Source: Candidatus Dojkabacteria bacterium (lineage in GTDB: Bacteria > Patescibacteriota > Dojkabacteria > SC72). Taken from it: 64,000 nucleotides of DNA. The notes beneath the pieces were generated by a model. It worked only from the letters and a program-made list of their open reading frames with translations. It was not told the DNA's origin and made no database searches. The stretch is taken from assembly GCA_012513575.1 (NCBI GenBank), contig JAAZBX010000007.1:27931-91930 (forward strand). Direction: 5' to 3'. A program made the translations under genes and the position numbers. Positions 1 through 64,000 of the stretch are shown in pieces; positions within the stretch are counted from its first letter, which is position 1, and every line of letters starts with the position of its first letter.

Positions 1-461
1 AAATGGAAATATTCCTTTAACAATTTCTTCCTTCTTTCATCGCTTTTAGGAAGAAACCCTAAAAAAACAAACTTATCTGTTGGTAAACCCGAGATAGAGA
101 TTGCCGAAGTAAGAGCGGATGGGCCAGGAATTGATATGACAGAATACTCTTTTTCCAAAAGTTCTTTTACTAAACGGAAGCCTGGATCAGAGATTAAAGG
201 AGTTCCAGCGTCAGAAATTAATGCTAAATTCATACCCATATCTAACTTCTCTAATATCTTAAAAATCATTTTATCGTGATTTTGATCTCTATATGATACC
301 AACGGTGTATCTACCAAATACTTATCAAGCAACTTTTTACTTTCTCTAGTATCTTCTGAAAGAATAAAGGTTGCTTCTTTCAAGATCCTAATAGCTCTCA
401 AAGTAATATCTTCTAGATTACCTATAGGTGTAGCAACTACATATAGTTTCCCTTTCTCCAT
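1..461 (-). CDS. rsmI: 16S rRNA (cytidine1402-2'-O)-methyltransferase RsmI; 5' part of gene only, the 3' end runs off the window
   Basis: Reverse strand from the ATG at 461..459 translates to MEKGKLYVVATPIGNLEDITLRAIRILKEATFILSEDTRESKKLLDKY..., the typical RsmI N-terminus. The ORF is open to the window edge. Confidence 0.8.
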   Translation of the reverse strand, partial: MEKGKLYVVATPIGNLEDITLRAIRILKEATFILSEDTRESKKLLDKYLVDTPLVSYRDQNHDKMIFKILEKLDMGMNLALISDAGTPLISDPGFRLVKELLEKEYSVISIPGPSALTSAISISGLPTDKFVFLGFLPKSDERRKKLLKEYFH

Positions 462-1160
462 TTATTTATTATTTAAATTTATAATCTTATTAAGAACAGT
501 ATCAGTATTTTCTTCTGAGATTTCTTCTGAGCTTAAAGCTTCTTCTAACAAATATTTTCCAATCTTAAACCTTCTCAAATCTACCGAAGTCGCATACGCT
601 CCAGATTCTATGCCCAAATCATTAATTAAAGTTCTTATATACGTTCCTGATGAACAAAAAATATTAAAAGTAACAAAAGGCCAAGAATACTCTATACAAG
701 AAAATTCTAAAATCTTAATTATCCTAGGACTGATTTGAACTTCCTTTCCGGCCCTAGCATATTCATAGGCCTTTTTCCCATTAATTTTAATTGCTGAATA
801 AGAAGATGGAATTTGTTGAATTTCTCCTAAAAATTTCTTATGTATGATTTCTTCTAAAGTGTTTCTTGAAACAACTAGGCCTTTATTGTCCTGAATTACT
901 TTCTTCCCAGTTTCATCTTGAGAATCGGTAGCATATCCAAATTCCGCTTTAACCTGGTATCCTTTCTCTAAATGCAAAATCTCTTCCATTTTTTTTGTAG
1001 CTTTCCCAAGTAAAACAATTAAAAGGCCTGTTGCAAAAGGGTCTAACGTTCCTGCATGACCAATTTTTTGACCCTTCGGAAGAATTCTCTTTAATTTTCT
1101 AATTACATCATATGATGTAATTCCCTTCTCCTTGTCTATTAGTAAAATTCCGTCTATCAT
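462..1160 (-). CDS. truB: tRNA pseudouridine(55) synthase TruB
   Basis: GHAGTLDPFATGLL catalytic-Asp motif and TruB-like length (232 aa). Sits directly upstream of rsmI on the same strand. Confidence 0.85.
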   Translation of the reverse strand: MIDGILLIDKEKGITSYDVIRKLKRILPKGQKIGHAGTLDPFATGLLIVLLGKATKKMEEILHLEKGYQVKAEFGYATDSQDETGKKVIQDNKGLVVSRNTLEEIIHKKFLGEIQQIPSSYSAIKINGKKAYEYARAGKEVQISPRIIKILEFSCIEYSWPFVTFNIFCSSGTYIRTLINDLGIESGAYATSVDLRRFKIGKYLLEEALSSEEISEENTDTVLNKIINLNNK

Positions 1161-1191
1161 ATACCTAATTATATATTATTATTCTCTCTTC

Positions 1192-1740
1192 ATGTTAAAT
1201 GGAATTACAATTGGACTAATATCAACCGCAGTAATGCTTTTTGCGGGACTACTTATCACGATATTAATTAATGCTTTGTTAGCTCCAACAAAAAAAACTC
1301 CACAAAGAGTTCTTTCAGAAATTGTTCAACTCATGGGACTTGAAAAAAATGATACATTTTTAGATATGGGTTGTGGGGTAGGAGAGATTGTACTTGAAGC
1401 ATACAGAAGTGCTCAGTGTAAATGTTTTGGCTATGACATATCACCAATTATGATTATTCTTGCTAGAACAAAAAGAATTCTTCATTTCCCAATGTCTAAG
1501 GATATTGTTTTTGAAGGGGAGGATATTTTTAAACTTGACTTAAAGAATTTTACAAAGATATATTGCTTTTTAGATGAGAAAAGTATGGATGCTCTAAAGA
1601 AAAAATTTCAAAAGTTTATTTCAAGTGGTGGGGTAGTGTATAGCTATAGATATTGTATTAAAGATATGAAGAGTGAAAAGAAAGTGAAGTTGAGTGATAA
1701 CGAATATCTATATATCTATAGTGACTTAAATAAGAAATAG
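1192..1740 (+). CDS. Class I SAM-dependent methyltransferase with an N-terminal TM helix
   Basis: LDMGCGVGEIVLEA glycine-rich SAM-binding motif. The track ORF starts at 1132 and overlaps the truB start; the ATG at 1192 (MLNGITIG...) is in frame and the more likely start. Confidence 0.6.
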   Translation: MLNGITIGLISTAVMLFAGLLITILINALLAPTKKTPQRVLSEIVQLMGLEKNDTFLDMGCGVGEIVLEAYRSAQCKCFGYDISPIMIILARTKRILHFPMSKDIVFEGEDIFKLDLKNFTKIYCFLDEKSMDALKKKFQKFISSGGVVYSYRYCIKDMKSEKKVKLSDNEYLYIYSDLNKK

Positions 1741-1813
1741 GTTTGTTGGAGGGAACAATTAAGAAATAAGCATAAGGCTTAATTAGATTGTTCCCTCCAT
1801 TGGGTTCTACCGG

Positions 1814-2170
1814 TTACATATATGAGTCTGTCAAAAACAAAATCAAAAGAATAAGAGGAAGAAACTTTAGTAAGGACAGAGCCAAATTAATTAGCCCCAG
1901 GCCAAATTTACCCTTTTCCACTTTTCCAAGCGAAAAATTACTTACTTCAAGAATTATCGCTATGATAAAAGCAAATGTTGCTCCTCTTAGAAACAAACCA
2001 AAAGGAAAAGATCCTTGGCCTCTGTTAAGGGTATACACGAGAAAAGTACTCACATATATTCCTATTTGGACCAAATTGACCCAAAGTTTCCCTTGGTTTT
2101 TCCCAATCTGGTAAGCCTCGATTATTACTTCGAGTACCATTAGGTATACAAAAACAATATCCCAGTTCAT
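1814..2170 (-). CDS. Hypothetical polytopic membrane protein
   Basis: 118 aa with several hydrophobic helices. Preferred over the antisense low-complexity ORF 1788..2114. Confidence 0.45.
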   Translation of the reverse strand: MNWDIVFVYLMVLEVIIEAYQIGKNQGKLWVNLVQIGIYVSTFLVYTLNRGQGSFPFGLFLRGATFAFIIAIILEVSNFSLGKVEKGKFGLGLINLALSLLKFLPLILLILFLTDSYM

Positions 2171-2179
2171 TTTTCTCCT

Positions 2180-2368
2180 TTATATCTCAACAAAGAATGG
2201 AATGGCTATCATTACAGCCCCAACTAAAATAAGTATTGTCCCGAAAAAAGAATTCGTGACTTCCTGACCATTGGAAATCAATTTCTTTCGGTTTAAAGTT
2301 TTCGACCAAGTCAGTATCAGCGAACCAAGCAAAAAAATACAAAATCCAACTGGAATTATTTTTTCCAT
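2180..2368 (-). CDS. Small hypothetical membrane protein with two TM helices
   Basis: 62 aa with two hydrophobic segments, in tandem with 1814..2170 on the same strand. Confidence 0.4.
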   Translation of the reverse strand: MEKIIPVGFCIFLLGSLILTWSKTLNRKKLISNGQEVTNSFFGTILILVGAVMIAIPFFVEI

Positions 2369-2557
2369 CGTTTCTCCTTTGATTATTTTCTATTTTTTAG
2401 TAAAACCCAATATACCCTCAACACTTGTTAAGAAAATATTGGGCTTCACTAATAAAAAATAGGGTAGAACCTTTTTAAAGAGCAGTTGATACCATAAAAG
2501 GTACCTACTTACATTATACTATAGGTTGCATCTTTTCTCAATAGAGGGGGTAGAAAA

Positions 2558-2602
2558 GAGAGTCTTCTTACGAAATAAAATCGTATAGAGATGAAGACTC
2601 TC
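2558..2602 (-). terminator. Putative intrinsic terminator downstream of the 2633..3043 gene
   Basis: 10-bp inverted repeat GAGAGTCTTC / GAAGACTCTC at 2558-2567 and 2593-2602 with a 25-nt loop, followed on the minus strand by a short T run. Confidence 0.4.
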
Positions 2603-2632
2603 CTTAATCTGTTCTTTACGGTCTAATGGTTA

Positions 2633-3043
2633 TTAGAATTCACAATCCTCGTCGAGATCTTCATCTTCAAAAAGATCTTCTTCATCAAATTCCCTATCTT
2701 CGAGAATTTCTTCTGAATCGTTTTCGACATCATAACAAACTGAGAAATTTGATTCTAAACAACTGATAATGGTTTCAAAATCAAGATAGTTCCCTTTATA
2801 AAGGAAGTCAACACAACCATCTGGGTCGACATTTACAAAAAGACTGAAGCTCGAATCACCTTCTTTTGCTTCATTAACTTTTTGTGTTAATGCCTCCTCA
2901 AGCCATTCGTGGTCGTGGAGGGAAACTTGAGCATAGAATGCTGTGTAACCCTTCTTTCTTAACTCTTTGACCGCACGTTCGTCCAGTAACGCAATTGCCA
3001 AAAGCATGCTTTCTCCTTTTTTTTCTAATACCGTAAAGAACAA
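2633..3043 (-). CDS. Hypothetical protein with a strongly acidic C-terminal tail
   Basis: 136 aa ending ...EEDLFEDEDLDEDCEF. No family recognised. Confidence 0.5.
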   Translation of the reverse strand: MFFTVLEKKGESMLLAIALLDERAVKELRKKGYTAFYAQVSLHDHEWLEEALTQKVNEAKEGDSSFSLFVNVDPDGCVDFLYKGNYLDFETIISCLESNFSVCYDVENDSEEILEDREFDEEDLFEDEDLDEDCEF

Positions 3044-3108
3044 GAACAGACCAGTATTCTAACACAAAAAGAGCTCTCTTTAAAGACATATTAATGATAT
3101 AATGGGGA

Positions 3109-4320
3109 ATGAACCCACATGAACCTCTCGCTTCAAAATATCGACCTAGGTCTTTAGATGATTTTGTAGGTCAGGAACATTTAGTTGGAGAGAAGGGACC
3201 AATAAGAAAATTTATTGAATCTGGAAAAATCCCCTCAATGATTTTCTGGGGACCTCCTGGTACAGGCAAAACTACACTCGCATACATTCTTTCCTTGAAC
3301 CTTTACTACGATTTTCACAAAATGCAGGCAGTAAATAGTGGGAAAGATGCTTTGAGAAAGGTTATCAAAGTTGCAATGGCAAACCAGCAATATGGCAAAA
3401 AAACCATTCTTTTTCTAGACGAAATACATAGATGGAACAAAGCTCAACAAGATACACTTCTTCCGTATGTTGAAAAAGGAATAATTACATTAATTGGTGC
3501 AACAACAGAGAATCCATCTTTTACAGTAATATCAGCTCTTCTTTCAAGAACCAAGGTATTTGTATTTAAGCAACAGACAGAAGAAGATATTGTAAAACTT
3601 CTTACAAAGATATCAAATAAAGAATACCCGGACATAAAAATATCTAAAAAGGTTCTTCAACAAATGGCAAGTCTTTCGAATGGAGATATTCGCTCAGGAC
3701 TTAACATTCTTGAAATGAGCACAACATTGGCAAATTCTGAAATAAAAAATAGTGAGAAAGCTGAAGTAAAAGAGGAAACGTTAATTGAAACTGTTCAAAA
3801 ACCGGTATATTACGATAAAACCGGAGAAGAGCACTACAACATCATCTCAGCTATCCACAAATCTATGAGATCCTCAAATCCTGATGCGGCCTGCTACTGG
3901 GTAGGAAGAATGTTGGCAGGAGGAGAAGACCCTCTGTATATTGCAAGAAGGATGTTAAGATTTGCAAGTGAAGATATTGGGAATGCAGATCCTAGCGCTT
4001 TAATACTTGCAAACAGTGTATATGAGGCTTGTCAAAAGATTGGTATGCCTGAGTGTGAGATATTTCTAATGCAGTTGGCAATATATCTAGCAAATGCTCC
4101 AAAGGACAACACGGCATATCTCGTTGAAGGACAAGTAAAACAGGACATTGAAGAATACGGCAACTTACCTGTACCCTTAAATATTCGAAATGCAGAAACT
4201 AAACTGATGAAAGAAATAGGATATGGGAAAGGATATGAGTATGACCATGAGCTTCCAAACAAGAAATCAGACCAACAGTGTATGCCAGATAAATTAAAAA
4301 AAAGAAAATATATTCATTAA
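3109..4320 (+). CDS. rarA: Replication-associated recombination protein A (AAA+ ATPase RarA/MgsA)
   Basis: N-terminus KYRPRSLDDFVGQEHL, Walker A GPPGTGKTTLA and a C-terminal MgsA helical domain. Confidence 0.9.
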   Translation: MNPHEPLASKYRPRSLDDFVGQEHLVGEKGPIRKFIESGKIPSMIFWGPPGTGKTTLAYILSLNLYYDFHKMQAVNSGKDALRKVIKVAMANQQYGKKTILFLDEIHRWNKAQQDTLLPYVEKGIITLIGATTENPSFTVISALLSRTKVFVFKQQTEEDIVKLLTKISNKEYPDIKISKKVLQQMASLSNGDIRSGLNILEMSTTLANSEIKNSEKAEVKEETLIETVQKPVYYDKTGEEHYNIISAIHKSMRSSNPDAACYWVGRMLAGGEDPLYIARRMLRFASEDIGNADPSALILANSVYEACQKIGMPECEIFLMQLAIYLANAPKDNTAYLVEGQVKQDIEEYGNLPVPLNIRNAETKLMKEIGYGKGYEYDHELPNKKSDQQCMPDKLKKRKYIH

Positions 4321-4370
4321 ATTTAGAATCTCTTGTGGAAAGTTAAGAAGAATGAATATATAATTAGAAG

Positions 4371-5597
4371 ATGGAAATAAAAAAAGATTTAGAAATAATT
4401 GAAAGAATACTCAACAAAGGAGTAGAGCAGATTTTGCCTTCAAAAGACGCACTAAAGGAAAAACTCCTATCTGGGGAAAGGTTAACCATCTATCAAGGGT
4501 TTGACCCAACTGCACCATCGCTTCATATTGGGCACACCGTGGGCATGAGAAAACTAGAAGACTTTAGGAAATTGGGACATAAGGTTATATTTCTCATAGG
4601 AGATTTTACTGCAAGAATAGGTGACCCCTCTGATAAAAAAGAGGCAAGAGACTCCGCGAGAAAAGTATTGACTAAAGAACAGGTCGAATCAAATTTAAAA
4701 AGATATATTGATCAGGCATCTCACATTATCGATATCAAAAACGAGGAAAACCCAGTAGAAATTAAATATAATAGTGAATGGCACGAGAAATTATCCTTCC
4801 CTGACATAATAAACCTTGCCTCAGAATTTACTGTTCAGCAAATGATTAAGAGGAGTATGTATCAAGAAAGACTTAAGGAGGACAGGCCTATTTATTTAAA
4901 TGAATTTCTATATCCAATAATGCAAGGATATGATTCCGTTGTTATGGATGTAGATATCGAAGTCGGAGGAAACGATCAATTGTTCAATATGCTTGCTGGA
5001 AGAGATATGGTCCTGAACCATCTTAAAAAAGAAAAAATCGTTTTGGCTGGGAAATTGCTTGAAACAGCGGATGGAAATAAAATGGGCAAATCAGAAGGAA
5101 ATATGGTAAGACTAGATGATTCCCCAGAGGATATCTATGGGAAAATAATGTCCTTTGAGGACAATCAAATTCTTACATCTTTTGAAATTTTGACAAATGC
5201 CTCTATGGATGAAATCAATCAATACAAAAAAAGAATAGAAAATGGGGAAAACCCAATGACCCTAAAAAAAGAATTAGCCTTTAAAATTACTTCAGAAATC
5301 AAGTCGGAAGAAGATGCAAAAAAAGCAGAACTGTTTTTTGAGGCTATATTTCAAAAAAAGAACATAGATACGGAAATCCCCACAATTAAAATTCAAAAGG
5401 ATTCCCTCTCCCTTGTGGACCTAATTTACGAATGTAATTTTGCTAGAAGTAAAGGAGACGCAAGAAGATTAATAGAACAAGGTGCTGTACATATTAATGG
5501 GGAAAAATGTTCGGTTTTTAACCAAAATATCGATTTAAAAAACTCCCAAACAATTCTTAAAGTTGGAAGACAGATAGCCAAGATAGAAATTCAATAA
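4371..5597 (+). CDS. tyrS: Tyrosine--tRNA ligase
   Basis: GFDPTAPSLHIGH (HIGH motif), KMGKSEGN (KMSKS motif) and a C-terminal S4-like domain. Confidence 0.9.
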   Translation: MEIKKDLEIIERILNKGVEQILPSKDALKEKLLSGERLTIYQGFDPTAPSLHIGHTVGMRKLEDFRKLGHKVIFLIGDFTARIGDPSDKKEARDSARKVLTKEQVESNLKRYIDQASHIIDIKNEENPVEIKYNSEWHEKLSFPDIINLASEFTVQQMIKRSMYQERLKEDRPIYLNEFLYPIMQGYDSVVMDVDIEVGGNDQLFNMLAGRDMVLNHLKKEKIVLAGKLLETADGNKMGKSEGNMVRLDDSPEDIYGKIMSFEDNQILTSFEILTNASMDEINQYKKRIENGENPMTLKKELAFKITSEIKSEEDAKKAELFFEAIFQKKNIDTEIPTIKIQKDSLSLVDLIYECNFARSKGDARRLIEQGAVHINGEKCSVFNQNIDLKNSQTILKVGRQIAKIEIQ

Positions 5598-5600
5598 TAA

Positions 5601-7064
5601 ATGGAAATACAAACACCAACAGGTGTACTAAAAAATAGGATTTACTCCCTTGCTCCTTTGAATTTTACAAAGGACTTAAAAGAAGCTATTTCATATGTCG
5701 AAAAGAAATACGAAGGAAAGACAAGATTCAATGGCGTCCCAATGATTAATCATGTTCTTGAAATCGCAATCTCTTTACTTGAAAAAGGTCTGGATTTAAA
5801 CACCTCCATTGCGACTCTTTTACATGAAATTGAACTAAATGGATTAATCGAGGAAGAGATTCGAAACCTTTTTTCTGAAGATGTAATGGAGATACTTAAT
5901 GGAATCAAAAAAATTAAAAGAGGTACAGATAGTGTCGACACAAATCCAGAACTTATTATTAAATATGTTTTAAATGTATCTGAAGATTTACGACCAGTAT
6001 ATTTAAAAATTTTTGATACTTTGCATGACATTCGCTCTTTTGATGAAATCCCCGAAGATCAGAAAAAAAACAAACTTTTTAAAGCATTAAATATCTATGG
6101 AATATTAGCAGAATATCTCTATTTAGAAGATTTAAAGAAGGAGCTTGAAGAAAAAGCCTTTTCATACTACCTCCCAATTGAGTATAGAAGTATCTCAAAC
6201 AAAATGGATTCGTTAGGGATTTCACAAGAGCTACTGGATAAATATAAAAAAGAAATACTGCTAAGAGTAAAAGAATCTGGGATTAAAGCACGAATAGAAC
6301 AAAGAATAAAAAGTAAGTACAGTATTTACAAGAAATTAAAGAAATATGAAAAAGAGTGGATCGACCCTAATATAAGTAGGCTGGATGATTTAATAGCTTT
6401 GAGGATAATTACTCCTAATCCAAATTCCTGTTATGAAATACTCGAGAAATTAATGGACAATGGGGAGATTGTAGAAGAAAGATTTGATGACTACATTTCT
6501 AATCCAAAACCAAATGGATACAAAGCGATACAATTTCCAATTCGTTTCCCAACAATCTCAGATATGAATATTGAACTTCAGATATTAACTGAGGATATGT
6601 ACAAAGAGAACACCTTCGGAAAAGCTTCTCACATAGCATACAAAGCGAGCCAGTTAAGATATGCAAAACCAACAAACAAATTCGATTGGGTCAAAAAGAT
6701 TCAAGATGAAATAGATAGAAGTAAAATCGAAAGTAAGAAATCGAAATCGTTCCCAATAAGATGTAAGATTTTTGACGATGAAGTCTTTGCATTTACTCCT
6801 AGGGGAAAAATAATTGCTCTAGACAATGGAGATACTGTTTTGGATTTTGCTTTTAGGCTTCACACAGATATTGGGAATAAAGCCGAGAGTGCGAGAGTAA
6901 ATGGATTTCCTGCGAAACTTGCTCAGCAATTAATAACAGGAGATACAGTAGAAATAAAAGTAGATAAAAACAAGTCACATCAAAAAGACATTACTTTGGA
7001 ATACGCAAATTCAAGGAGTACAAAAAATAAAATTAGGAAAAATATCAAACAGGGGGTTAAATAA
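5601..7064 (+). CDS. Short RelA/SpoT-homologue (p)ppGpp synthetase with a TGS domain
   Basis: Synthetase motifs RIKSKYSIYKKLKK and DLIALRIIT. A C-terminal TGS domain (FTPRGKIIALDNGDTVLDFAFRLHTDIGN...GDTVEI). The N-terminal HD-like region reads LLHEIE rather than HD. Confidence 0.7.
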   Translation: MEIQTPTGVLKNRIYSLAPLNFTKDLKEAISYVEKKYEGKTRFNGVPMINHVLEIAISLLEKGLDLNTSIATLLHEIELNGLIEEEIRNLFSEDVMEILNGIKKIKRGTDSVDTNPELIIKYVLNVSEDLRPVYLKIFDTLHDIRSFDEIPEDQKKNKLFKALNIYGILAEYLYLEDLKKELEEKAFSYYLPIEYRSISNKMDSLGISQELLDKYKKEILLRVKESGIKARIEQRIKSKYSIYKKLKKYEKEWIDPNISRLDDLIALRIITPNPNSCYEILEKLMDNGEIVEERFDDYISNPKPNGYKAIQFPIRFPTISDMNIELQILTEDMYKENTFGKASHIAYKASQLRYAKPTNKFDWVKKIQDEIDRSKIESKKSKSFPIRCKIFDDEVFAFTPRGKIIALDNGDTVLDFAFRLHTDIGNKAESARVNGFPAKLAQQLITGDTVEIKVDKNKSHQKDITLEYANSRSTKNKIRKNIKQGVK

Positions 7065-7204
7065 AAAATCAAAAAGATATACAATATAGAGATGAAAAAG
7101 AAAACTAAAGCTAACGTAACAAAAATTATTAACATAATCATGGCAGTCGTTCTACTAGCAAGTATTGTAGTCCCAATGATTATTGTTTTAACTTCTCTCT
7201 AATA

Positions 7205-9196
7205 ATGTTTAATAAAGATATAGATATTTGCCAATTAAAAGGAGTTGGTACTAAGTCTGAGTATTTCTACAGAAAATTGGGTATAAATACAATCAGAAAT
7301 CTATTAAGCCATATCCCTTTTAGATATCAAGACTCTTCAAATATTATCTCTATAAATGTTTTTAAACAATTAAAAGAAGGTACTTTCCTAGGAGAGATTG
7401 AAGAAGTTAAAACAACTTATTTCAGAAAGAAAATTACGACAGTAAAAGTAAAAGACGACTCTGATAGTATTAGATTAGTGTTTTTCAACCAAGCGTATCT
7501 TCAGAAAACATTTAAAAAAAATGATGTCTACATTTTTGATGCAAAAATTACCGAGAAAAACGGAAGAAAAAATATTTACAATCCAAAATACGAGAAATTT
7601 AAGTTAGACAAAAAAAACCAATTTCATGTGGGGAAAATTGTTGGAGTATACCCTGAGACCAAAGGTCTTTCTTCTGCCATCTTAAGAAGAAGAATCTTTC
7701 AATTAAGAGATGATATCTCCAATATTTTCGAAGATCCACTACAAGGTTACAATCTCCCTTTATTAAGCCTTCCAAAGTCTATTGAGAAGATTCATTTCCC
7801 TGAAAATATTAACGACACCGAAGAAGCAAGAAAAAGACTTGCCTTTGATGAAATGTTAAAAGTTGCAATTAGTATTGAGAAAGAACATTTAAATAGAAAA
7901 AAGCAAAAGGCTATTCAAATACCTCTAGACTCAATTCTTATTAACAAATTTATTAAATCCCTTCCATACAAATTAACAAATGATCAGGTTAAAGCAATGG
8001 AGGAGATTTTGGAAGATTGCACACAAACACAGCCAATGAACAGGCTCCTAAACGGAGATGTGGGAAGTGGAAAAACAGTTGTCGCGGCTTCTGTAATTCT
8101 AAATTGTATAAATAGAGGTTTCTCAGCAATAGTACTTGCACCAACAACTGTTTTGGCGAAACAACACTTTGAAACCTTTAAAAATCTTTTTAAGAATTTT
8201 GATATAAATATTGAGCTTTGTATCTCTACAGAAAAAAGTATTTCCGATTCAAACAACAAATTAATAATTGGCACTCATGCTATTCTGTACAACCAGATCC
8301 TCCCAAAGGATTTAAACTTAGTAATAATTGACGAACAGCACAGATTTGGTGTTGAACAAAGACAGTATTTTAAACAAAAGAAAGTTGTGTCTCCGCATTA
8401 CTTAACAATGACAGCCACTCCCATTCCTAGAAGTTTGACCGAAATTTTTTTCGGTGGGCTTGATGTGTCAGAAATAAGAGAGAAGCCAACTAATAGAATT
8501 GAAGTTAAAACTTACTACACACCTTCCAAGAAAAGACTAGAGTGCTTTCAATGGGTCAAAGAAAAAATTATTTCTGGAGAAAGAAAAGATCAGGCATTTT
8601 TCATTTACCCTCTAATAGAAGAAACCGAAAAATCTACTAGAAAGTCTATTTTAAATGAATTTGAAAGTTTGACTAATATTTTTGACGGATTAAATGTTCA
8701 ATATCTGCATGGGAAATTGAAAGAGGAAGAAAAAAGTAGATTACTTAATGATTTTAAAGAGAAAAAAATTGATGTTCTAATATCTACGACTGTAATTGAA
8801 GTTGGAATTGACATCCCAGATGCAACAATTATGGTAATAGAAGATGCTGAGAGATTTGGGCTTGCACAACTTCATCAGCTAAGAGGAAGAGTGGGTCGAA
8901 GCGATAAGGAATCTTACTGCTTTGTTATACCAGGCAATACCGTTGAGAAGGGTTCCCCTGCTGAAGAAAGATTACTGTATTTCGCTAAACACAGTTCTGG
9001 TTTTGAAGTAGCAGAATTTGATTTAAAAAGGAGAGGACCGGGAGAAGTATACGGAACAAGACAGTCAGGAATTCCAAATTTTAAAGTTGCAAGTATTTAT
9101 GATACAGACTTACTAAAAGAGGCACGAATATTTGCTAAAAAAATCCTAAAGGAAGATAATAATCTTCAATATATTTTAGATAATCTTTTCTCATAA
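7205..9196 (+). CDS. recG: ATP-dependent DNA helicase RecG
   Basis: N-terminal wedge/OB domain. Helicase motifs GDVGSGKT, DEQHRFGVEQR and QLHQLRGRVGR. Confidence 0.9.
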   Translation: MFNKDIDICQLKGVGTKSEYFYRKLGINTIRNLLSHIPFRYQDSSNIISINVFKQLKEGTFLGEIEEVKTTYFRKKITTVKVKDDSDSIRLVFFNQAYLQKTFKKNDVYIFDAKITEKNGRKNIYNPKYEKFKLDKKNQFHVGKIVGVYPETKGLSSAILRRRIFQLRDDISNIFEDPLQGYNLPLLSLPKSIEKIHFPENINDTEEARKRLAFDEMLKVAISIEKEHLNRKKQKAIQIPLDSILINKFIKSLPYKLTNDQVKAMEEILEDCTQTQPMNRLLNGDVGSGKTVVAASVILNCINRGFSAIVLAPTTVLAKQHFETFKNLFKNFDINIELCISTEKSISDSNNKLIIGTHAILYNQILPKDLNLVIIDEQHRFGVEQRQYFKQKKVVSPHYLTMTATPIPRSLTEIFFGGLDVSEIREKPTNRIEVKTYYTPSKKRLECFQWVKEKIISGERKDQAFFIYPLIEETEKSTRKSILNEFESLTNIFDGLNVQYLHGKLKEEEKSRLLNDFKEKKIDVLISTTVIEVGIDIPDATIMVIEDAERFGLAQLHQLRGRVGRSDKESYCFVIPGNTVEKGSPAEERLLYFAKHSSGFEVAEFDLKRRGPGEVYGTRQSGIPNFKVASIYDTDLLKEARIFAKKILKEDNNLQYILDNLFS

Positions 9197-9197
9197 A

Positions 9198-9656
9198 ATG
9201 GAAATCCATTTGGTCTTGGACAATATTCGCTCAGTTTTTAACGTAGGAAGTATATTTCGTTCTGCAGATGGGGCAGGTAGTGTAAAAAAAATTTACCTTT
9301 GTGGGATGACATCTGATATCAATAATCCAAAGCTTGAGAAAACTGCACTTGGAGCAATTGAAATGGTTCCATCTGAACATTACGAGAGTACCCAAGATGC
9401 TCTTGAAGAGATAAGAGCAAATAATATTCCAATATATTCAGTAGAATTAACTGAGGATGCAGTAAATTTCCAAACAGTTAAATATCCTTTAAAAATTGCA
9501 TTGATATTTGGACATGAGAAAATGGGTGTTGATGAGAACATTTTAAATACTTCTGATAAAAAAATATTTGTTCCTATGAGAGGAAAAAAAGAATCCTTAA
9601 ATGTTGCAAATTGTGCAACAACTGTTCTGTATGAGATCACTAGAGAACAAAAATAA
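9198..9656 (+). CDS. SpoU/TrmH-family RNA 2'-O-methyltransferase
   Basis: NIRSVFNVGSIFRSADGAG and LIFGHEKMGV motifs of the SPOUT fold. About 150 aa. Confidence 0.75.
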   Translation: MEIHLVLDNIRSVFNVGSIFRSADGAGSVKKIYLCGMTSDINNPKLEKTALGAIEMVPSEHYESTQDALEEIRANNIPIYSVELTEDAVNFQTVKYPLKIALIFGHEKMGVDENILNTSDKKIFVPMRGKKESLNVANCATTVLYEITREQK

Positions 9657-9702
9657 GCCTTTAATAGCTTTATTTTTAAACATTAAAACGATATAATCCC
9701 TT

Positions 9703-10446
9703 ATGAGTTTAAAACACGATTCGTTCAAAAAGGTGAGAAAGGAGAAAAACAAATGGAGATTAGATACCCCTGAAGATTTCGAGGAGATGGAAGATACCTT
9801 TCTTAAAGAGAGAATGCAGAGCAAGGAGCCTACAATCACTACAACCGTGAGAATTACGGCTGGAAAAGCGAAAAATTTCAACTTGGAAGTTCCCAAGGCA
9901 ACCCGTCCAATGACCGATAGGATGAAGATTCGTATATTTGACATCCTAAGAGAAGATTTAGTTAATAAATCCATTTTGGATCTTTATGCAGGTGCAGGTT
10001 CATTTGGATTCGAGGCTATCTCAAGAGGAGCAAAGCATTCAACATTTGTTGATGCATCAAAAAATGCCAATATTATTTTAAAAAAGAATGCTGCCCATAC
10101 TGGCTTCTTAATAGAAACAGAAATTATAAAGGAAAAGGTTGAAGAATATTTATTCAGGGTACTTAACCAAGAAGAAGTTCCATCATTTGACATAATTTTC
10201 ATGGATCCTCCTTACAAGCTTTTTAATACAAAAAAGACCTACAAAATGGAGAATGTAATAAATATGGCGACCAAGTTATTACCAGGTATCCAAGACAATA
10301 ATTGTAAAGGATGGAAAGGTGCACTTATTCTTAAACACCCGAAAAGATATGATTTAAACAAAATTAAGATAGAAAATTTAACGCTTGTAGAAAGCATTAA
10401 TCTGGGTATCAATGAAATATCCTTCTTTATTGTCAATTTTAAATAG
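9703..10446 (+). CDS. rsmD: 16S rRNA (guanine966-N2)-methyltransferase RsmD-like
   Basis: ITAGKAKN...RPMTDRMK...LDLYAGAGSFGFEAISRGA...DPPY motifs, with an N-terminal extension of about 45 aa. Confidence 0.75.
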   Translation: MSLKHDSFKKVRKEKNKWRLDTPEDFEEMEDTFLKERMQSKEPTITTTVRITAGKAKNFNLEVPKATRPMTDRMKIRIFDILREDLVNKSILDLYAGAGSFGFEAISRGAKHSTFVDASKNANIILKKNAAHTGFLIETEIIKEKVEEYLFRVLNQEEVPSFDIIFMDPPYKLFNTKKTYKMENVINMATKLLPGIQDNNCKGWKGALILKHPKRYDLNKIKIENLTLVESINLGINEISFFIVNFK

Positions 10447-10634
10447 CATTAGATTAATATTCCACAGTTTCCTCTTCCCATTGCAAATTTGAGTATAAAA
10501 ATATAAAATACTTGTTGTGTATAGAATATACGGAATAAACAAATCAAAACTAAACAGAATAGTTTTTACAACACACACTTTTTAATGTGTGCTTTTCCCT
10601 TAACACTTTTTAATTAAATTACTTTGATAAAATT

Positions 10635-12425
10635 ATGGATTCTGAACAAAAAATAAAAGAAGAAAAATTAGAAAAAATGAGGCATTCTGCCTCACACATA
10701 TTAGCAGAAGCAGTATTAAAGCTTTACCCAGATACTAAACTTGGTATTGGACCGGCAATCGAAAACGGATATTACTACGACTTTGACTTTAGTGAACCTA
10801 TCGAAGAGGAGGACTTAAAGAAAATTGAGAAAGAAATGCGAAAAATTATCAAACAAAATCTTCCAATTACCCAAGTATTTATGAAGAGAACTGATGCAGA
10901 AGAATATTTCAATAAAACAGGTCAAATATACAAACTTGAGCTATTAGAAGAAATAGAGGGTAAGGAATTAAGCTTTTACATAACCGGGGAGAATGAATTT
11001 GCGGATCTTTGTAGAGGTCCTCATATCGACAGTACAAGTGAGATAGGAGCAATTAAACTTACAAAGACCGCTGGAGCATATTGGAGAGGAGACGAAAACA
11101 AAAAAATGTTAACAAGGATATATGGAACTGCGTTTGAGACAGAAAACGAGCTTAATACTTTTCTTAAAAATCAAGAATTGCTTGAGAGTAGAAATCATAG
11201 GAAAATTGGCAAACAGCTTGAGCTATTTGCTATCATTCCTGAAATTGGTCAAGGACTTCCTGTTTGGCTTCCTCGAGGCTACACAATTAGAAGAATTCTC
11301 GAAGATTACTTGTTAGAACTTGAAAACAATGCCGGATATCTTCATATTTTAACCCCTCATATCAATAAATCACAACTATTTGAAATATCAGGCCATTTGA
11401 ATTTCTACAAAGAATCTATGTATCCACCAATGCAAATAGAAGATGAAACTTACTATCTTAAGCCAATGAACTGTCCAGCAGGTATGATGGTTTACAATTT
11501 AAGTCCGAAAAGTTACAGAGACTTACCATACAAATTAGGGGAGTTCGGTACTGTATACAGATACGAGAAGAGCGGAGAGCTACATGGCTTACAAAGAGTC
11601 AGAGGATTTACTCAGAACGATGCACACATATTCTGTACCCCTGAACAACTCGAGGATTCAATAAATGAGACATTAGATTTACTCGACATATTCTACAAAG
11701 ATGTAGGATTTACAAAATACAAATTTAGGCTATCTCTTTCAGATAGAGAGGCTAATCCTAAAAAATATGCAGGAGATGTTGAGAGATGGAAACAAGCTGA
11801 AGAAACATTAAGAAAAGTTTTGATCGATAGAAAAGTTGATTTTGAAGAAATGCCAGGAGATGCAGCATTCTATGGACCTAAAATTGATATTCAAGCAGTT
11901 AATGTCTTTGGGAAAGAGGACTCTGTTTCAACTTTACAATTGGATTTCAATCTTTCTGAAAGATTCAAAATAAAATATATTGATCAAGATGGAAAAGAGC
12001 AAGAACCTTTTGTTATTCATAGAGCACTAATAGGGTCATTTGAAAGATTCTTTGCATTTTTAATTGAGACCCATGGCGGAGATTTCCCTCTTTGGTTTAC
12101 ACCTGAACAGGTTTATATTATCCCAATATCAGAGAAACATCACGATTATGCTAAACAAGTCTATGATCAATTACATAATTCAGGTCTAAGAGTAAAACTT
12201 GATGATAGAGAGAAAAGCATGCAGTCTAGAATACGAGATGCTGAGAAAATGAAAATCCCATATATCATCATTTTAGGTGACAAGGAAATTCAAACAGATA
12301 CTATCTCTGTTAGGACAAGAAAGAACAAGAGTGAAGGTTTAATGAAAGTTCAAGAATTTGTTGATAATCTCAAAGAAGAAATTAGAACAAAAGAGCCTTT
12401 TAAGGTAGAGATGGCTACTGTTTAA
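10635..12425 (+). CDS. thrS: Threonine--tRNA ligase
   Basis: HSASHILAEAV (editing/second-additional domain), a class II core (RNHRKIGKQLELF) and a C-terminal anticodon-binding domain. Confidence 0.9.
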   Translation: MDSEQKIKEEKLEKMRHSASHILAEAVLKLYPDTKLGIGPAIENGYYYDFDFSEPIEEEDLKKIEKEMRKIIKQNLPITQVFMKRTDAEEYFNKTGQIYKLELLEEIEGKELSFYITGENEFADLCRGPHIDSTSEIGAIKLTKTAGAYWRGDENKKMLTRIYGTAFETENELNTFLKNQELLESRNHRKIGKQLELFAIIPEIGQGLPVWLPRGYTIRRILEDYLLELENNAGYLHILTPHINKSQLFEISGHLNFYKESMYPPMQIEDETYYLKPMNCPAGMMVYNLSPKSYRDLPYKLGEFGTVYRYEKSGELHGLQRVRGFTQNDAHIFCTPEQLEDSINETLDLLDIFYKDVGFTKYKFRLSLSDREANPKKYAGDVERWKQAEETLRKVLIDRKVDFEEMPGDAAFYGPKIDIQAVNVFGKEDSVSTLQLDFNLSERFKIKYIDQDGKEQEPFVIHRALIGSFERFFAFLIETHGGDFPLWFTPEQVYIIPISEKHHDYAKQVYDQLHNSGLRVKLDDREKSMQSRIRDAEKMKIPYIIILGDKEIQTDTISVRTRKNKSEGLMKVQEFVDNLKEEIRTKEPFKVEMATV

Positions 12426-12448
12426 TTTAATTTTATTAATTTTAATAA

Positions 12449-13024
12449 ATGCCTTTTGACAAACAAGCAGAATTAAGAAAAAAGTTCGGTCCTAGAAAGA
12501 ATGAATACATTAGGGTCGAAGAAGTTCAACTCATTGATGAAAAGGGAAATAATATTGGGGTAGTTAAAACAAATAGAGCCCTTGAAATGGCGAGAGAGGT
12601 AGAATTAGACTTGGTTGAAGTAGGACCCAACGTTAAGCCTCCAGTTTGTAAAATAATGGACTATTCAAAATATATATATATGCAAAGTAAAAAGAACAGG
12701 ATGAATAAGAAGGGGAAAGCAAAAGAAGTAAAAGAGTTTAGGTTTTCACCTGTAATAGAAGAAGCAGATACTAATCACAAAGTTAACAGAGCTATTGAAT
12801 ATCTAAAAAAGGGTTACCCAACAAGAATTACAATGTTCCGAAAGGGGAGACAATCAAAAGAGCAAGCAAAGGAACTTTTTGATGAAATATTGACTAATTT
12901 TGCAGATTATAGTAGCATTGAACCCGATCCTGTATCCGAAGGTAATAATATTTTTATAACATTTAAACCAAATGGCAAGACAAAAGACAAACAAAACAGC
13001 AAAGAAGAGAGTGAAGATGTCTAA
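12449..13024 (+). CDS. infC: Translation initiation factor IF-3 with a Lys-rich C-terminal extension
   Basis: IRVEEVQLIDEKGNNIGVVKTNRALEMAREVELDLVEV...PVCKIMDY is characteristic of IF-3. Confidence 0.9.
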   Translation: MPFDKQAELRKKFGPRKNEYIRVEEVQLIDEKGNNIGVVKTNRALEMAREVELDLVEVGPNVKPPVCKIMDYSKYIYMQSKKNRMNKKGKAKEVKEFRFSPVIEEADTNHKVNRAIEYLKKGYPTRITMFRKGRQSKEQAKELFDEILTNFADYSSIEPDPVSEGNNIFITFKPNGKTKDKQNSKEESEDV

Positions 13025-13184
13025 TCCTAGAGGTGCTAAGAAGGGCGTTATGAGGTTTAAACAGAGCCATCAGGGTCATTTAAAAACAAAGAGATCTGCA
13101 AGAGAGAAAAGAAGACAAAGTGATAGCAAACCGGTACCAGGAGAGCTTAGGAATAAGATGGAGAAGAAAATTATTAATATCTAG
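12972..13184 (+). CDS. rpmI: 50S ribosomal protein L35
   Basis: MARQKTNKTAKKRVK...HLKTKRSAREKRR aligns with the L35 N-terminus (MPKMKTxxGAAKRFK). It overlaps the infC 3' end by 53 nt in a different frame. An internal alternative start exists at 13017. Confidence 0.7.
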   Translation: MARQKTNKTAKKRVKMSNPRGAKKGVMRFKQSHQGHLKTKRSAREKRRQSDSKPVPGELRNKMEKKIINI

Positions 13185-13195
13185 TAACAATAATT

Positions 13196-13534
13196 ATGAG
13201 AGTTAAAACTGGAGTAGCAAGAAAAAGAAGACATAGTAAAGTACTCGCAAGAACAAAGGGCTACAGAATGACAAAGAGTAGGCTTTACAAAGTGTCTCAT
13301 GAGGCATTCATGCATGCAGGTCAGTATGCTTATAATGACAGACAGAAGAGAGGTGGACAGATGAGAAGAATGTGGATTACAAAGATTAATGCTGCATGTA
13401 AAAATAATGGAATTCAATATAATGATTTGATATCAGGTCTTAAGAAAAACAAGATTGAATTAAATAGAATGGTTTTAGCTGATTTAGCTGTTAACAATCC
13501 AGAGGTATTTACTACCGTTGTTAAATCTATCTAA
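13196..13534 (+). CDS. rplT: 50S ribosomal protein L20
   Basis: MRVKTGVARKRRHSKVLARTKGYR...QKRGGQMRRMWITKINAA is typical of L20. Canonical infC-rpmI-rplT order. Confidence 0.92.
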   Translation: MRVKTGVARKRRHSKVLARTKGYRMTKSRLYKVSHEAFMHAGQYAYNDRQKRGGQMRRMWITKINAACKNNGIQYNDLISGLKKNKIELNRMVLADLAVNNPEVFTTVVKSI

Positions 13535-13661
13535 TTGGTTAGAGATTGAGAAGGATTCTTAAAGGGTCCTTTTTTTATATTCGAACAAATCCCATCATTA
13601 GGCCCATAGAATCACAAGATTAATCATTCCTTTTTACCCAAACAATGTTGTATACTAAACA

Positions 13662-14699
13662 ATGGAATTCAAACAAAAAAATCTCCAAAAAATATATAAA
13701 GAATTGCTTCAAGACCAGAAAAAATTATCCCTACAAGGGCTAAAAAAGAAATATATATCAAAGCAGGGCTTTATTAGTGAAGCTTTTAACAAAATTTCCT
13801 CTATTAAAATAGCTGAAAGAGCAGAATATGGAAAAGAGGCAAACGAATTAAAAAATCTCTATGAAGAAATATCTCAATCACTATCACAAAATAAAAACAT
13901 CTATTCTACTAGAGAAAAAATAGATGTCACCGCTCCTTTTGATTTTAATACGAAAGAAGAACAAAGACCTCACTTTTTAAATGAAATTGGAACACAGCAT
14001 CCATTAACAAAGGAGGTTGAGATATTTACCGAGATTTTCAAAAGTATGGGTTTTAATGTACTTGAAAGTAGACAGATTGATGATGATTATCATATGTTTG
14101 AATCTCTAAATTTCCCAGTAGGCCACCCAGCAAGAGAAATGTATGACACCTTTTGGACAGAAGACGGTTTTGTACTTCCAGCACATACATCCACAATGCA
14201 AAATAGAGCGATGAGAATGTACGGTCCACCTCCAATCGCAGTTGTTTTACCCGGCAGATGCTTTAGAAATGAAGCTACAGATGCAAGTCACGAATTTACA
14301 TTCCATCAAATTGAGGGAATTTATATCGACAAGAACGTATCATTGGCAAATATGGTTGCGACAATCAAAGAATTTCTTGAAAAGTACTTAGAAACCTCCT
14401 TGGAGGTTAGGATTCAACCGTCCTATTTCCCATTCACAGAACCAGATTGTGAGTTTGTCATTAGCTGCCCATTTTGTCACAAAGCAGGTTGCTCGACCTG
14501 TGGACACTCTGGCTGGATAGAGTTGATGGGGTGTGGAATGATTCATCCAAACGTTCTAAAACAGGCAGATATTGATCCTGATACGTATTCTGGGTTTGCA
14601 TGGGGTTTTGGAGTTGACAGATTAACGATGATAAAGAGAGGAATAAATGACATACGCTTACTTAGAGATTCAAACCTTAATTTCTTAAAGCAATTTTAA
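13662..14699 (+). CDS. pheS: Phenylalanine--tRNA ligase alpha subunit
   Basis: Class II motifs (FRNEATDASHEF, FHQIEG, FPFTEPDCEF) and the GWIELMGCGMIHPNVL segment. Confidence 0.9.
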   Translation: MEFKQKNLQKIYKELLQDQKKLSLQGLKKKYISKQGFISEAFNKISSIKIAERAEYGKEANELKNLYEEISQSLSQNKNIYSTREKIDVTAPFDFNTKEEQRPHFLNEIGTQHPLTKEVEIFTEIFKSMGFNVLESRQIDDDYHMFESLNFPVGHPAREMYDTFWTEDGFVLPAHTSTMQNRAMRMYGPPPIAVVLPGRCFRNEATDASHEFTFHQIEGIYIDKNVSLANMVATIKEFLEKYLETSLEVRIQPSYFPFTEPDCEFVISCPFCHKAGCSTCGHSGWIELMGCGMIHPNVLKQADIDPDTYSGFAWGFGVDRLTMIKRGINDIRLLRDSNLNFLKQF

Positions 14700-17179
14700 T
14701 GAGGGTAACTACTGAACTTCTTAAACAATTTGGAGATATTTCTGCAAAAGATTCAGAATACGAGAAACTGATTAAAGAGCACATAGCGAACGTAGAGTAC
14801 GTTCATGACCTTTCAAAGGACTATGAGGGTATCGTAATCGGAGAAATAGTCGAGAAGGAAGAGCACCCAAACGCCGACAAGCTTGGTGTTTACAAAGTAT
14901 TCATTGGGAACAAAAGAACACAGGTAGTCGCAGGTGATAAGACCTTATGTATTGGAGACAAGGTTGCATATCTACCACCAGGCTCATATGTTCCATATAC
15001 TTATTACTCAGATGAAAAACCGGTAATTATTGAAGCAGTTGAATTACGCGGAGTTAAATCAAATGGGATGCTTGGATCAGAAAAGGAATTAAATCTAGGA
15101 CCAAATCACAACAATGTCTTCAGACTACCTCAAGAAGCTCCCGTGGGAGAGCCTTTCTCTGAATATTACAATCTTAATGACACAGTAATTGAAATTGAGA
15201 ACAAGGGGCTAACAAATAGGGGAGACTTATTTGGAATTCTTGGAATTGCTCGGGAACTTACTGCAATAACTGGAAACAAGTTTCTATCTCCAACGTGGAT
15301 ATTAAAACCTCAGAAAAAATTACACGCCGAATCTAACTGCTTAAATCTAGAAATAATTAATGATGCGGAAGCTCTATGTCCAAGATATATTGGAATTGCA
15401 ATAGATAATATCTCAATAAAACCTTCTCCTATCTGGTTGCAGTCTGAATTAGTAAAGCTAGACATTAAACCAATTAATAATGTAATTGATATTACAAATT
15501 ACATTTCAGCAATCCTTGGACAACCTCTTCATGCTTTTGATTATGACAAAATAATTTCAAATGATAATGCTCCTGACAACAAAGTAATAATTAATATAAG
15601 AATGGGCAAAGAAGGAGAGACAATATTAGGTTTAGATAATAAATTACACGAGTTAAACGACAGAACAATAGTTATTGCTGACAATAGTCATCCAATAGCC
15701 ATTGCAGGAATAATAGGAGGAAAAGATTCCTCGGTTGATGAGAGTACTAAACGAATTATCATTGAGTCTGCAAATTTTGATAAAAATAGCATTAGAAAAA
15801 GTTCTATGAATTTAGGCATTCATACAGATTCTGCAACTAAATTTAAACATTCTTTGGATCCAGAAATGTGTTTGCCTGCATTAATAAAAGCAATACAGCT
15901 TGCAAAAGAATTAGCCTCTGGAAGTATTGCTTCAAATATTATCGACATCTATCCAGACCCTCAACCGTTACAGAAGATTACAATAGATATAGATAAGCTT
16001 AATAGACACCTTGGAACTTCATTATCAAAAGATGTAATCTCAACTATATTAACCAACTTAGAATATACTGTTACCTCTTCAGATAAAACATTTCTTACTG
16101 TGAAAATTCCTTCATGGAGAAAAGATATTCAATTGGCTGAAGATATTCATGAAGATATCGCTAGAATATATGGTTTTGACAATATTGAAATTGAATTACC
16201 TAAAAAGGAGATAAGACCTATTAGAGATAATAAGATTTTTGAATTAAAGAAGAAAACTCGAAAACTCTTATCTACGCTTGGTCTTAACGAGATTCTAACA
16301 TATAGCTTCATAAGTCCTGAGAGTTTTAATAAATCGAACTTAGATTCCAATTTGGCTTTCAAACTAAAAAACCCTCTTTCACCTGAATTATCTTTAATGC
16401 GAACGAATCTGCTTCAAACTATTTTACCAAAGGTTAAAGAGAATAGAGATAGAGGCTTTAAGAACTTTGGCCTATTTGAAATTAACATTCCTCATGTTAA
16501 AGGCTATTTTGATACTGAAGGACTTCCAAAAGAGGAGTGGCACGTTTCTTCAATAATTACTAATACACAAGAATCAAAACACTCTCATTTCTATATAGCA
16601 AAAAAATATGCAAAGGCTATTTTCTCAGAGAAAGACCAGTTGATTAAATTCTCTTTAATAGCGGAATCTTTTGAACAAAATATTGATGATTATTCAAAAG
16701 CAACTATGAATATGTTTGATCCTAATGTCTCGGCATTCTGTTATTTAGATAAAGAGGTTATAGGGATTGTTGGGGAACTAAAGGAGAATATACTATTAGA
16801 ATACAAATTACCCCAAAACACATGTGCCTTTGATATTAATCTAAGTAAGCTTGTCTCAACATCCCTTCCTGACAGTAAAATGAAGCCTGTTTCCATTTAT
16901 CCCAATTTCTCAATAGATTTATGTCTTGAAAGTAATTTAGATATCAAGTATTCAGAGATTGAAGACTTCCTAAAAAAGATTCTTAACTCAGCTGGATCAT
17001 GGGGAAACACACAATGTTTAGATATATATCGAGATGAGAAAATTCCAGAAAAGAAAAGAATTACTTTTAGAATAGAGGGAGGGGAAAACAGTAAAACTTT
17101 AACAGATAAAGAAATAAAAGAGAAAGTAAGTATGATTTCTAAGAAATTAAATAGTAAATTTGGAATTAAGGTTATATAA
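14699..17179 (+). CDS. pheT: Phenylalanine--tRNA ligase beta subunit
   Basis: N-terminal tRNA-binding OB domain (HPNADKLGVYKVFIG) with B3/4 and B5 domains. Its start overlaps the pheS stop (TAATG). Confidence 0.88.
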   Translation: MRVTTELLKQFGDISAKDSEYEKLIKEHIANVEYVHDLSKDYEGIVIGEIVEKEEHPNADKLGVYKVFIGNKRTQVVAGDKTLCIGDKVAYLPPGSYVPYTYYSDEKPVIIEAVELRGVKSNGMLGSEKELNLGPNHNNVFRLPQEAPVGEPFSEYYNLNDTVIEIENKGLTNRGDLFGILGIARELTAITGNKFLSPTWILKPQKKLHAESNCLNLEIINDAEALCPRYIGIAIDNISIKPSPIWLQSELVKLDIKPINNVIDITNYISAILGQPLHAFDYDKIISNDNAPDNKVIINIRMGKEGETILGLDNKLHELNDRTIVIADNSHPIAIAGIIGGKDSSVDESTKRIIIESANFDKNSIRKSSMNLGIHTDSATKFKHSLDPEMCLPALIKAIQLAKELASGSIASNIIDIYPDPQPLQKITIDIDKLNRHLGTSLSKDVISTILTNLEYTVTSSDKTFLTVKIPSWRKDIQLAEDIHEDIARIYGFDNIEIELPKKEIRPIRDNKIFELKKKTRKLLSTLGLNEILTYSFISPESFNKSNLDSNLAFKLKNPLSPELSLMRTNLLQTILPKVKENRDRGFKNFGLFEINIPHVKGYFDTEGLPKEEWHVSSIITNTQESKHSHFYIAKKYAKAIFSEKDQLIKFSLIAESFEQNIDDYSKATMNMFDPNVSAFCYLDKEVIGIVGELKENILLEYKLPQNTCAFDINLSKLVSTSLPDSKMKPVSIYPNFSIDLCLESNLDIKYSEIEDFLKKILNSAGSWGNTQCLDIYRDEKIPEKKRITFRIEGGENSKTLTDKEIKEKVSMISKKLNSKFGIKVI

Positions 17180-20171
17180 CCTTTACTGAGATAATCCCAC
17201 TCAAGATTTCCTCCCCATTGGACGAAATAGCTTTTGCACTTATTTTTGTACTTCCTGAAACAGCATCCGCGGGAATAGTGGCGACCCAAGTATTAGCTCC
17301 TTCTTTTGTTCCAGCAACAGATTTCTGACCACTTCCACTTTGTAAAAGAAAAGTTACCCCTGAAGAAGAGATATTTCCTGAGACCACTGCCCTTAATTGT
17401 GTTTCGCCTCTCTTTACGGTATCTCCGTTTAATGGTGCAGTTAAGGTAATTGTCGCTGTTACATTCGATACCACAACTGATACAGATTTGGTGTCAATTT
17501 TACCTGCAGAATCTTTAACCGAAACTGAAATGTTTAATGAAGGAGAACTATCTGGAACAACATAATTGACCAAGAAGGAACTGTCCGCATTTACAGTCTG
17601 AACACCGACTCCAGGTATATCTACACCATTTACTTTAACAGAGAATGAGGAAAGCGTTCCCGCAAACCTAACAAAACCAGCTATCTCGAGATTTTTCCCA
17701 GATTCAACTTGTTGACCACTTGTTGGCCTACTAATATCAATAACTGGAGCATTGTCAGGTCCTAAAGGTAAAGGACAATATGCGGTTTGAGGCTCTTCAA
17801 AAATATACGAACCAACTCCTAGCATATATTTCTTATATGCTTCAACCTGAAGAGGGTTCTCTAATTTTGTTGTTAGAAGTATTTTAGTTGATATTAAATT
17901 GTAGAGCTTTGCTACGTCAAGATTTGTCGGAATAGAATTGTTTTCAGTACATACTTCAACAGATTTTCTGTTATCTGCCTGAGGAGCCCTCCCCGCAATG
18001 TATATTGTGGCTTGTTTATTACATTCCACACCTTCAGCAGGAACCCCTCCAGTATCTGTACAAACAGAAGTAGTCATAATTCCTGCAGGCCTATTGTAGT
18101 TAAATTCGTTATATCTATCTATTACCCTTCTAAAGAAAGAATTTGTTATATCTAAAGAAATTGTAGATGACCAACCTCCAGGCATCACCTCATTGTTGTT
18201 ATTACCATTCCATGCAGCAACAACTAAACTTTGGTTGTATTGAAATGCTAATAAATCTTTAGGACCATCTGTCGTGCCTGTCTTCCCACAAAGCTTTTTA
18301 CCATTTATATAGAAGGAGCTATTTGCATACCTATCATTGAACCCATTCAAATCGCAAATCATCCAGTTAACAACATAAGCTTCTTTCTCATCAATTACCC
18401 TTTGACCTTCTGATTCCTCAAACTCCTTAAGAACCTTACCCTTAGAATCTTCAACTTTGAGAATAGCTGTTGTATCATGACGTATTCCACTATTCGCTAG
18501 GGTAGCATAAGCATTTGTAAGATCTACTAACTTCATCTCTGCAGAACCCAAACCAAGACTCAAACCGTAGTTTGCCTTGTTTTCAATACCCTCTATTCCT
18601 AACTTTTGCATTAATTGAAGATACCCATCTATACCTCCGACTTGCAAGGCATATACAGTTGGGATATTCCTTGAAAGTACAAGAGCCTTTCTGGCAAGAA
18701 TTAGACCATCATATCTTCCATCCCAGTTCTTTGGTTTATATGGACCGAAGGAAATTGAATCTATATCAGGAGTTAACAACCATGGCCCATATCCTTTATT
18801 TATCATATTTAAATATACAAAGGGCTTAACAGAAGAACCTGTTTGTCTCATACTGGTTGTAATATTAACATTCCCATCAACTCTAGGATCTTCAATATTC
18901 CAGTAATCAACTGAGCCCACCATCGCAAGTATTTGTGCATTTTTAGGATTCATAACGACCATTGCTCCATTGTGAACATTATGCCTTTTGTTTTCTTCGA
19001 CTCCCTTTGTAATCTCCTCTTCCGCAATCCCCTGTAGAGTAGAGTCAAGAGTGGTCGTAACCTTTAGACCCCCTCTTTGTACTATATCAGGCCCGAACTC
19101 TTCTTCTAAAATTCCTTTAACATAAAATACAAAATGAGGAGCTTTTATTTCAATCCTGTTGGTTTTATACACTAATTCTTCTTCCCTCGCAGCATCAATA
19201 TCTTCTTTTGAAACACCTAAAATTCTTTTCTTGTCTTCCAACTGATCGAGGACATAATTTTGTCTTACTTTTGCCAATTCTGGATTACTACCAAACAGAG
19301 GAGAGTAGATGCTTGGGCCCTGGATAAGTCCTGCTATCAAAGCACTTTCTGCCAAAGTAAGTTCGCTAACATCTTTCCCAAAATAGGAATTTGCAGCTGC
19401 TTGAAAACCATAATTAACCCCTCCCAAAGGAATTTCATTCATGTACATCTGCAAAATTTCATCCTTGGTAAAGGTTTGTTCTACTTGCATGGTTATCAAT
19501 GCTTCCTTAATTTTCCTTGACAAAGTTCTTTCGTATACTTCATCACCTAAAAGGTCTTTTAGTAACGTAGTCTTAACAAGTTGTTGAGTAAGTGTACTTC
19601 CACCCCTTACAACTTTTCCTCCACGAATATTTTGAATGAAGGCTTTTAATATACCTAAATAATCTAATCCCTTATGCTGATAAAATTCTGCATCTTCAGC
19701 GGCTAGAAGGGCTTTTCTTGTATTTTCTGGGATCTTTTCTAGTGGAACGAATTCCCTATTTTCATCTCCAAAAATTGTATAAAGCAATTCTCCGTTTCTA
19801 TCAAGAATCTGGGTACTTTGATCCGATGATCTGTCTATTAATTGATCTGGAGCAGGAAGTGCATCTCCTATCTTCTTAAGGTAGATACCTAAGACAATTA
19901 GGCCGACACAACCAACAAAGAAAGCGACACCAAGTCCAATATATAAAACCTTTCTTATTTTCTTTTTAAAAGGGGCTGAAGATAAAGATTTCTTGCTGTT
20001 TTTTACTTTCTTTTTACTATTAACAACATTGGTGGAATATTTCTTTATATTCATATACTTATTAAACCCGATATTAGGAATAGTACCACTCGTATTCTTG
20101 TTTGATCTTCGCCTACTAGAAGCGAGTTTTCTCTTGGGCTGAGAATATCCAATACTGTATTTCATATTCAT
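17172..20171 (-). CDS. Class A penicillin-binding protein (PBP1A-type) with a Lys/Ser-rich cytoplasmic tail and a C-terminal Ig-like extension
   Basis: GT51 motifs (EDAEFYQHKGLD, RGGSTLTQQLVK). Transpeptidase motifs SSVKP (SxxK), SRN and KTGT. One TM helix after about 75 basic residues. The last ~300 aa are rich in V/S/T beta strands. Confidence 0.85.
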   Translation of the reverse strand: MNMKYSIGYSQPKRKLASSRRRSNKNTSGTIPNIGFNKYMNIKKYSTNVVNSKKKVKNSKKSLSSAPFKKKIRKVLYIGLGVAFFVGCVGLIVLGIYLKKIGDALPAPDQLIDRSSDQSTQILDRNGELLYTIFGDENREFVPLEKIPENTRKALLAAEDAEFYQHKGLDYLGILKAFIQNIRGGKVVRGGSTLTQQLVKTTLLKDLLGDEVYERTLSRKIKEALITMQVEQTFTKDEILQMYMNEIPLGGVNYGFQAAANSYFGKDVSELTLAESALIAGLIQGPSIYSPLFGSNPELAKVRQNYVLDQLEDKKRILGVSKEDIDAAREEELVYKTNRIEIKAPHFVFYVKGILEEEFGPDIVQRGGLKVTTTLDSTLQGIAEEEITKGVEENKRHNVHNGAMVVMNPKNAQILAMVGSVDYWNIEDPRVDGNVNITTSMRQTGSSVKPFVYLNMINKGYGPWLLTPDIDSISFGPYKPKNWDGRYDGLILARKALVLSRNIPTVYALQVGGIDGYLQLMQKLGIEGIENKANYGLSLGLGSAEMKLVDLTNAYATLANSGIRHDTTAILKVEDSKGKVLKEFEESEGQRVIDEKEAYVVNWMICDLNGFNDRYANSSFYINGKKLCGKTGTTDGPKDLLAFQYNQSLVVAAWNGNNNNEVMPGGWSSTISLDITNSFFRRVIDRYNEFNYNRPAGIMTTSVCTDTGGVPAEGVECNKQATIYIAGRAPQADNRKSVEVCTENNSIPTNLDVAKLYNLISTKILLTTKLENPLQVEAYKKYMLGVGSYIFEEPQTAYCPLPLGPDNAPVIDISRPTSGQQVESGKNLEIAGFVRFAGTLSSFSVKVNGVDIPGVGVQTVNADSSFLVNYVVPDSSPSLNISVSVKDSAGKIDTKSVSVVVSNVTATITLTAPLNGDTVKRGETQLRAVVSGNISSSGVTFLLQSGSGQKSVAGTKEGANTWVATIPADAVSGSTKISAKAISSNGEEILSGIISVKVI

Positions 20172-20256
20172 ATATTATGCCCTCATTTGACTAAAAATTT
20201 CAAGCTCTAATATTTGAGATAAAGTGTTAATAGTGTATCATGTGATATAATCATCT

Positions 20257-21549
20257 ATGAAAAACGGAATGAAGCCACAAACATTAAAAGGATTTTATGA
20301 CTACTTCTCTGATGATATGAGAATTCGTAATTTCATAAAAGATTCTTTTAGAGAAATTGCCGAAGAATACGGTTTTGAGCCCTTAGAAACTCCCGCCTTA
20401 GAATATTCAGAATTAATTCTCGGACAGAGTGGGGAAGAGGCAGAGAAACTGTATTACAAATTTAAAGATAATGGGGAAAGGGATGTAATGCTTAAATATG
20501 AACTAATGATTCCAATGTGCAGAGCTGTGGCACAAAATATAAACAGTATTACACTCCCATATAAAAGATACCAAGTACAGAATGTATGGAGAGCTGAGAA
20601 TGTCCAAAGAGGAAGATTAAGAGAATTCACCCAAATGGATGTGGATATTTTGGGTAGTAGCTCCCATTTAGCAGATGCAGAGATAATTCTTTTTGGCATA
20701 TCATTTCTAAAGAAAATTGGATTTGAGAACTTCAGGGTGAGGTTAAATAGTAGAGAAATAATCCAGGGAATTGTCGAAGTTCTTGAGATTGAGGAAAGCA
20801 AGTTTGAGAAAATATATATTTCCATTGATAAGTTAGAAAAGATTGGGAAGGAGAAAGTAAGAGAGATTCTCATTATTGACTCAAATATTGAAAAGGAAAA
20901 GGTAGACAAATTACTTGAGATTATTGAAATAAAAGAGATTGATAAAATAAGTAATATCTTAGAAAACTCAATCGCTGGTAAAAATGGGGTAGAGAATATT
21001 AAAAAAATACTATCGATAATTAATGGAACAGAGAGAGATAAGGTTCTATTTGACCTCTCTTTGGCTAGAGGTTTAACTTCTTACACTGGTGCAGTGTGGG
21101 AGTTTGAAATCATCGAAGGAAATATAGGCTCCGTTAGTGGTGGGGGAAGATATGATAAAGCTGTCAGTAAGTATTTAGGCAGGGAAATCCCAGCAACAGG
21201 GACTTCTTTTGGCCTTGAAAGATTAGCAGAGGTCATTAAGCAGATGGAGATGCTAAAAACGAAAGATAACAAATCAGTACTTATTATCCCAATGGATGAA
21301 AGATCTACTTCTTTTTTACTTTCAACTACAAAAAAACTTAGAAAGAAAAATATTCAAACCAACATTTACCCAGATTTCGTTAAACTCAAAGAATCTTTAA
21401 AATATGCTAACAAGAAAGAATATACTTGGGTGATCATAATTGGAGAAAATGAAACATCCTCTAATACACTTACACTCAGAAATATGCTAACACAAGAGCA
21501 ATTTACACTAACTATTAAAGAGGCTATAAATAAAATACAAAACAAGTAA
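20257..21549 (+). CDS. hisS: Histidine--tRNA ligase
   Basis: Class II core with the GGGRYD motif and a C-terminal anticodon-binding domain. Confidence 0.8.
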   Translation: MKNGMKPQTLKGFYDYFSDDMRIRNFIKDSFREIAEEYGFEPLETPALEYSELILGQSGEEAEKLYYKFKDNGERDVMLKYELMIPMCRAVAQNINSITLPYKRYQVQNVWRAENVQRGRLREFTQMDVDILGSSSHLADAEIILFGISFLKKIGFENFRVRLNSREIIQGIVEVLEIEESKFEKIYISIDKLEKIGKEKVREILIIDSNIEKEKVDKLLEIIEIKEIDKISNILENSIAGKNGVENIKKILSIINGTERDKVLFDLSLARGLTSYTGAVWEFEIIEGNIGSVSGGGRYDKAVSKYLGREIPATGTSFGLERLAEVIKQMEMLKTKDNKSVLIIPMDERSTSFLLSTTKKLRKKNIQTNIYPDFVKLKESLKYANKKEYTWVIIIGENETSSNTLTLRNMLTQEQFTLTIKEAINKIQNK

Positions 21550-21566
21550 TTAATTCAGCGCCTGAA

Positions 21567-22184
21567 TTGATGAAAGCATATAATGAAAAAAATGTTTTTA
21601 TTTTTTCTAAAGACCTATCACTTATTGAGCAACTCCGAAGAGATCTTTACTCTTTTAATGCTTGTATAAGATTATTCCTTAACAATCGAGAACTGATAGG
21701 AAAACATAGAGTGGAATTAATTATCATTGATCAACGATTTTTTAAAGAATTTGAATATCTTCCAAGGTTTTTTCATACAAAGATTATCTATATTTCTGAA
21801 GACTATTCAAAAAATAATATCGAAAAAATCATAGTGAATAAAGCTGACAATATTCTTTTTACCCCAATCAATTACGCCTTTTTATTATGCTTGATAAGGA
21901 AATATTTAGGCTTGTTAATTACAAAAGAATGTCAAGAATTAGTGTATAGAGGAATTTCCCTTTCAAACAACTCAAAATCTATCACCTATAACAGATGTAA
22001 AGCTTTGTTAACTGATTCTGAATTTGAGACAATGAAATCAATTATGTCAAACAGTATTGATTCAAGAAAATCCTCAGCGGCTCTTCAAGTTACGGTTTGT
22101 CGAATTAATAAAAAAAGTGTTGAGGCAATGGGTCTTCGATTAATAAAAAAAAGAAGGGGACATAATTACACAATTTCTATTTAG
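21567..22184 (+). CDS. Atypical OmpR-family response-regulator-like protein (degenerate receiver plus winged helix)
   Basis: The C-terminus LTDSEFETMKSIMSN...VTVCRINKK...GLRLIKKRRGHNYTI resembles a trans_reg_C winged helix. The N-terminal receiver-like fold keeps a candidate phospho-Asp (LIIIDQ) but lacks the acidic pair and the conserved Lys. Confidence 0.55.
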   Translation: MMKAYNEKNVFIFSKDLSLIEQLRRDLYSFNACIRLFLNNRELIGKHRVELIIIDQRFFKEFEYLPRFFHTKIIYISEDYSKNNIEKIIVNKADNILFTPINYAFLLCLIRKYLGLLITKECQELVYRGISLSNNSKSITYNRCKALLTDSEFETMKSIMSNSIDSRKSSAALQVTVCRINKKSVEAMGLRLIKKRRGHNYTISI

Positions 22185-24784
22185 ATTTTCTTCTTCCATT
22201 CAACAATTTTCTTCAAAGCTTCAAGAGGAGTTAAATTGTCTGTATCAATCTTCTGAATCTCATTTTCTATAACTGAATTTTTTGCACTGAAAAGTGGATA
22301 TTGTAATGCTGCATTAGAAATAATTCTGTTTTGCTCTTTGGAAGAGAAAGTTCCTTCTCTGATAGTATTTTTTTGAGGAAAAAGAATGTTTTGTTCAAAA
22401 CCTTCTAAAATTTGGTTAGCACGCTTAATAATTTTCTCTGGAAGACCAGCCATTTTCGCTACATAAATACCGTAGCTTCTATCAGTTCCTCCTTCAATTA
22501 TCTTTCTAAGAAAAATAACCTCACCTTTCTCAATATCTTCTTCAACTAACACATTGTAATTTTTTACTTCAGAAGGGAATTTCTCAGCAAGCCTCAAAAG
22601 TTCATGATAGTGTGTTGCAAAAAGAGTTCTAGCCTTAAGTTCCCTGATAATATACTCTGCTAGAGCCCACGCTATACTGACTCCATCATATGTACTTGTA
22701 CCTCTTCCTACTTCATCAAGGACTATTAAGCTGTATTTGGAAGCATTGTTAATAATGTTTGCGGCTTCATCCATTTCGACCATAAAAGTACTTCTTCCTC
22801 GGGACAAATCATCCGACGCTCCAACTCTTGTAAATATTCTATCTACAATTGAGATCTCAGCTTTGTTTGCTGGAACAAAGGATCCTATTTGTGCCATTAA
22901 TACAATTGTTGCAACTTGTCTGATATATGTTGATTTCCCTGCCATATTGGGACCTGTGAGTATACACATATTCCCTTCTTTGGAAGAAAGATCAGTATTG
23001 TTTGAAATAAAACTACTTTTATCAAATGATTCAATTATTGGATGACGACCTTTTTCTATGTGGATTATTCCATCATTTTCCCCCATCTCTGAGATTTCTG
23101 GCTTTACATAATCTAATTGTTTTGCTGTGTAGGCAAAGTTAGACAAAACATCAATATATGATATTTTTTTTGAAAGCTCTTTTATTTTCTCGAGATTGGG
23201 CAATAGAGTCTCTCTAAATTCATTAAATAGTTTTAGCTCCAAAAGAGAAAGCCTCTCATGGGCATTTAGTATTATTTCTTCCTTTTCTTTTAAGTCTTCA
23301 GTAATAAATCTTTCGGAATTAACTAGGGTTTGCTTTCTAATATATCTATCAGGGACTTTACCGTAATGAGACTTGGTCACCTCAATATAATATCCAAAGA
23401 CATTATTGTAACTGACCTTCAAAGAAGAAATTCCTGTTGACTTCCTTTCCTTTTCTTCAAACTCCTTCAGCCAAATCTTGCTGTTCATAGACAGAGATTT
23501 TAGTTCATCAACTTCCTTGCTGTAACCTTCACGAATAATTCCTCCTTCAGAAATAGTATTGGGAGGATTGTCAACAAGAAATTTGGATATCTTATTGACT
23601 AATTCTTTGTAAAATTCATTATCTAATTTACTATACTTAATTTTCAAAGAATTACTAAGCTCATCAAGAATATCTAATGCGTTCTGTAATGAAACTTGTA
23701 ATGCTTTGAGATCTCTAGCATTTACCCTGTTAAGACCAATTTTCCCAACAATTCTTTCTATATCATTAATTCCTTCTAATTTTCCTCTTACCGAATCTAA
23801 TATGTTTTCATTTTGAAAAAATATTTCAACTATCTTTAACCTTTCATCAATTTCCTTCTTTGAGATTAAAGGATTCAATATCCAACCATACAACAATCTT
23901 GTTCCCATACGCGTGTTTGTGTTATTGAGAATAGAGAACAAAGAATTCTCCATAGTTCCCAAATAGTAGTTATTTGTTAATTCAAGGTTTCTTACTGTTG
24001 CCTTATCAAGAATCATTGTCTTCTCCAAAGAGACTTTAATTGGTTTGGATATATGCTTTGGATTCATCATCTGGGTATTAGAAATATAATGAAGAATCAT
24101 AGCAACAGAAATTATTCCCTCAGAATCTCTCTCAAGACCAAGAGAATCAGTTGTATTTATCTCAAAGAAATCTTTTATTATCTCTTCGCAATATTTGATA
24201 TTTTCGAAACGTTTATCAAGAAATTGAACTGGGAAAGCAGAAAGTAGATCATTACTCTGGCCTTCAAGAATTAATATCTCCGAAGGATTATAAGCAGTTA
24301 ATACAGATCTGACATAGTTATCTTCGTAGCCTTCTTTTAACAGTAGAAATTCCCCTGTAGTTATATCAGCAAGTGATGCAACAATTTTCTTCTTTGAAAA
24401 ATAGAAAGCAGCCAGATACGAATTTCTCATAATGCTTGCTTCTTCTCCGTCTACTGTCCCAGGAGTAACAATTCTGGTCACTCCTCTTTTAACAATACCC
24501 TTTGCAAATTTAGGATCTTCAAGTTGATCTACAACTACAACACAATATCCCGCATCAATAAACTTCGGGAGATATTGATCTATAGCTTTATGAGGAAAAC
24601 CAGCTAGTAGTGTAGCATTCTCCTTCTTGTCTCTTTTTGTCAAAGTAATATTTAACACTTTCGAAGCTATTTTTGCATCCTCACCAAATGTTTCAAAAAA
24701 ATCTCCCATCCTGAAAAGGACAATTTTATCAGGATACTGCTTCTTGAAACTTAAGAATTGCTTCATCATTGGAGTATCATTCAT
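22181..24784 (-). CDS. mutS: DNA mismatch repair protein MutS
   Basis: N-terminal mismatch-binding domain (FRMGDFFETFGEDA), Walker A TGPNMAGKSTYIRQ and an ABC-like ATPase C-terminus. Confidence 0.92.
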   Translation of the reverse strand: MNDTPMMKQFLSFKKQYPDKIVLFRMGDFFETFGEDAKIASKVLNITLTKRDKKENATLLAGFPHKAIDQYLPKFIDAGYCVVVVDQLEDPKFAKGIVKRGVTRIVTPGTVDGEEASIMRNSYLAAFYFSKKKIVASLADITTGEFLLLKEGYEDNYVRSVLTAYNPSEILILEGQSNDLLSAFPVQFLDKRFENIKYCEEIIKDFFEINTTDSLGLERDSEGIISVAMILHYISNTQMMNPKHISKPIKVSLEKTMILDKATVRNLELTNNYYLGTMENSLFSILNNTNTRMGTRLLYGWILNPLISKKEIDERLKIVEIFFQNENILDSVRGKLEGINDIERIVGKIGLNRVNARDLKALQVSLQNALDILDELSNSLKIKYSKLDNEFYKELVNKISKFLVDNPPNTISEGGIIREGYSKEVDELKSLSMNSKIWLKEFEEKERKSTGISSLKVSYNNVFGYYIEVTKSHYGKVPDRYIRKQTLVNSERFITEDLKEKEEIILNAHERLSLLELKLFNEFRETLLPNLEKIKELSKKISYIDVLSNFAYTAKQLDYVKPEISEMGENDGIIHIEKGRHPIIESFDKSSFISNNTDLSSKEGNMCILTGPNMAGKSTYIRQVATIVLMAQIGSFVPANKAEISIVDRIFTRVGASDDLSRGRSTFMVEMDEAANIINNASKYSLIVLDEVGRGTSTYDGVSIAWALAEYIIRELKARTLFATHYHELLRLAEKFPSEVKNYNVLVEEDIEKGEVIFLRKIIEGGTDRSYGIYVAKMAGLPEKIIKRANQILEGFEQNILFPQKNTIREGTFSSKEQNRIISNAALQYPLFSAKNSVIENEIQKIDTDNLTPLEALKKIVEWKKKI

Positions 24785-24821
24785 ACCTTGTAGTATACCA
24801 CAGAGAATATTGAAAACTCAG

Positions 24822-27359
24822 CTATTTACCGAGTATTATTTTGCCTTCTTCATCTGCAACAATCCTTCTTGCATCAGAAATGTCCTCAGAAGATACGCAC
24901 ACCCCATACACTCCAGCTTGTACACAGTACTTAAGTAACGGTTTGCTATTTTCAACAATCACAATAACTTTCCCTGTTTTACCTTTGACAGAATAGTTAA
25001 TATTATCCAAAACCTTAAAAATACTAGATCTTGCCAAATCATATTTTGCATCTTTTTCATCAACTTTAAACCCTTGCATCTGTTTTGCAACTCTAGGAGT
25101 ATTTAAAATCACTCCATCAAGATTTGTATTCACAATCTCATCAACAAGAATTATTTCAGAAGGATTATCTAAAATTACATACAAATTGAAAGAAGACATT
25201 CTTCTAAGTTTTTCACTAAGAAGTAATTTTTTTATCTCCCTTACTACATCCTCATTCATAGGAGCATGAACAGCCAAAGAAATATTCCTTTTCTTGTAAA
25301 CATTTCGAAGTTTTCTAATAATTCTAGCAACTCTTTTAAGTAATTCTGGATTGTTTGCATAATGAATTGCACCAAAAGCATCAGAGGAAAGAGACTCATC
25401 TTCATTTTTCTTTCCACCTACCAACCCTCTAAAATCTTTAACTTTTGCAGAACCTATAGAAATGATTACTTCATCACCTTTTACCAAATTAACATATTCA
25501 AGAATGGTGTTACATATTCTTTTAGAGTAATCTACAAACTTCTTATCCTCAACGTATTGAAGAATATGACGACCATCTTCAATCATAATTTTATCCAAAT
25601 CAATATATACAAGACCATTGGAATTACCAACAAAATCAAATAGTTCCTTGGGTTGTTGATCAACCAAAGAGAAAATTTTAGTCGCAGTGTGCGGCAAAGT
25701 AAAATCTTTGGGTGTAGATGAAGTATTATCTCCATCTTCATCAGAGAGCTCTTTTAGGGTAACATCACCACGAGCGTATACGTCTGCAATTGGATGTAAC
25801 TCTTTCTTTATCTCATCAATTAATTTTGAGCTTTTATAAATTGTCCCAGAATTTCCATCAAGTTTAACAATATCCCCATCCTCGAGAAGTGAGGATGCAG
25901 TAGCCGCTCCAACTACTGCTGGTATTTTGAATTCCCTGCAAAGAATTGCTGTGTCACTAGTTAGACCTCCAGTCTCCATAATTATTCCGCCGGAAGAGAG
26001 AATCATTCCTTCCATCTCCGATGAATATCTCTTTATTAAAAGAATATCTCCTTTTGTATATTTTTTTACTACTGGTCCATCAACAATATTTATCTTTCCT
26101 GTAACTGTTCCAAAGCTTGCACCAATACCAGAGATAACAAAATCTTCTCTCTTGGTTTCCGGTTTGTTTAATTCAACATCAAGCTCTTTCTTAGCTTGAA
26201 CTATCAATTCCTCAAGTCTTTTAATTTCTTCATCATTATTTTTCTGAACAATTTTCTTTGCCTCCGTCATTGCAGAGGAAATCATTTGATCTTTGCTTTC
26301 AAACTTTTCAATAAAACCTAGAATTTCTTCTCGGACATTGGACCTAACATTAACAACAAATTCGCTTTGTACTTCAAAATCAAGTGATTTAAATCTAACT
26401 GGCTTGTTTTGCAGTACCCAAAATCTTCCTCCAGACAAAACCCATTCAATATTTTGAGCTTCCCCACTTCTATCTTCAATAACTAAAGAAATTTTTGATA
26501 TCTCCTGTATATCCTTATCTGAAAGTTTCTGTTTATGACTCCAACCTTTTGATATTTTTATCTTCTCAACACCCTGATTCATTTTCTTCACTTGCTTCAT
26601 CGTCCTTACCTTCATCCACTCTTGTGGAGCAATATGTTTCTCAACTGTTGAGAGATCTTTCTTGTTTAATAAATATGTATCCGGAGTCACTTCTCCCAAA
26701 GAAATTACATCTCCCAATCCGTATACAGCCTCAATGTTTAATTTCGTTTTTTCCTGACTAATAGGATCAACGGTGTAAACAATACCCGCAACTTCAGATT
26801 GAACCATCTTCTGTACAACAACAGCCATTTTAACATCGGAGATATCAATGTTCATTCTTTTAGCGTAAGCCACAACATCATCGCTAAACATCGAAGAAAA
26901 AATCCTTTTTATAGAGGGTAATAGCTCATCATACTTCCTAACATTTAGCTCGGTAGAAAAAATTCCAGTGAATGAAACATCTTTATCATTAGGAAAGACT
27001 ACAGAGGATCTTACAGAAACCCAAGCATCAGTAAAACCTGATAATCTAGTATATGCAGAAAGAATCTCCTCCTGTGCTTCCTTATCAAGTATTTCGTTAA
27101 CCATCGTAGATTCAATCTCAAACGCTTCAGGGTTTTTCCCTTTACCAAGCAATTTTTCTTTGTTTCCTTTAAACACTTTCAAAGAATGCTCAACAAAGAC
27201 ATCACTTGATACAACAAAAAATTCTGGGACTGGGACATCCATATCTTTAAGCTTGAAAAGACTTAATCCCTTTCTTCCCACTTTATTTTCATTTAATTCT
27301 TTTGCAGAATAGTCTTCAAAAAAGAATACTTTTGGTTTCTTTGAAGTTTCATTACTCAT
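24822..27359 (-). CDS. PEP synthase / pyruvate phosphate dikinase-family protein with a substituted catalytic His
   Basis: The N-terminal ATP-grasp domain matches PpsA (VGRKGLSLFKL, SVRSS, QKMVQSEVAGIVYTVDP). The central mobile domain reads GGLTSDTAILCREFKIPAVVGA; the canonical motif is GGRTSHAAI. The C-terminal PEP-binding barrel region is divergent and no NDLTQ motif is visible. Confidence 0.65.
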   Translation of the reverse strand: MSNETSKKPKVFFFEDYSAKELNENKVGRKGLSLFKLKDMDVPVPEFFVVSSDVFVEHSLKVFKGNKEKLLGKGKNPEAFEIESTMVNEILDKEAQEEILSAYTRLSGFTDAWVSVRSSVVFPNDKDVSFTGIFSTELNVRKYDELLPSIKRIFSSMFSDDVVAYAKRMNIDISDVKMAVVVQKMVQSEVAGIVYTVDPISQEKTKLNIEAVYGLGDVISLGEVTPDTYLLNKKDLSTVEKHIAPQEWMKVRTMKQVKKMNQGVEKIKISKGWSHKQKLSDKDIQEISKISLVIEDRSGEAQNIEWVLSGGRFWVLQNKPVRFKSLDFEVQSEFVVNVRSNVREEILGFIEKFESKDQMISSAMTEAKKIVQKNNDEEIKRLEELIVQAKKELDVELNKPETKREDFVISGIGASFGTVTGKINIVDGPVVKKYTKGDILLIKRYSSEMEGMILSSGGIIMETGGLTSDTAILCREFKIPAVVGAATASSLLEDGDIVKLDGNSGTIYKSSKLIDEIKKELHPIADVYARGDVTLKELSDEDGDNTSSTPKDFTLPHTATKIFSLVDQQPKELFDFVGNSNGLVYIDLDKIMIEDGRHILQYVEDKKFVDYSKRICNTILEYVNLVKGDEVIISIGSAKVKDFRGLVGGKKNEDESLSSDAFGAIHYANNPELLKRVARIIRKLRNVYKKRNISLAVHAPMNEDVVREIKKLLLSEKLRRMSSFNLYVILDNPSEIILVDEIVNTNLDGVILNTPRVAKQMQGFKVDEKDAKYDLARSSIFKVLDNINYSVKGKTGKVIVIVENSKPLLKYCVQAGVYGVCVSSEDISDARRIVADEEGKIILGK

Positions 27360-27392
27360 TGTCTCGGGCAGTAAAAAACTTAATTCTAATTC

Positions 27393-28496
27393 TTAATTAA
27401 CAATACCTTTCGCTTCTATTTTTTGCAAGTCTATATAAAATTCATAAAGAATTTTAATTAATACTATTATCGGAACTGCAACAACAGCACCAAGAGGACC
27501 CGCAAGGATAAGCATAATTACCGCTCCGACCATTACATAGAAAGGCTTAACTCCAACAACATTTCCCATTACTTTTGGAATGATAAAATTGTTCTCTATC
27601 TGTTGATAAATAACCATCAAAATTAAAATAATAAATGCATTAATGGGACCCAATGTAATAAGTGATACTATTCCGACAGCAACTCCACCCAAAGTCGCAC
27701 CAATACTTGGAATTGCATCCATCAACCCAACAAATACCGCCAAGGGAATAGCAAAAGGAACTTTAAATAGAGATAGTAAAACCACTGAAATCAGTGTGGC
27801 AATTAGGCTAACTGCACCCTGTCCTAGCACCCATCCTCCCAGCTTATTTTCCACATCAGAAATTAATTGTTTAACTCTTTGCACTCTATCTTTTGAACGA
27901 ATTTTAACAAAAATGACATCAGCCAAAGAATCATGCTCTGAAACTAAATAAATAGAAAGAACTGTAACTGAAAGCAGGGTAGTAAATCCATTGAAGAACC
28001 CACCAAGAGTTGAAGTTATACTTTTGAAATTGTCTGAAGTAGTCAAGGAACTGACCCAATCAGACACAGATTTCTCAACAGAAGCACTATCTATCTTAAA
28101 ACCATTAATATTTAACCCATTTATGGAATTTAATAATTTTGAAATCCAATCAGGTAGCACTTCAAAAAGACCACCTATTTGATTAACAAAAGGAACAAAA
28201 ATAATTGCTAATATTACAAGAAGGAAAATCAAAAGAGAAAAATATGCAAGAAATATTGCAACATTTTTTGACATTTTCTTCTTTAAGAACCAGTTTACAA
28301 TTGGCCTCATTGCACACATTAGTACGAATGAGAACATTAAAAAAAGTAATATCGAAATAAATTGCTTCCCCCAAAACAGAAGAGCTATCGTTGAAACAAT
28401 CAAGATGAGTAGAGTAGGAGATAAATCTATTTGAACTTTTTGAGGCCTATTTGCATCTGGACCATTCTTACTTTCAACAGAATAAATCTTTGGCAT
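27393..28496 (-). CDS. AI-2E family transporter (PerM/YhhT-like)
   Basis: 367-aa polytopic membrane protein with AI-2E-type topology and conserved Gly/Pro-rich helices. Confidence 0.7.
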   Translation of the reverse strand: MPKIYSVESKNGPDANRPQKVQIDLSPTLLILIVSTIALLFWGKQFISILLFLMFSFVLMCAMRPIVNWFLKKKMSKNVAIFLAYFSLLIFLLVILAIIFVPFVNQIGGLFEVLPDWISKLLNSINGLNINGFKIDSASVEKSVSDWVSSLTTSDNFKSITSTLGGFFNGFTTLLSVTVLSIYLVSEHDSLADVIFVKIRSKDRVQRVKQLISDVENKLGGWVLGQGAVSLIATLISVVLLSLFKVPFAIPLAVFVGLMDAIPSIGATLGGVAVGIVSLITLGPINAFIILILMVIYQQIENNFIIPKVMGNVVGVKPFYVMVGAVIMLILAGPLGAVVAVPIIVLIKILYEFYIDLQKIEAKGIVN

Positions 28497-28543
28497 ATAT
28501 ATAGCAATAATTATATTATCCTAAATATGATACCACAATTCCT

Positions 28544-29482
28544 TTACTGTAATCTATTCTTTTTGTAAATAACGATTCCAGAACTTGCAAGGAAAGCTAT
28601 CAAAGCAAGAATGCCAATAATTCCCATTATCTGTCCATCTTTAAGAATGGAAAGGGCTAATTGCAACTCACCTGCAGCAACTGGCAAATCAGAATCAATA
28701 ACGGCATTTCCATTTACAGAGCTATCCTTCGAATAAACAACAGAGACTTTTTCTTCGACTTCTTTACTATTTCCAGCCTCATCTTTAAGGGCAACTGCGA
28801 ATACGTTTGAACCCTCTTCCCTTAAAGAAATATCCTTTAAAACAAATTTCCCATCGTTTCCTACCTCTGCCTCATAAATATCCGTACCTCTTTTGACTAC
28901 AACCTTACTCCCTGGCTCAGCTTCCCCTGATAATGCGAATGTCTCCGTCCCAACTTCTTTTGAATAATTTATCTTTGACAACTCAGGGGCTGTTCTATCA
29001 ACAGATACAATAATTGGATCTGATTTTGGAGTTACTATTTTTTTTAGAAAACCTTTTATTGCTGAGACAGATACTATATATTTACCTTCATCTTCAATTT
29101 TCTGAATGAATTCAAACTTCCCATCTTTACCAATTTTTGCTGTTCCTACAAGTTCGTTGTCAATATATACTTGAGCCTTTTTAAAACCCTCTGCAATTCC
29201 TTTTACAACAATATTCTCACCATTAACAGCAGTCACTGTGTCTGCAATGGAAGGGGAGGATAGGGACTCATCTAGTTGAGGATTCTTGTTATTTTTAAGA
29301 TAGGAAAAAATTCCATAACCGATAAGAAGCAGACCAAACACAATAAAAAGTGTGCCGATAAGTCTCGAGAGAGAACTTTCTCTCTTTTCTCTAATCTCAA
29401 CCTTAGACACCATACTATCCTTGGAAGAATTTGACACTTTTTGATTATTTTTTTTGGCAGAATTAATTTTTTTCTTTGCCAC
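28544..29482 (-). CDS. Membrane-anchored surface protein with Ig-like (Big-type) domains and a C-terminal sorting-signal-like tail
   Basis: Basic N-terminus plus a TM helix, and V/K/G-rich beta domains. The C-terminus reads DLPVAAGELQLALS...IIGILALIAFLASSGIVIYKKNRLQ: a motif, then a hydrophobic stretch, then a basic tail. Confidence 0.5.
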   Translation of the reverse strand: MAKKKINSAKKNNQKVSNSSKDSMVSKVEIREKRESSLSRLIGTLFIVFGLLLIGYGIFSYLKNNKNPQLDESLSSPSIADTVTAVNGENIVVKGIAEGFKKAQVYIDNELVGTAKIGKDGKFEFIQKIEDEGKYIVSVSAIKGFLKKIVTPKSDPIIVSVDRTAPELSKINYSKEVGTETFALSGEAEPGSKVVVKRGTDIYEAEVGNDGKFVLKDISLREEGSNVFAVALKDEAGNSKEVEEKVSVVYSKDSSVNGNAVIDSDLPVAAGELQLALSILKDGQIMGIIGILALIAFLASSGIVIYKKNRLQ

Positions 29483-29583
29483 GTTTGACCCATATTAAAA
29501 TTTATATAGTCGCTTGTTTAGAATAATATAATTTCGTAAATAATGCAACCTTTCTTAAAATTTAGTAGAATAGTAAAGTAATT

Positions 29584-30270
29584 ATGAGCAAATTATTTAA
29601 AATTCTATTAACATTATTCCTTATACTATTGGTATTGACACCAATTTCATATTTTATCGCTTATCCATACATAAATGAGATTGAAATACAATTTGGGAAG
29701 CTAAACTTATATGAAATTTCTAAAAAGACTTACATCTCTTTGCTTACATCGGTATCTCCTTCCCCAGAGAAATACAAAACTGTTGAATTTGAGTCAGACT
29801 CAATAGAAGAATCAATTCAATCCAAAAATATTGTTCTAGATAGCAAACTTTTAGAGGAATTAAATACGACATTAACGATTGATTCCGCACTAATTCATGG
29901 GAGAGTTTTCCAGGGGATTACCTCAAAAACAATGGATTTAGGTTTTTGGCATTTTCCTCTTTCGAAATATCCTGGACAAAAAGGCAATTCAGTTATAATT
30001 GGACATCGTTTTTTTTATCTCCCCCCAGCAAAAAACACCTTTTTTAATTTAGATAGAGTACAAATTGGGGACACAATTATTTTAAATCATAATGAGGGGG
30101 AGTGGAAATATATAGTTACAGAAACTAGAATTGTTAATGACAATGATTTATCTGTTCTCCAAAACACAGAAGATTACCGACTAACCTTAATTACATGTAC
30201 ACCTCTTTGGACTTCAGAAAAAAGGTTAGTTGTCATTTCAAAGCTAGACAAACTATATCAAAAAGTATAG
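29584..30270 (+). CDS. Sortase (transpeptidase)
   Basis: N-terminal signal anchor, His in VIIGHRFFY, catalytic Cys in LTLITC and a downstream Arg (KRLVV). Confidence 0.75.
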   Translation: MSKLFKILLTLFLILLVLTPISYFIAYPYINEIEIQFGKLNLYEISKKTYISLLTSVSPSPEKYKTVEFESDSIEESIQSKNIVLDSKLLEELNTTLTIDSALIHGRVFQGITSKTMDLGFWHFPLSKYPGQKGNSVIIGHRFFYLPPAKNTFFNLDRVQIGDTIILNHNEGEWKYIVTETRIVNDNDLSVLQNTEDYRLTLITCTPLWTSEKRLVVISKLDKLYQKV

Positions 30271-30301
30271 AATTAGAAGCATAAATTAACACAAATCTTT
30301 C

Positions 30302-31327
30302 ATGGATGATTTTTACAAAAGAACAGATATTGATAAAAGTACGGTGGAATTAACAATTACAATTCCAAAGGATTCTTTCAACAAAAGCTACAAAGCTATG
30401 TTGGATCAGGAATTAAGCAATACAAAGATAGATGGCTTCAGAAAAGGGAAAGTCCCTTCGAATTTAGTTGAAACAGAACTAGGGACTAGTCTCAAGATAA
30501 AGGTATTTGAAAAATTACTTCCGATGTACCTAACCACAGCCTTACAAAAAGAAAATCTCTCACCCATTGCACCACCTAACTACAAAAATTTCCCCGATTT
30601 AACAAAGGATCAAAACTTGGTCATTTCTGTAGACATTACCATTATGCCCGAATTTAAGCTTGGTAATTTAAAGAAAATTCAAATTATTCAAGAAGATACA
30701 AAAGTTACTGATAAAGAAGTAGAAGAAGCGATATCAAATCTTTTTAAAAATGATAATTTGGGAGAAAAGGAAATAAATGATAAATGGGCGGTTAAAGTTT
30801 CTGAAAAACTTAAAGTAGACGCAATCAAATCTGTAAAAGATTTTAATGGTTTTGTAAAAAAGACAATCGAAAATCAGAAAAAAATTGTTTCAAGAAGAAA
30901 GGCTGAAGATGATGCATTGAATCAAGCTATTAATATTTGTAAAATTGAAATTCCACAAGCCGCTATCCAGTACGAAGCTGAAGAAAGAGAGCATTCATTT
31001 GTGCATGATTTTGGTCATGATCAAAGGAAAATTGATACATTCCTTAAATCCAATAATGTGTCGATGGAGAAAATGAAGGAGCTTTGGCTGAAAGATGCAA
31101 AAGAAGCCCTAGAAACAGATGTATTCCTAAAATTGTTCGCAAGAGAGAAAGAAATTAATGTGACAGATGAAGAGTTAAAAACAAAGATAAAAGAAATTGT
31201 AAATAACTCTCCTAATATTGAAGATAAATCTCTTTTTGAGAATGATGAGTGGAAAGAATATGTGAGAAGAGTAGAGGAGAAAGAAAAAGCATTCAGAGCT
31301 TTTTCTAAAGAGGTTTTAGGAGAATAG
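30302..31327 (+). CDS. tig: Trigger factor, short form
   Basis: GFRKGKVP signature in the N-terminal ribosome-binding domain. Located upstream of clpP as in the canonical tig-clpP arrangement. At 341 aa it is shorter than the typical ~430 aa. Confidence 0.75.
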   Translation: MDDFYKRTDIDKSTVELTITIPKDSFNKSYKAMLDQELSNTKIDGFRKGKVPSNLVETELGTSLKIKVFEKLLPMYLTTALQKENLSPIAPPNYKNFPDLTKDQNLVISVDITIMPEFKLGNLKKIQIIQEDTKVTDKEVEEAISNLFKNDNLGEKEINDKWAVKVSEKLKVDAIKSVKDFNGFVKKTIENQKKIVSRRKAEDDALNQAINICKIEIPQAAIQYEAEEREHSFVHDFGHDQRKIDTFLKSNNVSMEKMKELWLKDAKEALETDVFLKLFAREKEINVTDEELKTKIKEIVNNSPNIEDKSLFENDEWKEYVRRVEEKEKAFRAFSKEVLGE

Positions 31328-31357
31328 AACTGCCTATTAATTTATTAATATTGTTCT

Positions 31358-31939
31358 ATGATATTAATTCCTACAGTAATTGAGAAAGAAAGGGGCGGAG
31401 AGAGAGCATACGATATCTATTCAAGACTTCTTAAAGATAGGATTGTTTTTGTTAGTGGCGAAATTGAAACAAATATGGCAAACACCGTAGTTGCTCAACT
31501 TCTATTTCTGGAGAAAGAGGATCCCGATTCTGACATACAGATGTTTATCAATTCTCCTGGAGGACACATTACCGCAGGAATGGCGATCATCGATACTATG
31601 AATTACATTAAACCTGATGTGTCAACTACTGCTGTAGGTCTTGCAGCATCTATGGGAACAATGTTGTTAATTAATGGAGCAAAAGGTAAAAGATACGCTC
31701 TCCCAAACAGTAAAATACATATTCACCAACCGCTTGGTGGAGTAGAGGGTCAAGCTAGTGATATTGCAATTGAAGCAAAAGAAATTTTGAAAATCCGAGA
31801 AAGTCTTTACAAAATGATTTCAGAGAAAACTGGGAAATCCGTATCTCAGATAACAAAAGATGCTGATAGAGATAAATATTTTACTGCTACCGAAGCCAAA
31901 GCTTACGGTTTGATAGATAAAATAATTAAAAAAAGATAA
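31358..31939 (+). CDS. clpP: ATP-dependent Clp protease proteolytic subunit
   Basis: The Ser-His-Asp triad context (GLAASMG, IHQPLGG) is typical of ClpP. Confidence 0.92.
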
Positions 31940-32472
31940 TGCCAGAAAGATACTATTCTGAATCACCAGATTCATTTGAAGATGAAAGACAAGAAAGTGA
32001 CTTAGAATTCATAAGAAAAGACCTTGAGGACATATTTAGTCATGGGTTCAGCGGAGATTCTCAAACAGAAGATTTAGAAAATTTATCTTCTTTGGATATT
32101 AAGGAATTTATATACCAACACTTAATTGAAAGTGGAATAATTGATGTACAATTTTCCAATACTGTTGATATAGAAAATTTTGATGAGATAGCCCAATTAT
32201 GCGATTTTTTGTCCACCACACTCACAAAATATCCACAAAAAGGAGAAGTTCAAGTACATTTCCTAGAATCGGGTGACTTCGCTGCAACTGTTTCAGTTAT
32301 TCAGACAAGCCTTAAGGGAGTAAGTGTTAAGGTTGAATCTTTAGAAGAGAGCCCCAAATTTTTAGTTAATAAATGGAAAGAAATTGTAGATAAGAATTCT
32401 TCTAAAGATAGAAAGAAAAACAAAACAAAGAAATTTGGGGAGCTAAAAAAGAAATTTGGAAAAAATATTTAA
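31939..32472 (+). CDS. Hypothetical acidic protein, translationally coupled to clpP
   Basis: Its ATG overlaps the clpP stop (TAATG). 177 aa, acidic N-terminus and Lys-rich C-terminus. No ClpX motifs. Confidence 0.5.
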   Translation: MPERYYSESPDSFEDERQESDLEFIRKDLEDIFSHGFSGDSQTEDLENLSSLDIKEFIYQHLIESGIIDVQFSNTVDIENFDEIAQLCDFLSTTLTKYPQKGEVQVHFLESGDFAATVSVIQTSLKGVSVKVESLEESPKFLVNKWKEIVDKNSSKDRKKNKTKKFGELKKKFGKNI

Positions 32473-32489
32473 CTTGTTATTAATAAAAA

Positions 32490-32933
32490 ATGAATAATAA
32501 TTACGAAAAAGAAAAACCTGCCAGCTGGGGAGAAGTAATAGATAGCAGAATTGAGGAAACGCTTAATGCAGAAGCACAGTACTCTCCTTCGTCTTTGCAG
32601 TTTGAAGATATTAGTCTTGCAGATATAGATAAGCACATGCTAGAAAGATTTTATGCAGAATTTCCTTCAGTTGTTCCTTCTGGAATATATTCAGACGCTG
32701 GGTTAATTTCTTTAGCAAACAATCAAGGATTCCATGCAGAAATGCCACAAAATCTCAAAACTCAGCCTCTTTATTTCATCTTAAGGGGAGATAAGGTTGC
32801 TGCATTTTTACCATTAGAGAATATTGAAGAGAGTAGGATTGATTGCTACTTCTTTCATAAACTTAATATCCAAAACGACCCAATTCTAAGGGAAAAATAT
32901 TTGGAATTGCTTTATAGGTTGAATAAAGATTAA
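32490..32933 (+). CDS. Hypothetical protein
   Basis: 147-aa ORF continuing the clpP-strand gene string. No recognisable motifs. Confidence 0.45.
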   Translation: MNNNYEKEKPASWGEVIDSRIEETLNAEAQYSPSSLQFEDISLADIDKHMLERFYAEFPSVVPSGIYSDAGLISLANNQGFHAEMPQNLKTQPLYFILRGDKVAAFLPLENIEESRIDCYFFHKLNIQNDPILREKYLELLYRLNKD

Positions 32934-32959
32934 AAAAAAGATAGAATTGTTTCTGTTAT

Positions 32960-33033
32960 GGGCGATTAGCTCAGCTGGTTAGAGCGTCACATTGACATTG
33001 TGGAGGTCACAGGTTCGAGCCCCGTATCGCCCA
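32960..33033 (+). tRNA. tRNA-Val (anticodon GAC)
   Basis: Cloverleaf: acceptor GGGCGAT/ATCGCCC, D arm GCTC-AGCTGGTTA-GAGC, anticodon stem TCACA/TGTGG with loop TTGACAT, and a T arm ACAGG-TTCGAGC-CCCGT with one A-C mismatch. Discriminator A, no encoded CCA, followed by a T6 run. Confidence 0.85.
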
Positions 33034-33037
33034 TTTT

Positions 33038-34009
33038 TTATATATCTCTTCTAGAAAGGATACTAAAAGCTTCTTCAACAGAATTTGAATTCATCAATAA
33101 TTCCCTTAAATCACTTGCAGTATCAAAATTACTAATATATGCCTTTATATACTTCTTCTGACTATTAAAGATATCAAGTTTACCCTTTTCTTTAATAAAA
33201 ATCCTTAGATGCTCCGACAAAGTCTCAAGCCTTTCTTTTTTCGTTATCATTCCCATTCGCCTTTTTGAATCATCTGAGAACAACCATGGATTAGAAAGAA
33301 TTGCTCTCCCAATTAAAACTCCGTCCACGCCAAAATTCTTACCATACTCTTTTGCTTGCTTAATATTCCTAATATCACCGTTTCCCAATATCAATGTTTT
33401 AGAATTCATAGAATCTCTTAAAGAAACAGCTCTTTTAATTTCATCCCATCGACATGGAGTAGAGTAGTTTTCTTTTGACAATCTTCCATGAACAGTAAGC
33501 AAGTCTAAATCTTTCTCCAAAAGAAAACCTATCCAATCCTCTGTTTGAATCTTATCAAATCCAATTCTTGTCTTAACACTAACTGGAATACCTTTTGAGC
33601 TTTCTTTTACTGCTTGAATTATCTCATTTGAGAGTATTTTATCGTTAATTAATGCAGAACCTCTCCCACTTGAGAGAACATCTCTTACCGAACAACCCAT
33701 ATTGATATCAATACCGTCCGGTTTTAATTCTCTTATCTCTTTTATCGTTTTTGCATAAAATTCGGGAACATTTCCCCATAACTGGAAAACAATTGGTCTT
33801 TCTACATCTCTAAAAAGAAGTCTATGAGAAACGTTCTCTTTTCCTTCTGAACAGAAACCTTCAACATTAAGAAATTCTGTAAAAAACACATCAGGTTTCC
33901 CAATCTTACATAACACTTGCCTGAACACAGTATCTGTAATACCCTCCATAGGTGATAATCCTAAGATAAAACCCTTCTTGGATAAAATTTTTTGGTAAAT
34001 ATTCCCCAT
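33038..34009 (-). CDS. tRNA-dihydrouridine synthase (Dus family)
   Basis: SPMEGITD and DINMGC motifs of the FMN-binding TIM barrel, plus a C-terminal helical tRNA-binding domain. Confidence 0.85.
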   Translation of the reverse strand: MGNIYQKILSKKGFILGLSPMEGITDTVFRQVLCKIGKPDVFFTEFLNVEGFCSEGKENVSHRLLFRDVERPIVFQLWGNVPEFYAKTIKEIRELKPDGIDINMGCSVRDVLSSGRGSALINDKILSNEIIQAVKESSKGIPVSVKTRIGFDKIQTEDWIGFLLEKDLDLLTVHGRLSKENYSTPCRWDEIKRAVSLRDSMNSKTLILGNGDIRNIKQAKEYGKNFGVDGVLIGRAILSNPWLFSDDSKRRMGMITKKERLETLSEHLRIFIKEKGKLDIFNSQKKYIKAYISNFDTASDLRELLMNSNSVEEAFSILSRRDI

Positions 34010-34125
34010 ACCATGATTCTATCATAAAGTTATATAAACAAATGAAAAAGTAAGTGGCTTGATAATCAATTATCTCTTGCAAGTGAAAGGGATTTAACAT
34101 AAACTGAAATAAGAAAACTGCCCAT

Positions 34126-34521
34126 ATGGAACCACAAAAAATTCAAGATAATTCAGGCTCACAGCTAATTCAATTTGAAAAAACAGATTCTTATTCCAAG
34201 ATACTTGTTTACTTCATTCAAGATTTCTTAAATTGGTGGTATGTGAAGATGCCCATAAGGCACCTTAAAATTCTGGGGCGTATATCTGTATTGGTTGATG
34301 ACAATCTTTCAATGTCTTTACTCTTCAAAAATTTTTTTGTTCCATGGCATAGAGACAATTCACTAATAGGTTACTTCTTTGGTTTTCTAGTCAAAATCTT
34401 TTATTTACCAATCGCTTTATTAATTTATCTATTATCAATTCTTACGTATCTAGCAGTAATAATAATTTGGTTATTACTTCCTATCGCAACATTAGTATTT
34501 TCTATTACATCTTTTTTTTAA
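34126..34521 (+). CDS. Hypothetical membrane protein
   Basis: 131 aa with a hydrophobic C-terminal half. Its stop codon is immediately followed, in the same frame, by the ATG of the Clp-ATPase gene. Confidence 0.45.
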   Translation: MEPQKIQDNSGSQLIQFEKTDSYSKILVYFIQDFLNWWYVKMPIRHLKILGRISVLVDDNLSMSLLFKNFFVPWHRDNSLIGYFFGFLVKIFYLPIALLIYLLSILTYLAVIIIWLLLPIATLVFSITSFF

Positions 34522-37236
34522 ATGGAATTAGAATTTGGTAGCAAACAAAAAACACTTATTGGAATACATCATAAAGAAAAAAATTCTTTTTCTGTTTCAA
34601 AAAAGGGATATCCTGTTCCAACAGATGAGAATCAGTCAATATTTCTTTTAACACGTGATCATTTCTTTTCTATCACAACACCACAAATCTCATATCTGCT
34701 CTACAGTAATCCCAAATATGAGAAATTTGAAAAAATTAAAAGTATCATCTCCAATATTTTAATCGTTCCAGGAGTTTTAATAACTACAGCATACATTCTA
34801 AAATTTACTTCTCTTCTTGATAATTTCCCTTTAATTTTGAGCCTACTCAACAACCCATTCACCAACTTTTTATTTGGTATTTCAATTTTCTCAATCTTGC
34901 TCCTTTGGCATGAATTCTATAGTGACAGAGATCAGCAGATGCAACTCCCCTTAATAAAAAAAATCCCTCAACGTGATATCGATGAAATTAATACTGTTGG
35001 TTTTAAGTTTGGAAGATATTCAAATATTGATATTGCCAAATATATTTCTTCTGAAACAATTCAACTCCTTTCAGATTTTACTCTGAATGGAGAATTCGAC
35101 ATATATCACTGCTTTAAGATATTGACAGACGAGACATTTGAAGTACAACAGATAGTCCGACGAGGAGGAATCTCAATCGACAATGAAAAGTTAGAGAATT
35201 CTGATGTTAATTCTGACACTCTTCCTAAAATAAATCTCTCTTCAATTAGAGCTCTACTTGTATATGCTGTAGAGGAGGCATTGCTAACAGAAAGTAAAAT
35301 GGTCAATCCTGAGCATATATTTTTGGCAATTTCAAAAATGTATCCTCAAATTATAAAGATGTTCCAGAAAGAGAATATAAACTTAGACATATTTAGAGAA
35401 GTTGTAAAATTTCAGAATTTTCTTAATAGAAGAAAAGCAAAATATCTAGACCCAGATCAACCATATTATAGAAAGGGTGGAATTGGGAAACAAATTATCT
35501 ACGGCTATACCTTCATATTAAGTCACTTTAGTAAAGAAATTAACAAAAAAATTGCAGAGACAAATGACATCTTTGGTATAGGTCATGACGAAGAGGTTGA
35601 AAATCTTGTATCAGTTCTTGGGAAAGTTACAAACAAGAATGCGTTGTTAATTGGAGAACCAGGAGTTGGGAAATCAAGTATAATTCTTGGTCTTGCACAA
35701 AGAATAAATAAAGGAGATGTCCCAATTCAGTTGAAAGATAAAAGAATAATTGAATTAGATATTAATGCCCTTATCGCTCATTCTCAAAATGCCTCAAGTA
35801 TGGAGGAACTAATGATTAAGGCCATGACAGAATTATCAAAAGCGGGAAATACCATTCTCTACATAGATGAAATTCAACAGATAGTTCCAACAAAAGCACA
35901 AGAGAGTGGACATACAATTGCGGGAATGATGCTCCCATATATTCTTAACAGTAAATTCCCCATAATTGGGAGTATTAACTATTCAGATTACAAAAAATAT
36001 TTTTACAGTAATGAATCTCTTAGACAAAGTTTTACGAATATTGAGACAAAAGAGATATCAGCAGCGGATGCACTTACAATATTGGAAAGTAAAATTCCTT
36101 CGCTGGAAAGCAATTTTAATTGCTTTATTACATTCCCCGCTCTGGTGTCAGCGGTTGAAATATCTCAAAGGTATATTAAAGAGAGAAAGCTCCCAAGTAG
36201 TGCAGTTCAAACAATCGAAGCAGCCTGCTCTTGGGCACAAGCAAATGGGATTCAGAAGATTACTTCGGAACATGTTTCTAAAGCAATTTCTCTGCAAAAA
36301 AATATAAATATTACTGAAATAAATCAGGAAGAAAGTAACAAGTTAATCAAATTAGAGGAAAATATCAAGAGCAGAGTAATAGGGCAGGATGAGGCTGTTA
36401 CAGTAATATCAGAAGCGCTAAGGCGAGCGAGGGCAGATATTCGAAACCCCAATAAACCAATAGGCTCATTTCTCTTTATTGGACCAACTGGTGTAGGAAA
36501 AACATATTTAGCCAAAGTTGTTGGAGAAGAATACTTTGGAGTTGAAGATACCATTATTAGACTTGATATGTCAGAATATCAGGAAATATCTAGTATAAAT
36601 AAATTCCTCGGTTCTTCAGAGGGAGATAGCATTTTAAGTCAAACCGAAATTTCATTAATAGACAGGATTAAAAGAAGTCCACACACAGTTGTTCTTTTTG
36701 ATGAGATAGAAAAAGCCCATCCTGACATTTTAAATCTCTTCCTTCAAATCTTTGATGAGGGAAGACTTACAAGTAATCAAGGTGATACCGTTGATTTCAC
36801 TCATGCAATAATTGTCTGTACAAGCAATATCGGAAGTAAAATTCTTTTAGATTCACTCTCAGAACCAAATGTCATGTGGGAGGAAGCAAAAGAAAGAGTA
36901 TTATTAGAGCTAAGACAAGTTTTAAAACCTGAGCTACTAAATAGATTTGACGACATAATTGTATTCCAACCTCATGACATGAGTAATCTTTCAAAAATTG
37001 CTGTTCTGGAACTAAATCAACTTGCAAAAAGGCTTGCAGAGAAAGAGATTACACTAAAATGGACTCAACAAATTCCAATGCTCATTGCAAACAAAGCCAA
37101 TGATCCAGGCAACGGTGCTAGACCATTAAAAAGATACATACAAGACAATGTGGAAGGACAGATAGCCAAAGCGATTATAGAACAAACATTAAAGCCTGGA
37201 GAAGAGGTCGAGATAAAGGAGAGTTGGATTGTATAG
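34522..37236 (+). CDS. ClpA/ClpC-family AAA+ chaperone with an N-terminal membrane region
   Basis: Two hydrophobic helices (IISNILIVPGVLITTAYIL, FLFGISIFSILLLW) are followed by Clp_N repeats. AAA-1 has GEPGVGKSSI, AAA-2 has GPTGVGKTYLAK and VVLFDEIEKAH, and the sensor-2 region ends in GARPLKRYIQ. There is no long M-domain. Confidence 0.8.
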   Translation: MELEFGSKQKTLIGIHHKEKNSFSVSKKGYPVPTDENQSIFLLTRDHFFSITTPQISYLLYSNPKYEKFEKIKSIISNILIVPGVLITTAYILKFTSLLDNFPLILSLLNNPFTNFLFGISIFSILLLWHEFYSDRDQQMQLPLIKKIPQRDIDEINTVGFKFGRYSNIDIAKYISSETIQLLSDFTLNGEFDIYHCFKILTDETFEVQQIVRRGGISIDNEKLENSDVNSDTLPKINLSSIRALLVYAVEEALLTESKMVNPEHIFLAISKMYPQIIKMFQKENINLDIFREVVKFQNFLNRRKAKYLDPDQPYYRKGGIGKQIIYGYTFILSHFSKEINKKIAETNDIFGIGHDEEVENLVSVLGKVTNKNALLIGEPGVGKSSIILGLAQRINKGDVPIQLKDKRIIELDINALIAHSQNASSMEELMIKAMTELSKAGNTILYIDEIQQIVPTKAQESGHTIAGMMLPYILNSKFPIIGSINYSDYKKYFYSNESLRQSFTNIETKEISAADALTILESKIPSLESNFNCFITFPALVSAVEISQRYIKERKLPSSAVQTIEAACSWAQANGIQKITSEHVSKAISLQKNINITEINQEESNKLIKLEENIKSRVIGQDEAVTVISEALRRARADIRNPNKPIGSFLFIGPTGVGKTYLAKVVGEEYFGVEDTIIRLDMSEYQEISSINKFLGSSEGDSILSQTEISLIDRIKRSPHTVVLFDEIEKAHPDILNLFLQIFDEGRLTSNQGDTVDFTHAIIVCTSNIGSKILLDSLSEPNVMWEEAKERVLLELRQVLKPELLNRFDDIIVFQPHDMSNLSKIAVLELNQLAKRLAEKEITLKWTQQIPMLIANKANDPGNGARPLKRYIQDNVEGQIAKAIIEQTLKPGEEVEIKESWIV

Positions 37237-37301
37237 ATAGATTGTTGAAAAAATTCTTTTAATCAAATATAATCTGAACGTTAATATATAGTAAAAAAAA
37301 C

Positions 37302-37460
37302 ATGGGTGCACTTCCAAAAAGAAAAATATCCAAAGCAAGAAAAGGAAGAAGAAGATCACATAACGCATTGAAACTAACAGGTGTTTCAAAATGTCCAAAA
37401 TGTGGAAGCTTAAAAAAGAGCCATTTCGTCTGTCCTAATTGTGGAACATATAAAAAGTAA
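37302..37460 (+). CDS. rpmF: 50S ribosomal protein L32
   Basis: Not in the ORF track (52 aa). MGALPKRKISKARKGRRRSHNALKLTGVSKCPKCGSLKKSHFVCPNCGTYKK matches the L32 consensus (xVPKRKxSKxRRxxRRxH...CPxCG). Confidence 0.8.
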   Translation: MGALPKRKISKARKGRRRSHNALKLTGVSKCPKCGSLKKSHFVCPNCGTYKK

Positions 37461-37462
37461 TT

Positions 37463-37915
37463 ATGAAGAGATCAACTGATCCAAGACATTTAGCAAGAAT
37501 CCTTGCACTTCAAGGACTTTTCTCAAAATACTTTTTGCAAAAAGAAATTCATATGGAGATGATTCCCATTAAGGAACTTTTGTCCATTGATGAATTTGAA
37601 GACTATGATAAGGACTTATTTGAAAAAATTACTGAAGGGGTTGTAAATAATATCGAACAGATAGATAAATTGATTGAGAAATACGCGCCCCAGTGGCCAA
37701 TTCAACAAATGAAGTTAGTTGATTTACAAATCCTAAGAATTGCTATTCTTGAAGGCTTTATCTCAAAAATTACTCCTCCTAAAGTTTCAATAGATGAGGC
37801 AATTGAAATCGCAAAAGATTTTGGTGGGGAGAGTAGTGGGAAATTTGTAAATGGGGTTCTTGGCGCAATATACGAAGAAATTAAATCTGAAGAAGAAAAA
37901 GATGGAGAAAATTAA
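37463..37915 (+). CDS. nusB: Transcription antitermination factor NusB
   Basis: PRHLARILALQGLF and an all-helical NusB fold of 150 aa. Confidence 0.8.
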   Translation: MKRSTDPRHLARILALQGLFSKYFLQKEIHMEMIPIKELLSIDEFEDYDKDLFEKITEGVVNNIEQIDKLIEKYAPQWPIQQMKLVDLQILRIAILEGFISKITPPKVSIDEAIEIAKDFGGESSGKFVNGVLGAIYEEIKSEEEKDGEN

Positions 37916-38594
37916 CGAAATAGAAGAAAAAATTGGAGTAAAGTTTAAAAATCACTTACTTCTCGAAACAGCTTTTACACATAGGTCATATCTTAATGAA
38001 AATAGAGGAAAGAATTTGGAAAATAATGAGAGGTTAGAATTTTTAGGAGATGCAGTACTCGAATTAATTGTGTCAGCAAACCTTTATCATAATTACACCG
38101 ACAAAGCCGAGGGCGAGCTTACAAGTATTAGAGCTGCAATAGTAAGAACAGAGAGCTTAGCAAAAGAGACTGAAAGGTTAAATCTCGGAATGTATCTTAG
38201 GATGTCAAAAGGAGAGAAAGATTCTGGAGGAGAGGAGAAACCATATTTACTAGCCAACTTATATGAGGCACTTCTTGGAGCAATCTATTTAGATGCTGGA
38301 TATGAGGAATGTTTATATTTTGTGAAGAGAACTCTTTTCAAAAAAATTAAGAGGATTATCAGTCAGAAGCTTTTTATTGACCCTAAAACAAAGGTACAAG
38401 AGATAATGCAAAGAAAACACCGTATAACACCCACATATGAGATCCTAAAAGAAGAGGGGCCCGATCATAAGAAATCTTTTACGGTAGCTCTCTTTATGGG
38501 AGACAGGAAAGTTGTTGAAGGAGAAGGTGCAAGCAAACAAAAAGCTGAGGAAAATGCAGCAACGAATGCAATAGATATTTTAGAAAAAGATTAA
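37902..38594 (+). CDS. rnc: Ribonuclease III
   Basis: ERLEFLGDAVLELIV signature and a C-terminal dsRBD. The track ORF starts at 37851; the in-frame ATG at 37902 (MEKINEIEEK) is the more likely start and overlaps the nusB end. Confidence 0.88.
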   Translation: MEKINEIEEKIGVKFKNHLLLETAFTHRSYLNENRGKNLENNERLEFLGDAVLELIVSANLYHNYTDKAEGELTSIRAAIVRTESLAKETERLNLGMYLRMSKGEKDSGGEEKPYLLANLYEALLGAIYLDAGYEECLYFVKRTLFKKIKRIISQKLFIDPKTKVQEIMQRKHRITPTYEILKEEGPDHKKSFTVALFMGDRKVVEGEGASKQKAEENAATNAIDILEKD

Positions 38595-38637
38595 TATATC
38601 TTGAATTAACTAAGTTCTTTTGATAGAATTCAGCAAT

Positions 38638-38934
38638 ATGTTAAAAATAAGATTAAAAAGAGTTGGTAGAAGTAAAGATCCTTACTACAGAATAGTAGTG
38701 ATGGAGTCTTCACAACCAAGAAATGGTAGGACTAAGGATGAAATTGGTATATACAATCCTAGGATTAATCAATTTGAGGTTGATAAGGAGAAGGCAGAAG
38801 CGTGGCTCGCAAAGGGGGCACAACCCACTGACACAGTAGCTCAGTATTTTGTTAAGGCTGGCATTCTGAAAAAACTACACAGAGGTTCAACCAAACCAAA
38901 TACTCAGAAAAAAGAGAAGAAGTCAGAAGAGTAG
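38638..38934 (+). CDS. rpsP: 30S ribosomal protein S16
   Basis: MLKIRLKRVGRSKDPYYRIVV is the canonical S16 N-terminus. The start was moved from the track ORF (38620) to the ATG at 38638. Confidence 0.9.
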   Translation: MLKIRLKRVGRSKDPYYRIVVMESSQPRNGRTKDEIGIYNPRINQFEVDKEKAEAWLAKGAQPTDTVAQYFVKAGILKKLHRGSTKPNTQKKEKKSEE

Positions 38935-38972
38935 TATATAATTTGTTTAGATAATATATTACCAATATTAGA

Positions 38973-39284
38973 ATGAAAGAATTACTTGAGTATATTGTAA
39001 AATCGATAGTAAACAATCCTGATGCTGTGGAAGTTGAGGAGAAGGAAAGTGTAGATTTCCCAGGTTTAACTATTCTTACTATAGATGTTGCAGAAGAAGA
39101 TAAAGGCGTTGTGATTGGAAGAAAAGGAAGAACAATCAATGCTATACGAGATCTTATAACAATAAATGCTATTAGAACAAACAGACGAGTTAAAGTTTTG
39201 ATTAGAGATAACGAGCGAGATAAAACTGAAAGAAAAGAAGAAAAGACTGAAGTAGATGAAAGTATTTTTGAGGATGAGATATAG
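38973..39284 (+). CDS. KH-domain RNA-binding protein (KhpA/YlqC-like)
   Basis: VIGRKGRTINAIRDL, a KH GXXG-type motif. Located directly after rpsP, as in many bacteria. Confidence 0.75.
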   Translation: MKELLEYIVKSIVNNPDAVEVEEKESVDFPGLTILTIDVAEEDKGVVIGRKGRTINAIRDLITINAIRTNRRVKVLIRDNERDKTERKEEKTEVDESIFEDEI

Positions 39285-39292
39285 CGAATTTT

Positions 39293-40018
39293 TTACTTTA
39301 CTGGTGCATTAAGTTTCTTCGACTTTTCCTTTAATATCTCCATTACATCTGCAAAGTCAGTATAAGGTTTAAAAGGTTTATAAATATTCACAACAAGATT
39401 TTCCTCTTCTGAAACATAATAACCAGTCAGGCTTAATTCAACCTCCCAAAGTTCAGCACTCTTTGTAAGAGAAATATTCTGTGGAGAAACAATATATGGA
39501 GAAGAGTAGTAAAAGTTATCCAAAAAGTTCAGTATATTTTCTAGAGATCCCCTGTAAGCCAAAGGGCCATTAACACCCTTATACTGATTAGAATCCTGTT
39601 GCTTATTTTTATCTACAATCCCAATATTTACATCGCTTGCAGAGATTTTATCTGATGTTAAATTTTTTAATCTCGCCAGTTCATCTATATAATAGAGAAA
39701 GCTAGCAACTTTCAATGTCCTAGGTATAACACTTTTAACCTCGATTAAATCATCATTCAATTGATCCTCAGAAATACTCTCAATTGATTGTTTTAGTTTA
39801 ATTAATTGTTCCTGTTTTGACTTTATTTCTTTAAGTTCAGTTCGATAATTAAAGGCTTCCTTTAACATTGGAATAAAAACAAATATTGAGATGAAAAGTA
39901 AAATCATAGACACAATTATGGGAATTATTAAATCCTTTATCTTTAATCTGGTATTCTTAATCTTTTCACTTATTCCCTCTTGTTTTCTTACAGTTTTTTG
40001 CATGTTAGGAAGTGCCAT
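39293..40018 (-). CDS. pilO: Type IV pilus assembly protein PilO-like
   Basis: N-terminal TM helix, a coiled coil and a periplasmic domain. Last gene of the pilMNO string. Confidence 0.6.
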   Translation of the reverse strand: MALPNMQKTVRKQEGISEKIKNTRLKIKDLIIPIIVSMILLFISIFVFIPMLKEAFNYRTELKEIKSKQEQLIKLKQSIESISEDQLNDDLIEVKSVIPRTLKVASFLYYIDELARLKNLTSDKISASDVNIGIVDKNKQQDSNQYKGVNGPLAYRGSLENILNFLDNFYYSSPYIVSPQNISLTKSAELWEVELSLTGYYVSEEENLVVNIYKPFKPYTDFADVMEILKEKSKKLNAPVK

Positions 40019-40020
40019 AA

Positions 40021-40689
40021 TTATTCTTTCTTCTCATCTAAATTAGTACTAAAATTCCCTTCTTTCATAGTAATCTTGAATTCAAATTTTACAACAGAAT
40101 CCAGTTTATTAAATTGTTCAAGACTTACCCTGCTTACTAGCTCATCTTCACTTAAAAGGTACCAGAATTTAGCCAAATCATCTAAAGATGGGCATTTGCC
40201 TTCAAAAGAAACCGATTTTACACTCTGGAAATCAAATTGATCTAATTCAATATCACCTAGATTTGAGGCAATTTGGGTAAAATATTCAAAAATCTTCCTC
40301 GCCGAATATTGATTTGATGAAATATCTTGATAAAGATATATTCTTCTTAATATCTCCTCATTAGAAAGAATAACTGAACTCAACTGTTTTACTTCCGCCT
40401 CTTGTTTACTTAATTCGCTTTGTGCTTTCTGAACCTGTATCTTGCTTATCGTCGAAAAAAGAACAATGATTATTGTGATTGTAAGAAAAATGATAATACT
40501 TAATATTGAACCGATGTTCAATTTAACCTTCTTTTTTTCCTGAACTATTTCGGATTTTGACAATATTGGAACCAAGTTAATGCTATCATCATTATCAGCC
40601 AAAAATACATCGTCAAGGCTTGGAGCCTCTTCCTTGACTACTGATTTGACCTCTTTTTCCTTTTTGTTTTCTTCAATTACTTTATTCAT
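40021..40689 (-). CDS. pilN: Type IV pilus assembly protein PilN-like
   Basis: Cytoplasmic N-terminus, one TM helix and a coiled coil (QVQKAQSELSKQEAEVKQL). Overlaps the pilM stop. Confidence 0.6.
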   Translation of the reverse strand: MNKVIEENKKEKEVKSVVKEEAPSLDDVFLADNDDSINLVPILSKSEIVQEKKKVKLNIGSILSIIIFLTITIIIVLFSTISKIQVQKAQSELSKQEAEVKQLSSVILSNEEILRRIYLYQDISSNQYSARKIFEYFTQIASNLGDIELDQFDFQSVKSVSFEGKCPSLDDLAKFWYLLSEDELVSRVSLEQFNKLDSVVKFEFKITMKEGNFSTNLDEKKE

Positions 40690-41713
40690 CTTTTAATGCT
40701 AAACCTATCGCAACTGAATATGATGGAGCACCCTTCATCGCGATGTCCTCGAAACGTTTATCAATTATAATATTGTTCCAAGGCATTGCAATCATTACAT
40801 TGGCATTTAAGCTTTTTGCGACATATTCTTTCAAGCCTGGAAGGAGAGCACCATCTCCACTTAAGACATAATCTGTTGGAGCAATTGAAAGGGTTCTACT
40901 CTTGAAAAACTCAACACCTCTTCGAACTTCAACCAATATGGATTCAATTATTGGCGTTAATACACTCAAAATCTTTCCTTCCAATACATTGTCTACTAAA
41001 CCGTAATTTCTTTTGAACTCTTCTGCTCGCTGGGTATCGAGATTAAATTTATTTACAACTGCCTGTGTCAGGGAATCAGAGCCTATCGCAATACTTTGAG
41101 AGAATACTAGGTATCCTTCTGAAATAATACTCATATCTGTACTGTTGGCACCGAAATCTAACATTACCAAAGTATTTTTCCCTGTTGATTTGTACATGGC
41201 TCTCCCCATTGCAACTGATTCAGTTTCAATTGAGAGCAAATCTAAACCTGCCTGTGCAGCAATATTAACATAGATATTTACAACTTTTTTTGCAGCAGCT
41301 ACGACTAGTACTCTTGGAGCATTTTTTTCAGTATTAAAACCTATCGGAACATAGTCTAGTTGAACCTCATTCAAAGGTAAAGGAATATACTGTTTAGCCT
41401 CGTAGTAAACGGCCTCTTTTAATTCTTCTTTCTTTACTCCAGGTAATTCAAAGAATCTTGTAAACACAGAAAACTCAGGTAAAGCCATAACTACTTGCCT
41501 ATTTTTAATCGCAGAGGCATCATAGAGCCTTTTTAAGACATCAGCAAGTTTCTTCTGGTCTGCAATGTCTTCACTGTTAATAACTCCCTTTGGAGTGACT
41601 TGTGAACCTAGATTAACTAATGTTGGTTTGTTGGTTGATATCCCTGAAAGCTCCACAGCTTTTACAGAGTGCGTTCCAAAGTCTATCCCAACATGATCGG
41701 GCAGTTTTGCCAT
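40682..41713 (-). CDS. pilM: Type IV pilus assembly ATPase-fold protein PilM
   Basis: Actin/FtsA-like fold. HVGIDFGTHSVKAVEL phosphate-1 motif. Confidence 0.8.
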   Translation of the reverse strand: MAKLPDHVGIDFGTHSVKAVELSGISTNKPTLVNLGSQVTPKGVINSEDIADQKKLADVLKRLYDASAIKNRQVVMALPEFSVFTRFFELPGVKKEELKEAVYYEAKQYIPLPLNEVQLDYVPIGFNTEKNAPRVLVVAAAKKVVNIYVNIAAQAGLDLLSIETESVAMGRAMYKSTGKNTLVMLDFGANSTDMSIISEGYLVFSQSIAIGSDSLTQAVVNKFNLDTQRAEEFKRNYGLVDNVLEGKILSVLTPIIESILVEVRRGVEFFKSRTLSIAPTDYVLSGDGALLPGLKEYVAKSLNANVMIAMPWNNIIIDKRFEDIAMKGAPSYSVAIGLALKDE

Positions 41714-41758
41714 GTTAAGTAATTCAAATAATATTAATTCAAACTTTCAAAAGAGCTT

Positions 41759-42157
41759 TTACAATTGTCCGGGTTCGCCGACATATTTGTTTAATTCTTT
41801 GACTAAGCCATCGTAATCTAAATCAGTTTTTACTAAATATGATGAAGCTCCTAGGCTAAACGATTCTCTAATAACAGACTCACTTGTCATATTAGTTAGG
41901 ATAATTACAGACATATCTCCATATTTCCCAGTATTTGTTTTAATAGCCCTGAGAACCTCCAAACCATCAACACCAGGCATCATCAAATCAAGAAGAAGAA
42001 TGTCAACGTTACCTAAGTTCTTTGACAATGTATCTAGGGCTTGATATCCATCAGAGGCTGTTAAAGCAAAGAAACCTGCCGTTTCAATTAATTCTTTGTA
42101 AGAATCCAACAAGTCTTTCTCATCCTCTACGACTAGAATTGTTTTCTTTTTATCCAT
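41759..42157 (-). CDS. Single-domain CheY/PilH-like response regulator
   Basis: Canonical receiver: VVEDE, the phospho-acceptor in LLLDLMMPGVDG, Thr in IILTN and Lys in LVKTD. Confidence 0.8.
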   Translation of the reverse strand: MDKKKTILVVEDEKDLLDSYKELIETAGFFALTASDGYQALDTLSKNLGNVDILLLDLMMPGVDGLEVLRAIKTNTGKYGDMSVIILTNMTSESVIRESFSLGASSYLVKTDLDYDGLVKELNKYVGEPGQL

Positions 42158-42198
42158 TTCACCTGTTTGTTGAATTTAGACAGTTTGGTTTATACATA

Positions 42199-42900
42199 TT
42201 ACCATATTATCGTTTCAGTTTTAATAATTGCTTGCCTCTGGAATTGTCTGTTTAGTAACTCACCGTTCCCAAAGTACCAATTTACAGCAGAAGAGAGCAT
42301 ATCTAATTGAATTACTTTGTTTTTCTCAACTGTAGGTTTAAGTTGTATAGTAAAATTCTCGATGTTTACAAATCTAGAGTTTAATACAACAAAATTTTCA
42401 TTTTCGGATATCAAACAATCACGATGATCATCGGGAGTATCCGCTAAATCAGGTTTTGAAGCTCTTAGAATATATCCATTTACATTCCCACTATTATCAA
42501 CATCAGTAGAAACACCTTTGTAGAAGGCTAAACAAATCCACCCAGTTGAGCCGTTTGGTTTGAAATGAATCTCATTACCTGTTTGGTTAGGAACTGTTAC
42601 TTCATCAAAAGAAGAAATCTCTGTTATATTTCCATTCTCAAAATTAAACGTTCTGGCATTACTTTGATAAAGACGAACATTACTCGGATCTGTTGTCCTG
42701 AGTGTTCTTCTTAACATCTCTAAAACATACTCTGATTCCGTTCTTACTCTTGCCTTGTTAGTAGAAGTTGTGGATACCCTTATCAATGTTGAGAGGACTA
42801 AAGCGGAAGTAAGCATTAAGAAACCAAGGATTACAGTCGTTATTAACATCTCCACCAAGCTAAACCCTTCGTATGTTTTTCTCTTTTTCATTCTCATCAT
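42199..42900 (-). CDS. Minor pilin / pseudopilin with a class III signal
   Basis: N-terminus KRKTYEGFSLVEMLITTVILGF has a prepilin cleavage and methylation motif (G/FSLVEM). Confidence 0.7.
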   Translation of the reverse strand: MMRMKKRKTYEGFSLVEMLITTVILGFLMLTSALVLSTLIRVSTTSTNKARVRTESEYVLEMLRRTLRTTDPSNVRLYQSNARTFNFENGNITEISSFDEVTVPNQTGNEIHFKPNGSTGWICLAFYKGVSTDVDNSGNVNGYILRASKPDLADTPDDHRDCLISENENFVVLNSRFVNIENFTIQLKPTVEKNKVIQLDMLSSAVNWYFGNGELLNRQFQRQAIIKTETIIW

Positions 42901-43496
42901 CTTAAAGGTATTACAGTTGAATATATATAGTGTTTGACATTTCTTCTTGCAGTATATGTACCTTCGCTTGCAAGATGACCAACCACAATCCCAACATTTA
43001 TTTGTTTATCCGTAGACGCAGTGTAGGGATAAAAACATGCATATCTAAAGAAACCACTTCCAACATTATTTGTCATTATTTCTGCATCTTCAAAATCTTC
43101 TCTATGAATATTAATCGTTTCTATTGTAAGAGAAGATATCGTCAGAATCTTAAAGTCATCATCTTTTTTAAATTCAAACACTCCTGAATTTGTAGTATCA
43201 GGAATAAAACATTTGATATTTGTTGGAAAACTAGGAGCTATTTTGTTAAAAAATGATATAGCATCAGAAGAAGTAGGATACTCGTAAAATTCCTGGACTA
43301 TATTCTCAGCCATATTTGCTCCTTCAACTGCATACTGTGTCATTTTATCTATTCTTTCATTTTCTACAGCATCACTCATTGTAGAAGCTGCAATTCTCAT
43401 AAGGACAACAGATGCGACACCAACTACCATTATGGCAATAAGGGATTCAATAAAGCCCATTCCTTCATATGAATTGTATTTAATTTTGTTCTTCAT
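42897..43496 (-). CDS. Minor pilin / pseudopilin
   Basis: N-terminus YEGMGFIESLIAIMVVGV is a prepilin-type motif with Glu at +5. Confidence 0.65.
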   Translation of the reverse strand: MKNKIKYNSYEGMGFIESLIAIMVVGVASVVLMRIAASTMSDAVENERIDKMTQYAVEGANMAENIVQEFYEYPTSSDAISFFNKIAPSFPTNIKCFIPDTTNSGVFEFKKDDDFKILTISSLTIETINIHREDFEDAEIMTNNVGSGFFRYACFYPYTASTDKQINVGIVVGHLASEGTYTARRNVKHYIYSTVIPLR

Positions 43497-44292
43497 TTCC
43501 TTTTACAATAATTCTTCCTGACAAGTGAGATATGACGATAGTTTTTCCACCTTTATTTCCTGGTCGTGAAATCTTAATCTCAAGGGGTAATGTTTCAGAC
43601 AAAGGCTTATGTGTATCATAATCGAAATTCAGCAACGCACCAGCAGAATCATAGAAGAGAGCTCTTCCTGTTACTGATTCAAAAAGAAGAAAAGCAGGAC
43701 GAGCATTGGGATTGGGTTCATCTGGATAACTGTCAGAAAAAACAGGCAAAATATTAACAGATAACTGCTGGTTTCCAGCTCCCATCGTACCAATACCCAT
43801 ATCTCCGAACAATGCATACCCCTTTAGGACATTGACTCCATCGCTTCCACAAGAACCCGTGTTGAAGGGTACTGTTGTAACTGGAATATTCCCATTATAT
43901 GAGCTGATGTCATTCTGTGGATCGAAATTGGGCACTGCTGATCTAGTTCTTATATCTCCATACTCAGAAAACCCTGAACACCATTTAAACGGATAATAGA
44001 CTCCGAAAGTTCCATTAACAGTATCCTCAATATTCCTTAAATCTATACCCAACCCATAAATCCATCCTTCATTTGAACTTTTTTCTAGCAACATAGCATC
44101 TCTCTGTACTTTCCTAATATTTTGTTCAAAACCATTTATAAACTCATTTAATCTAATAGTTGATTGAAAATTTTGATATGTTGAAAAAGAAAGTCCTGAT
44201 AAAAGAACAATTATGGACATAACAATCAACAACTCTATAAGTGTAAAACCAGAATATCTTGAAATCTTTTTTAACATATTAGGCAGCTTCAA
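43480..44292 (-). CDS. Minor pilin / pseudopilin
   Basis: N-terminus SRYSGFTLIELLIVMSIIVLLSG is a textbook GFTLIE prepilin motif. Confidence 0.75.
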   Translation of the reverse strand: MKLPNMLKKISRYSGFTLIELLIVMSIIVLLSGLSFSTYQNFQSTIRLNEFINGFEQNIRKVQRDAMLLEKSSNEGWIYGLGIDLRNIEDTVNGTFGVYYPFKWCSGFSEYGDIRTRSAVPNFDPQNDISSYNGNIPVTTVPFNTGSCGSDGVNVLKGYALFGDMGIGTMGAGNQQLSVNILPVFSDSYPDEPNPNARPAFLLFESVTGRALFYDSAGALLNFDYDTHKPLSETLPLEIKISRPGNKGGKTIVISHLSGRIIVKGNEEQN

Positions 44293-44345
44293 GTTACTAA
44301 TTCAATTTAGCATAAAACAATATACTATTCAATGTTTCTTACACT

Positions 44346-45101
44346 TTAAAGAGGTGGAATAATGAGCTGTAAGATTTTACTAAAAATCACATCTCCATAT
44401 ACAGCTCCAATTACAAAAGAAAGAGAGATGAAAGGAATCATTGGAATTTTTATCTTTTTGATATCTTCCTTTGTTATCAATCCATTAAAAATCGCATAGA
44501 GTAGAGCAGATACAATCGAGAGCCAAAAGGTCGTTAAAAATTGCTTTGGAGATATTACCAATCCAATTGAGAGTAATACTAGAATATCACCGAAGCCGAA
44601 AGATTTCTTTATTATCTTTGTTAATAGAAATATCCCTAATAATATTCCAATTGTAATAATTACAGACAGAGGAATTTGAATAAAGAGTATAAAAACAAGA
44701 ATTGAGAAAATTAATAAAGTATGAACTAAATTTCTCGGAATTTCTTTGTAGAGAAAATCATAGTATGAGAGAAGAAATAGGAATAGTAGAATTATCCAGA
44801 TATAAAAATGGGAACTATTTAAATAGAGAAGAAGGAAAGAACCTCCTAGGAAAGCTTCAGAGATAGGGTAGTAGGGATTTACCTTTGAGCGACAATTTTT
44901 ACATCTTCCTTTAATTAATAAATAACCAAAACATGGAATTAATTCATACCAAGTTAGTTTCTTTTTACATTTTTCACAATAAGAACTTTCTGTTAAGAGA
45001 GTTGATAGTTTAATATTTTTTTCAATTCTGTATAGTGTAGCGTTAATATAACTGGCCAAGGAAGCACCTAAGAAGAATATACATAAATATATAATTAGCA
45101 T
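44346..45101 (-). CDS. pilD: Prepilin peptidase / N-methyltransferase PilD (A24 family)
   Basis: Polytopic membrane protein with a CEKCKK...CKNCRS zinc-binding tetracysteine loop and conserved Asp residues. Confidence 0.8.
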   Translation of the reverse strand: MLIIYLCIFFLGASLASYINATLYRIEKNIKLSTLLTESSYCEKCKKKLTWYELIPCFGYLLIKGRCKNCRSKVNPYYPISEAFLGGSFLLLYLNSSHFYIWIILLFLFLLSYYDFLYKEIPRNLVHTLLIFSILVFILFIQIPLSVIITIGILLGIFLLTKIIKKSFGFGDILVLLSIGLVISPKQFLTTFWLSIVSALLYAIFNGLITKEDIKKIKIPMIPFISLSFVIGAVYGDVIFSKILQLIIPPL

Positions 45102-45133
45102 GTATCCATTATATACAGCTTTTTAAAAAAGAA

Positions 45134-45155
45134 GAACCCCTCGGAAGAGGGGTTC
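45134..45155 (-). terminator. Intrinsic terminator downstream of pilin gene 45171..45968
   Basis: Perfect hairpin GAACCCCTC-GGAA-GAGGGGTTC, followed on the minus strand by a T-rich run. Confidence 0.7.
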
Positions 45156-45170
45156 AAAGATATTTCTTAA

Positions 45171-45968
45171 TTACATACAGGCAGGACTATTCACATCAAG
45201 GCATTCTGTGTCTTTGTCAGAAACACAACTTGGAGAACATGGGTCATCAGGGCTTCCAGGTATTACTGGGGATGGAATATCTTTAACAATTGGTTCCAAA
45301 GTCTTATCTGTTCCATCATCCGTATCACAATATGAGGGTCTACCATCAATACAGTTTGTATTCTTTGTAGGATCACATGGAGCACAAGGGTCATAGGTTG
45401 GTTCCTCTTTTATTGGTGTCCACGTCCTTCCGTCCCAATTTGACCTTGTTTTAGCTTTCTTTATCAATTCATAACTTGCCGGGTCTTCCACAGGTAGATA
45501 CTTCTCCTTTGTTATTGTTCCAAAACCCTCTCCCATGGTTGGGTCTCCAAATCCATTTCCTACACAAATTATCCCTTTTTGTAATTCATCATCAATCCCT
45601 CCTAAAGTAACACAAATTAATACGGCTTGTTTAGATGTATTAGTAGAGTAGTAGTAGGTAGCTTCAGAACCACCATTAAAAAGACCTAAATCTAAATAGT
45701 TTTTTAGACTTCCTCCCTCTGCAGTCATCTGTTCAATACTAATTGGTGTCCCATCAGGTTGACTCCCATCTGGGAATACCCCATTATCAGTATAGAAGGA
45801 TTGAGCAGCCTGATAGAGTTGTGTGGCACCATTTTTATGTGCTATCTCATTTGATTTGTCTATTGAGAATCTTCCTGCAGCTACTCCTACGACAATTAGA
45901 ATTACCAAGATCCCCATTACAATTAGCATTTCTACTAACGTGAATGCTTTATATGATTTTTTCTTCAT
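45171..45968 (-). CDS. Type IV major pilin paralogue with a Cys-rich C-terminal extension
   Basis: N-terminus MKKKSYKAFTLVEMLIVMGILVIL is a class III signal with Ala at -1. The pilin fold has the CVTLGG...CVGNGF Cys pair. The last ~70 aa are Cys/Pro/Asp-rich with 10 Cys. Confidence 0.8.
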   Translation of the reverse strand: MKKKSYKAFTLVEMLIVMGILVILIVVGVAAGRFSIDKSNEIAHKNGATQLYQAAQSFYTDNGVFPDGSQPDGTPISIEQMTAEGGSLKNYLDLGLFNGGSEATYYYSTNTSKQAVLICVTLGGIDDELQKGIICVGNGFGDPTMGEGFGTITKEKYLPVEDPASYELIKKAKTRSNWDGRTWTPIKEEPTYDPCAPCDPTKNTNCIDGRPSYCDTDDGTDKTLEPIVKDIPSPVIPGSPDDPCSPSCVSDKDTECLDVNSPACM

Positions 45969-46029
45969 AATTGCTTTTTTAAATTTACTTATTATAAATT
46001 ACACAATATCGTTATACTTGTCAAAAGAA

Positions 46030-46051
46030 AAACCCCTCCGAAGAGGGGTTT
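46030..46051 (-). terminator. Intrinsic terminator downstream of pilin gene 46078..46653
   Basis: Hairpin AAACCCCTC-CGAA-GAGGGGTTT plus a T-rich run on the minus strand. Nearly identical to the 45134..45155 hairpin. Confidence 0.7.
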
Positions 46052-46077
46052 CAGATTACAAAACACTAAACTTTAAC

Positions 46078-46653
46078 TTATTGAACTACATCAACAGTTC
46101 CCCATCCATCTCCATTCCAGAAAGATGTATCAGCCGTCTCAACAATAGCAGTATATTCTGCATTCTCATCTGCTTCGTAAAATTCTTTGGTAATTGTAAA
46201 TGAGCCACTCCCATTTGTCAGAGTGTCAGGAGCAGTAAGGGCAAAACCGTTACCAACACAAGAGACACCTTTATTTGTCTCATCACCCGCTCCACCCAAG
46301 GTTACACAAACAACAACTGCCTGTCTGGTACTATTTACATAATAAGAATAGTCTGCCTCAGACCCACCCTTAAATGAACCCATATCTAAATATTTTCCCA
46401 AAGCACCCTCCACATTGTTAGGATTCGTGGTCATGTTCTCCAAAGTGTCATAACTTGGAAATCTTCCATAATCAGTAAAATGAGATTGTAATGCTTGATA
46501 TAACTGTGTAGCACCATTCTGGTGTGCAATTTGATTTGCTCTATCAATTGCAAACCTTCCTGCAGCTACTCCTACTACCATAAGGATAACTAAGATTCCC
46601 ATAACAATAAGCATCTCAATCAAAGTAAATGCTTTGTATGTTGCTCTCTTCAT
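46078..46653 (-). CDS. Type IV major pilin (PilA-like)
   Basis: N-terminus MKRATYKAFTLIEMLIVMGILVIL. Shares about 35 near-identical N-terminal residues and internal motifs with the 45171..45968 paralogue. Confidence 0.8.
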   Translation of the reverse strand: MKRATYKAFTLIEMLIVMGILVILMVVGVAAGRFAIDRANQIAHQNGATQLYQALQSHFTDYGRFPSYDTLENMTTNPNNVEGALGKYLDMGSFKGGSEADYSYYVNSTRQAVVVCVTLGGAGDETNKGVSCVGNGFALTAPDTLTNGSGSFTITKEFYEADENAEYTAIVETADTSFWNGDGWGTVDVVQ

Positions 46654-46720
46654 ATATTTTATATATTTAGGTTAATTTAACTAATAATAAGTTACACAAT
46701 GCTATTAACATTGTCAATAG

Positions 46721-47932
46721 CTATGTCATAACTTGAGACAAACCAAACATAGGCATATACACACCAAGTGCAATAAAACCAACTGCAACACCCATAATTA
46801 TTAACATTAAAGGCTCTAAAATTGTTGAAAGATTTGAAGTAGCAGTATCAACCTCTTCTTTATAATATTGAGATACCTTTTCTAAAACTGCATCAATCTC
46901 ACCTGTCTCCTCTCCTACAGAAATCATGCTACTAACAAGAAGTGGAAAATACTCACTCCTTGCAATCGGAAGAGCTAAAGGTCCCCCCTTTTCTACCTCT
47001 TCCTTTGATTCCATTACAACATCTTTAAATATGGAATTACTTAAAGATTGTCCTGTTAGCTCAAGAGCTTTGACAATTGACAAACCACTACCAAGCAACA
47101 AAGACAGAATTCTAGTAAATTGGGCAATCTGGGTTTTTGAAATAAGTTTACCAATAATTGGGAGTTTAATTAGAAGCTTGTCTATTGTCTTCTTTCCTTT
47201 CTCTGTGCTTTTGTAATATCTGAAACTAACATAAAATACAGAAATTATGACAATAACGGCCCACCAATAATCAAGTAAGAGATCACTTGCAGTCATAAGC
47301 ATTCTGGTAATAACTGGTAAATCAGCACCAAAATCATTGTAGATATCCGACATTGATGGAACGAGCACAAACATCATCATCAAAATAACACCCAAAATTA
47401 CTACAAGGATAATAACAGGATAAATCATTGCAGATTTAATTTTACGACTAAGAGATTCTTTTTCTTCTAATTCTGTAGCCAACTTACCAAGAATAACTTC
47501 CAAATTTCCACTTTCCTCTCCAGCTTCAATTAGGTTGAGTGTAATATTGTCAAATACATCTTCCTGCTCTCTAAATGAAACCGATAATGATTTCCCTGAT
47601 TGTACTGCAGTAGAGACATTCTGAAGAACTTTTTTAAACATTGGATTGCTTGATTGGTCAACCATTATTTCCAAAGCCCTATTAAGTGGCAACCCAGACG
47701 CAATCATTGTAGCCATCTGCCTCATAAAAACAACCTTTTCTTTCATTGGAACTCCACCAATGTTTATCTCTGAAAACCTACTGGGATCTAATATGCTTGC
47801 TTCTTTAATTGAAACAACAACTAAACCTTGATCATGGAGGATATCAGCAACAGCTCCCGGGTCTCTTGCCTCAATATCTCCCTTTACCTCTCTACCGTTT
47901 TTATCTCTTGCAGAGTATTTAAATTTCCCCAT
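46721..47932 (-). CDS. pilC: Type IV pilus platform protein PilC (GspF family)
   Basis: Two GspF repeats, three TM segments, 403 aa. Confidence 0.85.
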   Translation of the reverse strand: MGKFKYSARDKNGREVKGDIEARDPGAVADILHDQGLVVVSIKEASILDPSRFSEINIGGVPMKEKVVFMRQMATMIASGLPLNRALEIMVDQSSNPMFKKVLQNVSTAVQSGKSLSVSFREQEDVFDNITLNLIEAGEESGNLEVILGKLATELEEKESLSRKIKSAMIYPVIILVVILGVILMMMFVLVPSMSDIYNDFGADLPVITRMLMTASDLLLDYWWAVIVIISVFYVSFRYYKSTEKGKKTIDKLLIKLPIIGKLISKTQIAQFTRILSLLLGSGLSIVKALELTGQSLSNSIFKDVVMESKEEVEKGGPLALPIARSEYFPLLVSSMISVGEETGEIDAVLEKVSQYYKEEVDTATSNLSTILEPLMLIIMGVAVGFIALGVYMPMFGLSQVMT

Positions 47933-47935
47933 ATT

Positions 47936-49564
47936 TTAACCTTTTAATAATCTAACTACTTCATCAGGATGAACAGCATACTCCTGGGCTTTTTGGGCAG
48001 TTATCACACCCTCCCTTACCAAAGAAACCAATGATTTCTCAAGATATACCATTCCGATATCGGCACTTGTCCTAATGACATTATCTATCTGATGAGTTTT
48101 ACCTTCCCTAATAAGATTGGCGACAGCAGGTGTATTAAACAAAATCTCAGAAACTGCTCGTCTTCCTCCCTGGTCAAGAGGGATAAGTCTTTGAGCAACA
48201 ATAACCTGAAGAATATTTGATAGCTGCAACCTTACTTGGGCTTGCTGATTTTCTGGAAACACATCGATTACTCTATCAACTGTTTGAGCAGCATTGTTAG
48301 TATGCAATGTTGCAAATACTAAATGACCTGTCTCTGCCAAAGTAATCGCTGCAGCAATAGTTTCATAATCTCTCATCTCACCAACTAGGATAACATCTGG
48401 GTCTTGCCTCATTGCACTTCTTAGTGCAATTGCCCAAGAATTTGTATCATCATTCATTTCTCTCTGATCAATCAATGCTTTTTTGCCCTCAAAGACATAT
48501 TCAATAGGATCCTCTATTGTAATAATATGATCAAACCTGTTTCTATTAATATCTTCTAACATAGCAGCTAAAGTCGTACTTTTCCCGTGACCAGTTGGAC
48601 CAGTAACTAATACAAGACCCTGTTTTAACTTGGCAATTTGATGATATATTTGTGGCAAAAGCAATTCTTCAATGGTTTTAACTCTTGTTGGAATAAGTCT
48701 AAAAGCAGCTGCCAAATTTTTCATGGTATAGTAAGCATTTACCCTAAATCGTGCAGTTCTTGCACCTTCGAAGGAATATGCAAAGTCAATCTCTCTATTT
48801 ACTTCAAGAAGTTCTTTTTTATCATCAGGGATTACGGAGAGTATTAATTTTTCAGCTTCCTCAGGAGTCATGAGCTTTTCTCCAACATCAATTAATTCTC
48901 CATCAATTCTAATTATCGGAGGATATCCAACTGAAATATGCAAATCAGATGCATTTTTATTTACTACTTCGGTAAAAAGTTTTTCCATTGTAATTTCATT
49001 GCCTTCTAGAGAAATTTTTGAATTTTCGTTTTCAAGTGGCTCACTGTGTGGCATTATTGTACTAAGAGGTTTTGAAAGATTGTTTTCTTTCTCATTTCTT
49101 TCGAGAGCTTTTATTTTGTTAAGCTCAGGCATAATTTGAGAAAGAGACTCATTCCAATTACTTTTTGCAATGGGAGGAACTTGAAGATTTGGTAACTCTG
49201 TGGGCTTTTGTACATAGGTGGCCTCCTGTGTAGCAGAAGGTTGAGTCTGAGATTGCGCTGTCTGAGAAGGAGATGCCACTACAGATTCTTGTGCAGGTGG
49301 AGTATCTATAAGTGCACTAATGTCTTTTTTAAGTTCATTTAGTTTGTTTTCATCTATGTATGTCGAAGTAGAATCTTTTATCTCTGTCTTTGGCACTGAA
49401 GCGGTAGAAACAGGGGATGGTTGGGAGGGAGTAGAAGATGGTGCCACTGGATTGGTTTGAGGTTGTGGAACTTGTGTCGGAGTAACCTGAATAGGGGAGT
49501 TATTAAAATCTGGATACGCGAATTGCATTCCGTTTGGATTTTGATTTTGGGCAGTATTATCCAT
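47936..49564 (-). CDS. pilT: Twitching-motility retraction ATPase PilT with a ~190-aa low-complexity N-terminal extension
   Basis: PilT core with GPTGHGKSTTLAAM, Asp/His boxes and AIALRSAMRQDPDVILVGEMRD. The N-terminus is rich in P/Q/T/S. Confidence 0.85.
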   Translation of the reverse strand: MDNTAQNQNPNGMQFAYPDFNNSPIQVTPTQVPQPQTNPVAPSSTPSQPSPVSTASVPKTEIKDSTSTYIDENKLNELKKDISALIDTPPAQESVVASPSQTAQSQTQPSATQEATYVQKPTELPNLQVPPIAKSNWNESLSQIMPELNKIKALERNEKENNLSKPLSTIMPHSEPLENENSKISLEGNEITMEKLFTEVVNKNASDLHISVGYPPIIRIDGELIDVGEKLMTPEEAEKLILSVIPDDKKELLEVNREIDFAYSFEGARTARFRVNAYYTMKNLAAAFRLIPTRVKTIEELLLPQIYHQIAKLKQGLVLVTGPTGHGKSTTLAAMLEDINRNRFDHIITIEDPIEYVFEGKKALIDQREMNDDTNSWAIALRSAMRQDPDVILVGEMRDYETIAAAITLAETGHLVFATLHTNNAAQTVDRVIDVFPENQQAQVRLQLSNILQVIVAQRLIPLDQGGRRAVSEILFNTPAVANLIREGKTHQIDNVIRTSADIGMVYLEKSLVSLVREGVITAQKAQEYAVHPDEVVRLLKG

Positions 49565-49586
49565 ATATATTATTTATACCAAAAAA

Positions 49587-51419
49587 TTATTCTTTTGACA
49601 CCCTTAAGACTTCTTCTATAGTTGTAATCCCTTCAAGTGCCTTTAAATAGCCATCTTGAACCATTGTTATCATCCCTTGTTCAACACCCACATCTCTAAT
49701 ATCTGAGTCAGTAACAGTTTGCAGTATCATTCTACTGATTTTTTCAGAGATATCCAGAACTTCAAAAATACCAATTCTTCCAGAATATCCTGTTCCCCCA
49801 CAGTGATCGCACCCTTTTCCTTTGTAAAGATATATTTGTGGAGTTCCATCGGGACCGACATCTGGTGCCTTCATTACAATGGGCTCCTTTGCTCCTTCGG
49901 TATCCTTTAAGCTATTTTTTGATGCAACAACTCGGTTTAAATATGAAATCAAATCAAAATCTTTAATTCCTTTAATCGTTTCAGATATATTTCTCAAAAC
50001 TTCTGGAGATACAGGATATGCTTCAATACAGTGTTTACAGACTTTTCTAGGAAGCCTTTGAGCGGCAACAGCTCGAATAGTTGAGGCTAAAAGATATGGC
50101 TCAATCCCCATGTCCATTAACCTGGGAATTGCCGCAGCAGCACTGTTTGTGTGAAGGGTGGAAAGGACCAAATGTCCTGTCAGAGATGCCTGAACAGCCA
50201 ATTGGGCCGTTTCACCATCTCTAATCTCTCCAACCATAACAATATCAGGGTCCTGCCTTAAAACTGACCTTAAGCCGTTGGCAAAAGTCAAGCCGACATC
50301 GTCATTTATCTGTACCTGAGTAACACCTGGAATTCGGATTTCAACTGGATTTTCTAGGGAGATAATATTAACCTTAGGGTCATTTACCCTCATCAAAGAG
50401 CAAGCCAATGTTCTAGTTTTACCACTACCAGTTGGACCAGTAACAAGTACGATCCCATTTGTAACACTTAATGCATCAGTAAACACTTTAAATGCGTGTC
50501 CTCTTAAACCTGTATCCTCAAGAGCAATATTTTCCGTATCAGACTCAAGTAACCTCATGACAACCTTTTCCCCATAAATCATTGGCATAATAGAAACACG
50601 GATATCTACTTTGTTTTTCCCCATTTTAACCTGAAATCTACCATCCTGAGGGATTCTTTTTTCATCAATTTTTAAATTAGAAAGAATTTTAACTCTTGAC
50701 ACTACTGCCGGTCCAAGAGACTTTGGAAGAACAAGTCTTTCCGTCATTACACCATTGATTCTAAAACGTACTCTTACCTTTTCCTCTAAAGCCTCAATAT
50801 GGATATCAGACGTTTTACTCTTAACAGCATACTGCATAATAGAATTTACAATCCTTGCAATAGGTGCCGAAGCCAGATCTGCACTGTTTAATCCCCCCAT
50901 TGCACTTCCACTTTCATCTTCTGTTATTTCGGTAACTGGGACTCCAACATCTTCAAGCGCCTCTGTTACCTGCGAACTCATCAAATCTCCAACTCTTCTG
51001 TCTAGTATCAAACCAATTCCTTCTTTCGGAGAAATATACACTTCCATTCTTGTCCCTTGCGGATATCTACTCAGTAAAGCTTGGGTCGCCTGAATATCAA
51101 AAGGATCCTCCATTGCAATTTTGACCACGTTTCCAATTCTTTCAAAAGGAACAGCTCTATACTTCGCAAGATTATCTATGGGAATCTCAGCAATTATACT
51201 CTCAGGGACAGAAATTGTTGAAAGATCAACAAAGGGGATTCCAAATATAGCTGATTTAGCTTTAGTTAAATCCAAGTCCGATACGACATTAAGATCTTTT
51301 ATGATTGCTTCTTCAGTTTTATTTGTTCTACTTCTTTCTAAAAGAACTTTTCTTACAGTCTCATCATTAACAAGATTGTTCTCCTGAAGATATTTTAATA
51401 TCGATGTTTGGGCAGCCAT
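49587..51419 (-). CDS. pilB: Type IV pilus assembly ATPase PilB (GspE family)
   Basis: N-terminal GSPII_E_N domain, Walker A GPTGSGKTRTLA and a C-terminal tetracysteine motif (CKHC...CDHC). Confidence 0.88.
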   Translation of the reverse strand: MAAQTSILKYLQENNLVNDETVRKVLLERSRTNKTEEAIIKDLNVVSDLDLTKAKSAIFGIPFVDLSTISVPESIIAEIPIDNLAKYRAVPFERIGNVVKIAMEDPFDIQATQALLSRYPQGTRMEVYISPKEGIGLILDRRVGDLMSSQVTEALEDVGVPVTEITEDESGSAMGGLNSADLASAPIARIVNSIMQYAVKSKTSDIHIEALEEKVRVRFRINGVMTERLVLPKSLGPAVVSRVKILSNLKIDEKRIPQDGRFQVKMGKNKVDIRVSIMPMIYGEKVVMRLLESDTENIALEDTGLRGHAFKVFTDALSVTNGIVLVTGPTGSGKTRTLACSLMRVNDPKVNIISLENPVEIRIPGVTQVQINDDVGLTFANGLRSVLRQDPDIVMVGEIRDGETAQLAVQASLTGHLVLSTLHTNSAAAAIPRLMDMGIEPYLLASTIRAVAAQRLPRKVCKHCIEAYPVSPEVLRNISETIKGIKDFDLISYLNRVVASKNSLKDTEGAKEPIVMKAPDVGPDGTPQIYLYKGKGCDHCGGTGYSGRIGIFEVLDISEKISRMILQTVTDSDIRDVGVEQGMITMVQDGYLKALEGITTIEEVLRVSKE

Positions 51420-51538
51420 CTATGCGTATTTTATTAATTACTTCTTCCAGTTTAAGATAATCGCATTAATTAGTCAATTCTTAAAAACATCATATTCCAA
51501 AAAATGAATCACATTTTTTTTTGTGTTAGAATCACTAA

Positions 51539-52225
51539 ATGACATATATTTTTGTTCGAAAAGTAGAGAAAGAAGATAAAAGTTACTTAAGAGGTTTTCT
51601 CTCAAATATCCTAAAGACAAAGAAACTCCTCTCGCTAGAAATACTATCCTCTCATCCCGACATTCATAATCTTGAAGTAACTGACAAATTAAGTATAGGT
51701 ATTGAGGATATAAAGCTATTTCAGAAGAAGCTCATATACAAACCATTCCAAGAAAGCTCTCAACTAGGAATTATTCATGATTCCCAGAAACTAACCCACG
51801 AGGCACAAAATTCCCTTCTGAAATCTCTGGAGGAGAGCGATGATAGCACTATATACGTATTAACTGTAGACAATGAGAAAAATCTTCTTCCTACAATCAG
51901 ATCTCGAGCAAGAATCATATATTCACATGTTGAGAAAATAGTTGAAAGCTCTCTTCAAGACAATTTTTTTGATTTAGATTTGGTCTCACAATTTGAAAAA
52001 ATTCAAGAAGCAAGCGAAGACAGGGTAGACTCAATAGAGTTAATAAATCAAATTGAGAATAGCTTAAAATCAAAATTTGAAATAAATATAAAAAATGGTA
52101 ATATAGATGGTTCGAAAAAATTTCTAGAGGACCTGAAAGTGATACAAAAGAGTAGGGAGAAGATAAACTCTAATTGCAATCGCAGATTGACTTTAGAGGC
52201 CATGGCAATCCAGCTTAAAGAGTAA
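51539..52225 (+). CDS. DNA polymerase III delta-prime (HolB)-like protein, N-terminally short
   Basis: HPDIHNL...LLKSLEE...LLPTIRSRARII aligns with the delta-prime core (HPD, SRC-like box). It lacks the Walker A region. Confidence 0.55.
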   Translation: MTYIFVRKVEKEDKSYLRGFLSNILKTKKLLSLEILSSHPDIHNLEVTDKLSIGIEDIKLFQKKLIYKPFQESSQLGIIHDSQKLTHEAQNSLLKSLEESDDSTIYVLTVDNEKNLLPTIRSRARIIYSHVEKIVESSLQDNFFDLDLVSQFEKIQEASEDRVDSIELINQIENSLKSKFEINIKNGNIDGSKKFLEDLKVIQKSREKINSNCNRRLTLEAMAIQLKE

Positions 52226-52309
52226 TATTTCAGGCCAATAAATGGTATAATATATAACAGAACACAGAACTTAAGAACAAATTAATTTACAGGATTTTTA
52301 CACTTTTTT

Positions 52310-54220
52310 ATGGCCAATACTTCAGACTACGGTGCATCAAATATTCAAGTGCTCAAAGGGTTGGAAGCAGTCAGAAGAAGACCCGCAATGTATATTGGCT
52401 CAACTGATGTTCATGGACTTCATCATATTTTTACAGAAATTTTGGATAACTCCGTAGACGAAGCTATTGCTGGATACTGCAGCCAAATATGGGTAATTTT
52501 AAATCAAGACGGCTCTATTACAGTAAGAGATAATGCAAGAGGAATACCTGTAGATATACACCCAGAAACAAAAGTTTCTACTCTTGAGACAGTAATGACC
52601 AATCTTCATGCTGGAGGGAAATTTGAGCAAGGAGCATACAAAGTCTCAGGAGGATTACATGGAGTAGGTATGAAATGCACAAATGCCCTTTCGGAGTGGA
52701 TGGTAACAACCGTTAAGCGCGATGGAGGGATATTTGAGCAAAGATATGAGCGAGGAGTTCCAGTTGCTCCAGTAAAAAGGATTGGAGATTCAAACGAAAC
52801 AGGAACTCAACACACTTTCATGCCCGATGATAAGATATTCAGTACAACAACCTTTGATTTTGAGACAATTGTAAAAAAATGTAGACAACATGCATATTTA
52901 ACTGCAGGGTTAAGGATCTCGGTAATTGATGATACTCACGGAGAATATAAACAGTACGATTTGTATTTCGAAGATGGGATTAAGTCGTATGTTCAGTTCC
53001 TCAACTTAGAAATGAAAGCTATTGGTGAAGAACCATTCTACATGAACAAACAGGATGGAGAAATCGTAGTAGAGGTAGCCTTACAATACACAGACGATAT
53101 GGATGAAGATGTAAGATGCTACACAAACAACATCATTAATCCCGAGGGGGGTACCCACCTTGCAGGTTTTAGGACAGCAATCACAAGTGCAATTAACGCC
53201 TATGCGACAAAAGCAGAATTACTTAAAGGGTTGGGTGGGACATTGAGTGGTGACGACGTAAGGGAAGGCTTGACCGCCGTTATTTCAGTGAAGGTACCAA
53301 ATCCCCAATTTGAAGGTCAAACAAAAATAAAATTGAACAACCCAGAAGTTAAAAGTGTTGTTGCAAAAGTGGTCAGAGATGAATTATTAACATATTTTGA
53401 GGAGCACCCACAAGATGCAAAGAATGTAATTGGGAAAGCAGTTTTAGCAAACAAAGCAAAAGCGGCAGCTAAAGCAGCAAGAGATGCTGTTATTAGAAAG
53501 AATGCCCTAGAATCAACAACCCTTCCAGGGAAATTGGCTGATTGTACTAGCAAAGATCCGGCAGAGAGTGAGCTCTTTATTGTTGAGGGAAATTCGGCAG
53601 GAGGTTCAGCAAAGCAGGGTAGGGATAGACATACACAAGCAATTCTCCCTCTTAGAGGTAAAATTATTAATACTCATAAATACAGAGTCGATAGAGTACT
53701 TGAAAATAGTGAGTTTAATGATATTACTACAGCTTTAGGAGTAGGAATTGGAGACACACTTGATATGGGCAAGCTTAGGTATCATAAAATTATCATTATG
53801 AGTGATGCAGACGTTGATGGACTACACATTACAACTTTAGTTTTGACTTTACTTTTTAGATTTTTTAGACCTTTAATCGAAGGCGGGTATGTTTACGTTG
53901 CTCAACCCCCTTTACATAAAGTAGAGATTGGAAAGAAAAAATTCTACTTCCTCAATGACCAAGAGAAAGATGACTTCGTAACAAAAGCAAAATCGGCTGG
54001 AAAAGTTCCTGTTTCAAACAGGTTCAAAGGATTAGGAGAAATGAATCCAGAGCAATTGAGGGACACTACAATGGACCCGAAGAGTAGGGTACTTAAGAAA
54101 GTTCATATTGAAGATGCAGAAGAAGCAGAGAAGGTGTTTGAGATGTTGATGGGTAATGAAGTTCCACCAAGAAGAAGATTTATCCAGTCTCATGCACGAA
54201 AAGCAACTTTAGATATTTAA
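52310..54220 (+). CDS. gyrB: DNA gyrase subunit B
   Basis: GHKL ATPase (ILDNSVDEA), a Toprim domain (EGNSAGGSA) and the PLRGKIIN motif. Short-type GyrB (636 aa). Confidence 0.92.
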   Translation: MANTSDYGASNIQVLKGLEAVRRRPAMYIGSTDVHGLHHIFTEILDNSVDEAIAGYCSQIWVILNQDGSITVRDNARGIPVDIHPETKVSTLETVMTNLHAGGKFEQGAYKVSGGLHGVGMKCTNALSEWMVTTVKRDGGIFEQRYERGVPVAPVKRIGDSNETGTQHTFMPDDKIFSTTTFDFETIVKKCRQHAYLTAGLRISVIDDTHGEYKQYDLYFEDGIKSYVQFLNLEMKAIGEEPFYMNKQDGEIVVEVALQYTDDMDEDVRCYTNNIINPEGGTHLAGFRTAITSAINAYATKAELLKGLGGTLSGDDVREGLTAVISVKVPNPQFEGQTKIKLNNPEVKSVVAKVVRDELLTYFEEHPQDAKNVIGKAVLANKAKAAAKAARDAVIRKNALESTTLPGKLADCTSKDPAESELFIVEGNSAGGSAKQGRDRHTQAILPLRGKIINTHKYRVDRVLENSEFNDITTALGVGIGDTLDMGKLRYHKIIIMSDADVDGLHITTLVLTLLFRFFRPLIEGGYVYVAQPPLHKVEIGKKKFYFLNDQEKDDFVTKAKSAGKVPVSNRFKGLGEMNPEQLRDTTMDPKSRVLKKVHIEDAEEAEKVFEMLMGNEVPPRRRFIQSHARKATLDI

Positions 54221-54225
54221 ATTTT

Positions 54226-54759
54226 TTGGAAAATAAAATGGAAGATATTTTTTTAAAAAAGGAGCAAGAAGAAACTCCAAATAGAATGGTAGAGATCTTT
54301 GATTCCTTAGTCACAGATGTGACAACTCTAAACAATTCCCAAGCTTCATCTGATATTGAAAGCACAAAGGAATTGGCCGTTGTAAAACTAATTGACTCTG
54401 ATGATACCACACAAGCAATTATCTCTGCCTTGAAAGGTTCCGAGTATGAACAAAAAATTCAAGAGATATTTCCAAAAAGAAATATAATACAGACAATAGT
54501 CCAGAGGAGAGAGAAAAATCCCTCTATATCAAAAAGATTAATTCTTTTACCTGAACTAAACAAATCACAAGCTGATGATAAAGCCGAAAATTTCACATTA
54601 ATCCTTCTTGACAAGGAGAATGACCTACCCTTCCAAATTATCGGAGAACAGAAGCTTTCACTAAAAGAAAATGTAAAAGAATCTTGCCAAAAGGTTGTTA
54701 ATTTAGAAAAAGCCCAACTTCAAGAAATAACTGATAAATTAGTAAAAAATAGTTTCTAA
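54226..54759 (+). CDS. Hypothetical acidic protein inserted between gyrB and gyrA
   Basis: 177-aa ORF filling the gyrB-gyrA gap in the same orientation. No recognisable family. Confidence 0.5.
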   Translation: MENKMEDIFLKKEQEETPNRMVEIFDSLVTDVTTLNNSQASSDIESTKELAVVKLIDSDDTTQAIISALKGSEYEQKIQEIFPKRNIIQTIVQRREKNPSISKRLILLPELNKSQADDKAENFTLILLDKENDLPFQIIGEQKLSLKENVKESCQKVVNLEKAQLQEITDKLVKNSF

Positions 54760-54761
54760 AA

Positions 54762-57491
54762 ATGGATGAGGAAAAAAACATCACACAAGAGAATATAGAG
54801 GGGATAGAACAAGAGATTTCCTTCCATCCTGGAGAGGTATCTCCAAGATCTATTGTTGATGAGATGAAAAGTAATTACCTAGACTACTCAATGTCGGTAA
54901 TTGTTTCAAGAGCGCTCCCAGAAGTAAAAGATGGACTCAAACCATCTCAAAGAAGAATTCTTGTTGCAATTAATGATTTAGATTTAACTCCTTCATCCCA
55001 TTACAGAAAATGTGCGAAAATAGCTGGAGACACCTCTGGTAACTATCATCCTCACGGAGAGGCTGTCGTATATCCTACATTGGTAAAAATGGCCCAAGAT
55101 TTCTCTATGAGATATCCACTTGTTGATGGACAGGGGAACTTTGGCTCCATTGATGGAGATGAGGCAGCAGCGATGAGATACACAGAAGCAAGAATGGGAA
55201 AGATAACTCCAGAATTACTTTCAGAACTAAATAAGGGTACTGTAACTTTCGTTCAAAACTATGATGGTACTAGGCTAGAGCCAACAATTCTTCCTGCTGG
55301 ATTCCCAAATATCCTTGCTAATGGAGGTGATGGTATAGCGGTAGGTATGGCTACTAAAATACCTCCGTTTAATCTCACAGAGTTAATAGAAGCACTTCAA
55401 GGAATGATCAAAATGGGAAATACTTGGGTAGGGAAAGCCGTTTACAACGAACTCAGAAAAGCGAAAGAAGCCAAGGAAATTATCCCTCAAACTCTTAATT
55501 CACAACCCACAGATTACCTTGAAAGCTATGTTAATACATCTGATATTAATTATCAGGAAGAGATAGATGACCTAAAAAAGAAAATTGAAGAAGAAAAAGC
55601 CGTTCTTTACCCTGATTTCAAGTGTGAAATGACCCCTGAACAATTAATCAAAATTGTCCCAGGACCTGATTTCCCAACCGGTGCTACAATTTATGACCAA
55701 CAGGAAATCCTAAACGTCTATGCAACTGGAAGAGGAAGAATCATTCAAAGGGCAACTGCCTCCATCATTGAAGGGAAACAGGGAAAGTACCAGATTGTAA
55801 TTTCTGAAATCCCTTTCCAGGTAAACAAATCACATATGATTGAAAAAATCGCAGACTTGGTAAAGGAGAAAAAAGTCAAAGGAATTGCAGATATCATTGA
55901 CGAATCAAATATTGAAGGAATGCGCGTAGTAGTTTACCTAAAAAGAGATGCTCAACCAAAAGCTGTATTAAACAAGCTTTACAAATATACCGAGATGCAA
56001 AAAGTCTTCAATGCAAATATGATTGCGTTGGTAGATCAGGAGCCTAAAACATTACCAATCAAAAGAATCCTTGAACTCTTCATCTCTTTTAGACTCACTG
56101 TAACAATTAGAAGATTTGAATTTGAACTTGCAGCTGCTAGGTACAGAGGACATATTTTAGAGGGACTACTCAAAGCAATTGATTTACTTGATGAAGTAAT
56201 ATCTACAATTAGAAATTCTAAAACCCAAGATACAGCAAAAACTAACTTAATGGACAAATTTGAATTCACAGAAGTACAAGCACAAGCAATCCTTGATATG
56301 CAATTAAGAAGATTAGCAGCCTTGGAGAGGATGAAACTAGAAAATGAACATAAGGATATTAAAGCAAAAATTGCAGAATTAAATATTAAACTTGATGATC
56401 CAACTAAAATATTAGAAGTTGTAAATACAGATCTCCAACAAATTAAGGAGAAATATGGAGATGCAAGAAGAACAAAAATTGTTAAAGGTAAGATTAACGA
56501 AATTTCAGAGGAGGATATGGTAGCATCAGAAGATACATTGGTTACAATTACACATTCTGGATATATTAAGAGATTAAATCCGAGTACTTACAAAGCTCAA
56601 AATAGGGGAGGCAAGGGTGTAAATGGCGGAGAAACAAAAGAGGGAGATTTCATTGAACATGCATTTCTATGCAACACTCACGATGAGCTACTAATTTTTA
56701 CAAATAAAGGGAAGGTCTTCAATCTTAGAATATTTGAAATACCTGATCTTGGAAGAACAGCAAAGGGATTACCCCTAGTAAACTTAGTACAATTAGAACC
56801 AGACGAGATTGTCACCTCTGTATTAACTAGAGATCCCAAGGGGGTTGTTGGTGAAGGCAAAGCTGCCGAGGGAGAAGAAACAAAAAACTTCAAATACCTT
56901 TTAATGGCGACTGAGAAAGGATTAATCAAAAAAACAGAATTGGGAGAGTTTACCAAGATTAGATCGAATGGTTTGACCGCGATAAAATTAGAAGACGGAG
57001 ATCAATTAACTTGGGTGAAAGCTACTTCAGGTTCTGACGAGGCAATTTTGATTACAAAAGAGGGTAAGTCTGTTAGATTTAAGGAAACAGATGTCAGGCC
57101 TATGGGAAGAAGTACAAAGGGAGTTACTGGAATTAAATTCAGAACTCAAACTGACTCAGTTGTAGGAATGGCAATTGTAGGTTCGAATGAGCAGAAACTT
57201 CTTACCCTTTCTGAATATGGGTATGGCAAAATGAGCTTCCTAAAAGAATATGCAACACAAAAAAGAGCAGGCACAGGTATCTTTACTTTTAGGGTTACTT
57301 CTAAGACTGGTAAGATTGCATGTGCTCGTATTCTTAAAAAAGAGGATCAAGAAATATTTGTTATTTCTGAGAAATCAAAAGTTATTAGATCTGAACTGAA
57401 AGATGTTCCAATACTTGGGAGACAAACATCAGGAGTTAAGGTTATGAATATGAATAGTGGGGACAGGGTTACAACTGTTGCCGTCCTTTAA
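54762..57491 (+). CDS. gyrA: DNA gyrase subunit A
   Basis: Active-site region AAMRYTEARM and QRRILVAINDL. C-terminal beta-pinwheel repeats. It also carries a ~75-residue insertion before IVPGPDFPTG. Confidence 0.92.
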   Translation: MDEEKNITQENIEGIEQEISFHPGEVSPRSIVDEMKSNYLDYSMSVIVSRALPEVKDGLKPSQRRILVAINDLDLTPSSHYRKCAKIAGDTSGNYHPHGEAVVYPTLVKMAQDFSMRYPLVDGQGNFGSIDGDEAAAMRYTEARMGKITPELLSELNKGTVTFVQNYDGTRLEPTILPAGFPNILANGGDGIAVGMATKIPPFNLTELIEALQGMIKMGNTWVGKAVYNELRKAKEAKEIIPQTLNSQPTDYLESYVNTSDINYQEEIDDLKKKIEEEKAVLYPDFKCEMTPEQLIKIVPGPDFPTGATIYDQQEILNVYATGRGRIIQRATASIIEGKQGKYQIVISEIPFQVNKSHMIEKIADLVKEKKVKGIADIIDESNIEGMRVVVYLKRDAQPKAVLNKLYKYTEMQKVFNANMIALVDQEPKTLPIKRILELFISFRLTVTIRRFEFELAAARYRGHILEGLLKAIDLLDEVISTIRNSKTQDTAKTNLMDKFEFTEVQAQAILDMQLRRLAALERMKLENEHKDIKAKIAELNIKLDDPTKILEVVNTDLQQIKEKYGDARRTKIVKGKINEISEEDMVASEDTLVTITHSGYIKRLNPSTYKAQNRGGKGVNGGETKEGDFIEHAFLCNTHDELLIFTNKGKVFNLRIFEIPDLGRTAKGLPLVNLVQLEPDEIVTSVLTRDPKGVVGEGKAAEGEETKNFKYLLMATEKGLIKKTELGEFTKIRSNGLTAIKLEDGDQLTWVKATSGSDEAILITKEGKSVRFKETDVRPMGRSTKGVTGIKFRTQTDSVVGMAIVGSNEQKLLTLSEYGYGKMSFLKEYATQKRAGTGIFTFRVTSKTGKIACARILKKEDQEIFVISEKSKVIRSELKDVPILGRQTSGVKVMNMNSGDRVTTVAVL

Positions 57492-57549
57492 TCGCCATAT
57501 CTCTCTTGTAATATTCAAAGTCCTGTGATTATGAGAGAGGAGACATTTC

Positions 57550-57578
57550 TTAAATGTGCTTGAATTCACTTCCGACCT
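57550..57578 (+). promoter_or_regulatory. Consensus sigma-70-type promoter (TTGAAT-17-TATAAT)
   Basis: TTGAAT at 57550-57555, a 17-nt spacer, TATAAT at 57573-57578. It lies about 225 nt upstream of the GTG start at 57808 and shares the CCTATAGTATAAT block with the 62028..62056 promoter. Confidence 0.6.
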
Positions 57579-57696
57579 ATAGTATAATATAAGTATATAC
57601 CTTTATGGTATAAACTGCTCATTAAAAACTTCCAATTAATACTTTGTGATTTATATCCTGTATTAATCTGGATAAATAGCATGTGATGAGAATATA

Positions 57697-57757
57697 TTCT
57701 TCCTTATCCTTTTTGGGATGCATATTGTACCTAAGTATATTGGGTATATTATGCATC
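57697..57757 (+). repeat. Conserved ~60-nt leader element, copy A, containing inverted repeat GATGCATA-N25-TATGCATC
   Basis: Its core (TCCTTTT..GGGATGCATA...TATGCAT) aligns with copy B at 62244..62305. The arms are at 57717-57724 and 57750-57757. Confidence 0.6.
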
Positions 57758-57807
57758 TCAAATGAGGTGATAAAAAATTAAACAAGAAATATTCGAGGAG
57801 GAATATT

Positions 57808-58887
57808 GTGAAAAAGCTAGTAGTTTTTATTCTTATGTTAAGTATTGTATTAGGAGCATGTAATCCAAACCCAACAAATGTACCGACTATCGAACCAACA
57901 GCAACTCCAAGTCCAACGCCATTTGTATGGTCGTGCGAAAATGATCCCGTGAGGGGTGTATCGCTAGACTTAGAGGGAATGTACAAGACAAGTATAGAAA
58001 ATAGGTATGTTCCCGGGTGTACTCAGGGGTTTTTCATAGGTCTCTCAGGAGAGGCGTACCAAATCAATTTCCTTTTCAAGGACTATCAAGCTATTAGTCT
58101 TGACAATTCTTTTATCGCCAATTTAGAGACGACTGTTGAGTGGGAAATATATGCTTATGATTATTTTGTTCCACATCATTCTCAAAAAAAAGGTGATATT
58201 ATCTCCTTTGTAATGCCAGCTCCAGGGTATTTTCTTCTTGATCGTAACGGCTACCTTTATTTTGGAGTATTCGATGATCCTAATTTTGAAGATTATGTTA
58301 GGGTATTTGTGGATGGCGAGGAATGGTTTGCTTCTTCTACTACTGTTAGAATCTTGTTATCCCCAAATGGAGAATACATTGTACCGGAAGGAGCCACAGT
58401 AAGAATTGAGTCAATCAAGGATGCAGTTGATTATCAAGGTTTAGAGAATTACGGAACTCTCGGTTGGATTGAAGCAATTGTTTTTGAACGAACGTACCCC
58501 GGGGACACAGCAAAGACCAATCACCCAATTCTGAATGAAGAAACCCAAATTGATTTCGGACCGTATGGGATTTATAAACCCTCCTTTAACGAAGAAAGAA
58601 ACAAGTGGGGCCTTTCCCTTTCAGAAGAATCCATGGTAAAGCCTGGGATTTGGGAGGAAGGATATCTGAGAGACTTCATTTGGCACGGTGGTGCGTATGT
58701 ATTTTATATGCCCGCAGATGGGGTTGTATTTTGGAATAGAAGAACTTCTTCAATTTTGTTTGAAGGGGACGAAACAGATTCAGACACTGACAAAATAGAT
58801 GCACACCTCTATCGAGAGGGTGATTTAGTAGTTGTCTATTTTGAGAGGGCTTCTCTGGATGATTTTTACATTGAGTTTTTGAATTAA
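57808..58887 (+). CDS. Putative secreted lipoprotein
   Basis: Signal peptide with lipobox LGAC, then a Pro/Thr-rich linker (PTNVPTIEPTATPSPTP). GTG start preceded by GAGGAGG. GC is noticeably higher than in neighbouring genes. Confidence 0.6.
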   Translation: MKKLVVFILMLSIVLGACNPNPTNVPTIEPTATPSPTPFVWSCENDPVRGVSLDLEGMYKTSIENRYVPGCTQGFFIGLSGEAYQINFLFKDYQAISLDNSFIANLETTVEWEIYAYDYFVPHHSQKKGDIISFVMPAPGYFLLDRNGYLYFGVFDDPNFEDYVRVFVDGEEWFASSTTVRILLSPNGEYIVPEGATVRIESIKDAVDYQGLENYGTLGWIEAIVFERTYPGDTAKTNHPILNEETQIDFGPYGIYKPSFNEERNKWGLSLSEESMVKPGIWEEGYLRDFIWHGGAYVFYMPADGVVFWNRRTSSILFEGDETDSDTDKIDAHLYREGDLVVVYFERASLDDFYIEFLN

Positions 58888-59047
58888 TGTCTCCCCAACT
58901 CTAGCTAGGTTTAGAACTGAAATATATCTTTAATATGATTAAACATATTAAAACAAAAATTTCATTTCACACAACCTCATCACATGCTAGAGTTCTATTT
59001 AGATATTTGTTCTAAAATACTATTTTGTATTTTCTGATAAATACCTA

Positions 59048-59272
59048 TCATTGAACTCTTACAATATTAAAATCCCTGTAATACTCATCACCTGATAACG
59101 CTATGATATTTTTTGACAACTCATCATAACTCATCCAGCTATCATCAATTCTTTTTTTCTTTAAACTTTTTTTAAGAATATTCTCAAATTTGCTTAATTT
59201 CTCATTCAAGTGATAAATTTCAGTATTAACAATTTGGGAAATCATTAGATAATCCTCATTTGATAATCTCAT
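59048..59272 (-). CDS. Small hypothetical protein
   Basis: 74-aa ORF with an AT-rich upstream region. No recognisable motifs. Confidence 0.3.
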   Translation of the reverse strand: MRLSNEDYLMISQIVNTEIYHLNEKLSKFENILKKSLKKKRIDDSWMSYDELSKNIIALSGDEYYRDFNIVRVQ

Positions 59273-59401
59273 ACTTTTTATTAATAAATTTATTAATTTA
59301 TTCTAACCCACTCCGAAATATACTTCTTCACCTAGAGAAAAATATATTAACCTTGTATAAAATTGCTATTCTCCAAGAACTATATGTTGTAAAATAAGAA
59401 C

Positions 59402-60226
59402 ATGTCAGAATTCTGGGTAAAAATGATTACTTTTCTAATGAGTTTGACCCTATCTGTATCAACATATAGCCCTATGGGGAAATTAGTTAATCCTGATGAG
59501 AAAGGAATACTTTTCAGAGGAGAAGTTAAAGAGAGATTAATCAATGAGAATTCGGGAATTAAAGCTTTAACAACTCCTAATATCGTATCAAACAATACAA
59601 TCATAGGCTCAAAATGGTGGATATATCCTGAAGAAATTAAGCTAACGAAAAGAAGTGGAAATGATTTACTTGTTCTTGTGAATAAAGAGTATCGCTTACC
59701 AGAAACCTTTATCCCTATAGATCTTGTAAAAGCTAGCCAGTCGGGGATTAGAAGAGGAGAGAGCTATTACCTCAGGAGTATCTTAATTAATGACTTAAGA
59801 GACTTAGTAAACCAGGCTTCAAATGATGGCGTTGATTTAAGTATTCGCTCAGGATATAGATCTTATGCCGACCAACTTTATACTTACAATTTCTGGTTAA
59901 AAGCGAATGGAAATATTGAGGACGAAGCCGACAAGGTATCCGCTAGAGCAGGGCATAGCCAACACCAATTAGGCACTGCAATTGATTTTAGTAGCGCAGA
60001 AATCCAGGATGGATTAGGAGGCCAATTTTCAGGAACCCTTGCAGCCAAATGGTTAGAACAAAATGCATGGAAATACGGATTTGTTTTGGCTTTTCCAAAA
60101 GGATATGAAAATACAACTGGCTTTAGTTACGAAAGTTGGCATTACAGATATATTGGTATCGCTAATGCTTTAAATGTGATAAATAGTGGGAAAATATTGG
60201 AAGTATACTTAAGAGAGATTAATTAA
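59402..60226 (+). CDS. D-alanyl-D-alanine carboxypeptidase (peptidase M15B/VanY-like), secreted
   Basis: SGYRSY, AGHSQHQLGTAIDF and ESWHYRYIG Zn-binding motifs. N-terminal signal anchor. Confidence 0.8.
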   Translation: MSEFWVKMITFLMSLTLSVSTYSPMGKLVNPDEKGILFRGEVKERLINENSGIKALTTPNIVSNNTIIGSKWWIYPEEIKLTKRSGNDLLVLVNKEYRLPETFIPIDLVKASQSGIRRGESYYLRSILINDLRDLVNQASNDGVDLSIRSGYRSYADQLYTYNFWLKANGNIEDEADKVSARAGHSQHQLGTAIDFSSAEIQDGLGGQFSGTLAAKWLEQNAWKYGFVLAFPKGYENTTGFSYESWHYRYIGIANALNVINSGKILEVYLREIN

Positions 60227-60240
60227 CGTATAATAAAAAA

Positions 60241-60873
60241 ATGAAAAGTAATGGACCTCAAAAGATTCAAAATATTTATGTACTAATAGGATTTTTCTTT
60301 CTTTTTCTCTCGCTTATTGCTATTGCCATACCTATTGGGCCATATGTTTGGTATAGAATCAATCCCAATGAGACAGATAAAGATATTGAAAAAATCGTTA
60401 AGGAGATAACAACTGAAAAAATTGAACACAAAACTAAAACCACATCTCAAGTACCTCCACTTGACCCATCACTTCCGGAAACACCTTTTGTAATTATCCC
60501 CAAAATCAATGTTGAATCTCCGATCTCAACAAATAAAGATTTTAATACTGGCCTTGCAAAGGGCTCATGGATTGTGTCAGATTACGGAACTCCTGAGAAA
60601 CCAGAATTGCCAATTATTCTTGCTGCTCATAGATTCGGCTATGCAAATTGGAGTGTAGAGAAAAGAAATAGAATCTCTTTTTACAATCTCCCAGAGACCC
60701 AAGAGGGAGATGATGTTTTTATCTATTGGAATCAAAGAAGATATAACTACAAGATCTACAAGTCAAAAGAGAGTACCTATATTAGCGATTACAGTGCCGA
60801 CCTCATACTATATACATGCAAATTCTTTAATTCTCCGGTTCGTATCTTCCGGTATGCAGAGCTAGTTAAATAA
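60241..60873 (+). CDS. Sortase (second copy in window)
   Basis: N-terminal TM anchor, His in ILAAHRFGY, Cys in LILYTC and Arg in VRIFRY. Confidence 0.7.
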   Translation: MKSNGPQKIQNIYVLIGFFFLFLSLIAIAIPIGPYVWYRINPNETDKDIEKIVKEITTEKIEHKTKTTSQVPPLDPSLPETPFVIIPKINVESPISTNKDFNTGLAKGSWIVSDYGTPEKPELPIILAAHRFGYANWSVEKRNRISFYNLPETQEGDDVFIYWNQRRYNYKIYKSKESTYISDYSADLILYTCKFFNSPVRIFRYAELVK

Positions 60874-60967
60874 GCATTCCTCACACAGAGAGAAGCCCCA
60901 TAGTGTTGCCATTTCGGTTATTTCATGCTATAATTATCCTGCATTTAAATTAACTAGCCCTTTATAT

Positions 60968-61207
60968 ATGAGGAAGTTATTTTCAGCAACTTTAGCTGCT
61001 ATCTTGATTTCCGCTATAAATGTTTCTTCTGTCCTAGCTAGTGGGAACCCATACGGTCCATATAATCCATATGAACCTCATGAACCACTTCCAACTGGAT
61101 TTGGTGATACAAACACCTTCTATCTAGTAGCATTAGTCGCATTTACTGTCGGAATGATTATCTTAGCAATAGCTAAAGACCTTAAGGGCAAGCAGTCTGC
61201 TGCATAA
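60968..61207 (+). CDS. Tiny secreted protein with an LPTG-type C-terminal sorting signal
   Basis: Signal peptide ending VLA, then a ~17-residue mature segment SGNPYGPYNPYEPHEP, then LPTG, a 20-aa hydrophobic stretch and a basic tail KDLKGKQSAA. Encoded immediately downstream of the sortase. Confidence 0.55.
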   Translation: MRKLFSATLAAILISAINVSSVLASGNPYGPYNPYEPHEPLPTGFGDTNTFYLVALVAFTVGMIILAIAKDLKGKQSAA

Positions 61208-61276
61208 CAGTTGACTGCTCCCTTGGGGAGCAATAAATGCATTTTCTATAAATTTACTTATTTTTATCATTTTAAA

Positions 61277-62050
61277 ATGAAACTATCTTTGGTTATACCA
61301 ACATACAAAAAACAAAGAGATGTTTTGGATCAATTAGAAAGAGTATACGGCTACCTTTCAAGAAAGAATCCTGACTTTGAACTCATCTTCGTTATTGATG
61401 GGTATGTTGATAATACTAAGGATATTTTAGAAAAATATGTTAAGGAGAATAGATTAAAAAAAGTTTCCATCATAGGATATGAAGATAATATGGGTAAGGG
61501 ATATGCTGTTAGATATGGAATGAAAAGAGCTACAGGGGACGTTATTGGCTTTATTGATGCTGATACAGATATTCAAATTAGGACTTTAGGTTATGCTCTA
61601 AAATCTATCAAACATGATTCTGTCATGGCTGTAGTACCTTCTAAATTTCATAAGGATTCAAATGTTGAAATGAAACTTGGTAGAAAGATTCTTTCCTATG
61701 GATTGATGTATACTAATAGGTTTCTTTTAAAGCTACCAAAGAATGTTGACGATGTTGGGTGTGGTCTCAAATTATTTAGAAAAGAATTAATCGAAAGAAT
61801 ACTTCCTTCGTTAAGAGTAAATAATTTTGCGATAGATTCTGAGATATTAAATCTAATTGGTAGAGTAGGTTACTCAGTTTCCGTTATTCCTTTCTACTTA
61901 AACAAGAACAGAAGTGAAAGTACATCTGCGAATATTGGGAAGATTTTAGGCATGGTGAAAGATATATTTGTCCTTTCATTAAGTAATAGATATATTTTCA
62001 AGAACTCATTCTCAAAGCCATCTTACATTGACAATTCTAGCAACCTATAG
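61277..62050 (+). CDS. Family 2 glycosyltransferase (polyprenol-phosphate sugar transferase-like)
   Basis: LSLVIPTYKK...IFVIDGYVDNT...IDADTD motifs (DXD). The start was moved from the track ORF (61211) to the ATG at 61277. Confidence 0.8.
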   Translation: MKLSLVIPTYKKQRDVLDQLERVYGYLSRKNPDFELIFVIDGYVDNTKDILEKYVKENRLKKVSIIGYEDNMGKGYAVRYGMKRATGDVIGFIDADTDIQIRTLGYALKSIKHDSVMAVVPSKFHKDSNVEMKLGRKILSYGLMYTNRFLLKLPKNVDDVGCGLKLFRKELIERILPSLRVNNFAIDSEILNLIGRVGYSVSVIPFYLNKNRSESTSANIGKILGMVKDIFVLSLSNRYIFKNSFSKPSYIDNSSNL

Positions 62051-62056
62051 TATAAT
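62028..62056 (+). promoter_or_regulatory. Consensus sigma-70-type promoter (TTGACA-17-TATAAT)
   Basis: A perfect -35 and -10 with a 17-nt spacer. It overlaps the stop codon of the GT2 gene and lies about 310 nt upstream of the ATG at 62364. Confidence 0.6.
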
Positions 62057-62243
62057 ACATGTGTTAATTGTTAACCTGCTCTTTATAAATTAATCCTTAA
62101 GAATTCATAGTGAAGACCCTTGTCCTATATGAGTTCTTAAGAACTCGAAGATCATTAAAAATTTCTAAGTATATACATTGATTTTATTCGGTATGTATTT
62201 AGATCAAATAGTGTGTGATGTAAGAGAGTAGGGTATTCATTTT

Positions 62244-62305
62244 ACTTCCTACCATCCTTTTGGGATGCATAGTGTATCTAATATTTATTGGATATAGTAT
62301 GCATT
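62244..62305 (+). repeat. Conserved ~60-nt leader element, copy B, containing inverted repeat GATGCATA-N26-TATGCAT
   Basis: Aligns with 57697..57757. The arms are at 62264-62271 and 62298-62305. Confidence 0.6.
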
Positions 62306-62363
62306 CCATTTGGATGCAAAAGCAGAGAGCTTTTTCGAAAATTATCGGCTTAAGGAGGCCAAA

Positions 62364-62924
62364 ATGAAAGACAATAAGAAAGATGAAAAGAAACCTAACT
62401 GGAAAGAAAAGATCAAAGAGGTCAATTGGTGGATGGTTTTGGCCATCATTGCGGTCATAGCTTTATTGCTATCGTTCGCCTATCGGGCGCAACAAGCGAA
62501 GCTAGCCGCTCCAGCAGCATCATCACAGTCCTCAGGACAAACAGGCGACCAGACAGGCATCGTTGCTGCGGCTCCCAATTGTCAAGAAATTGGCATAACT
62601 TTCGGCAAAAGCGGTTCATTCCGTTCCGTATGGGACTCGAATATGAAAACATGCGTTCTGGGAATGTGGGAAGAAGCGAGGATTTCGCCCGGAATGTCCT
62701 TGGCGGACTTGAAAATTCAAGGGGACGATTACTCGTTCCTCATGCCGTTCAAGGGATCAATTAACCATTCCGCGGACACCATTTTCGTGAACAATACAAA
62801 ATGTACCCCAGGGAACCCTGTTTCCTGTGATGGGAAAACTTCGTTCGAGAAGAACACCCCAGTACATATTGTTTCCGAACCGGGAAATGATTCCTCAGGC
62901 GTAATGCTTATTCAAAATCCATAA
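62364..62924 (+). CDS. GC-rich secreted or membrane-anchored Cys-containing protein of unknown function
   Basis: An AAGGAGG RBS 7 nt upstream of the ATG at 62364; the track ORF start at 62310 lies inside the leader. N-terminal signal anchor (WWMVLAIIAVIALLLSFA). Roughly 48% GC against a much lower-GC background. About 5 Cys in the exported part. Confidence 0.6.
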   Translation: MKDNKKDEKKPNWKEKIKEVNWWMVLAIIAVIALLLSFAYRAQQAKLAAPAASSQSSGQTGDQTGIVAAAPNCQEIGITFGKSGSFRSVWDSNMKTCVLGMWEEARISPGMSLADLKIQGDDYSFLMPFKGSINHSADTIFVNNTKCTPGNPVSCDGKTSFEKNTPVHIVSEPGNDSSGVMLIQNP

Positions 62925-63097
62925 CAAACTCTCTGCTCCTGGGTGGGGGACAATCTTTTCTGCTTAACCGCATTAAAAATCCCCCACCCCACAAACATCA
63001 CACACTATCAATCTTCTAAGACTATACTGTCTTACTGATGAGTCCACATATATTTACAAATATATTGAGGACGAAAAGATTTCCAAACCTTGAAGAA

Positions 63098-63931
63098 TTA
63101 ACTAAATATTTTCCTTGAAAGTTCAAATACTTTCATAAAAAGAGTGGGAGGGAGAACACTTAAAATTCGAACCCCTACTTTTTGTATACCCCAAATCACA
63201 CTTTCTCTAAAGGTTGGTTTAATATTCAAATTCTCTATCGCCCAGTTTCTTACCTCATTTGTTTTATTAAAATGATCAACCATTTTTGCCTGGCTTTCCG
63301 TTTTAAAAGTCATTCTATACTTCAGAACCGTATCAGGAAGATTTGCAAACTCTCCTTTGGTACTAAGGGTTAAAAACAGTTTTACATCTTCAGTCTTCCA
63401 CATATCTTCTGGATACAAACCTACCTCTTCTAATGTTTTTCTCCGAAGCATTACGGCCGGATGGGCAAAGGGTTGAAACAGAAATCTGTTCCTTTTCAAT
63501 CGGGAATCCTCCAACGCATACTCCCTATGACCAATATTGTTGGATTTCTCATCGATTATGTCTATTTGACCTCCAACTGCAACACAATTGGGGTTCGTCT
63601 CCATATATTCTGCCTGCTTTCTAATTCTATCCGGGCACATTATGTCATCAGCATCCATTCGTGCGATATATTTGCCGTTTGAGCTCTTAATCCCAATGTT
63701 TATTACATTTCCCAAGCCATTCTGTTTTTCTATAGGAATTACTTTAAGGATATTGGTCTTTTTTTGATATTCATAAAGAATCCCTAAAGTATTATCCTCA
63801 CTCTTGTCGTCAACAACAATGATTTCCAAAGGAGAGTAATCTTGATTCAAACAGCTCTCAATTGACTCTTTTATATATTTCTCTCCATTGTGAACAGGTA
63901 TTATTATTGACACCAAGGGATTAGATTGCAT
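63098..63931 (-). CDS. Family 2 glycosyltransferase
   Basis: VSIIIPVHNGEKYI...IIVVDDKSEDNT...RMDADD motifs of GT2. Confidence 0.8.
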   Translation of the reverse strand: MQSNPLVSIIIPVHNGEKYIKESIESCLNQDYSPLEIIVVDDKSEDNTLGILYEYQKKTNILKVIPIEKQNGLGNVINIGIKSSNGKYIARMDADDIMCPDRIRKQAEYMETNPNCVAVGGQIDIIDEKSNNIGHREYALEDSRLKRNRFLFQPFAHPAVMLRRKTLEEVGLYPEDMWKTEDVKLFLTLSTKGEFANLPDTVLKYRMTFKTESQAKMVDHFNKTNEVRNWAIENLNIKPTFRESVIWGIQKVGVRILSVLPPTLFMKVFELSRKIFS

Positions 63932-64000
63932 ATCTATTTGATTTAATTAGTTTAATTACAAAAAATACAAAGATTATGAGAATTAATGCATATCCTAAAT

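Follow-up and report, generated by a model that had tools for sequence, protein, structure and literature searches.

A conserved gene pair of Dojkabacteria encoding an orphan membrane protein and a predicted membrane-anchored Hsp100 ATPase without a ClpP-docking tripeptide or canonical pore loops

The window analysed here is a 64-kb stretch of DNA from a Candidatus Dojkabacteria bacterium. It carries two consecutive ORFs which, like all features located below, lie on the forward (+) strand. The first, ORF A (34126..34521), encodes a 131-aa orphan membrane protein, identified as a conserved partner gene by homologue search and AF2 modelling. The second, ORF B (34522..37236), referred to below as the ATPase, encodes a 904-aa class-I Hsp100 that, according to domain scans and alignments, has the architecture of ClpA, a predicted membrane anchor and no ClpP loop. 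Given the number of their homologues, 283 for ORF A and more than 100 full-length orthologues for the ATPase, both are real genes. The locus belongs to the core genome and is syntenic with rpmF-nusB-rnc-rpsP. No clue to function comes from the genes nearby (dus, rpmF, nusB, rnc, rpsP).

The ORF A homologues are 106-174 aa long, almost all of them measuring 131-133 aa. Searches of ORF A against Pfam, NCBIfam, PADLOC and PDB sequences returned zero matches, and Foldseek with its model retrieved nothing meaningful; as far as these comparisons reach, ORF A is an orphan family. Invariant columns in a 44-sequence alignment (A3) define a P-W-H-R-D motif (aa 73-77; 34342..34356), located in the loop joining the cytosolic helices to the hydrophobic helix and kept as PW[KHQ][RN][DR] in distant members. 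The hydrophobic segment itself (aa 83-128; 34372..34509), detected by Kyte-Doolittle analysis and AF2, comprises 46 almost uncharged residues, and its hydropathy is highest over aa 96-114 (Kyte-Doolittle 2.82). The AF2 model of ORF A (pLDDT 84.7) shows this region as one 51-residue helix (80-130), which may correspond to one or two membrane spans.

The ATPase starts with an extension of ~165 residues, a small β domain followed by two hydrophobic helices, which was modelled with AF2 on a 46-sequence alignment. The β domain (aa 10-50; 34549..34671), defined by AF2 and conservation, contains four strands (12-17, 22-25, 38-43 and 47-50; pLDDT ~77-90) and the conserved residues G14, H16, F41, T44, R45 and F49. 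Both helices were assigned by Kyte-Doolittle analysis and AF2. Predicted TM helix 1 (aa ~74-94; 34741..34803) reaches a Kyte-Doolittle value of 2.08 at aa 75-93 and lies inside a longer AF2 helix (53-95); its region is hydrophobic in distant members too. Predicted TM helix 2 (aa ~113-133; 34858..34920), with values of 1.4-1.5 over aa 104-134 and an AF2 helix at 112-136, ends in L-W-H-(D/E)-x-Y, in which L128 and W129 are invariant. The sequence shows K/R-rich flanks before TM1 and after TM2. Across the anchor region, hydrophobicity is conserved and sequence conservation is low. From hydropathy and the AF2 model, the ATPase appears to be anchored in the membrane by these two predicted TM helices. 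The initial annotation had considered that orthologues might lack the N-terminal region; it is kept in all of them.

A divergent Clp_N-like helical domain follows (aa ~150-304; 34969..35433), recognized by Foldseek, by the family profile and by Pfam in relatives. About 140 N-terminal residues with two TM helices had initially been described ahead of Clp_N repeats: the extension with its hydrophobic helices stands, whereas a Pfam scan of the window ATPase itself gives no Clp_N match. Among family members, Pfam Clp_N matches 4 out of 12, with a best E-value of 1.4e-4. The family profile retrieved only Clp N-domains from the PDB, the best being that of ClpC2 (E 2.4e-4). With Foldseek, the best matches of the N-terminal model and most of the top 15 are Clp N-domains, at probabilities of 0.8-0.99 and TM-scores of 0.5-0.66, with weak E-values of only 0.18-1.8. 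The domain aligns with ClpA residues 2-145 (alignment A6). A double Clp_N repeat is supported, at the fold and profile level only. The linker to the first ring harbors a family-specific, highly conserved motif, PYYRKGGIGxxWIYGYTFILSHFSKD (aa 313-339; 35458..35538, from the alignment), which is absent from ClpA and ClpB in alignment A6. Residues Y315, G319, G320, G328, T330, L333 and F336 are invariant, and W325 and Y327 are at least 90% conserved. In the isolated N-terminal model, the AF2 pLDDT of this linker is <50.

The C-terminal two-thirds bear out the initial description of a double-AAA+ Clp ATPase, since Pfam finds two AAA+ modules (AAA 375-473, AAA_lid_9 514-606, AAA_2 645-812, ClpB_D2-small 821-898). 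Pfam and NCBIfam scans detect no peptidase family in the ATPase, M41 included. Domain scan and alignments delimit D1 with its lid (aa 350-610; 35569..36351) and D2 (aa 611-815; 36352..36966), both with a mean column identity of ~0.8; the ClpB_D2-small C-terminal domain (36982..37215; Pfam, alignment) displays the sensor-2 GARP motif. Motif states were scored over 119 aligned sequences, the window ATPase and 118 orthologues. In D1, the Walker A and B motifs are intact, and the KYR pore loop and the RR arginine fingers are not conserved: KYR is replaced by QNA (variable) and ERRF/ARRF by LRQSF. D2 has both Walker motifs, the TSN at the sensor-1 position and the NRFD Arg finger in intact form, and its GYVG pore loop is turned into GDSI or a variable sequence. 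To note, pore-1 loops of the canonical aromatic type are missing from both rings, and the D2 loop is variable and in distant members even deleted, which speaks against threading of the classical, processive kind. One distant genome bearing the family has, 3 kb away, the gene of a second Hsp100, soluble and canonical, in which the KFR, ERRF and GYIG motifs are intact; as this nearby protein keeps them, the odd motifs are specific to the anchored paralogue.

ORF A is found directly upstream of the ATPase in 13/13 related loci for which upstream sequence is available. The pairing is still seen in members whose N-terminal identity is down to 23% and in a degenerate one, with hhalign probabilities of 98.4% and 99.8%. 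A 133-aa ORF downstream of the distant ATPase P0258, whose upstream region is cut by a contig end, was considered as an ORF A homologue and rejected. Searched against 1.84 billion representative proteins, the ATPase N-terminal region matches just 30 clusters, and the named relatives all belong to Dojkabacteria/WS6. A scan of one genome per species with a 4-sequence alignment (A5) identified 67 loci in Dojkabacteria/WS6/Patescibacteria-type MAGs, the one exception being a 1.3-kb contig binned as Lachnospiraceae. The pair is thus a putative two-gene operon specific to Dojkabacteria and close relatives. A role in anti-phage defence was also considered and rejected: the PADLOC matches of the ATPase, to DolB (116 bits over 582-773) and PDC-M37B (105 bits over 510-777), are partial, each limited to a single AAA+ region, and of generic D2 similarity, with no full-length defence-component match for the ATPase and none at all for ORF A, and the locus is core and syntenic.

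A known machine seems to be present here in a new, membrane-bound form. With a confidence slightly above even, we propose that the ATPase and ORF A build an Hsp100 complex that is anchored in the membrane, independent of ClpP and driven by D2. ORF A would be a small integral membrane protein, translated in tight coupling with the ATPase. The two TM helices of the ATPase, as an N-in/C-in hairpin between the small β domain and the divergent Clp_N domain, would hold it at the cytoplasmic face, where it would hand no substrates to ClpP. D2, in which all catalytic motifs are kept, would be the motor. Because D1 keeps Walker A and B and has lost the RR fingers and the KYR loop, it is most likely a nucleotide-binding assembly or regulatory ring. 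The hexamer and ORF A would remodel or extract membrane-embedded or membrane-proximal proteins, a function that we infer, in a geometry resembling that of FtsH or Msp1, the protease being absent. Substrates might be gripped by non-canonical aliphatic pore loops, perhaps with the help of the WIYGYTF linker.

A different use of the same architecture is conceivable, although unlikely: the ATPase may be a non-threading, ATP-regulated switch or scaffold following a Torsin-like logic, in which D2 nucleotide cycles would change the conformation or assembly of an ORF A-containing membrane complex, without any unfolding or extraction through the pore. The pore-1 loops of both rings, devoid of the conserved Tyr, are consistent with such a role, as are the absence of Arg fingers in D1 and the obligate small membrane partner. 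The D2 loop is hypervariable and, in distant members, deleted, and some family members (P0254, P0265, P0270) exhibit degenerate Walker motifs. A Torsin Pfam match to the ATPase is also observed, albeit weak and below threshold (E 8.7e-4; 19.8 bits for a cut-off of 27). Conversely, a hydrophobic dipeptide and a Gly (LLG, ILG, MFG, IYG) persist close to the pore-loop site of D2 in most orthologues from Dojkabacteria, the Clp_N domain and the full double ring are retained under strong conservation, and D2 differs from Torsin in carrying an Arg finger of its own. Somewhat more doubtful still is a bolder extension of the anchored-complex proposal, according to which ORF A and the anchored Hsp100 would constitute a previously undescribed membrane-embedded AAA+ machine, with ~18-24 TM helices over a double ring free of ClpP docking and aromatic loops. 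Such a machine might act as a protease-independent membrane-protein extractor or insertase, or as a PTEX-like translocation motor, with the WIYGYTF linker replacing the pore loops as the substrate contact.

The anchor itself could be read otherwise, the hydrophobic helices being a soluble helical or oligomerization element and the ATPase a cytosolic Hsp100 whose N-terminal domain is unusual. The helices were judged by hydropathy and AF2, of which the latter cannot separate membrane from soluble helices, and the Kyte-Doolittle values of TM2 (1.3-1.5) are only moderate. A soluble element is nevertheless improbable, in view of two uncharged stretches of ~20 residues whose hydrophobicity is conserved while their sequence varies, of the aromatic and basic belts (LWHEY, K-rich) flanking them, and of the long, strongly hydrophobic segment of the obligate partner ORF A.

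The initial annotation had also put forward the ATPase as a membrane-tethered unfoldase for ClpP, standing in for a missing ClpX. Several features would suit this role: clpP (31358..31939) is located 2.6 kb upstream, the architecture is ClpA-like without an M-domain, and with the anchor at the N-terminus, the D2 face would stay accessible to ClpP. It is also correct that clpX is not found beside clpP; neither clpX nor another Clp ATPase is present in the window, where Pfam scans of the 20 largest ORFs for other AAA+ genes retrieved only MgsA and PilB/T ATPases. The window covers only 64 kb, and clpX may sit elsewhere. Screening 76 loci for clpX with the GPTGSGKT pattern gave three matches, all upstream of the ATPase, of which the one inspected (L046) is of PilB/GspE type. 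The equivalent of the ClpP-docking loop, however, identified from the alignments (aa 776-790, 'DSLSEPNVMWEEAKE'; 36847..36891), contains no [ILV]-G-[FL] tripeptide. The ClpA IGL aligns to P-N-V in the ATPase, and the FAGFGG stretch of S. aureus ClpC lies opposite a 6-residue gap. The IGF/IGL loop that was to be sought in AAA-2 is lacking throughout: in this variable stretch, none of the 119 aligned sequences has the tripeptide or any Gly. Assembly with ClpP and binding to it depend on the tripeptide, which is missing from ClpB and Hsp104 (PMC5540906). Furthermore, the linkage to clpP is not conserved, as loci L001, L003, L074 and L079 have other upstream neighbours. As the docking tripeptide is absent, the ATPase most probably does not feed ClpP, a role to which we assign a marginally lower probability than to the soluble element above.

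The junction between the two genes remains to be described. As annotated at the outset, the TAA of ORF A (34519-34521) and the ATG of the ATPase (34522) are in the same frame, forming a TAA-ATG junction with a 0-nt gap (34519..34524). The T8 run, initially placed at 34511-34518, actually spans 34512-34519 and includes the T of TAA. An identical T8-TAA-ATG junction is found in an independent assembly (L080), and locus L079 has a 0-nt gap as well. At 13 related loci, the ORF A-ATPase gaps extend from -4 to +5 nt in all three frame relations, the values seen among orthologous junctions being -4, -1, 0, +1, +2, +3 and +5 nt; 13/13 related junctions inspected consist of two ORFs. ORF A homologues stop at the same position, and no fused ORF A-ATPase protein occurs among the 283 + 20 ORF A homologues or ATPase N-terminal matches. 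Upstream of the ATPase ATG, neither a promoter-like site nor an obvious Shine-Dalgarno sequence was seen, and a promoter/terminator scan between both ORFs yielded nothing, without enrichment compared with shuffled sequence. Expression of the ATPase is probably linked to that of ORF A by termination-reinitiation coupling. Of the two options first envisaged, a coupled pair or a single gene, the conserved and tightly coupled partner is retained; the in-frame arrangement with a single stop after a homopolymer could evoke a single gene that has been broken at T8-TAA by a recent nonsense mutation or an error in sequencing, or that is decoded by programmed readthrough, but this is rejected as having a negligible probability because the orthologous junctions cover all frames and are mostly out of frame, neither family contains fusions, the ORF A homologues share their end position, and the independent assembly carries the identical junction.

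Hsp100/Clp unfoldases are textbook soluble machines. The predicted anchored variant is kept throughout an entire candidate-phylum lineage, in genomes of ~0.7 Mb, together with an obligate orphan membrane partner. Three hallmarks regarded as central to the function of Hsp100 proteins are gone from it: the arginine fingers of D1, the tyrosines of the pore loops, and the ClpP loop or M-domain. If active, the variant would test to what extent a double-ring AAA+ motor depends on the canonical threading apparatus, and would represent a new membrane-proteostasis solution in CPR bacteria. The labels that such proteins likely bear in databases (ClpA/ClpC, ‘Clp protease ATP-binding subunit’) are not supported by the motif evidence. 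A full-text literature search found no description of a membrane-anchored Hsp100/Clp.

Among known systems, E. coli ClpA (TIGR02639) resembles the ATPase in that a Clp_N-type N-domain precedes two AAA+ modules and an M-domain is missing. ATPase residues 224-898 are colinear with ClpA 69-733 at 30% identity (BLASTP), and residues 333-899 match positions 168-733 of the model in a single stretch. In both cases a small partner gene lies directly upstream, clpS preceding clpA, but ORF A is unrelated to ClpS. The ATPase differs further by its 165-residue extension, with the β domain and the predicted TM hairpin, and by the absence of the IGL loop, the KYR/GYVG pore tyrosines and the D1 RR arginine fingers. 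It misses the NCBIfam ClpA cut-offs, with 438 bits vs 993 (TIGR02639) and 328.8 vs 1350 (PRK11034).

The highest PDB and NCBIfam similarity is observed with ClpB/Hsp104 (TIGR03346), T. thermophilus ClpB reaching an E-value of 4.5e-117; D2 is nearly gapless, and the ClpP tripeptide is absent from both. The TIGR03346 cut-off is nonetheless missed (498 bits vs 1232.1). The M-domain defines ClpB and couples it to DnaK. This coiled-coil domain (ClpB 392-519) is missing from the ATPase, leaving a 122-column gap in alignment A6; the predicted membrane anchor and the non-canonical pore loops are further differences. ClpC, ClpC1 and ClpC2 of Firmicutes and Actinobacteria provide the best N-domain matches in sequence and fold (ClpC2 8ad9, ClpC 2y1q) and similar D1 and D2 modules (E 6.5e-114). 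In contrast to ClpC/ClpE, the ATPase has no short M-domain, ClpC 405-451 being unmatched; it also differs from ClpC by its predicted membrane anchor and by the lack of the VGF/LGF/AGF loop, at the site of the 6-residue gap.

In FtsH, Msp1/ATAD1 and membrane LonB, a hexameric AAA+ ring is kept beneath the membrane by TM helices at the N-terminus, its pore entrance facing the bilayer. The predicted helices of the ATPase would, by analogy, confer the same geometry. These proteins, however, belong to another AAA+ clade and possess a single classical AAA module, whereas the ATPase has two Hsp100-type rings; FtsH and LonB also carry a fused peptidase, which the ATPase does not. A further analogy is with Torsin, an ATPase related to the Hsp100 D2 that acts at a membrane, has no aromatic pore loops and needs a membrane-protein partner (LAP1/LULL1). 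It is a eukaryotic, single-ring protein of the ER lumen without an Arg finger of its own, whereas the ATPase is double-ring and its D2 carries its own Arg finger.

The 904-aa double-AAA+ ATPase (34522..37236, forward strand) possesses an N-terminal region that is strongly predicted to insert it in the membrane. Its Kyte-Doolittle profile peaks at residues 75-93 (2.08) and 104-134 (1.3-1.5), and an AlphaFold2 model of the region, built on a 46-sequence alignment (mean pLDDT 79.7, pTM 0.72), exhibits four short strands (12-50), a long helix (53-95), a short helix (103-109), a further helix (112-136), a helical domain (150-304, pLDDT ~90) and a low-confidence linker (316-337). In a 12-member family alignment, both hydrophobic stretches keep their hydrophobicity with a variable sequence, and a conserved L-W-H-(D/E)-x-Y closes the second predicted transmembrane helix (TM2). 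These predictions are in agreement with the two-helix anchor proposed in the initial annotation. Basic clusters are found before TM1 (K65, K68, K71, K73) and after TM2 (R136, K146, K147, R151), and the 17-residue loop between the helices carries a single acidic residue and lacks basic ones. Since the AAA+ rings must be cytoplasmic, the simplest topology would be an N-in/C-in hairpin that leaves hardly anything on the outer side.

A strongly diverged Clp_N domain follows this anchor. In the window protein it escapes Pfam, which matches it in 4 of the 12 family members (best E-value 1.4e-4). The PDB entries retrieved with the family profile are nearly all Clp N-domains, including every one below E 0.1, the best being ClpC2 (8ad9, E 2.4e-4, profile positions 242-295). 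A Foldseek search of the PDB with the N-terminal model likewise returns Clp N-domains as best matches and as most of the top 15 (HSP101, ClpC, ClpC1, ClpC2 and ClpB, the latter being 1khy with a TM score of 0.66 and an rmsd of 3.6 Å), with probabilities of 0.8-0.99, yet with weak E-values (0.18-1.8). The Clp_N repeats annotated initially are thereby supported; the 140 residues placed ahead of them were about right, 165 being closer, as residue 2 of both E. coli ClpA and ClpB aligns near query residues 165-167. The linker between this domain and the first AAA+ module (D1) harbors the motif PYYRKGGIGxxWIYGYTFILSHFSKD (35458..35538, residues 313-339), a family-specific aromatic segment whose residues are fully or nearly invariant among orthologues and which is the most conserved element of the N-terminal half. 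It is poorly modelled by AlphaFold2 in isolation, and alignment with ClpA and ClpB provides no counterpart.

The core of the protein is formed, according to Pfam, by AAA (375-473), AAA_lid_9 (514-606), AAA_2 (645-812) and ClpB_D2-small (821-898) domains. NCBIfam gives ClpB (498 bits, in two stretches) and ClpA (438 bits, in one stretch covering model positions 168-733) as best matches, both far under the curated cut-offs. In D1, Walker A (GxxGxGKS) and Walker B (IDE) are conserved in the family; the KYR pore loop gives way to non-aromatic residues that vary (QNA and SKK among others) and the RR arginine fingers to Q-S within an invariant ESLRQSF, whose immediately preceding arginine distant members have lost. 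In the second module (D2), Walker A, Walker B, the sensor-1 position (TSN), the arginine finger (NRFD) and sensor-2 (GARP) are all conserved. Its GYVG pore loop is variable, being mostly a hydrophobic dipeptide followed by a glycine (LLG, ILG, MFG, IYG), SILS in the window protein, and deleted in two distant members. We infer from these motifs that D2 would act as the motor, D1 being a ring that binds nucleotide for assembly or regulation. To note, five family members (P0254, P0265, P0270, P0246 and P0250) keep the N-terminal β domain, the transmembrane hairpin and the Clp_N-like region, but show degenerate Walker and pore motifs in D1, D2 or both.

The initial annotation, noting that no clpX lies next to clpP (31358..31939), had proposed the ATPase as the membrane-tethered partner of ClpP. 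A Pfam scan of the largest ORFs finds no clpX in the 64-kb window, and a clpX pattern search of the fetched related loci returns three hits, the one inspected (L046) being a PilB-type ATPase. ClpA binds ClpP via an IGL/IGF tripeptide located in a helix-loop-helix of D2, which is missing from ClpB and Hsp104 (PMC5540906). The IGL of E. coli ClpA aligns to P-N-V (782-784) in the ATPase, and the FAGFGG of S. aureus ClpC falls exactly opposite a 6-residue gap. The partnership with ClpP is unsupported, because the tripeptide is absent from all 119 aligned sequences, the corresponding stretch is variable (EPNVMW, EKNTMW, KDHSLW and others) with a glycine in none of them, and relatives do not share the linkage to clpP.

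The usual position of clpX is occupied by an ORF of 177 residues (31939..32472), acidic with a basic C-terminal tail, whose start overlaps the final base of the clpP stop codon and which has no match in Pfam or PADLOC. A visibly similar 169-aa ORF displays the same clpP-coupled arrangement in a related locus (L007, 492..1001). Between the 177-aa ORF and tRNA-Val (32959..33034) lies a 147-aa ORF (32490..32933), also negative in Pfam and PADLOC.

Directly upstream of the ATPase, ORF A (34126..34521, forward strand) encodes a predicted membrane protein of 131 aa. Its TAA stop (34519-34521) abuts the ATPase ATG with a 0-nt gap, and the two ORFs hence share a frame, as first described; the T8 run was placed one base off and spans 34512-34519, taking in the T of the stop codon, in a window of 34% G+C. 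This layout had raised the possibility of a single gene interrupted by a stop codon, which is ruled out by stop-to-start distances ranging from -4 to +5 nt in related loci (-4 in L074 and L078, -1 in L049, 0 in L079 and L080, +1 in L001, L008, L065 and L066, +2 in L012 and L028, +3 in L068, +5 in L003), by the lack of any fused protein among the homologues searched in either family, and by the exact repetition of the T8-TAA-ATG junction in an independent assembly with a 99% identical ATPase. All three frame relations are represented, the majority of orthologous pairs being out of frame, and ORF A proteins end at a common alignment position. That the two ORFs of the window share a frame is coincidental.

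The coupled pair also envisaged at the outset fares better: ORF A and the ATPase form a predicted two-gene operon conserved across the related loci inspected. An ORF A homologue is found immediately upstream even in the degenerate member P0246 (hhalign probability 99.8%) and in P0260, with 23% N-terminal identity only (98.4%); judging from these distant members, the pairing is old. Because the ATPase start lacks an upstream Shine-Dalgarno-like sequence in the three junctions examined for one, that of the window included, and a promoter scan provides no promoter-like site between the genes, translation of the ATPase would be coupled to that of ORF A by termination-reinitiation. A strong sigma-70-like promoter match (37245..37273; TTGAAA, 17 nt, TATAAT; 11/12) is located immediately downstream of the ATPase stop, ahead of rpmF (37302), which suggests that the pair may be a transcription unit separate from the downstream rpmF-nusB-rnc.

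ORF A has no family match in Pfam, NCBIfam or PADLOC, and Foldseek and PDB sequence searches found no relative outside its own family. Its AlphaFold2 model (pLDDT 84.7) comprises a disordered N-terminus, helices at residues 23-61 and 63-68, a loop that bears an invariant P-W-H-R-D motif, and an uninterrupted helix (80-130). With 46 hydrophobic residues, whose sole break is the nearly invariant K90, this modelled helix appears too long for a single span and may make one or two passes. ORF A directly precedes a ClpA-like gene, as clpS precedes clpA in E. coli, an analogy suggesting that it may be an adaptor-like or complex partner of the ATPase.

Both families point to Dojkabacteria. The ATPase has more than 100 full-length orthologues among the matches listed (901-907 aa, 100% query coverage, 99% to 56% identity), and organism-level source names are all Candidatus Dojkabacteria (WS6) or unclassified "bacterium"; those of the 283 ORF A homologues (nearly all 131-133 aa, the longest ≤174 aa) point the same way. 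A HMMER search of 1.84 billion cluster representatives with the first 340 ATPase residues matched only 30 clusters, with full-length members of 792-939 aa. The N-terminal region, whose absence from orthologues would have refuted the initial annotation, is thus present in them. A one-genome-per-species scan retrieved 67 loci, all but one from Dojkabacteria/WS6/Patescibacteria-type MAGs (some bulk-labelled "Saccharibacteria"), the exception being a 1.3-kb contig binned as Lachnospiraceae.

Two kilobases downstream of the pair, the minus strand encodes a type IV pilus cluster (39293..51419) whose products include PilM, a T2SSF/PilC-like protein and two T2SSE ATPases. In L001, L003, L074 and L076, too, the pair has pilus genes as neighbours, and some linkage may exist. 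Elsewhere in the window, a 228-aa ORF upstream of tig (29584..30270) combines an N-terminal hydrophobic segment with TLITCTP, read by eye in the translation and recalling the TLxTC active site of sortases. In a GyrA-like ORF (54762..57491), the DNA_topoisoIV Pfam match is split into two stretches, the best covering model positions 1-172 of 432 only, which hints at a possible insertion in the catalytic domain.

The distant contig L078 also encodes, 3 kb from its ORF A/ATPase pair, a canonical soluble Hsp100 (1..2369, minus strand, 809 aa) that has a Clp_N domain together with intact KFR, ERRF, short M-domain and GYIG, and is also without any [ILV]-G-[FL] tripeptide. It looks like a ClpB/ClpL-type protein. 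Because its motifs are intact, the odd motif states are particular to the anchored paralogue rather than reflecting an overall drift of Hsp100s in these organisms, and the two presumably differ in role. No account of a membrane-anchored Clp/Hsp100, nor of Dojkabacteria Clp proteins, turned up in full-text searches of the literature. The architecture and conservation of the ATPase are well supported, and its function is inferred.

Alignments reveal no counterpart of the ClpB M-domain (392-519) or of the short ClpC M-domain, and the architecture is for that reason ClpA-like, although the sequence is closest to ClpB and ClpC. The ATPase differs from ClpA by lacking the docking loop and pore tyrosines and scoring below cut-off, from ClpB by lacking the M-domain and scoring below cut-off, and from ClpC by lacking both M-domain and docking loop. 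It represents a separate, lineage-restricted class-I Hsp100 subfamily. Its predicted geometry, an AAA+ ring held under the membrane by N-terminal helices, resembles that of FtsH and Msp1, although it belongs to neither family, and a putative dependence on a membrane partner together with the lack of aromatic pore loops recalls Torsin, of which it is not a member.

Follow-up and report, generated by a model that had tools for sequence, protein, structure and literature searches.

The window analysed here—a 64,000-nt stretch of contig JAAZBX010000007.1 from Candidatus Dojkabacteria bacterium—holds three related gene units: A and B on the plus strand, and C on the minus strand at about 2541-1748. 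In each unit a near-consensus promoter containing the invariant block CCTATAGTATAAT is followed by a long leader carrying one or two matches to the BoxA (NusB/S10-binding) consensus, a GU-rich strand that is complementary to a trailer 450-1300 nt away, just past the stop codon, and a gene for a predicted membrane, lipo-, or secreted protein. In units A and B an anti-Shine-Dalgarno (anti-SD) sequence, an AUGCAU hairpin, and the SD lie in this order ahead of the gene; in B-type units a type III hammerhead ribozyme with a canonical core, predicted to be self-cleaving, directly follows the trailer.

An earlier note described the promoters and leaders of units A and B, each with a conserved element of about 60 nt, and its observation holds up, apart from a 10-nt coordinate slip for promoter A, which had been placed at 57550-57578. 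Promoter B is exactly as described, and the shared -10 block CCTATAGTATAATA is found at 57576-57589 and 62044-62057. The ATGCATA/TATGCAT arms of the conserved element are separated by 25 nt in A (57718-57756) and 26 nt in B (62265-62304); the pattern ATGCAT-N20-35-ATGCAT occurs only at these two places in 64 kb, against 0.08 expected. Leader lengths are about 213 and 301 nt, assuming that transcription starts about 7 nt after the -10 box. The similarity between the two leaders is not limited to the 60-nt element, however—it runs over about 157 nt plus the promoter (blastn E 3e-16). Both downstream proteins are envelope proteins by sequence, with a lipobox in A and an N-terminal membrane segment in B; the claim of higher GC holds for gene B (0.47-0.49 against a window mean of 0.34) but barely for gene A (0.38-0.41, like other genes here). 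The note had missed four things: unit C, the trailers behind the genes, the BoxA matches, and the hammerhead.

Organization of the three units

The features of unit A, all on the plus strand, are as follows.

57560-57588 (+): promoter, with TTGAAT at 57560-57565, a 17-nt spacer, and TATAAT at 57583-57588; the block CCTATAGTATAAT, present in all three units, is at 57576-57588.
57596-57627 (+): 5' stem-loop (TATACC/GGTATA, 57596-57612), which by eye covaries with that of unit C (GGTACC/GGTATC), then the BoxA-like motif GCTCATTAAAA (57617-57627).
57631-57672 (+): helix P4, TCCAATTAATAC ... GTATTAATCTGGA.
57677-57690 (+): leader strand of the leader-trailer helix, TAGCATGTGATGAG, GU-rich and boxC-like.
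57694-57705 (+): anti-SD sequence ATATTCTTCCTT.
57708-57766 (+): AUGCAU hairpin, the conserved element of the earlier note.
57795-58887 (+): SD GAGGAGG plus the cargo gene, a predicted 359-aa lipoprotein with a GTG start at 57808 and no Pfam family.
58976-58989 (+): trailer strand CTCATCACATGCTA, 89 nt past the stop codon and the exact reverse complement (14/14) of 57677-57690.
58990-59066 (+): 3' structure, GAGTTC ... GAACTC enclosing nested stems; it sits where B-type units have the hammerhead, but lacks the CUGAUGA/GAAA core.

Unit B carries an additional helix and a second BoxA-like motif.

62028-62056 (+): promoter, with TTGACA at 62028-62033, a 17-nt spacer, and TATAAT at 62051-62056 (12 of 12 consensus bases).
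62063-62088 (+): 5' stem-loop (GTTAA-TTG-TTAAC), then the first BoxA-like motif GCTCTTTATAA (62078-62088).
62096-62146 (+): helix P2, CTTAAGAATTCATA (62096-62109) with TATGAGTTCTTAAG (62128-62141), a B-type-specific insert; the local hairpin GAGTTC-TTAA-GAACTC (62131-62146) is an alternative pairing.
62150-62203 (+): second BoxA-like motif GATCATTAAAA (62150-62160) and helix P4 (62164-62203).
62209-62220 (+): leader strand TAGTGTGTGATG, complementary to 62996-63007; the helix extends to 14 bp over 62208-62221.
62245-62250 (+): anti-SD sequence CTTCCT, read from the sequence.
62253-62316 (+): AUGCAU hairpin.
62352-62924 (+): SD AAGGAGG plus the cargo gene, 186 aa with ATG at 62364 and an N-terminal membrane anchor.
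62996-63007 (+): trailer strand CATCACACACTA.
63009-63082 (+): type III hammerhead, with stem III AAUCUU/AAGAUU, the predicted cut after C63016, stem I UAAGAC/GUCUUA, then CUGAUGA, stem II GUCC/GGAC, and GAAA.

Unit C lies on the minus strand and has no hammerhead.

2541-2463 (-): promoter (TTGAGA 2541-2536, TATAAT 2518-2513), 5' stem-loop (2505-2488), exact BoxA GCTCTTTAAAA (2483-2473), and leader strand GGTTCTACC (2471-2463).
2368-1814 (-): two small membrane proteins of 62 aa (2368-2180) and 118 aa (2170-1814).
1811-1748 (-): trailer GGTAGAACC (1811-1803), directly after the stop codon, followed by a long hairpin GGAGGGAACAAT...ATTGTTCCCTCC.

Distribution, cargo, and turnover

Pattern scans found 74 metagenome loci, of which a few look like chance matches, and 3 reference-genome loci—all from Dojkabacteria-like candidate-phyla bacteria. 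Nearly all have a -35 box at 17 nt and the same order of elements, and a TTG at 17-nt spacing is present in 51 of 62 distinct modules; the metagenome scan required TGCTCNTTA and the -10 block, however, so the constancy of these two is partly by construction. An extra copy, found with a profile that does not include the promoter, has the same layout. The 5' stem-loop is less general, being present in only 25 of 62 distinct modules.

Of 55 distinct cargo proteins, 51 have an N-terminal hydrophobic segment and 8 have a lipobox. Cargo genes are swapped or absent between close relatives (related sequences are labelled here with L numbers). L062, a genome 96% identical on both sides, lacks the whole A unit; in L051 the body of gene A cannot be aligned by blastn although the flanks are 87-99% identical; and relatives with the same B leader carry different genes (L003 against L007, and L002).

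RNA structure and covariation

The sense strand folds better than the antisense strand in 57 of 58 distinct leaders, by 23 kcal/mol on average. The AUGCAU hairpins of A and B fold at -32.7 and -35.1 kcal/mol, with z-scores of -6.9 and -7.3, and the element recurs in related genomes with compensatory changes, as the earlier note had proposed to check: in 22 distinct homologues 97.7% of cells are paired, 7 of 20 pairs change on both sides, G-U pairs are conserved, and 0 of 500 shuffles reach the observed score. This hairpin is, however, only the last helix of a much larger unit. For helix P4, aligned across 32 distinct leaders, base pairs change on both sides (CG 22 / UA 9 and UA 26 / CG 5), with 87% of cells paired against 26-71% when the partner is slid; for helix P2, the alignment and RNAalifold give AU 21 / UA 7 and GC 29 / AU 4.

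The leader-trailer helix is found in every A/B-type unit whose locus extends past the gene, as a 14-mer complement with 0-3 mismatches (0-2 in all but one) directly after the gene; truncated loci give only 5-7 mismatches as their best match. Across 34 distinct A/B pairs, 98.4% of cells are paired and 6 of 13 positions change on both sides, while 0 of 500 shuffles reach the observed score and slid controls give 16-53%. The same covariation would be expected of DNA-level inverted repeats, and one-sided changes give 3 G-U against 5 A-C, so the helix itself offers no RNA-specific signal. C-type units have a different 9-nt pair, present in all 9 loci that extend far enough but invariant, leaving no covariation test for this helix.

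The anti-SD of unit A pairs with GAGGAGGAATAT (57795-57806) in the minimum-energy fold of L001, whose leader from BoxA to the start codon is identical to that of the window. In unit B, homologues pair CTTCCT with the SD in several minimum-energy folds, but in the window's own fold the SD sits in a local hairpin, GGCUU-AAGG-AGGCC. The predicted unpaired probability of the SD has a median of 0.07 in 42 leaders and 0.35 in 22 control genes (p = 0.002); the sequences are related to one another, so the statistics on SD masking and folding do not rest on independent samples.

No Rfam family matches the leaders. At the 3' end, the hammerhead of unit B matches Rfam RF00008 with 30.5 bits (E 1e-4), and the hammerheads overall score 30-32 bits, below the gathering score of 48.5; 19 distinct homologues directly follow a trailer, on the strand of the unit, with canonical cores, type III topology, and compensatory changes in the stems. 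The A-type units of L005, L030, and L055 carry a canonical intrinsic terminator at this place instead. Additionally, a GC-rich hairpin with a weak terminator-like tail (62930-62990) lies between gene B and its trailer, and could end some transcripts before the trailer is made.

BoxA and the resemblance to rRNA operons

Unit C matches the BoxA consensus GYTCTTTAANA (PMC5725501) exactly, and units A and B have one mismatch each; at the first box, many B-type relatives match exactly. BoxA is a short AT-rich motif that is not enriched in this AT-rich window (25 matches with at most 1 mismatch, against 27 expected). In 10 of 32 distinct leaders the second box reads GTTCTTTAAAA, an exact consensus match that the scan pattern did not select for. 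The order of boxA and then a GU-rich strand forming the 5' half of a leader-trailer helix is that of E. coli rrn operons, where boxC is UCUGUGUGGG (PMC10250234); no rRNA gene lies in any of the sequences retrieved, so that the motif could not be set beside the rRNA leaders of this lineage. The leader-trailer helix is only 9-14 bp here, against 25-40 bp in enterobacterial rRNA. A nusB gene is present in the window.

Alternative explanations

The earlier note offered two interpretations, a shared cis-regulatory RNA (riboswitch-like or protein-binding) or a mobile promoter cassette driving acquired genes, and these are partly supported: the leaders are a shared, structured, cis-acting RNA, and the cassette idea has substance.

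The reading of the units as mobile or recombining cassettes, in which the promoter-to-3'-element unit is an insertion module that spreads or is lost as a block and the conserved sequences serve mobility or recombination rather than RNA function, survives best, although we consider it unlikely as the main account. L062 is 95-97% identical on both sides but lacks window 57494-59060, exactly the A unit; in the window this unit is flanked by an imperfect direct repeat of about 29 bp (57505-57531 and 59059-59085); A-type units sit at different places relative to the VanY and sortase genes in L005 and L075; and cargo genes are replaced. In contrast, no integrase or transposase was found among the eight ORFs scanned at or beside units A and B, the repeat is only about 76% identical, and B and C units keep their genomic position across distant relatives. 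Helix covariation, sense-strand bias, and a ribozyme all point to function at the RNA level. This reading concerns turnover, not function, and is compatible with the one we favor.

A riboswitch-like or protein-binding sensor, in which the conserved 60-nt hairpin or the conserved leader core binds a small molecule or a regulator and controls the downstream gene by attenuation or by opening the SD, is less likely still. The leaders are long and structured, with highly conserved unpaired stretches such as AAAUAGYGUGUGAUGA and UCUUUAAAA; the SD is predicted to be masked; and the AUGCAU arms are invariant, which suggests sequence-specific recognition. However, the most conserved "unpaired" stretch is explained by its pairing with the trailer. 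A role for the 60-nt hairpin as the sensor is not supported—it is the most variable helix of the leader and is replaced by unrelated long hairpins in sister subfamilies, whereas the most conserved parts (the BoxA-like motifs, the GU-rich strand, and the 3' hammerhead) lie outside what the note described. The leaders have no Rfam match, and the genes served are a mixed set of envelope proteins, not a metabolic pathway. None of the leader hairpins is followed by a U-run in the sequences read, which argues against attenuation by premature termination.

We consider it improbable that the leader and trailer strands are the ends of an invertible or transposable DNA segment—a phase-variation switch or terminal inverted repeats. 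They are 13-14-bp inverted repeats that flank the gene and evolve in concert, the few one-sided changes show no preference for G-U over A-C, and the cargo is variable surface proteins, the usual targets of phase variation. However, none of the roughly 34 distinct units is in the inverted orientation, and cargo replacement breakpoints lie near the start codon, about 120 nt inside the repeat (L003 against L007). Strong conservation continues outside both repeats, in the promoter, BoxA, and P4 upstream and the hammerhead downstream; the trailer always abuts an RNA-level element (a hammerhead, a terminator, or a hairpin); and no recombinase gene lies nearby.

Least likely is a precursor of a circular or viroid-like coding RNA of about 1 kb, formed by hammerhead cleavage, a 5' processing event, and ligation: in its favor are a type III hammerhead, about 0.95 kb from predicted start to cut site, paired ends, and one small ORF, and the size and ribozyme type recall Obelisk elements (PMC10827157), but the units are chromosomal DNA with their own promoters next to housekeeping genes such as gyrA and a glycosyltransferase gene, A- and C-type units have no ribozyme at all, and with only one ribozyme per unit and no known ribozyme in the leaders, nothing is predicted to make the 5'-OH end that ligation needs.

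Interpretation

The two loci are members of a large family of self-contained expression cassettes for fast-changing envelope proteins in tiny, uncultured Dojkabacteria-like candidate-phyla bacteria, built like miniature rRNA operons (boxA, boxC, leader-trailer helix) wrapped around mRNAs; we could not find this design described. We take the architecture as demonstrated by the sequence comparisons—the near-consensus sigma-70-type promoter, the long untranslated leader with BoxA-consensus motifs, the GU-rich strand that is complementary to the trailer and covaries with it, the conserved hairpins, and, in B-type units, the hammerhead abutting the trailer. In contrast, how the units work is inferred, with start sites, 3' ends, and self-cleavage all predicted, and we favor the following account with moderate confidence only.

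In this view, NusB-S10 would bind BoxA (GCUCUUUAAAA) on the nascent leader and, together with NusA and NusG, make the polymerase resistant to termination across the 130-360-nt untranslated leader. As proposed for rRNA operons, the BoxA tether would keep the leader strand near the RNA exit channel until the trailer emerges, whereupon the leader-trailer helix would close the mRNA around the gene. The hammerhead would then cut 9-10 nt past the helix, its place being taken in other units by a terminator or a long hairpin; the result would be a defined 3' end with a 2',3'-cyclic phosphate, tucked against a duplex and therefore hard for 3' exonucleases to attack, and a transcript cut free from read-through into the convergent gene. 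Inside the closed mRNA the ribosome-binding site would be masked by the anti-SD, with the AUGCAU hairpin acting as the clamp, and translation would therefore need an opening event—a factor, an RNA, or temperature. Finally, we infer from the polymorphism that the conserved frame may also serve as flanking homology that lets cargo genes be exchanged between strains.

Promoters and Shared Sequence Elements

Both promoters described in the earlier note exist. The promoter of unit B lies where the note placed it, whereas that of unit A lies 10 nt to the right of the position given there. The observation in the note is confirmed, and the finding is real and much larger than described. A third copy (unit C) lies on the minus strand and aligns with leader A over about 125 nt. 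The main elements are as follows:

57560-57588 (+), unit A promoter, TTGAAT-17-TATAAT
62028-62056 (+), unit B promoter, TTGACA-17-TATAAT
2525-2512 (-), unit C, CCTATAGTATAATG
57708-57766 (+), unit A hairpin with the ATGCAT arms
62253-62316 (+), unit B hairpin with the ATGCAT arms

The note also reported a shared -10 block and a conserved element of about 60 nt. The block CCTATAGTATAATA is indeed shared, and the ATGCAT...ATGCAT pattern occurs only at the two reported places in 64 kb, against 0.08 expected; both copies fold into long hairpins with z about -7. However, the two leaders are alike over far more than 60 nt, with similarity covering the promoter plus about 157 nt. Directly upstream of the -10 hexamer, CCTATAG is identical in all three units (57576-57582, 62044-62050, and 2525-2519 on the minus strand), while the rest of the spacer differs. 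This is not the usual extended -10 (TGn)—it might be the site of a factor or a special contact with sigma.

A second strong promoter-like site (60906-60934; TTGCCA, 17 nt, TATAAT, preceded by TG) stands in front of a 79-aa protein (60968-61207) with a signal peptide and a C-terminal membrane segment; this gene lies just after a sortase gene and does not carry the leader family. A type IV pilus-like gene cluster on the minus strand (39293-51419) includes two paralogous pilin-like genes (45171-45968 and 46078-46653; a 199-nt repeat at 74% identity), neither of which carries the leader family. A near-identical 28-nt hairpin-forming sequence (AAAAGAAGAACCCCTCGGAAGAGGGGTT) lies at 45127-45154 and 46023-46050, on the 3' side of each pilin gene.

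Relatives in Reference Genomes and Metagenomes

A scan of reference genomes for the hairpin found three loci, in MAGs labelled Candidatus Dojkabacteria or Saccharibacteria, which lie at the same genomic positions as units A and B. We then scanned metagenomes with a pattern taken from what units A, B, and C share (CCTATAGTATAAT, 15-32 nt, TGCTCNTTA) and found 74 loci, mostly from anaerobic digesters and sludge, including anaerobic-digester samples of the Ga0116... and Ga0255... series; individual related loci are referred to below by labels such as L062. Nearly all have a -35 box at 17-nt spacing and the same downstream order of elements, although about four look like chance matches. In viral contigs there was no match to the promoter-BoxA pattern. 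A profile of the leader core that does not include the promoter found a further unit whose -10 box differs by one base (CATAAT), so the layout is not an artefact of the pattern. This profile is sequence-only and was used only to find further copies, because RNAalifold found no pairs on the MAFFT alignment of the core, in which the arms were misaligned.

Leaders fall into three length classes with the same 5' part: C-type leaders of about 130 nt, A-type leaders of about 210 nt, and B-type leaders of about 300-365 nt. B looks like A with an inserted helix and a second box. Units can also sit in tandem—on one short contig (L074) two B-type promoter-leader modules lie 2.08 kb apart (117-161 and 2196-2240), and the hammerhead-like element of the first unit reads CUAAUGAAGAG and may be degenerate.

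Leader Structure

The leader is a structured RNA. The sense strand folds better than the antisense strand in 57 of 58 distinct leaders, by 23 kcal/mol on average. The hairpin singled out in the earlier note has, in 22 distinct versions, 97.7% of cells paired and 7 of 20 pairs with changes on both sides; it keeps two conserved G-U pairs and an invariant AUGCAU in each arm. No shuffle reaches the observed covariation, and slid controls pair at 30-52%. In other subfamilies, the hairpin is replaced by unrelated long hairpins at the same place. Helix P4 and the B-specific helix P2 also show compensatory changes, with the P4 pairs counted by script after moving one gap in the alignment.

Just 5' of the AUGCAU hairpin lies a CUCCUU-type anti-Shine-Dalgarno (anti-SD) sequence. 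In about half of the minimum-energy folds it pairs with the SD, while in the rest the SD sits in a small local hairpin. The predicted unpaired probability of the SD is lower than for 22 other genes in the window, with a median of 0.07 against 0.35 (p = 0.002); the related sequences are not independent, so this is modest support for masking of the SD.

Searches against Rfam gave no credible family for the leaders. At gathering level the whole window returned only a tRNA; at E-value level the two leaders and 12 related loci returned, for the leaders, only microRNA-like hairpin noise and RefA1 at 25 bits against a threshold of 94. We also considered leader peptides, but the small ATG-led frames in the leaders are not conserved (MV* in unit A against 6 codons in unit C and in the related locus L001) and none has an SD. 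An independent small RNA ending before the gene was rejected because none of the leader hairpins read is followed by a U-run, and a DNA operator palindrome was rejected as an explanation of the AUGCAU hairpin because of the conserved G-U pairs and the 23 kcal/mol advantage of the sense strand.

BoxA-Like Motifs

The motif CTGCTCTTTAAAAA, shared by the three window units, matches the BoxA consensus GYTCTTTAANA derived for NusB/NusE sites (PMC5725501). Unit C matches exactly (2483-2473), while units A and B have one mismatch each. Of 62 distinct modules, 38 are exact, although the scan fixed 8 of the 11 positions; many B-type leaders carry a second exact match that the scan did not select for (GTTCTTTAAAA), and this second box is exact in 10 of 32 distinct leaders. 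The match carries little statistical weight on its own—the motif is short and not enriched in this AT-rich window—and a search for rRNA genes against which the GCUCUUUAAAA motif could be compared found none in the window or in any of the 77 loci (554 kb of fetched sequence). The position of the motif nevertheless follows the expected layout: it starts 28-35 nt after the -10 box in the three window units (20-37 nt were allowed by the scan), in a leader whose start site is predicted, and is followed by the GU-rich strand that pairs with the trailer.

A nusB gene lies in the window (37463-37915, Pfam E 4e-31) and is followed by, and as called overlaps, the RNase III gene rnc (37851-38594); both are potentially relevant to BoxA and to the processing of a leader-trailer helix. 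In one further locus (L068, minus strand, about 106 nt from the contig end), the same -10 block is followed by TTGCTCATTAAGGAGAAAGGGAAATG, that is, a BoxA-like motif overlapping the SD, as in suhB; this may be a chance match or a different use of BoxA.

Trailers and Hammerhead Ribozymes

A permissive Rfam scan of related loci returned a sub-threshold type III hammerhead (RF00008) in locus L064. This stretch aligns at 92% with window 62993-63089, although the gene before it cannot be aligned at all. In the window, the match is 63009-63082 (30.5 bits, E 1e-4), and it has every core nucleotide—C3 U4 G5 A6 N7 G8 A9, G12 A13 A14, the A15.1-U16.1 pair, and H17 at the cut site—read here as CUGAUGA and GAAA, with predicted cleavage after C63016. 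Three stems are present, with stems I and II closed by loops and stem III open.

A stricter pattern search found 33 such ribozymes in the window and fetched loci, each on the strand of a B-type unit and about 1 kb downstream of it. In 19 distinct homologues the core reads CUGAUGA 17 times, CUGACGA once, and CUGAAGA once, and one homologue (L025) has the 15.1-16.1 pair swapped. The stems show compensatory changes: stem I occurs as UAAGAC/GUCUUA, UGAGAU/AUCUCA, UAGGAU/AUCCUA, and UAAGAG/CUCUUA, stem II as GUCC/GGAC against GUCU/AGAC, and stem III varies with its partner; the counts of this comparison include 4 chance matches that have no trailer. None reaches the Rfam gathering score of 48.5, with 30.5 bits in the window, 32 bits in L064, and no hit at gathering level in 12 loci; long AU-rich insertions in stems I and II probably lower the score.

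Directly 5' of every hammerhead is CAUCACAC(A/G)CUA, the reverse complement of the most conserved 'single-stranded' motif of the leader, UAG(U/C)GUGUGAUG. A search for the best complement of each leader motif in the 2.3 kb downstream gave two clearly separate outcomes: whenever the locus extends past the gene, the best match has 0-3 mismatches of 14 (0-2 in all but one unit) and lies right after the stop codon, whereas in truncated loci the best match has 5-7 mismatches. In 34 distinct leader/trailer pairs, 98.4% of cells pair and six of 13 positions change on both sides (CG 26/UA 8, GC 31/AU 3, AU 26/GC 7, UA 30/CG 3, GC 30/AU 4, and AU 22/UA 4); no shuffle reaches the observed score, and slid controls give 16-53%. 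The pairs in the window are:

57677-57690 with 58976-58989 (+), unit A, 14 of 14
62209-62220 with 62996-63007 (+), unit B
2471-2463 with 1811-1803 (-), unit C, a different pair: GGUUCUACC directly after BoxA with GGUAGAACC directly after the stop codon

The C-type pair is present in 9 of 9 loci that reach that far, but it does not vary. What follows the trailer differs between types: B-type units have a hammerhead, the A-type units of the related loci L005, L030, and L055 have a canonical terminator, the A unit of the window has a long irregular hairpin, and C-type units have a long hairpin. The 3' element of the A-type was considered as a hammerhead, since it sits at the same place, starts with a similar sequence (GCUAGAGUC/GCUAGAGUUC), and is closed by the same kind of outer stem; however, it lacks CUGAUGA and GAAA and is not classed as one. 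The constant feature is therefore a trailer at the predicted 3' end of the message, whereas the device that would make that end varies. In unit B, a GC-rich hairpin (GGGTGGGGGA ... TCCCCCACCC) with a weak terminator-like tail lies between the stop codon and the trailer (62930-62990), and could end some transcripts early.

Cargo Genes and Turnover

The genes enclosed by these units encode envelope proteins: of 55 distinct cargo proteins, 51 have an N-terminal hydrophobic segment and 8 have a lipobox, and none of those tested has a Pfam family. Locus L062 is 95-97% identical to the window on both sides, yet it lacks 57494-59060 (the corresponding site is L062:4535-4550), which is precisely unit A from before its promoter to the end of its 3' hairpin. 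In the window this stretch is bounded by an imperfect direct repeat of about 29 bp (57505-57531 and 59059-59085), the right-hand copy of which overlaps the 3' end of a minus-strand ORF (59048-59272). In locus L051 the flanks are 87-99% identical, but the body of gene A is not alignable; L003 and L007 share the B leader almost to the SD and then carry different genes, and L002 carries yet another. The frame is thus more stable than its cargo, which fits exchange by recombination in the conserved flanks.

Comparison with Known Systems

Among the closest known systems is the rRNA operon leader with its leader-trailer helix and Nus antitermination complex. In E. coli rrn operons the order is boxB, boxA, boxC; boxC (UCUGUGUGGG) lies in the 5' strand of a covarying leader-trailer helix, and boxA, tethered to NusB at the polymerase, is proposed to hold that strand in place until the trailer is made (PMC10250234). 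The units described here share a strong promoter, a BoxA consensus motif early in the predicted transcript, sometimes preceded by a stem-loop, and, downstream of it, a GU-rich strand (UAGYGUGUGAUGA) that forms the 5' half of a covarying helix with a trailer beyond the gene. In contrast, the enclosed RNA is a protein-coding mRNA of 0.5-1.3 kb and not 16S or 23S rRNA, the helix is 9-14 bp and not 25-40 bp, a 40-nt hairpin (P4) lies between BoxA and the strand where E. coli has 18-19 nt, and the 3' side ends in a hammerhead, a terminator, or a hairpin instead of RNase III sites and the next rRNA. The helix would therefore work like that of rRNA operons, but it is not a member of the family.

BoxA elements outside rRNA are known from the suhB 5' UTR and other genes (PMC5725501) and from CRISPR array leaders (PMC7665894), where they likewise lie in the untranslated leader and are proposed to protect untranslated RNA from Rho or to control translation. 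Those elements are single short motifs within 50-80 nt of the gene or array, with no trailer pairing, no structured multi-helix leader, and no ribozyme; here BoxA is 100-300 nt upstream of the start codon and is often present twice. Type III hammerheads that flank genes are known in bacteria, mostly in prophages (PMC3088659). These share the catalytic core, the topology, and a placement between genes that implies processing of a longer transcript into gene-length mRNA; the ribozymes described here are not in prophage context, occur once per unit, always immediately 3' of a sequence that matches the unit's own leader, and are tied to a particular promoter-leader family, with scores below the Rfam gathering threshold.

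Pairing between the 5' and 3' UTRs of one mRNA across the coding region, with effects on nuclease access or translation, is known for B. subtilis hbs (PMC5737220). S. aureus icaR is another such case. Those are single genes, whereas here a family of dozens of paralogous and orthologous units shares the device, with covariation, BoxA-like motifs, and predicted ribozyme-made ends. A further parallel is found in the conserved 5' expression regions in front of variable surface lipoprotein genes of Mycoplasma (the vsp, vlp, and vpma families)—small-genome bacteria that depend on other cells, with a highly conserved promoter and 5' untranslated region ahead of fast-changing surface-protein genes. 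The Mycoplasma systems work by DNA inversion or repeat slippage in clustered gene families; here the units are dispersed, each has its own promoter, no inversion is seen, and the conserved parts form RNA structures. We found no report that combines these features, and no paper that links hammerheads, BoxA, or leader-trailer pairing to Patescibacteria or to mRNAs of this kind.

Interpretation and Alternative Readings

The best reading is an rRNA-operon-like, end-paired, and often (by prediction) ribozyme-terminated mRNA cassette for envelope proteins—a new combination of known parts. Comparative sequence analysis establishes the family, the helices, the leader/trailer complementarity, the hammerhead anatomy, the cargo bias, and the polymorphism. 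The mechanism, in the absence of transcript data, is inferred: Nus factors would bind BoxA, protect the long untranslated leader, and help the ends to pair; the hammerhead would cleave itself and make a 3' end 9-10 nt past the helix, protected by the duplex and by its cyclic phosphate; and the SD would be masked by the anti-SD, with the AUGCAU hairpin as clamp, so that translation would need an opening event.

The interpretation in the earlier note fares unevenly, with its cassette idea partly supported and its riboswitch idea not supported. For a mobile element, unit A shows presence/absence polymorphism, but the only candidate ends are the imperfect 29-bp direct repeat, and no recombinase was found among the neighbouring genes scanned. 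For a riboswitch, there was no credible Rfam hit and the cargo is a mixed set of envelope proteins, although an unknown aptamer cannot be excluded. The leader/trailer covariation could equally reflect DNA inverted repeats; however, three observations speak against an invertible DNA segment—no unit is in the inverted orientation, replacement breakpoints lie inside the repeats and not at them, and an RNA-level element always abuts the trailer. Two apparent exceptions in orientation were a gene-finder miss (L048) and a frameshifted gene (L020:1640-2263), in which the cargo gene of a B-type unit is split into a 57-aa membrane-anchor part and a 118-aa C-terminal part, either a frameshifted pseudogene or an assembly error inside an otherwise intact frame. 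Circularisation would need a second ribozyme in the leader, and none was found in the Rfam searches of the two leaders and 12 related loci.

A more far-reaching possibility, which we put forward only tentatively, is that these units are a distinct class of bacterial mRNA. In this view the transcripts would be made by an rRNA-type, BoxA/Nus-modified polymerase, closed on themselves by a leader-trailer helix, and released by a hammerhead ribozyme instead of a terminator, giving end-protected messages for surface proteins; the conserved frame would double as portable homology arms that let these small-genome bacteria, thought to live attached to other cells, swap surface-protein genes.

Implications

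BoxA, leader-trailer helices, and hammerheads are each well known; however, BoxA with a leader-trailer helix is regarded as a device of rRNA operons, and the biological role of most bacterial hammerheads is still unclear. The frame is also a compact natural design for stable, insulated expression cassettes. If a large family of ordinary protein-coding genes uses all three together, this would extend the RNA-chaperone idea for the Nus complex to mRNAs, and would give bacterial hammerheads a concrete job—making mRNA 3' ends next to a protective duplex. It would also reveal how candidate-phyla bacteria, which have few classical regulators, express and diversify the envelope proteins through which they are thought to contact their hosts.

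Follow-up and report, generated by a model that had tools for sequence, protein, structure and literature searches.

Sortases are known for anchoring folded surface proteins or building pili, and SrtA of Firmicutes serves many dispersed substrates. The locus described here lies in the window, by which we mean the whole 64-kb stretch of Dojkabacteria DNA that was analysed, and it encodes a divergent sortase followed by a 79-residue protein, termed here the mini protein. Like SrtA of Staphylococcus aureus and Streptococcus pyogenes with its LPXTG substrates, the enzyme is predicted to be a Cys transpeptidase anchored in the membrane and using a His/Cys/Arg triad, its predicted fold lies nearest to streptococcal SrtA structures, and the mini protein shares with SrtA substrates a predicted signal peptide, a motif with Thr-Gly, and a hydrophobic helix that leads into a basic tail. 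Unlike SrtA, the Dojkabacteria sortase is about 20% identical to it, stays below all class A-F and TIGR01076 cut-offs, and forms a near-obligate gene pair with its putative substrate, which in turn differs from SrtA substrates by the motif H-x-P-[ILVE]-[PD]-T-G and by having no folded passenger domain.

One sortase adjoining one non-LPXTG substrate is also the arrangement of SrtB with IsdC (NPQTN) and of the 'marine' sortase of class GN, which has a single target. The substrates of these two systems carry folded domains (NEAT and VIT/vWA, respectively), whereas the exposed part of the mini protein measures 8-23 residues, and the NCBIfam marine_sortase model did not match the sortase at 60241-60873. 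The EVPTG and QVPTG(V) pilin signals of Streptococcus pyogenes (TIGR03065 class) follow the pattern hydrophobic-Pro-Thr-Gly with Pro at P2, which P-L-P-T-G in the window and P-V-P-T-G in relatives resemble; in contrast to these signals, the mini family has no HMM match, carries Asp at P2 in about 40% and lacks both an Ig-fold pilin domain and a conserved pilin Lys. Braun's lipoprotein (Lpp) of Gram-negatives, which is very small, very abundant and covalently held on peptidoglycan, offers an analogy only, that of a wall-bound mini polypeptide: Lpp is lipidated, tethers the outer membrane and is joined via its C-terminal Lys by L,D-transpeptidases, whereas the mini peptide lacks a lipobox, and a sortase would attach it via Thr. 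More than half of CPR organisms encode sortases (PMC6744442). Our literature search, which combined sortase with CPR, Dojkabacteria or Patescibacteria and sorting signals, returned no description of this pair or of CPR sortase substrates.

A divergent sortase and its small neighbour

The features of the locus are given below in window coordinates.

29584-30270: first sortase (sortase 1), passing TIGR01076 with 72 bits
59402-60226, plus strand: VanY/LdcB-type peptidoglycan carboxypeptidase (M15B); Pfam VanY 123 bits, NCBIfam LdcB/VanXY-like
60241-60873, plus strand: divergent sortase, 210 aa; Pfam PF04203 39.6 bits (cut-off 26.6)
60906-60934, plus strand: promoter-like sequence ahead of the mini gene (TTGCCA, 17 nt, TG-TATAAT); 11 of 12 positions, extended -10
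60935-60967, plus strand: conserved 5' UTR (..TGCATTTAAATTAACTAGCCCTTTATAT), near-identical across many species
60968-61207, plus strand: mini gene, encoding the putative substrate; 79-aa product, sequence read directly
60968-61039, plus strand: predicted signal peptide of the mini protein, aa 1-24
61040-61096, plus strand: exposed peptide, aa 25-43
61079-61099, plus strand: motif H38-E-P-L-P-T43-G44
61118-61174, plus strand: TM helix of 19 aa, aa 51-69
61175-61204, plus strand: basic tail KDLKGKQSAA, aa 70-79
61205-61207, plus strand: stop codon of the mini gene
61216-61232, plus strand: GC-rich hairpin UGCUCCC-UUG-GGGAGCA, 9 nt past the stop; MFE -15.1 kcal/mol, z = -2.1
61277-62050, plus strand: family-2 glycosyltransferase, 257 aa; Pfam Glycos_transf_2 83 bits

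The sortase has an N-terminal membrane anchor at about residues 5-40 and the catalytic residues His130, Cys193 and Arg201; H130 (in AAHRFGY), C193 (in LILYTCK, TxxTC-like) and R201 (in P.RIFRYA) are invariant in 78 homologues and common to sortase 1. All NCBIfam models of classes A-F, together with the general models, scored the enzyme below cut-off, the best being class C with 21.2 bits (cut-off 160), SrtD with 20.7 (140) and TIGR01076 with 18.3 (39.35). Searched with a profile, the PDB sequences gave almost no signal (best E 0.014), and it took a comparison of folds to place the enzyme. The AF2 model reached a mean pLDDT of 89.2, and a Foldseek search of it against PDB returned 133 matches at E<=1e-3, of which the best 50 are all sortases. 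The best match was 7s56 SrtA (E 2.9e-9, ~20% identity) and the top matches belong to class A. As modelled, the enzyme is a sortase fold with His, Cys and Arg in place, outside classes A-F, and its transpeptidase activity is predicted.

The earlier note called this enzyme the second sortase, which is the right wording because a sortase is also encoded at 29584-30270, and the small ORF that it placed beside the enzyme is indeed present at 60968-61207 on the plus strand, 94 bp past the stop of the sortase ORF. Its translation reads, in succession, MRKLFSATLAAILISAINVSSVLA, SGNPYGPYNPYEPHEPLPT and GFGDTNT-FYLVALVAFTVGMIILAIA-KDLKGKQSAA, and Pfam and NCBIfam assign it to none of their families. The signal-peptide features (an MRK n-region, a hydrophobic core and VLA followed by SG) were read from sequence and conservation, A24 being kept in 100% and G26 in 82% of the mini family. 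With a predicted signal-peptidase site between A24 and S25 and a putative sortase site between T43 and G44, 19 residues lie between the two cuts, and removal of the signal peptide would give a 55-aa membrane protein. The cargo had been described as 17 residues long: its tininess holds family-wide (10-23 aa), whereas the length of 17 applies only if the signal peptidase cuts after G26, and the segment quoted at the time, minus LPT, has 16 aa. A six-frame scan found this to be the single ORF of the 64-kb window in which a P..T[G]-type motif, a hydrophobic helix at the C-terminus and a basic tail come together.

The mini gene appears to have its own transcription signals. A promoter-like pair scoring at least 9/12 was found in 73 of 73 loci, with a perfect TATAAT in 44 of 45 among the loci listed, and the distance from the end of its -10 element to the ATG is 30-37 nt in 49 of the 52 loci that score at least 10/12; an upstream CCCATAGT box is conserved too. 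The 5' UTR at 60935-60967 contains no obvious Shine-Dalgarno sequence, had no match in an Rfam scan and shows no significant folding (z = 0). Downstream, a hairpin of the form GCTCC(C)...GG(G)AGC recurs past the stop codon of related loci, and the one at 61216-61232 is probably a terminator or stabiliser. A simple terminator scan did not flag it, as no T-run comes directly after it. A strong promoter of its own plus a hairpin fits a stoichiometric, abundant substrate beside a catalytic enzyme.

Linkage and selection across Dojkabacteria

To follow the pair we used 80 species-level genomes found via the sortase clade, covering about 12 kb around each sortase. The earlier note had proposed a search for sortase and mini-ORF pairs in related genomes, and this search recovered the mini gene in 72 of the 80, each time on the strand of the sortase and downstream of it, at a distance of 63-204 bp in 44 of the 72. 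The eight misses are accounted for: five loci have less than 1 kb of downstream DNA (contig ends), one is N-masked and two carry a longer homologue. A reverse look-up, starting from mini proteins with 28-73% identity to that of the window, found the sortase no more than 3.5 kb away in 6 of 6 cases. The dominant orders among the 80 loci are gyrA-VanY-SRT-mini and gyrA-SRT-VanY-mini, the conserved VanY gene thus lying either upstream of the sortase or between sortase and mini gene, and the linkage survives both order changes and insertions. An orthologue of the glycosyltransferase directly follows the mini gene in 43 of 73 Dojkabacteria loci; in the window its start is ATG 61277 and not TTG 61211, the Pfam match beginning at residue 26 of the TTG-started ORF. 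In one locus an apparent sortase-VanY fusion ORF proved to be an artefact of a masked N-run.

The mini protein has 28 close homologues, and a search among 1.84 billion representative proteins gave 55 clusters at E<1e-3, nearly all of 71-97 aa; behind the sortase it is found in nearly every related species, with 71-86 residues. The overall dN/dS of the gene is 0.11-0.36. With homologues and purifying selection both in evidence, the objection that the small ORF might not be a conserved coding sequence in relatives falls, and the mini ORF is a genuine conserved protein family, far beyond chance. Across the window and about 1 Mb of related loci, the C-terminal signal occurred on mini proteins and on no larger protein. 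A 108-aa gene call in one relative has a mis-called start and was rejected because that start sits 5' of the conserved promoter. The lone large match of the profile search, a eukaryote-like lectin-repeat protein aligned on low-complexity sequence, is irrelevant.

In a sister clade, where about 10 kb around each sortase was covered, the module is recognisably homologous (hhalign 96% probability, E 5e-9). The sortase partners there have 75-200 aa and end in CTPVYGxAxxCxEHxxVDTG plus a TM segment, and the partner is still downstream in 19 of 28 loci. The gyrA and VanY neighbourhood is lost, and a different GT2 gene lies 0.7-2.3 kb downstream in 18 of 39 loci. The 150-200-aa forms carry long Pro/Thr linkers, which are typical of wall-spanning stalks.

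A putative Thr-Gly sorting signal of its own kind

Aligned across the 72 species, the family motif is H-x-P-[ILVE]-[PD]-T-G-[FLI]-x-D, or P-[ILVE]-[PD]-T-G in the register of LPXTG, and the window has P-L-P-T-G; NPYEPHEPLPTGFGDT is the window-type motif peptide spanning the putative T-G bond. Constancy is greatest at H(-5), P(-3) and T(0), with P(-3) kept in 72 of 72 species, T(0) in 71 and the following G in 64. Position +2 is F, L or I, and +4 is D in 59 of 72. The residue before T is P in 38 species, D in 28, and Q or E in three each. Neither the window protein nor the family carries an LPXTG pentapeptide, and the description of the signal as LPTG, that is LPXTG one residue short, does not survive the alignment: the family has I, V, L or E at the L, and D for the second P in 28 of 72 species. 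The window protein had no match to PF00746 or TIGR01167; three of 56 family members matched below threshold (best E 0.049 for PF00746 and 0.13 for TIGR01167). The remainder of the signal has the usual anatomy, GFGDTNT leading into the 19-aa helix and the positively charged KDLKGKQSAA, in which the lysines K70, K73 and K75 are kept in 85%, 75% and 74% of the family.

The suggestion in the earlier note of a polymerising subunit finds no support in the exposed part, which has neither the Ig-like (CnaA/CnaB) domain nor the conserved nucleophilic lysine of a pilin subunit: it spans 10-23 aa, has no Lys at all in the window peptide and holds any Lys in only 24 of 72 species, at the variable -4 position. 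Sub-threshold matches of five of 56 members to the TrbC/VirB2 pilin (PF04956; best E 0.01) stem from the two hydrophobic segments, and weak matches to ExtJ and PtrA in family members are hydrophobic-segment noise. Some sortase columns track P versus D at -1; position 153, for example, is K, R or H in 31 of 37 acidic-motif species against 5 of 38 Pro-motif species. This covariation was set aside as evidence because the states follow clades and are confounded by phylogeny.

How the pair may work

Our preferred reading, held with moderate confidence, is a dedicated Dojkabacteria sortase-substrate pair that puts a short Pro/Tyr/His peptide on the cell wall, cleavage and acceptor being putative. 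The data establish the reality of the gene, its selection and linkage, the anatomy of the motif, and the fold and catalytic triad of the enzyme, and the steps given below are proposed. Because the partner holds little beyond a predicted signal peptide and a putative sorting signal, the sortase seems dedicated to an 8-23-residue peptide and not to a folded surface protein. The 79-aa precursor would be exported via its signal peptide, trimmed at about A24/S25 and held in the membrane by the C-terminal helix and basic tail, so as to offer the membrane-proximal H-x-P-x-[P/D]-T-G to the neighbouring membrane-anchored sortase, whose conserved anchor helix probably contacts the equally conserved face of the substrate helix. 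Cys193 would cut after Thr43 to form a thioester, and the peptide of 17-19 residues (8-23 in relatives) would be passed to a lipid II or peptidoglycan amine, leaving a wall decorated with a short peptide and not with a protein. A wall acceptor is plausible given that the window encodes a class A PBP that has both a transglycosylase and a transpeptidase domain. Counting against this reading, the motif departs from LPXTG and the window protein fits none of the curated sorting-signal models; moreover, at 8-23 aa the peptide would lie buried in the wall, and its benefit is therefore not evident.

Conservation also reaches further than a pentapeptide would require, taking in the upstream Y and H, F/L at +2, D at +4 and a TM face, and this could mean that the mini protein is a stable binding partner or that its C-terminal fragment has a function; we know of no ordinary sortase substrate with so wide a conservation. 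The mini protein might accordingly be an uncleaved membrane partner or regulator, acting in trans as a pseudo-substrate or as a partner of the anchor helix to gate or position the enzyme, as small membrane proteins modulate other housekeeping sortases. We consider this unlikely. It would explain why the C-terminal helix and tail have a dN/dS of 0.15 against 0.83 in the relaxed signal-peptide helix, why one helix face (F51, A55, F/Y59, G62 (100%) and L66) is conserved, why the sortase anchor helix is itself unusually conserved, with Y13, G17, P31, P34, Y35 and Y38 invariant, why the conserved span covers ~15 residues around T-G, and why no member, the 150-200-aa forms included, has a folded cargo. 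However, a near-invariant Thr-Gly at the right distance from the helix, followed by a basic tail, is what one would expect of a scissile signal, and the strong private promoter suggests a product in excess over the enzyme.

That the sortase serves solely as a peptide-maturation enzyme for the mini-precursor and does not anchor proteins, with the peptide released, cyclised or oligomerised head to tail as a secreted factor of an ultra-small episymbiont, or with the newly freed N-terminal Gly of the remaining membrane fragment as acceptor for the second sortase, is likewise an unlikely prospect. Its first form, in which water or the peptide's own N-terminus resolves the acyl-enzyme to give a free linear, cyclic or head-to-tail oligomeric Pro/Tyr/His peptide acting as secreted signal or host-interaction factor, is rather doubtful. 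The exposed part is short and the best-conserved part of the mini protein (dN/dS 0.12 against 0.15 for TM plus tail; column entropy 1.12 bits against 1.87-1.98 bits for the C-fragment), the mini forms of both clades keep A-[DS]-G where the signal peptidase is predicted to cut, which suggests that the new N-terminus matters, and the strong private promoter is like those of genes for peptide precursors. With no conserved Lys for an isopeptide bond, polymerisation or cyclisation would have to rely on this N-terminus; yet the predicted N-terminus is mostly D or S, not Gly, if the cut follows A24. The stalk-like Pro/Thr linkers of the sister clade also speak against release, and the neighbourhoods inspected share no conserved gene for an exporter, a receptor or a modifying enzyme.

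In Streptococcus gordonii, the membrane fragment left by a sortase cut of an LPXTG protein is reported to signal to a histidine kinase, according to the summary in PMC11502775. By this precedent of a cleaved C-peptide, the fragment GFGDTNT-TM-KDLKGKQSAA could itself be the functional product, either as a signal sensed within the membrane or as a membrane-anchored N-terminal-Gly acceptor for another sortase, of which the genome has a second; we regard this as distinctly improbable. The mini protein resembles the S. gordonii case in that its C-terminal helix is under sequence-specific selection, with F/L/I at +2, D at +4, the TM face and the tail all conserved. It differs in that a histidine kinase is not linked to the Dojkabacteria locus, no sensor kinase being conserved in the neighbourhoods inspected, and the N-terminal peptide, which such a model does not need, is more conserved than the fragment. 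That adjacency is inherited synteny alone, with an unrelated small bitopic membrane protein beside the sortase and the true substrates elsewhere, is very improbable and already disfavoured: functionally unrelated gyrA does stay beside the cluster, indicating a conservative gene order in Dojkabacteria, but in the sister clade, which lost gyrA and VanY from the neighbourhood, the partner still follows the sortase on the same strand, the pair has stayed together through rearrangements and insertions, and the partner has the Thr-Gly, helix and basic tail expected of a sortase substrate.

If the dedicated pair is real, a domain-less partner of a lineage-wide sortase would represent a different use of sortase chemistry, which could be to graft a short ribosomal peptide onto the wall or to make a peptide, and it would be the first concrete CPR sortase-substrate pair with a recognition motif, H-x-P-x-[P/D]-T-G. 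Motif and enzyme are both small, and a new sortase specificity could be of use in protein ligation. The computed monoisotopic masses of the free forms ending in ...PLPT are 2127.954 Da for SGNPYGPYNPYEPHEPLPT and 1983.900 Da for NPYGPYNPYEPHEPLPT, and that of the C-terminal fragment starting at G44 is 3743.04 Da.

A conserved mini gene beside a divergent sortase

In the window, which has a G+C content of 34%, the following features make up the locus:

59402-60226, VanY/LdcB-type carboxypeptidase gene (VanY), found in most Dojkabacteria loci alongside the sortase-mini pair
60241-60873, + strand, sortase ORF, 210 aa (Pfam sortase domain 39.6 bits, cut-off 26.6)
60906-60934, promoter-like TTGCCA-17-TG-TATAAT, 5' of the mini gene
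60968-61207, + strand, mini gene, starting 94 bases 3' of the sortase ORF
61216-61232, GC hairpin 3' of the mini stop codon (z = -2.1)

Every element listed in the earlier note is present in the window, and the note's label of "second sortase" fits the presence of another sortase (sortase 1) at 29584-30270. The mini product reads, segment by segment, MRKLFSATLAAILISAINVSSVLA, SGNPYGPYNPYEPHEPLPT, GFGDTNT-FYLVALVAFTVGMIILAIA-KDLKGKQSAA, and a six-frame scan of the window found motif, C-terminal helix and basic tail combined in this ORF only. Homologues of both proteins come from Candidatus Dojkabacteria (WS6) genomes of the candidate phyla radiation (CPR). When 5.8 billion proteins were searched through a word index, 28 mini homologues of 73-81 aa came back, along with a fragment and a 108-aa call with a wrong start; those with a name are from Dojkabacteria. 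Among 1.84 billion cluster representatives, a profile search found 55 matches at E<1e-3, 43-97 aa long with one exception, P0196, which was rejected as a low-complexity artefact. The proteins are annotated as 'hypothetical', and Pfam and NCBIfam hold no model for the family. Against six relatives, dN/dS of the mini gene is 0.11-0.36 (Nei-Gojobori): constraint is almost absent from the signal peptide (0.83) and strong on the exposed peptide (0.12) as well as on the C-terminal helix with tail (0.15). Homologues and low dN/dS therefore dispose of the possibility, raised by the earlier note, that the ORF is not conserved as coding sequence.

Judged from its flanking signals, the mini gene is a predicted self-contained expression unit. 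The promoter-like pair scores at least 9/12 in all 73 loci, with a perfect TATAAT in 44 of the 45 loci printed; in 49 of the 52 loci scoring at least 10/12, the -10 element ends 30-37 nt before the ATG, a placement that is the same whether the sortase or VanY is the upstream gene. The upstream CCCATAGT box and the 5'UTR TGCATTTAAATTAACTAGCCCTTTA are near-identical in many species, and the GC hairpin also occurs in relatives. The non-coding stretch 60890-60967 (and its equivalent in loci L009-L088) is kept at the nucleotide level though the encoded proteins diverged; it comprises the CCCATAGT box, a -35-like element, the perfect TATAAT and the TGCATTTAAATTAACTAGCCCTTTA 5'UTR, contains no Shine-Dalgarno sequence, matches no Rfam family and does not fold significantly.

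Linkage in Dojkabacteria and in a sister clade

Six look-ups begun from the mini protein, four of them using members 28-36% identical to that of the window, all found this clade's sortase 5' of the mini gene in the same orientation, no more than 3.5 kb away. Conversely, a sortase-seeded scan (one genome per species) yielded 218 genomes, the best 80 of which were inspected and are Dojkabacteria/WS6-type assemblies. The earlier note had proposed seeking the pair in relatives; an HMM of the mini family recovered it in 72 of the 80, the mini gene lying 3' of the sortase in the same orientation. The intervening gap is 63-204 bp (n=44), 0.35-2.4 kb, usually with VanY between (n=27), or 4.8 kb (n=1). 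Five of the eight remaining genomes have a contig end within 1 kb, one is N-masked with a mini-like tail visible beyond the gap, and in two (L085 and L088) the homologue is longer. Sortase and VanY seem fused into one ORF in locus L036 (402-1865), an artefact of a masked N-run and no true fusion.

The L085 and L088 sortases seeded a metagenome scan that defined a sister clade of 80 loci (best 80 of 530 inspected), on contigs of up to 1.09 Mb that look like those of other Patescibacteria. Their partners end in (I/V)CTPVYG[MS]A[ND]xCxEHxxVDTG, a helix (FYNLAxLSYxGGLAAF) and a KAK tail, and occur as a mini form (75-83 aa, signal peptide ending ..HADG) and a long form (150-200 aa, Pro/Thr-rich linker, without a folded domain). 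Profile-profile comparison with the Dojkabacteria mini family gave 96% probability (E 5e-9), pairing the H, the D-T-G and the helix glycine. Twenty-eight sister loci offer 3 kb or more of sequence to either side; gyrA is absent and VanY almost absent nearby, yet 19 of them have the partner 3' of the sortase in the same orientation. Since the partner is retained with gyrA lost and VanY nearly so, the sortase-partner linkage exceeds inherited synteny; linkage to VanY is peculiar to Dojkabacteria. A two-cysteine loop precedes the motif in sister partners (CTPVYGxAxxCxEHxxVDTG; L085 7733-8176, L088 6659-7198, L089-L168).

Motif, enzyme and proposed processing

Across 72 species, with residues numbered from Thr = 0, the motif has H(-5) in 70, P(-3) in 72, T(0) in 71 and G(+1) in 64; position -2 is I (25), V (17), E (16) or L (13), -1 is P (38), D (28), Q (3) or E (3), +2 is F/L/I and +4 is D in 59. 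The 'LPTG' of the window is therefore only the version of H-x-P-[ILVE]-[PD]-T-G-[FLI]-x-D found at this locus, and its description in the earlier note as LPXTG minus one residue gives way to an LPXTG register of P-[ILVE]-[PD]-T-G across these species. The motif matched no curated sorting-signal model; its [hydrophobic]-P-T-G form resembles EVPTG and QVPTG, the pilin signals of Streptococcus pyogenes. If signal peptidase cuts behind the invariant Ala, 10-23 aa remain exposed (shortest form, DGYGHTPVDT). Pro makes up 24%, Tyr 14% and Gly 12% of this peptide; Lys occurs in it in only 24 of 72 species, the window peptide having none. The C-terminal helix (aa 51-69; 61118-61174) has a conserved face (F51 86%, A55 82%, F/Y59, G62 100%, L66 62%) and its non-synonymous rate is about one fifth of that in the protein's signal-peptide helix. 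Mini forms of both clades (sister loci L158, L160, L162 and L165) keep A-[D/S]-G where signal peptidase is predicted to cut (aa 23-26; 61034-61045), though the remaining exposed peptide differs between the clades; this conservation exceeds the need of signal peptidase.

In the sortase, His130, Cys193 and Arg201 are invariant among homologues, and the anchor helix is unusually conserved (Y13, G17, P31, P34, Y35 and Y38 invariant in 78 sequences). In the confident AlphaFold model (pLDDT 89.2), residues 5-40 form a long helix at the N-terminus, and there is a beta-barrel. Foldseek groups the model with sortases, the best being streptococcal class A (E 2.9e-9, ~20% identity). The sequence profile reached E 0.014 at best against PDB, and neither the NCBIfam class models nor TIGR01076, which sortase 1 passes, were reached; the two window sortases are barely alignable (24% identity over 51 residues). 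Conserved triad, sortase fold and the absence of a class match thus mark a genuine yet unclassified sortase lineage. Covariation of sortase and motif was set aside as evidence, being confounded by phylogeny.

Sortase and mini protein are probably cognate enzyme and substrate or partner. That they form a dedicated sortase-substrate pair, with the whole chain from export to wall transfer, we favor by a slight degree. The data establish the mini gene as real, its selection, its linkage and its motif, along with the sortase's fold and triad; for cleavage, acceptor and purpose of the mini peptide we infer the following course. The precursor would be exported and its signal peptide removed, the C-terminal helix would retain the processed protein, and the sortase would recognise it partly through helix-helix contact, cleave after Thr43 and transfer the 17-19-aa peptide to a wall amine. 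A class A penicillin-binding protein is encoded in the window, which makes lipid II and peptidoglycan plausible acceptors. Because the conserved stretch is unusually long and the helix face is conserved, three other readings deserve weight. The mini protein could be an uncleaved regulatory partner, which is unlikely; slightly less likely still, the sortase could yield a released, cyclised or oligomerised peptide product; and it is improbable that the C-terminal fragment is the functional product, for which C-peptides offer a precedent (summarised in PMC11502775). Pure synteny, which would account for the adjacency itself, is very improbable given a linkage beyond inherited order.

Méheust et al. 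reported a sortase in more than half of CPR genomes, including nearly all Microgenomates, with substrates unnamed (PMC6744442). Pairs of a sortase and a neighboring cognate substrate are known as a kind. What appears to be new is a substrate without cargo, its H-x-P-x-[PD]-T-G signal and a one-to-one pairing throughout the lineage; our literature search on sortases and sorting signals of CPR bacteria, Dojkabacteria or Patescibacteria found nothing on the sortase-mini pair.

Neighborhood and other window features

A family-2 glycosyltransferase (GT2) lies directly 3' of the mini gene in 43 of 73 loci; in the sister clade, 18 of 39 loci have another GT2 at a distance of 0.7-2.3 kb downstream. 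The mechanical GT2 start in the window, TTG 61211 (ORF 61211-62050), is probably wrong, the conserved start being ATG 61277 (MKLSLVIPTYKK...), which gives a 69-bp mini-GT2 intergenic region containing the hairpin. Further features are:

17172-20171, - strand, class A penicillin-binding protein, 999 aa, transglycosylase and transpeptidase, with ~360 residues past the transpeptidase match without a Pfam family
28544-29482, - strand, Big_6/Ca-tandemer-like protein, 312 aa, head-to-head with sortase 1
29584-30270, + strand, sortase 1 (Pfam 87.8 bits, TIGR01076 72 bits)
39293-51419, - strand, type IV pilus cluster
57808-58887, secreted/membrane protein, 359 aa, lipoprotein-like LGAC signal, no family match
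62310-62924, secreted/membrane protein, 204 aa, N-terminal TM segment, no family match

The Big_6/Ca-tandemer-like protein has an N-terminal TM segment and the C-terminus DSDLPVAAGELQLALSILKDGQ-helix-YKKNRLQ, possibly another non-canonical sorting signal of a different type (LPVAAG?). The pilus cluster comprises a PilM-like protein, a prepilin with N-methylation motif, a prepilin peptidase, a PilC-like platform protein and two secretion ATPases, with a response-regulator receiver gene embedded at 41759-42157. The 359-aa and 204-aa proteins flank the sortase-mini cluster, and relatives of the 204-aa one occur 3' of the mini gene in 13 of 80 Dojkabacteria loci, once or twice and sometimes in tandem. 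An intein (Pfam Intein_splicing) is present in gyrB of a related Dojkabacteria genome (L003/L004, 1-1251); the window gyrB (52310-54220, 636 aa) is of normal length.
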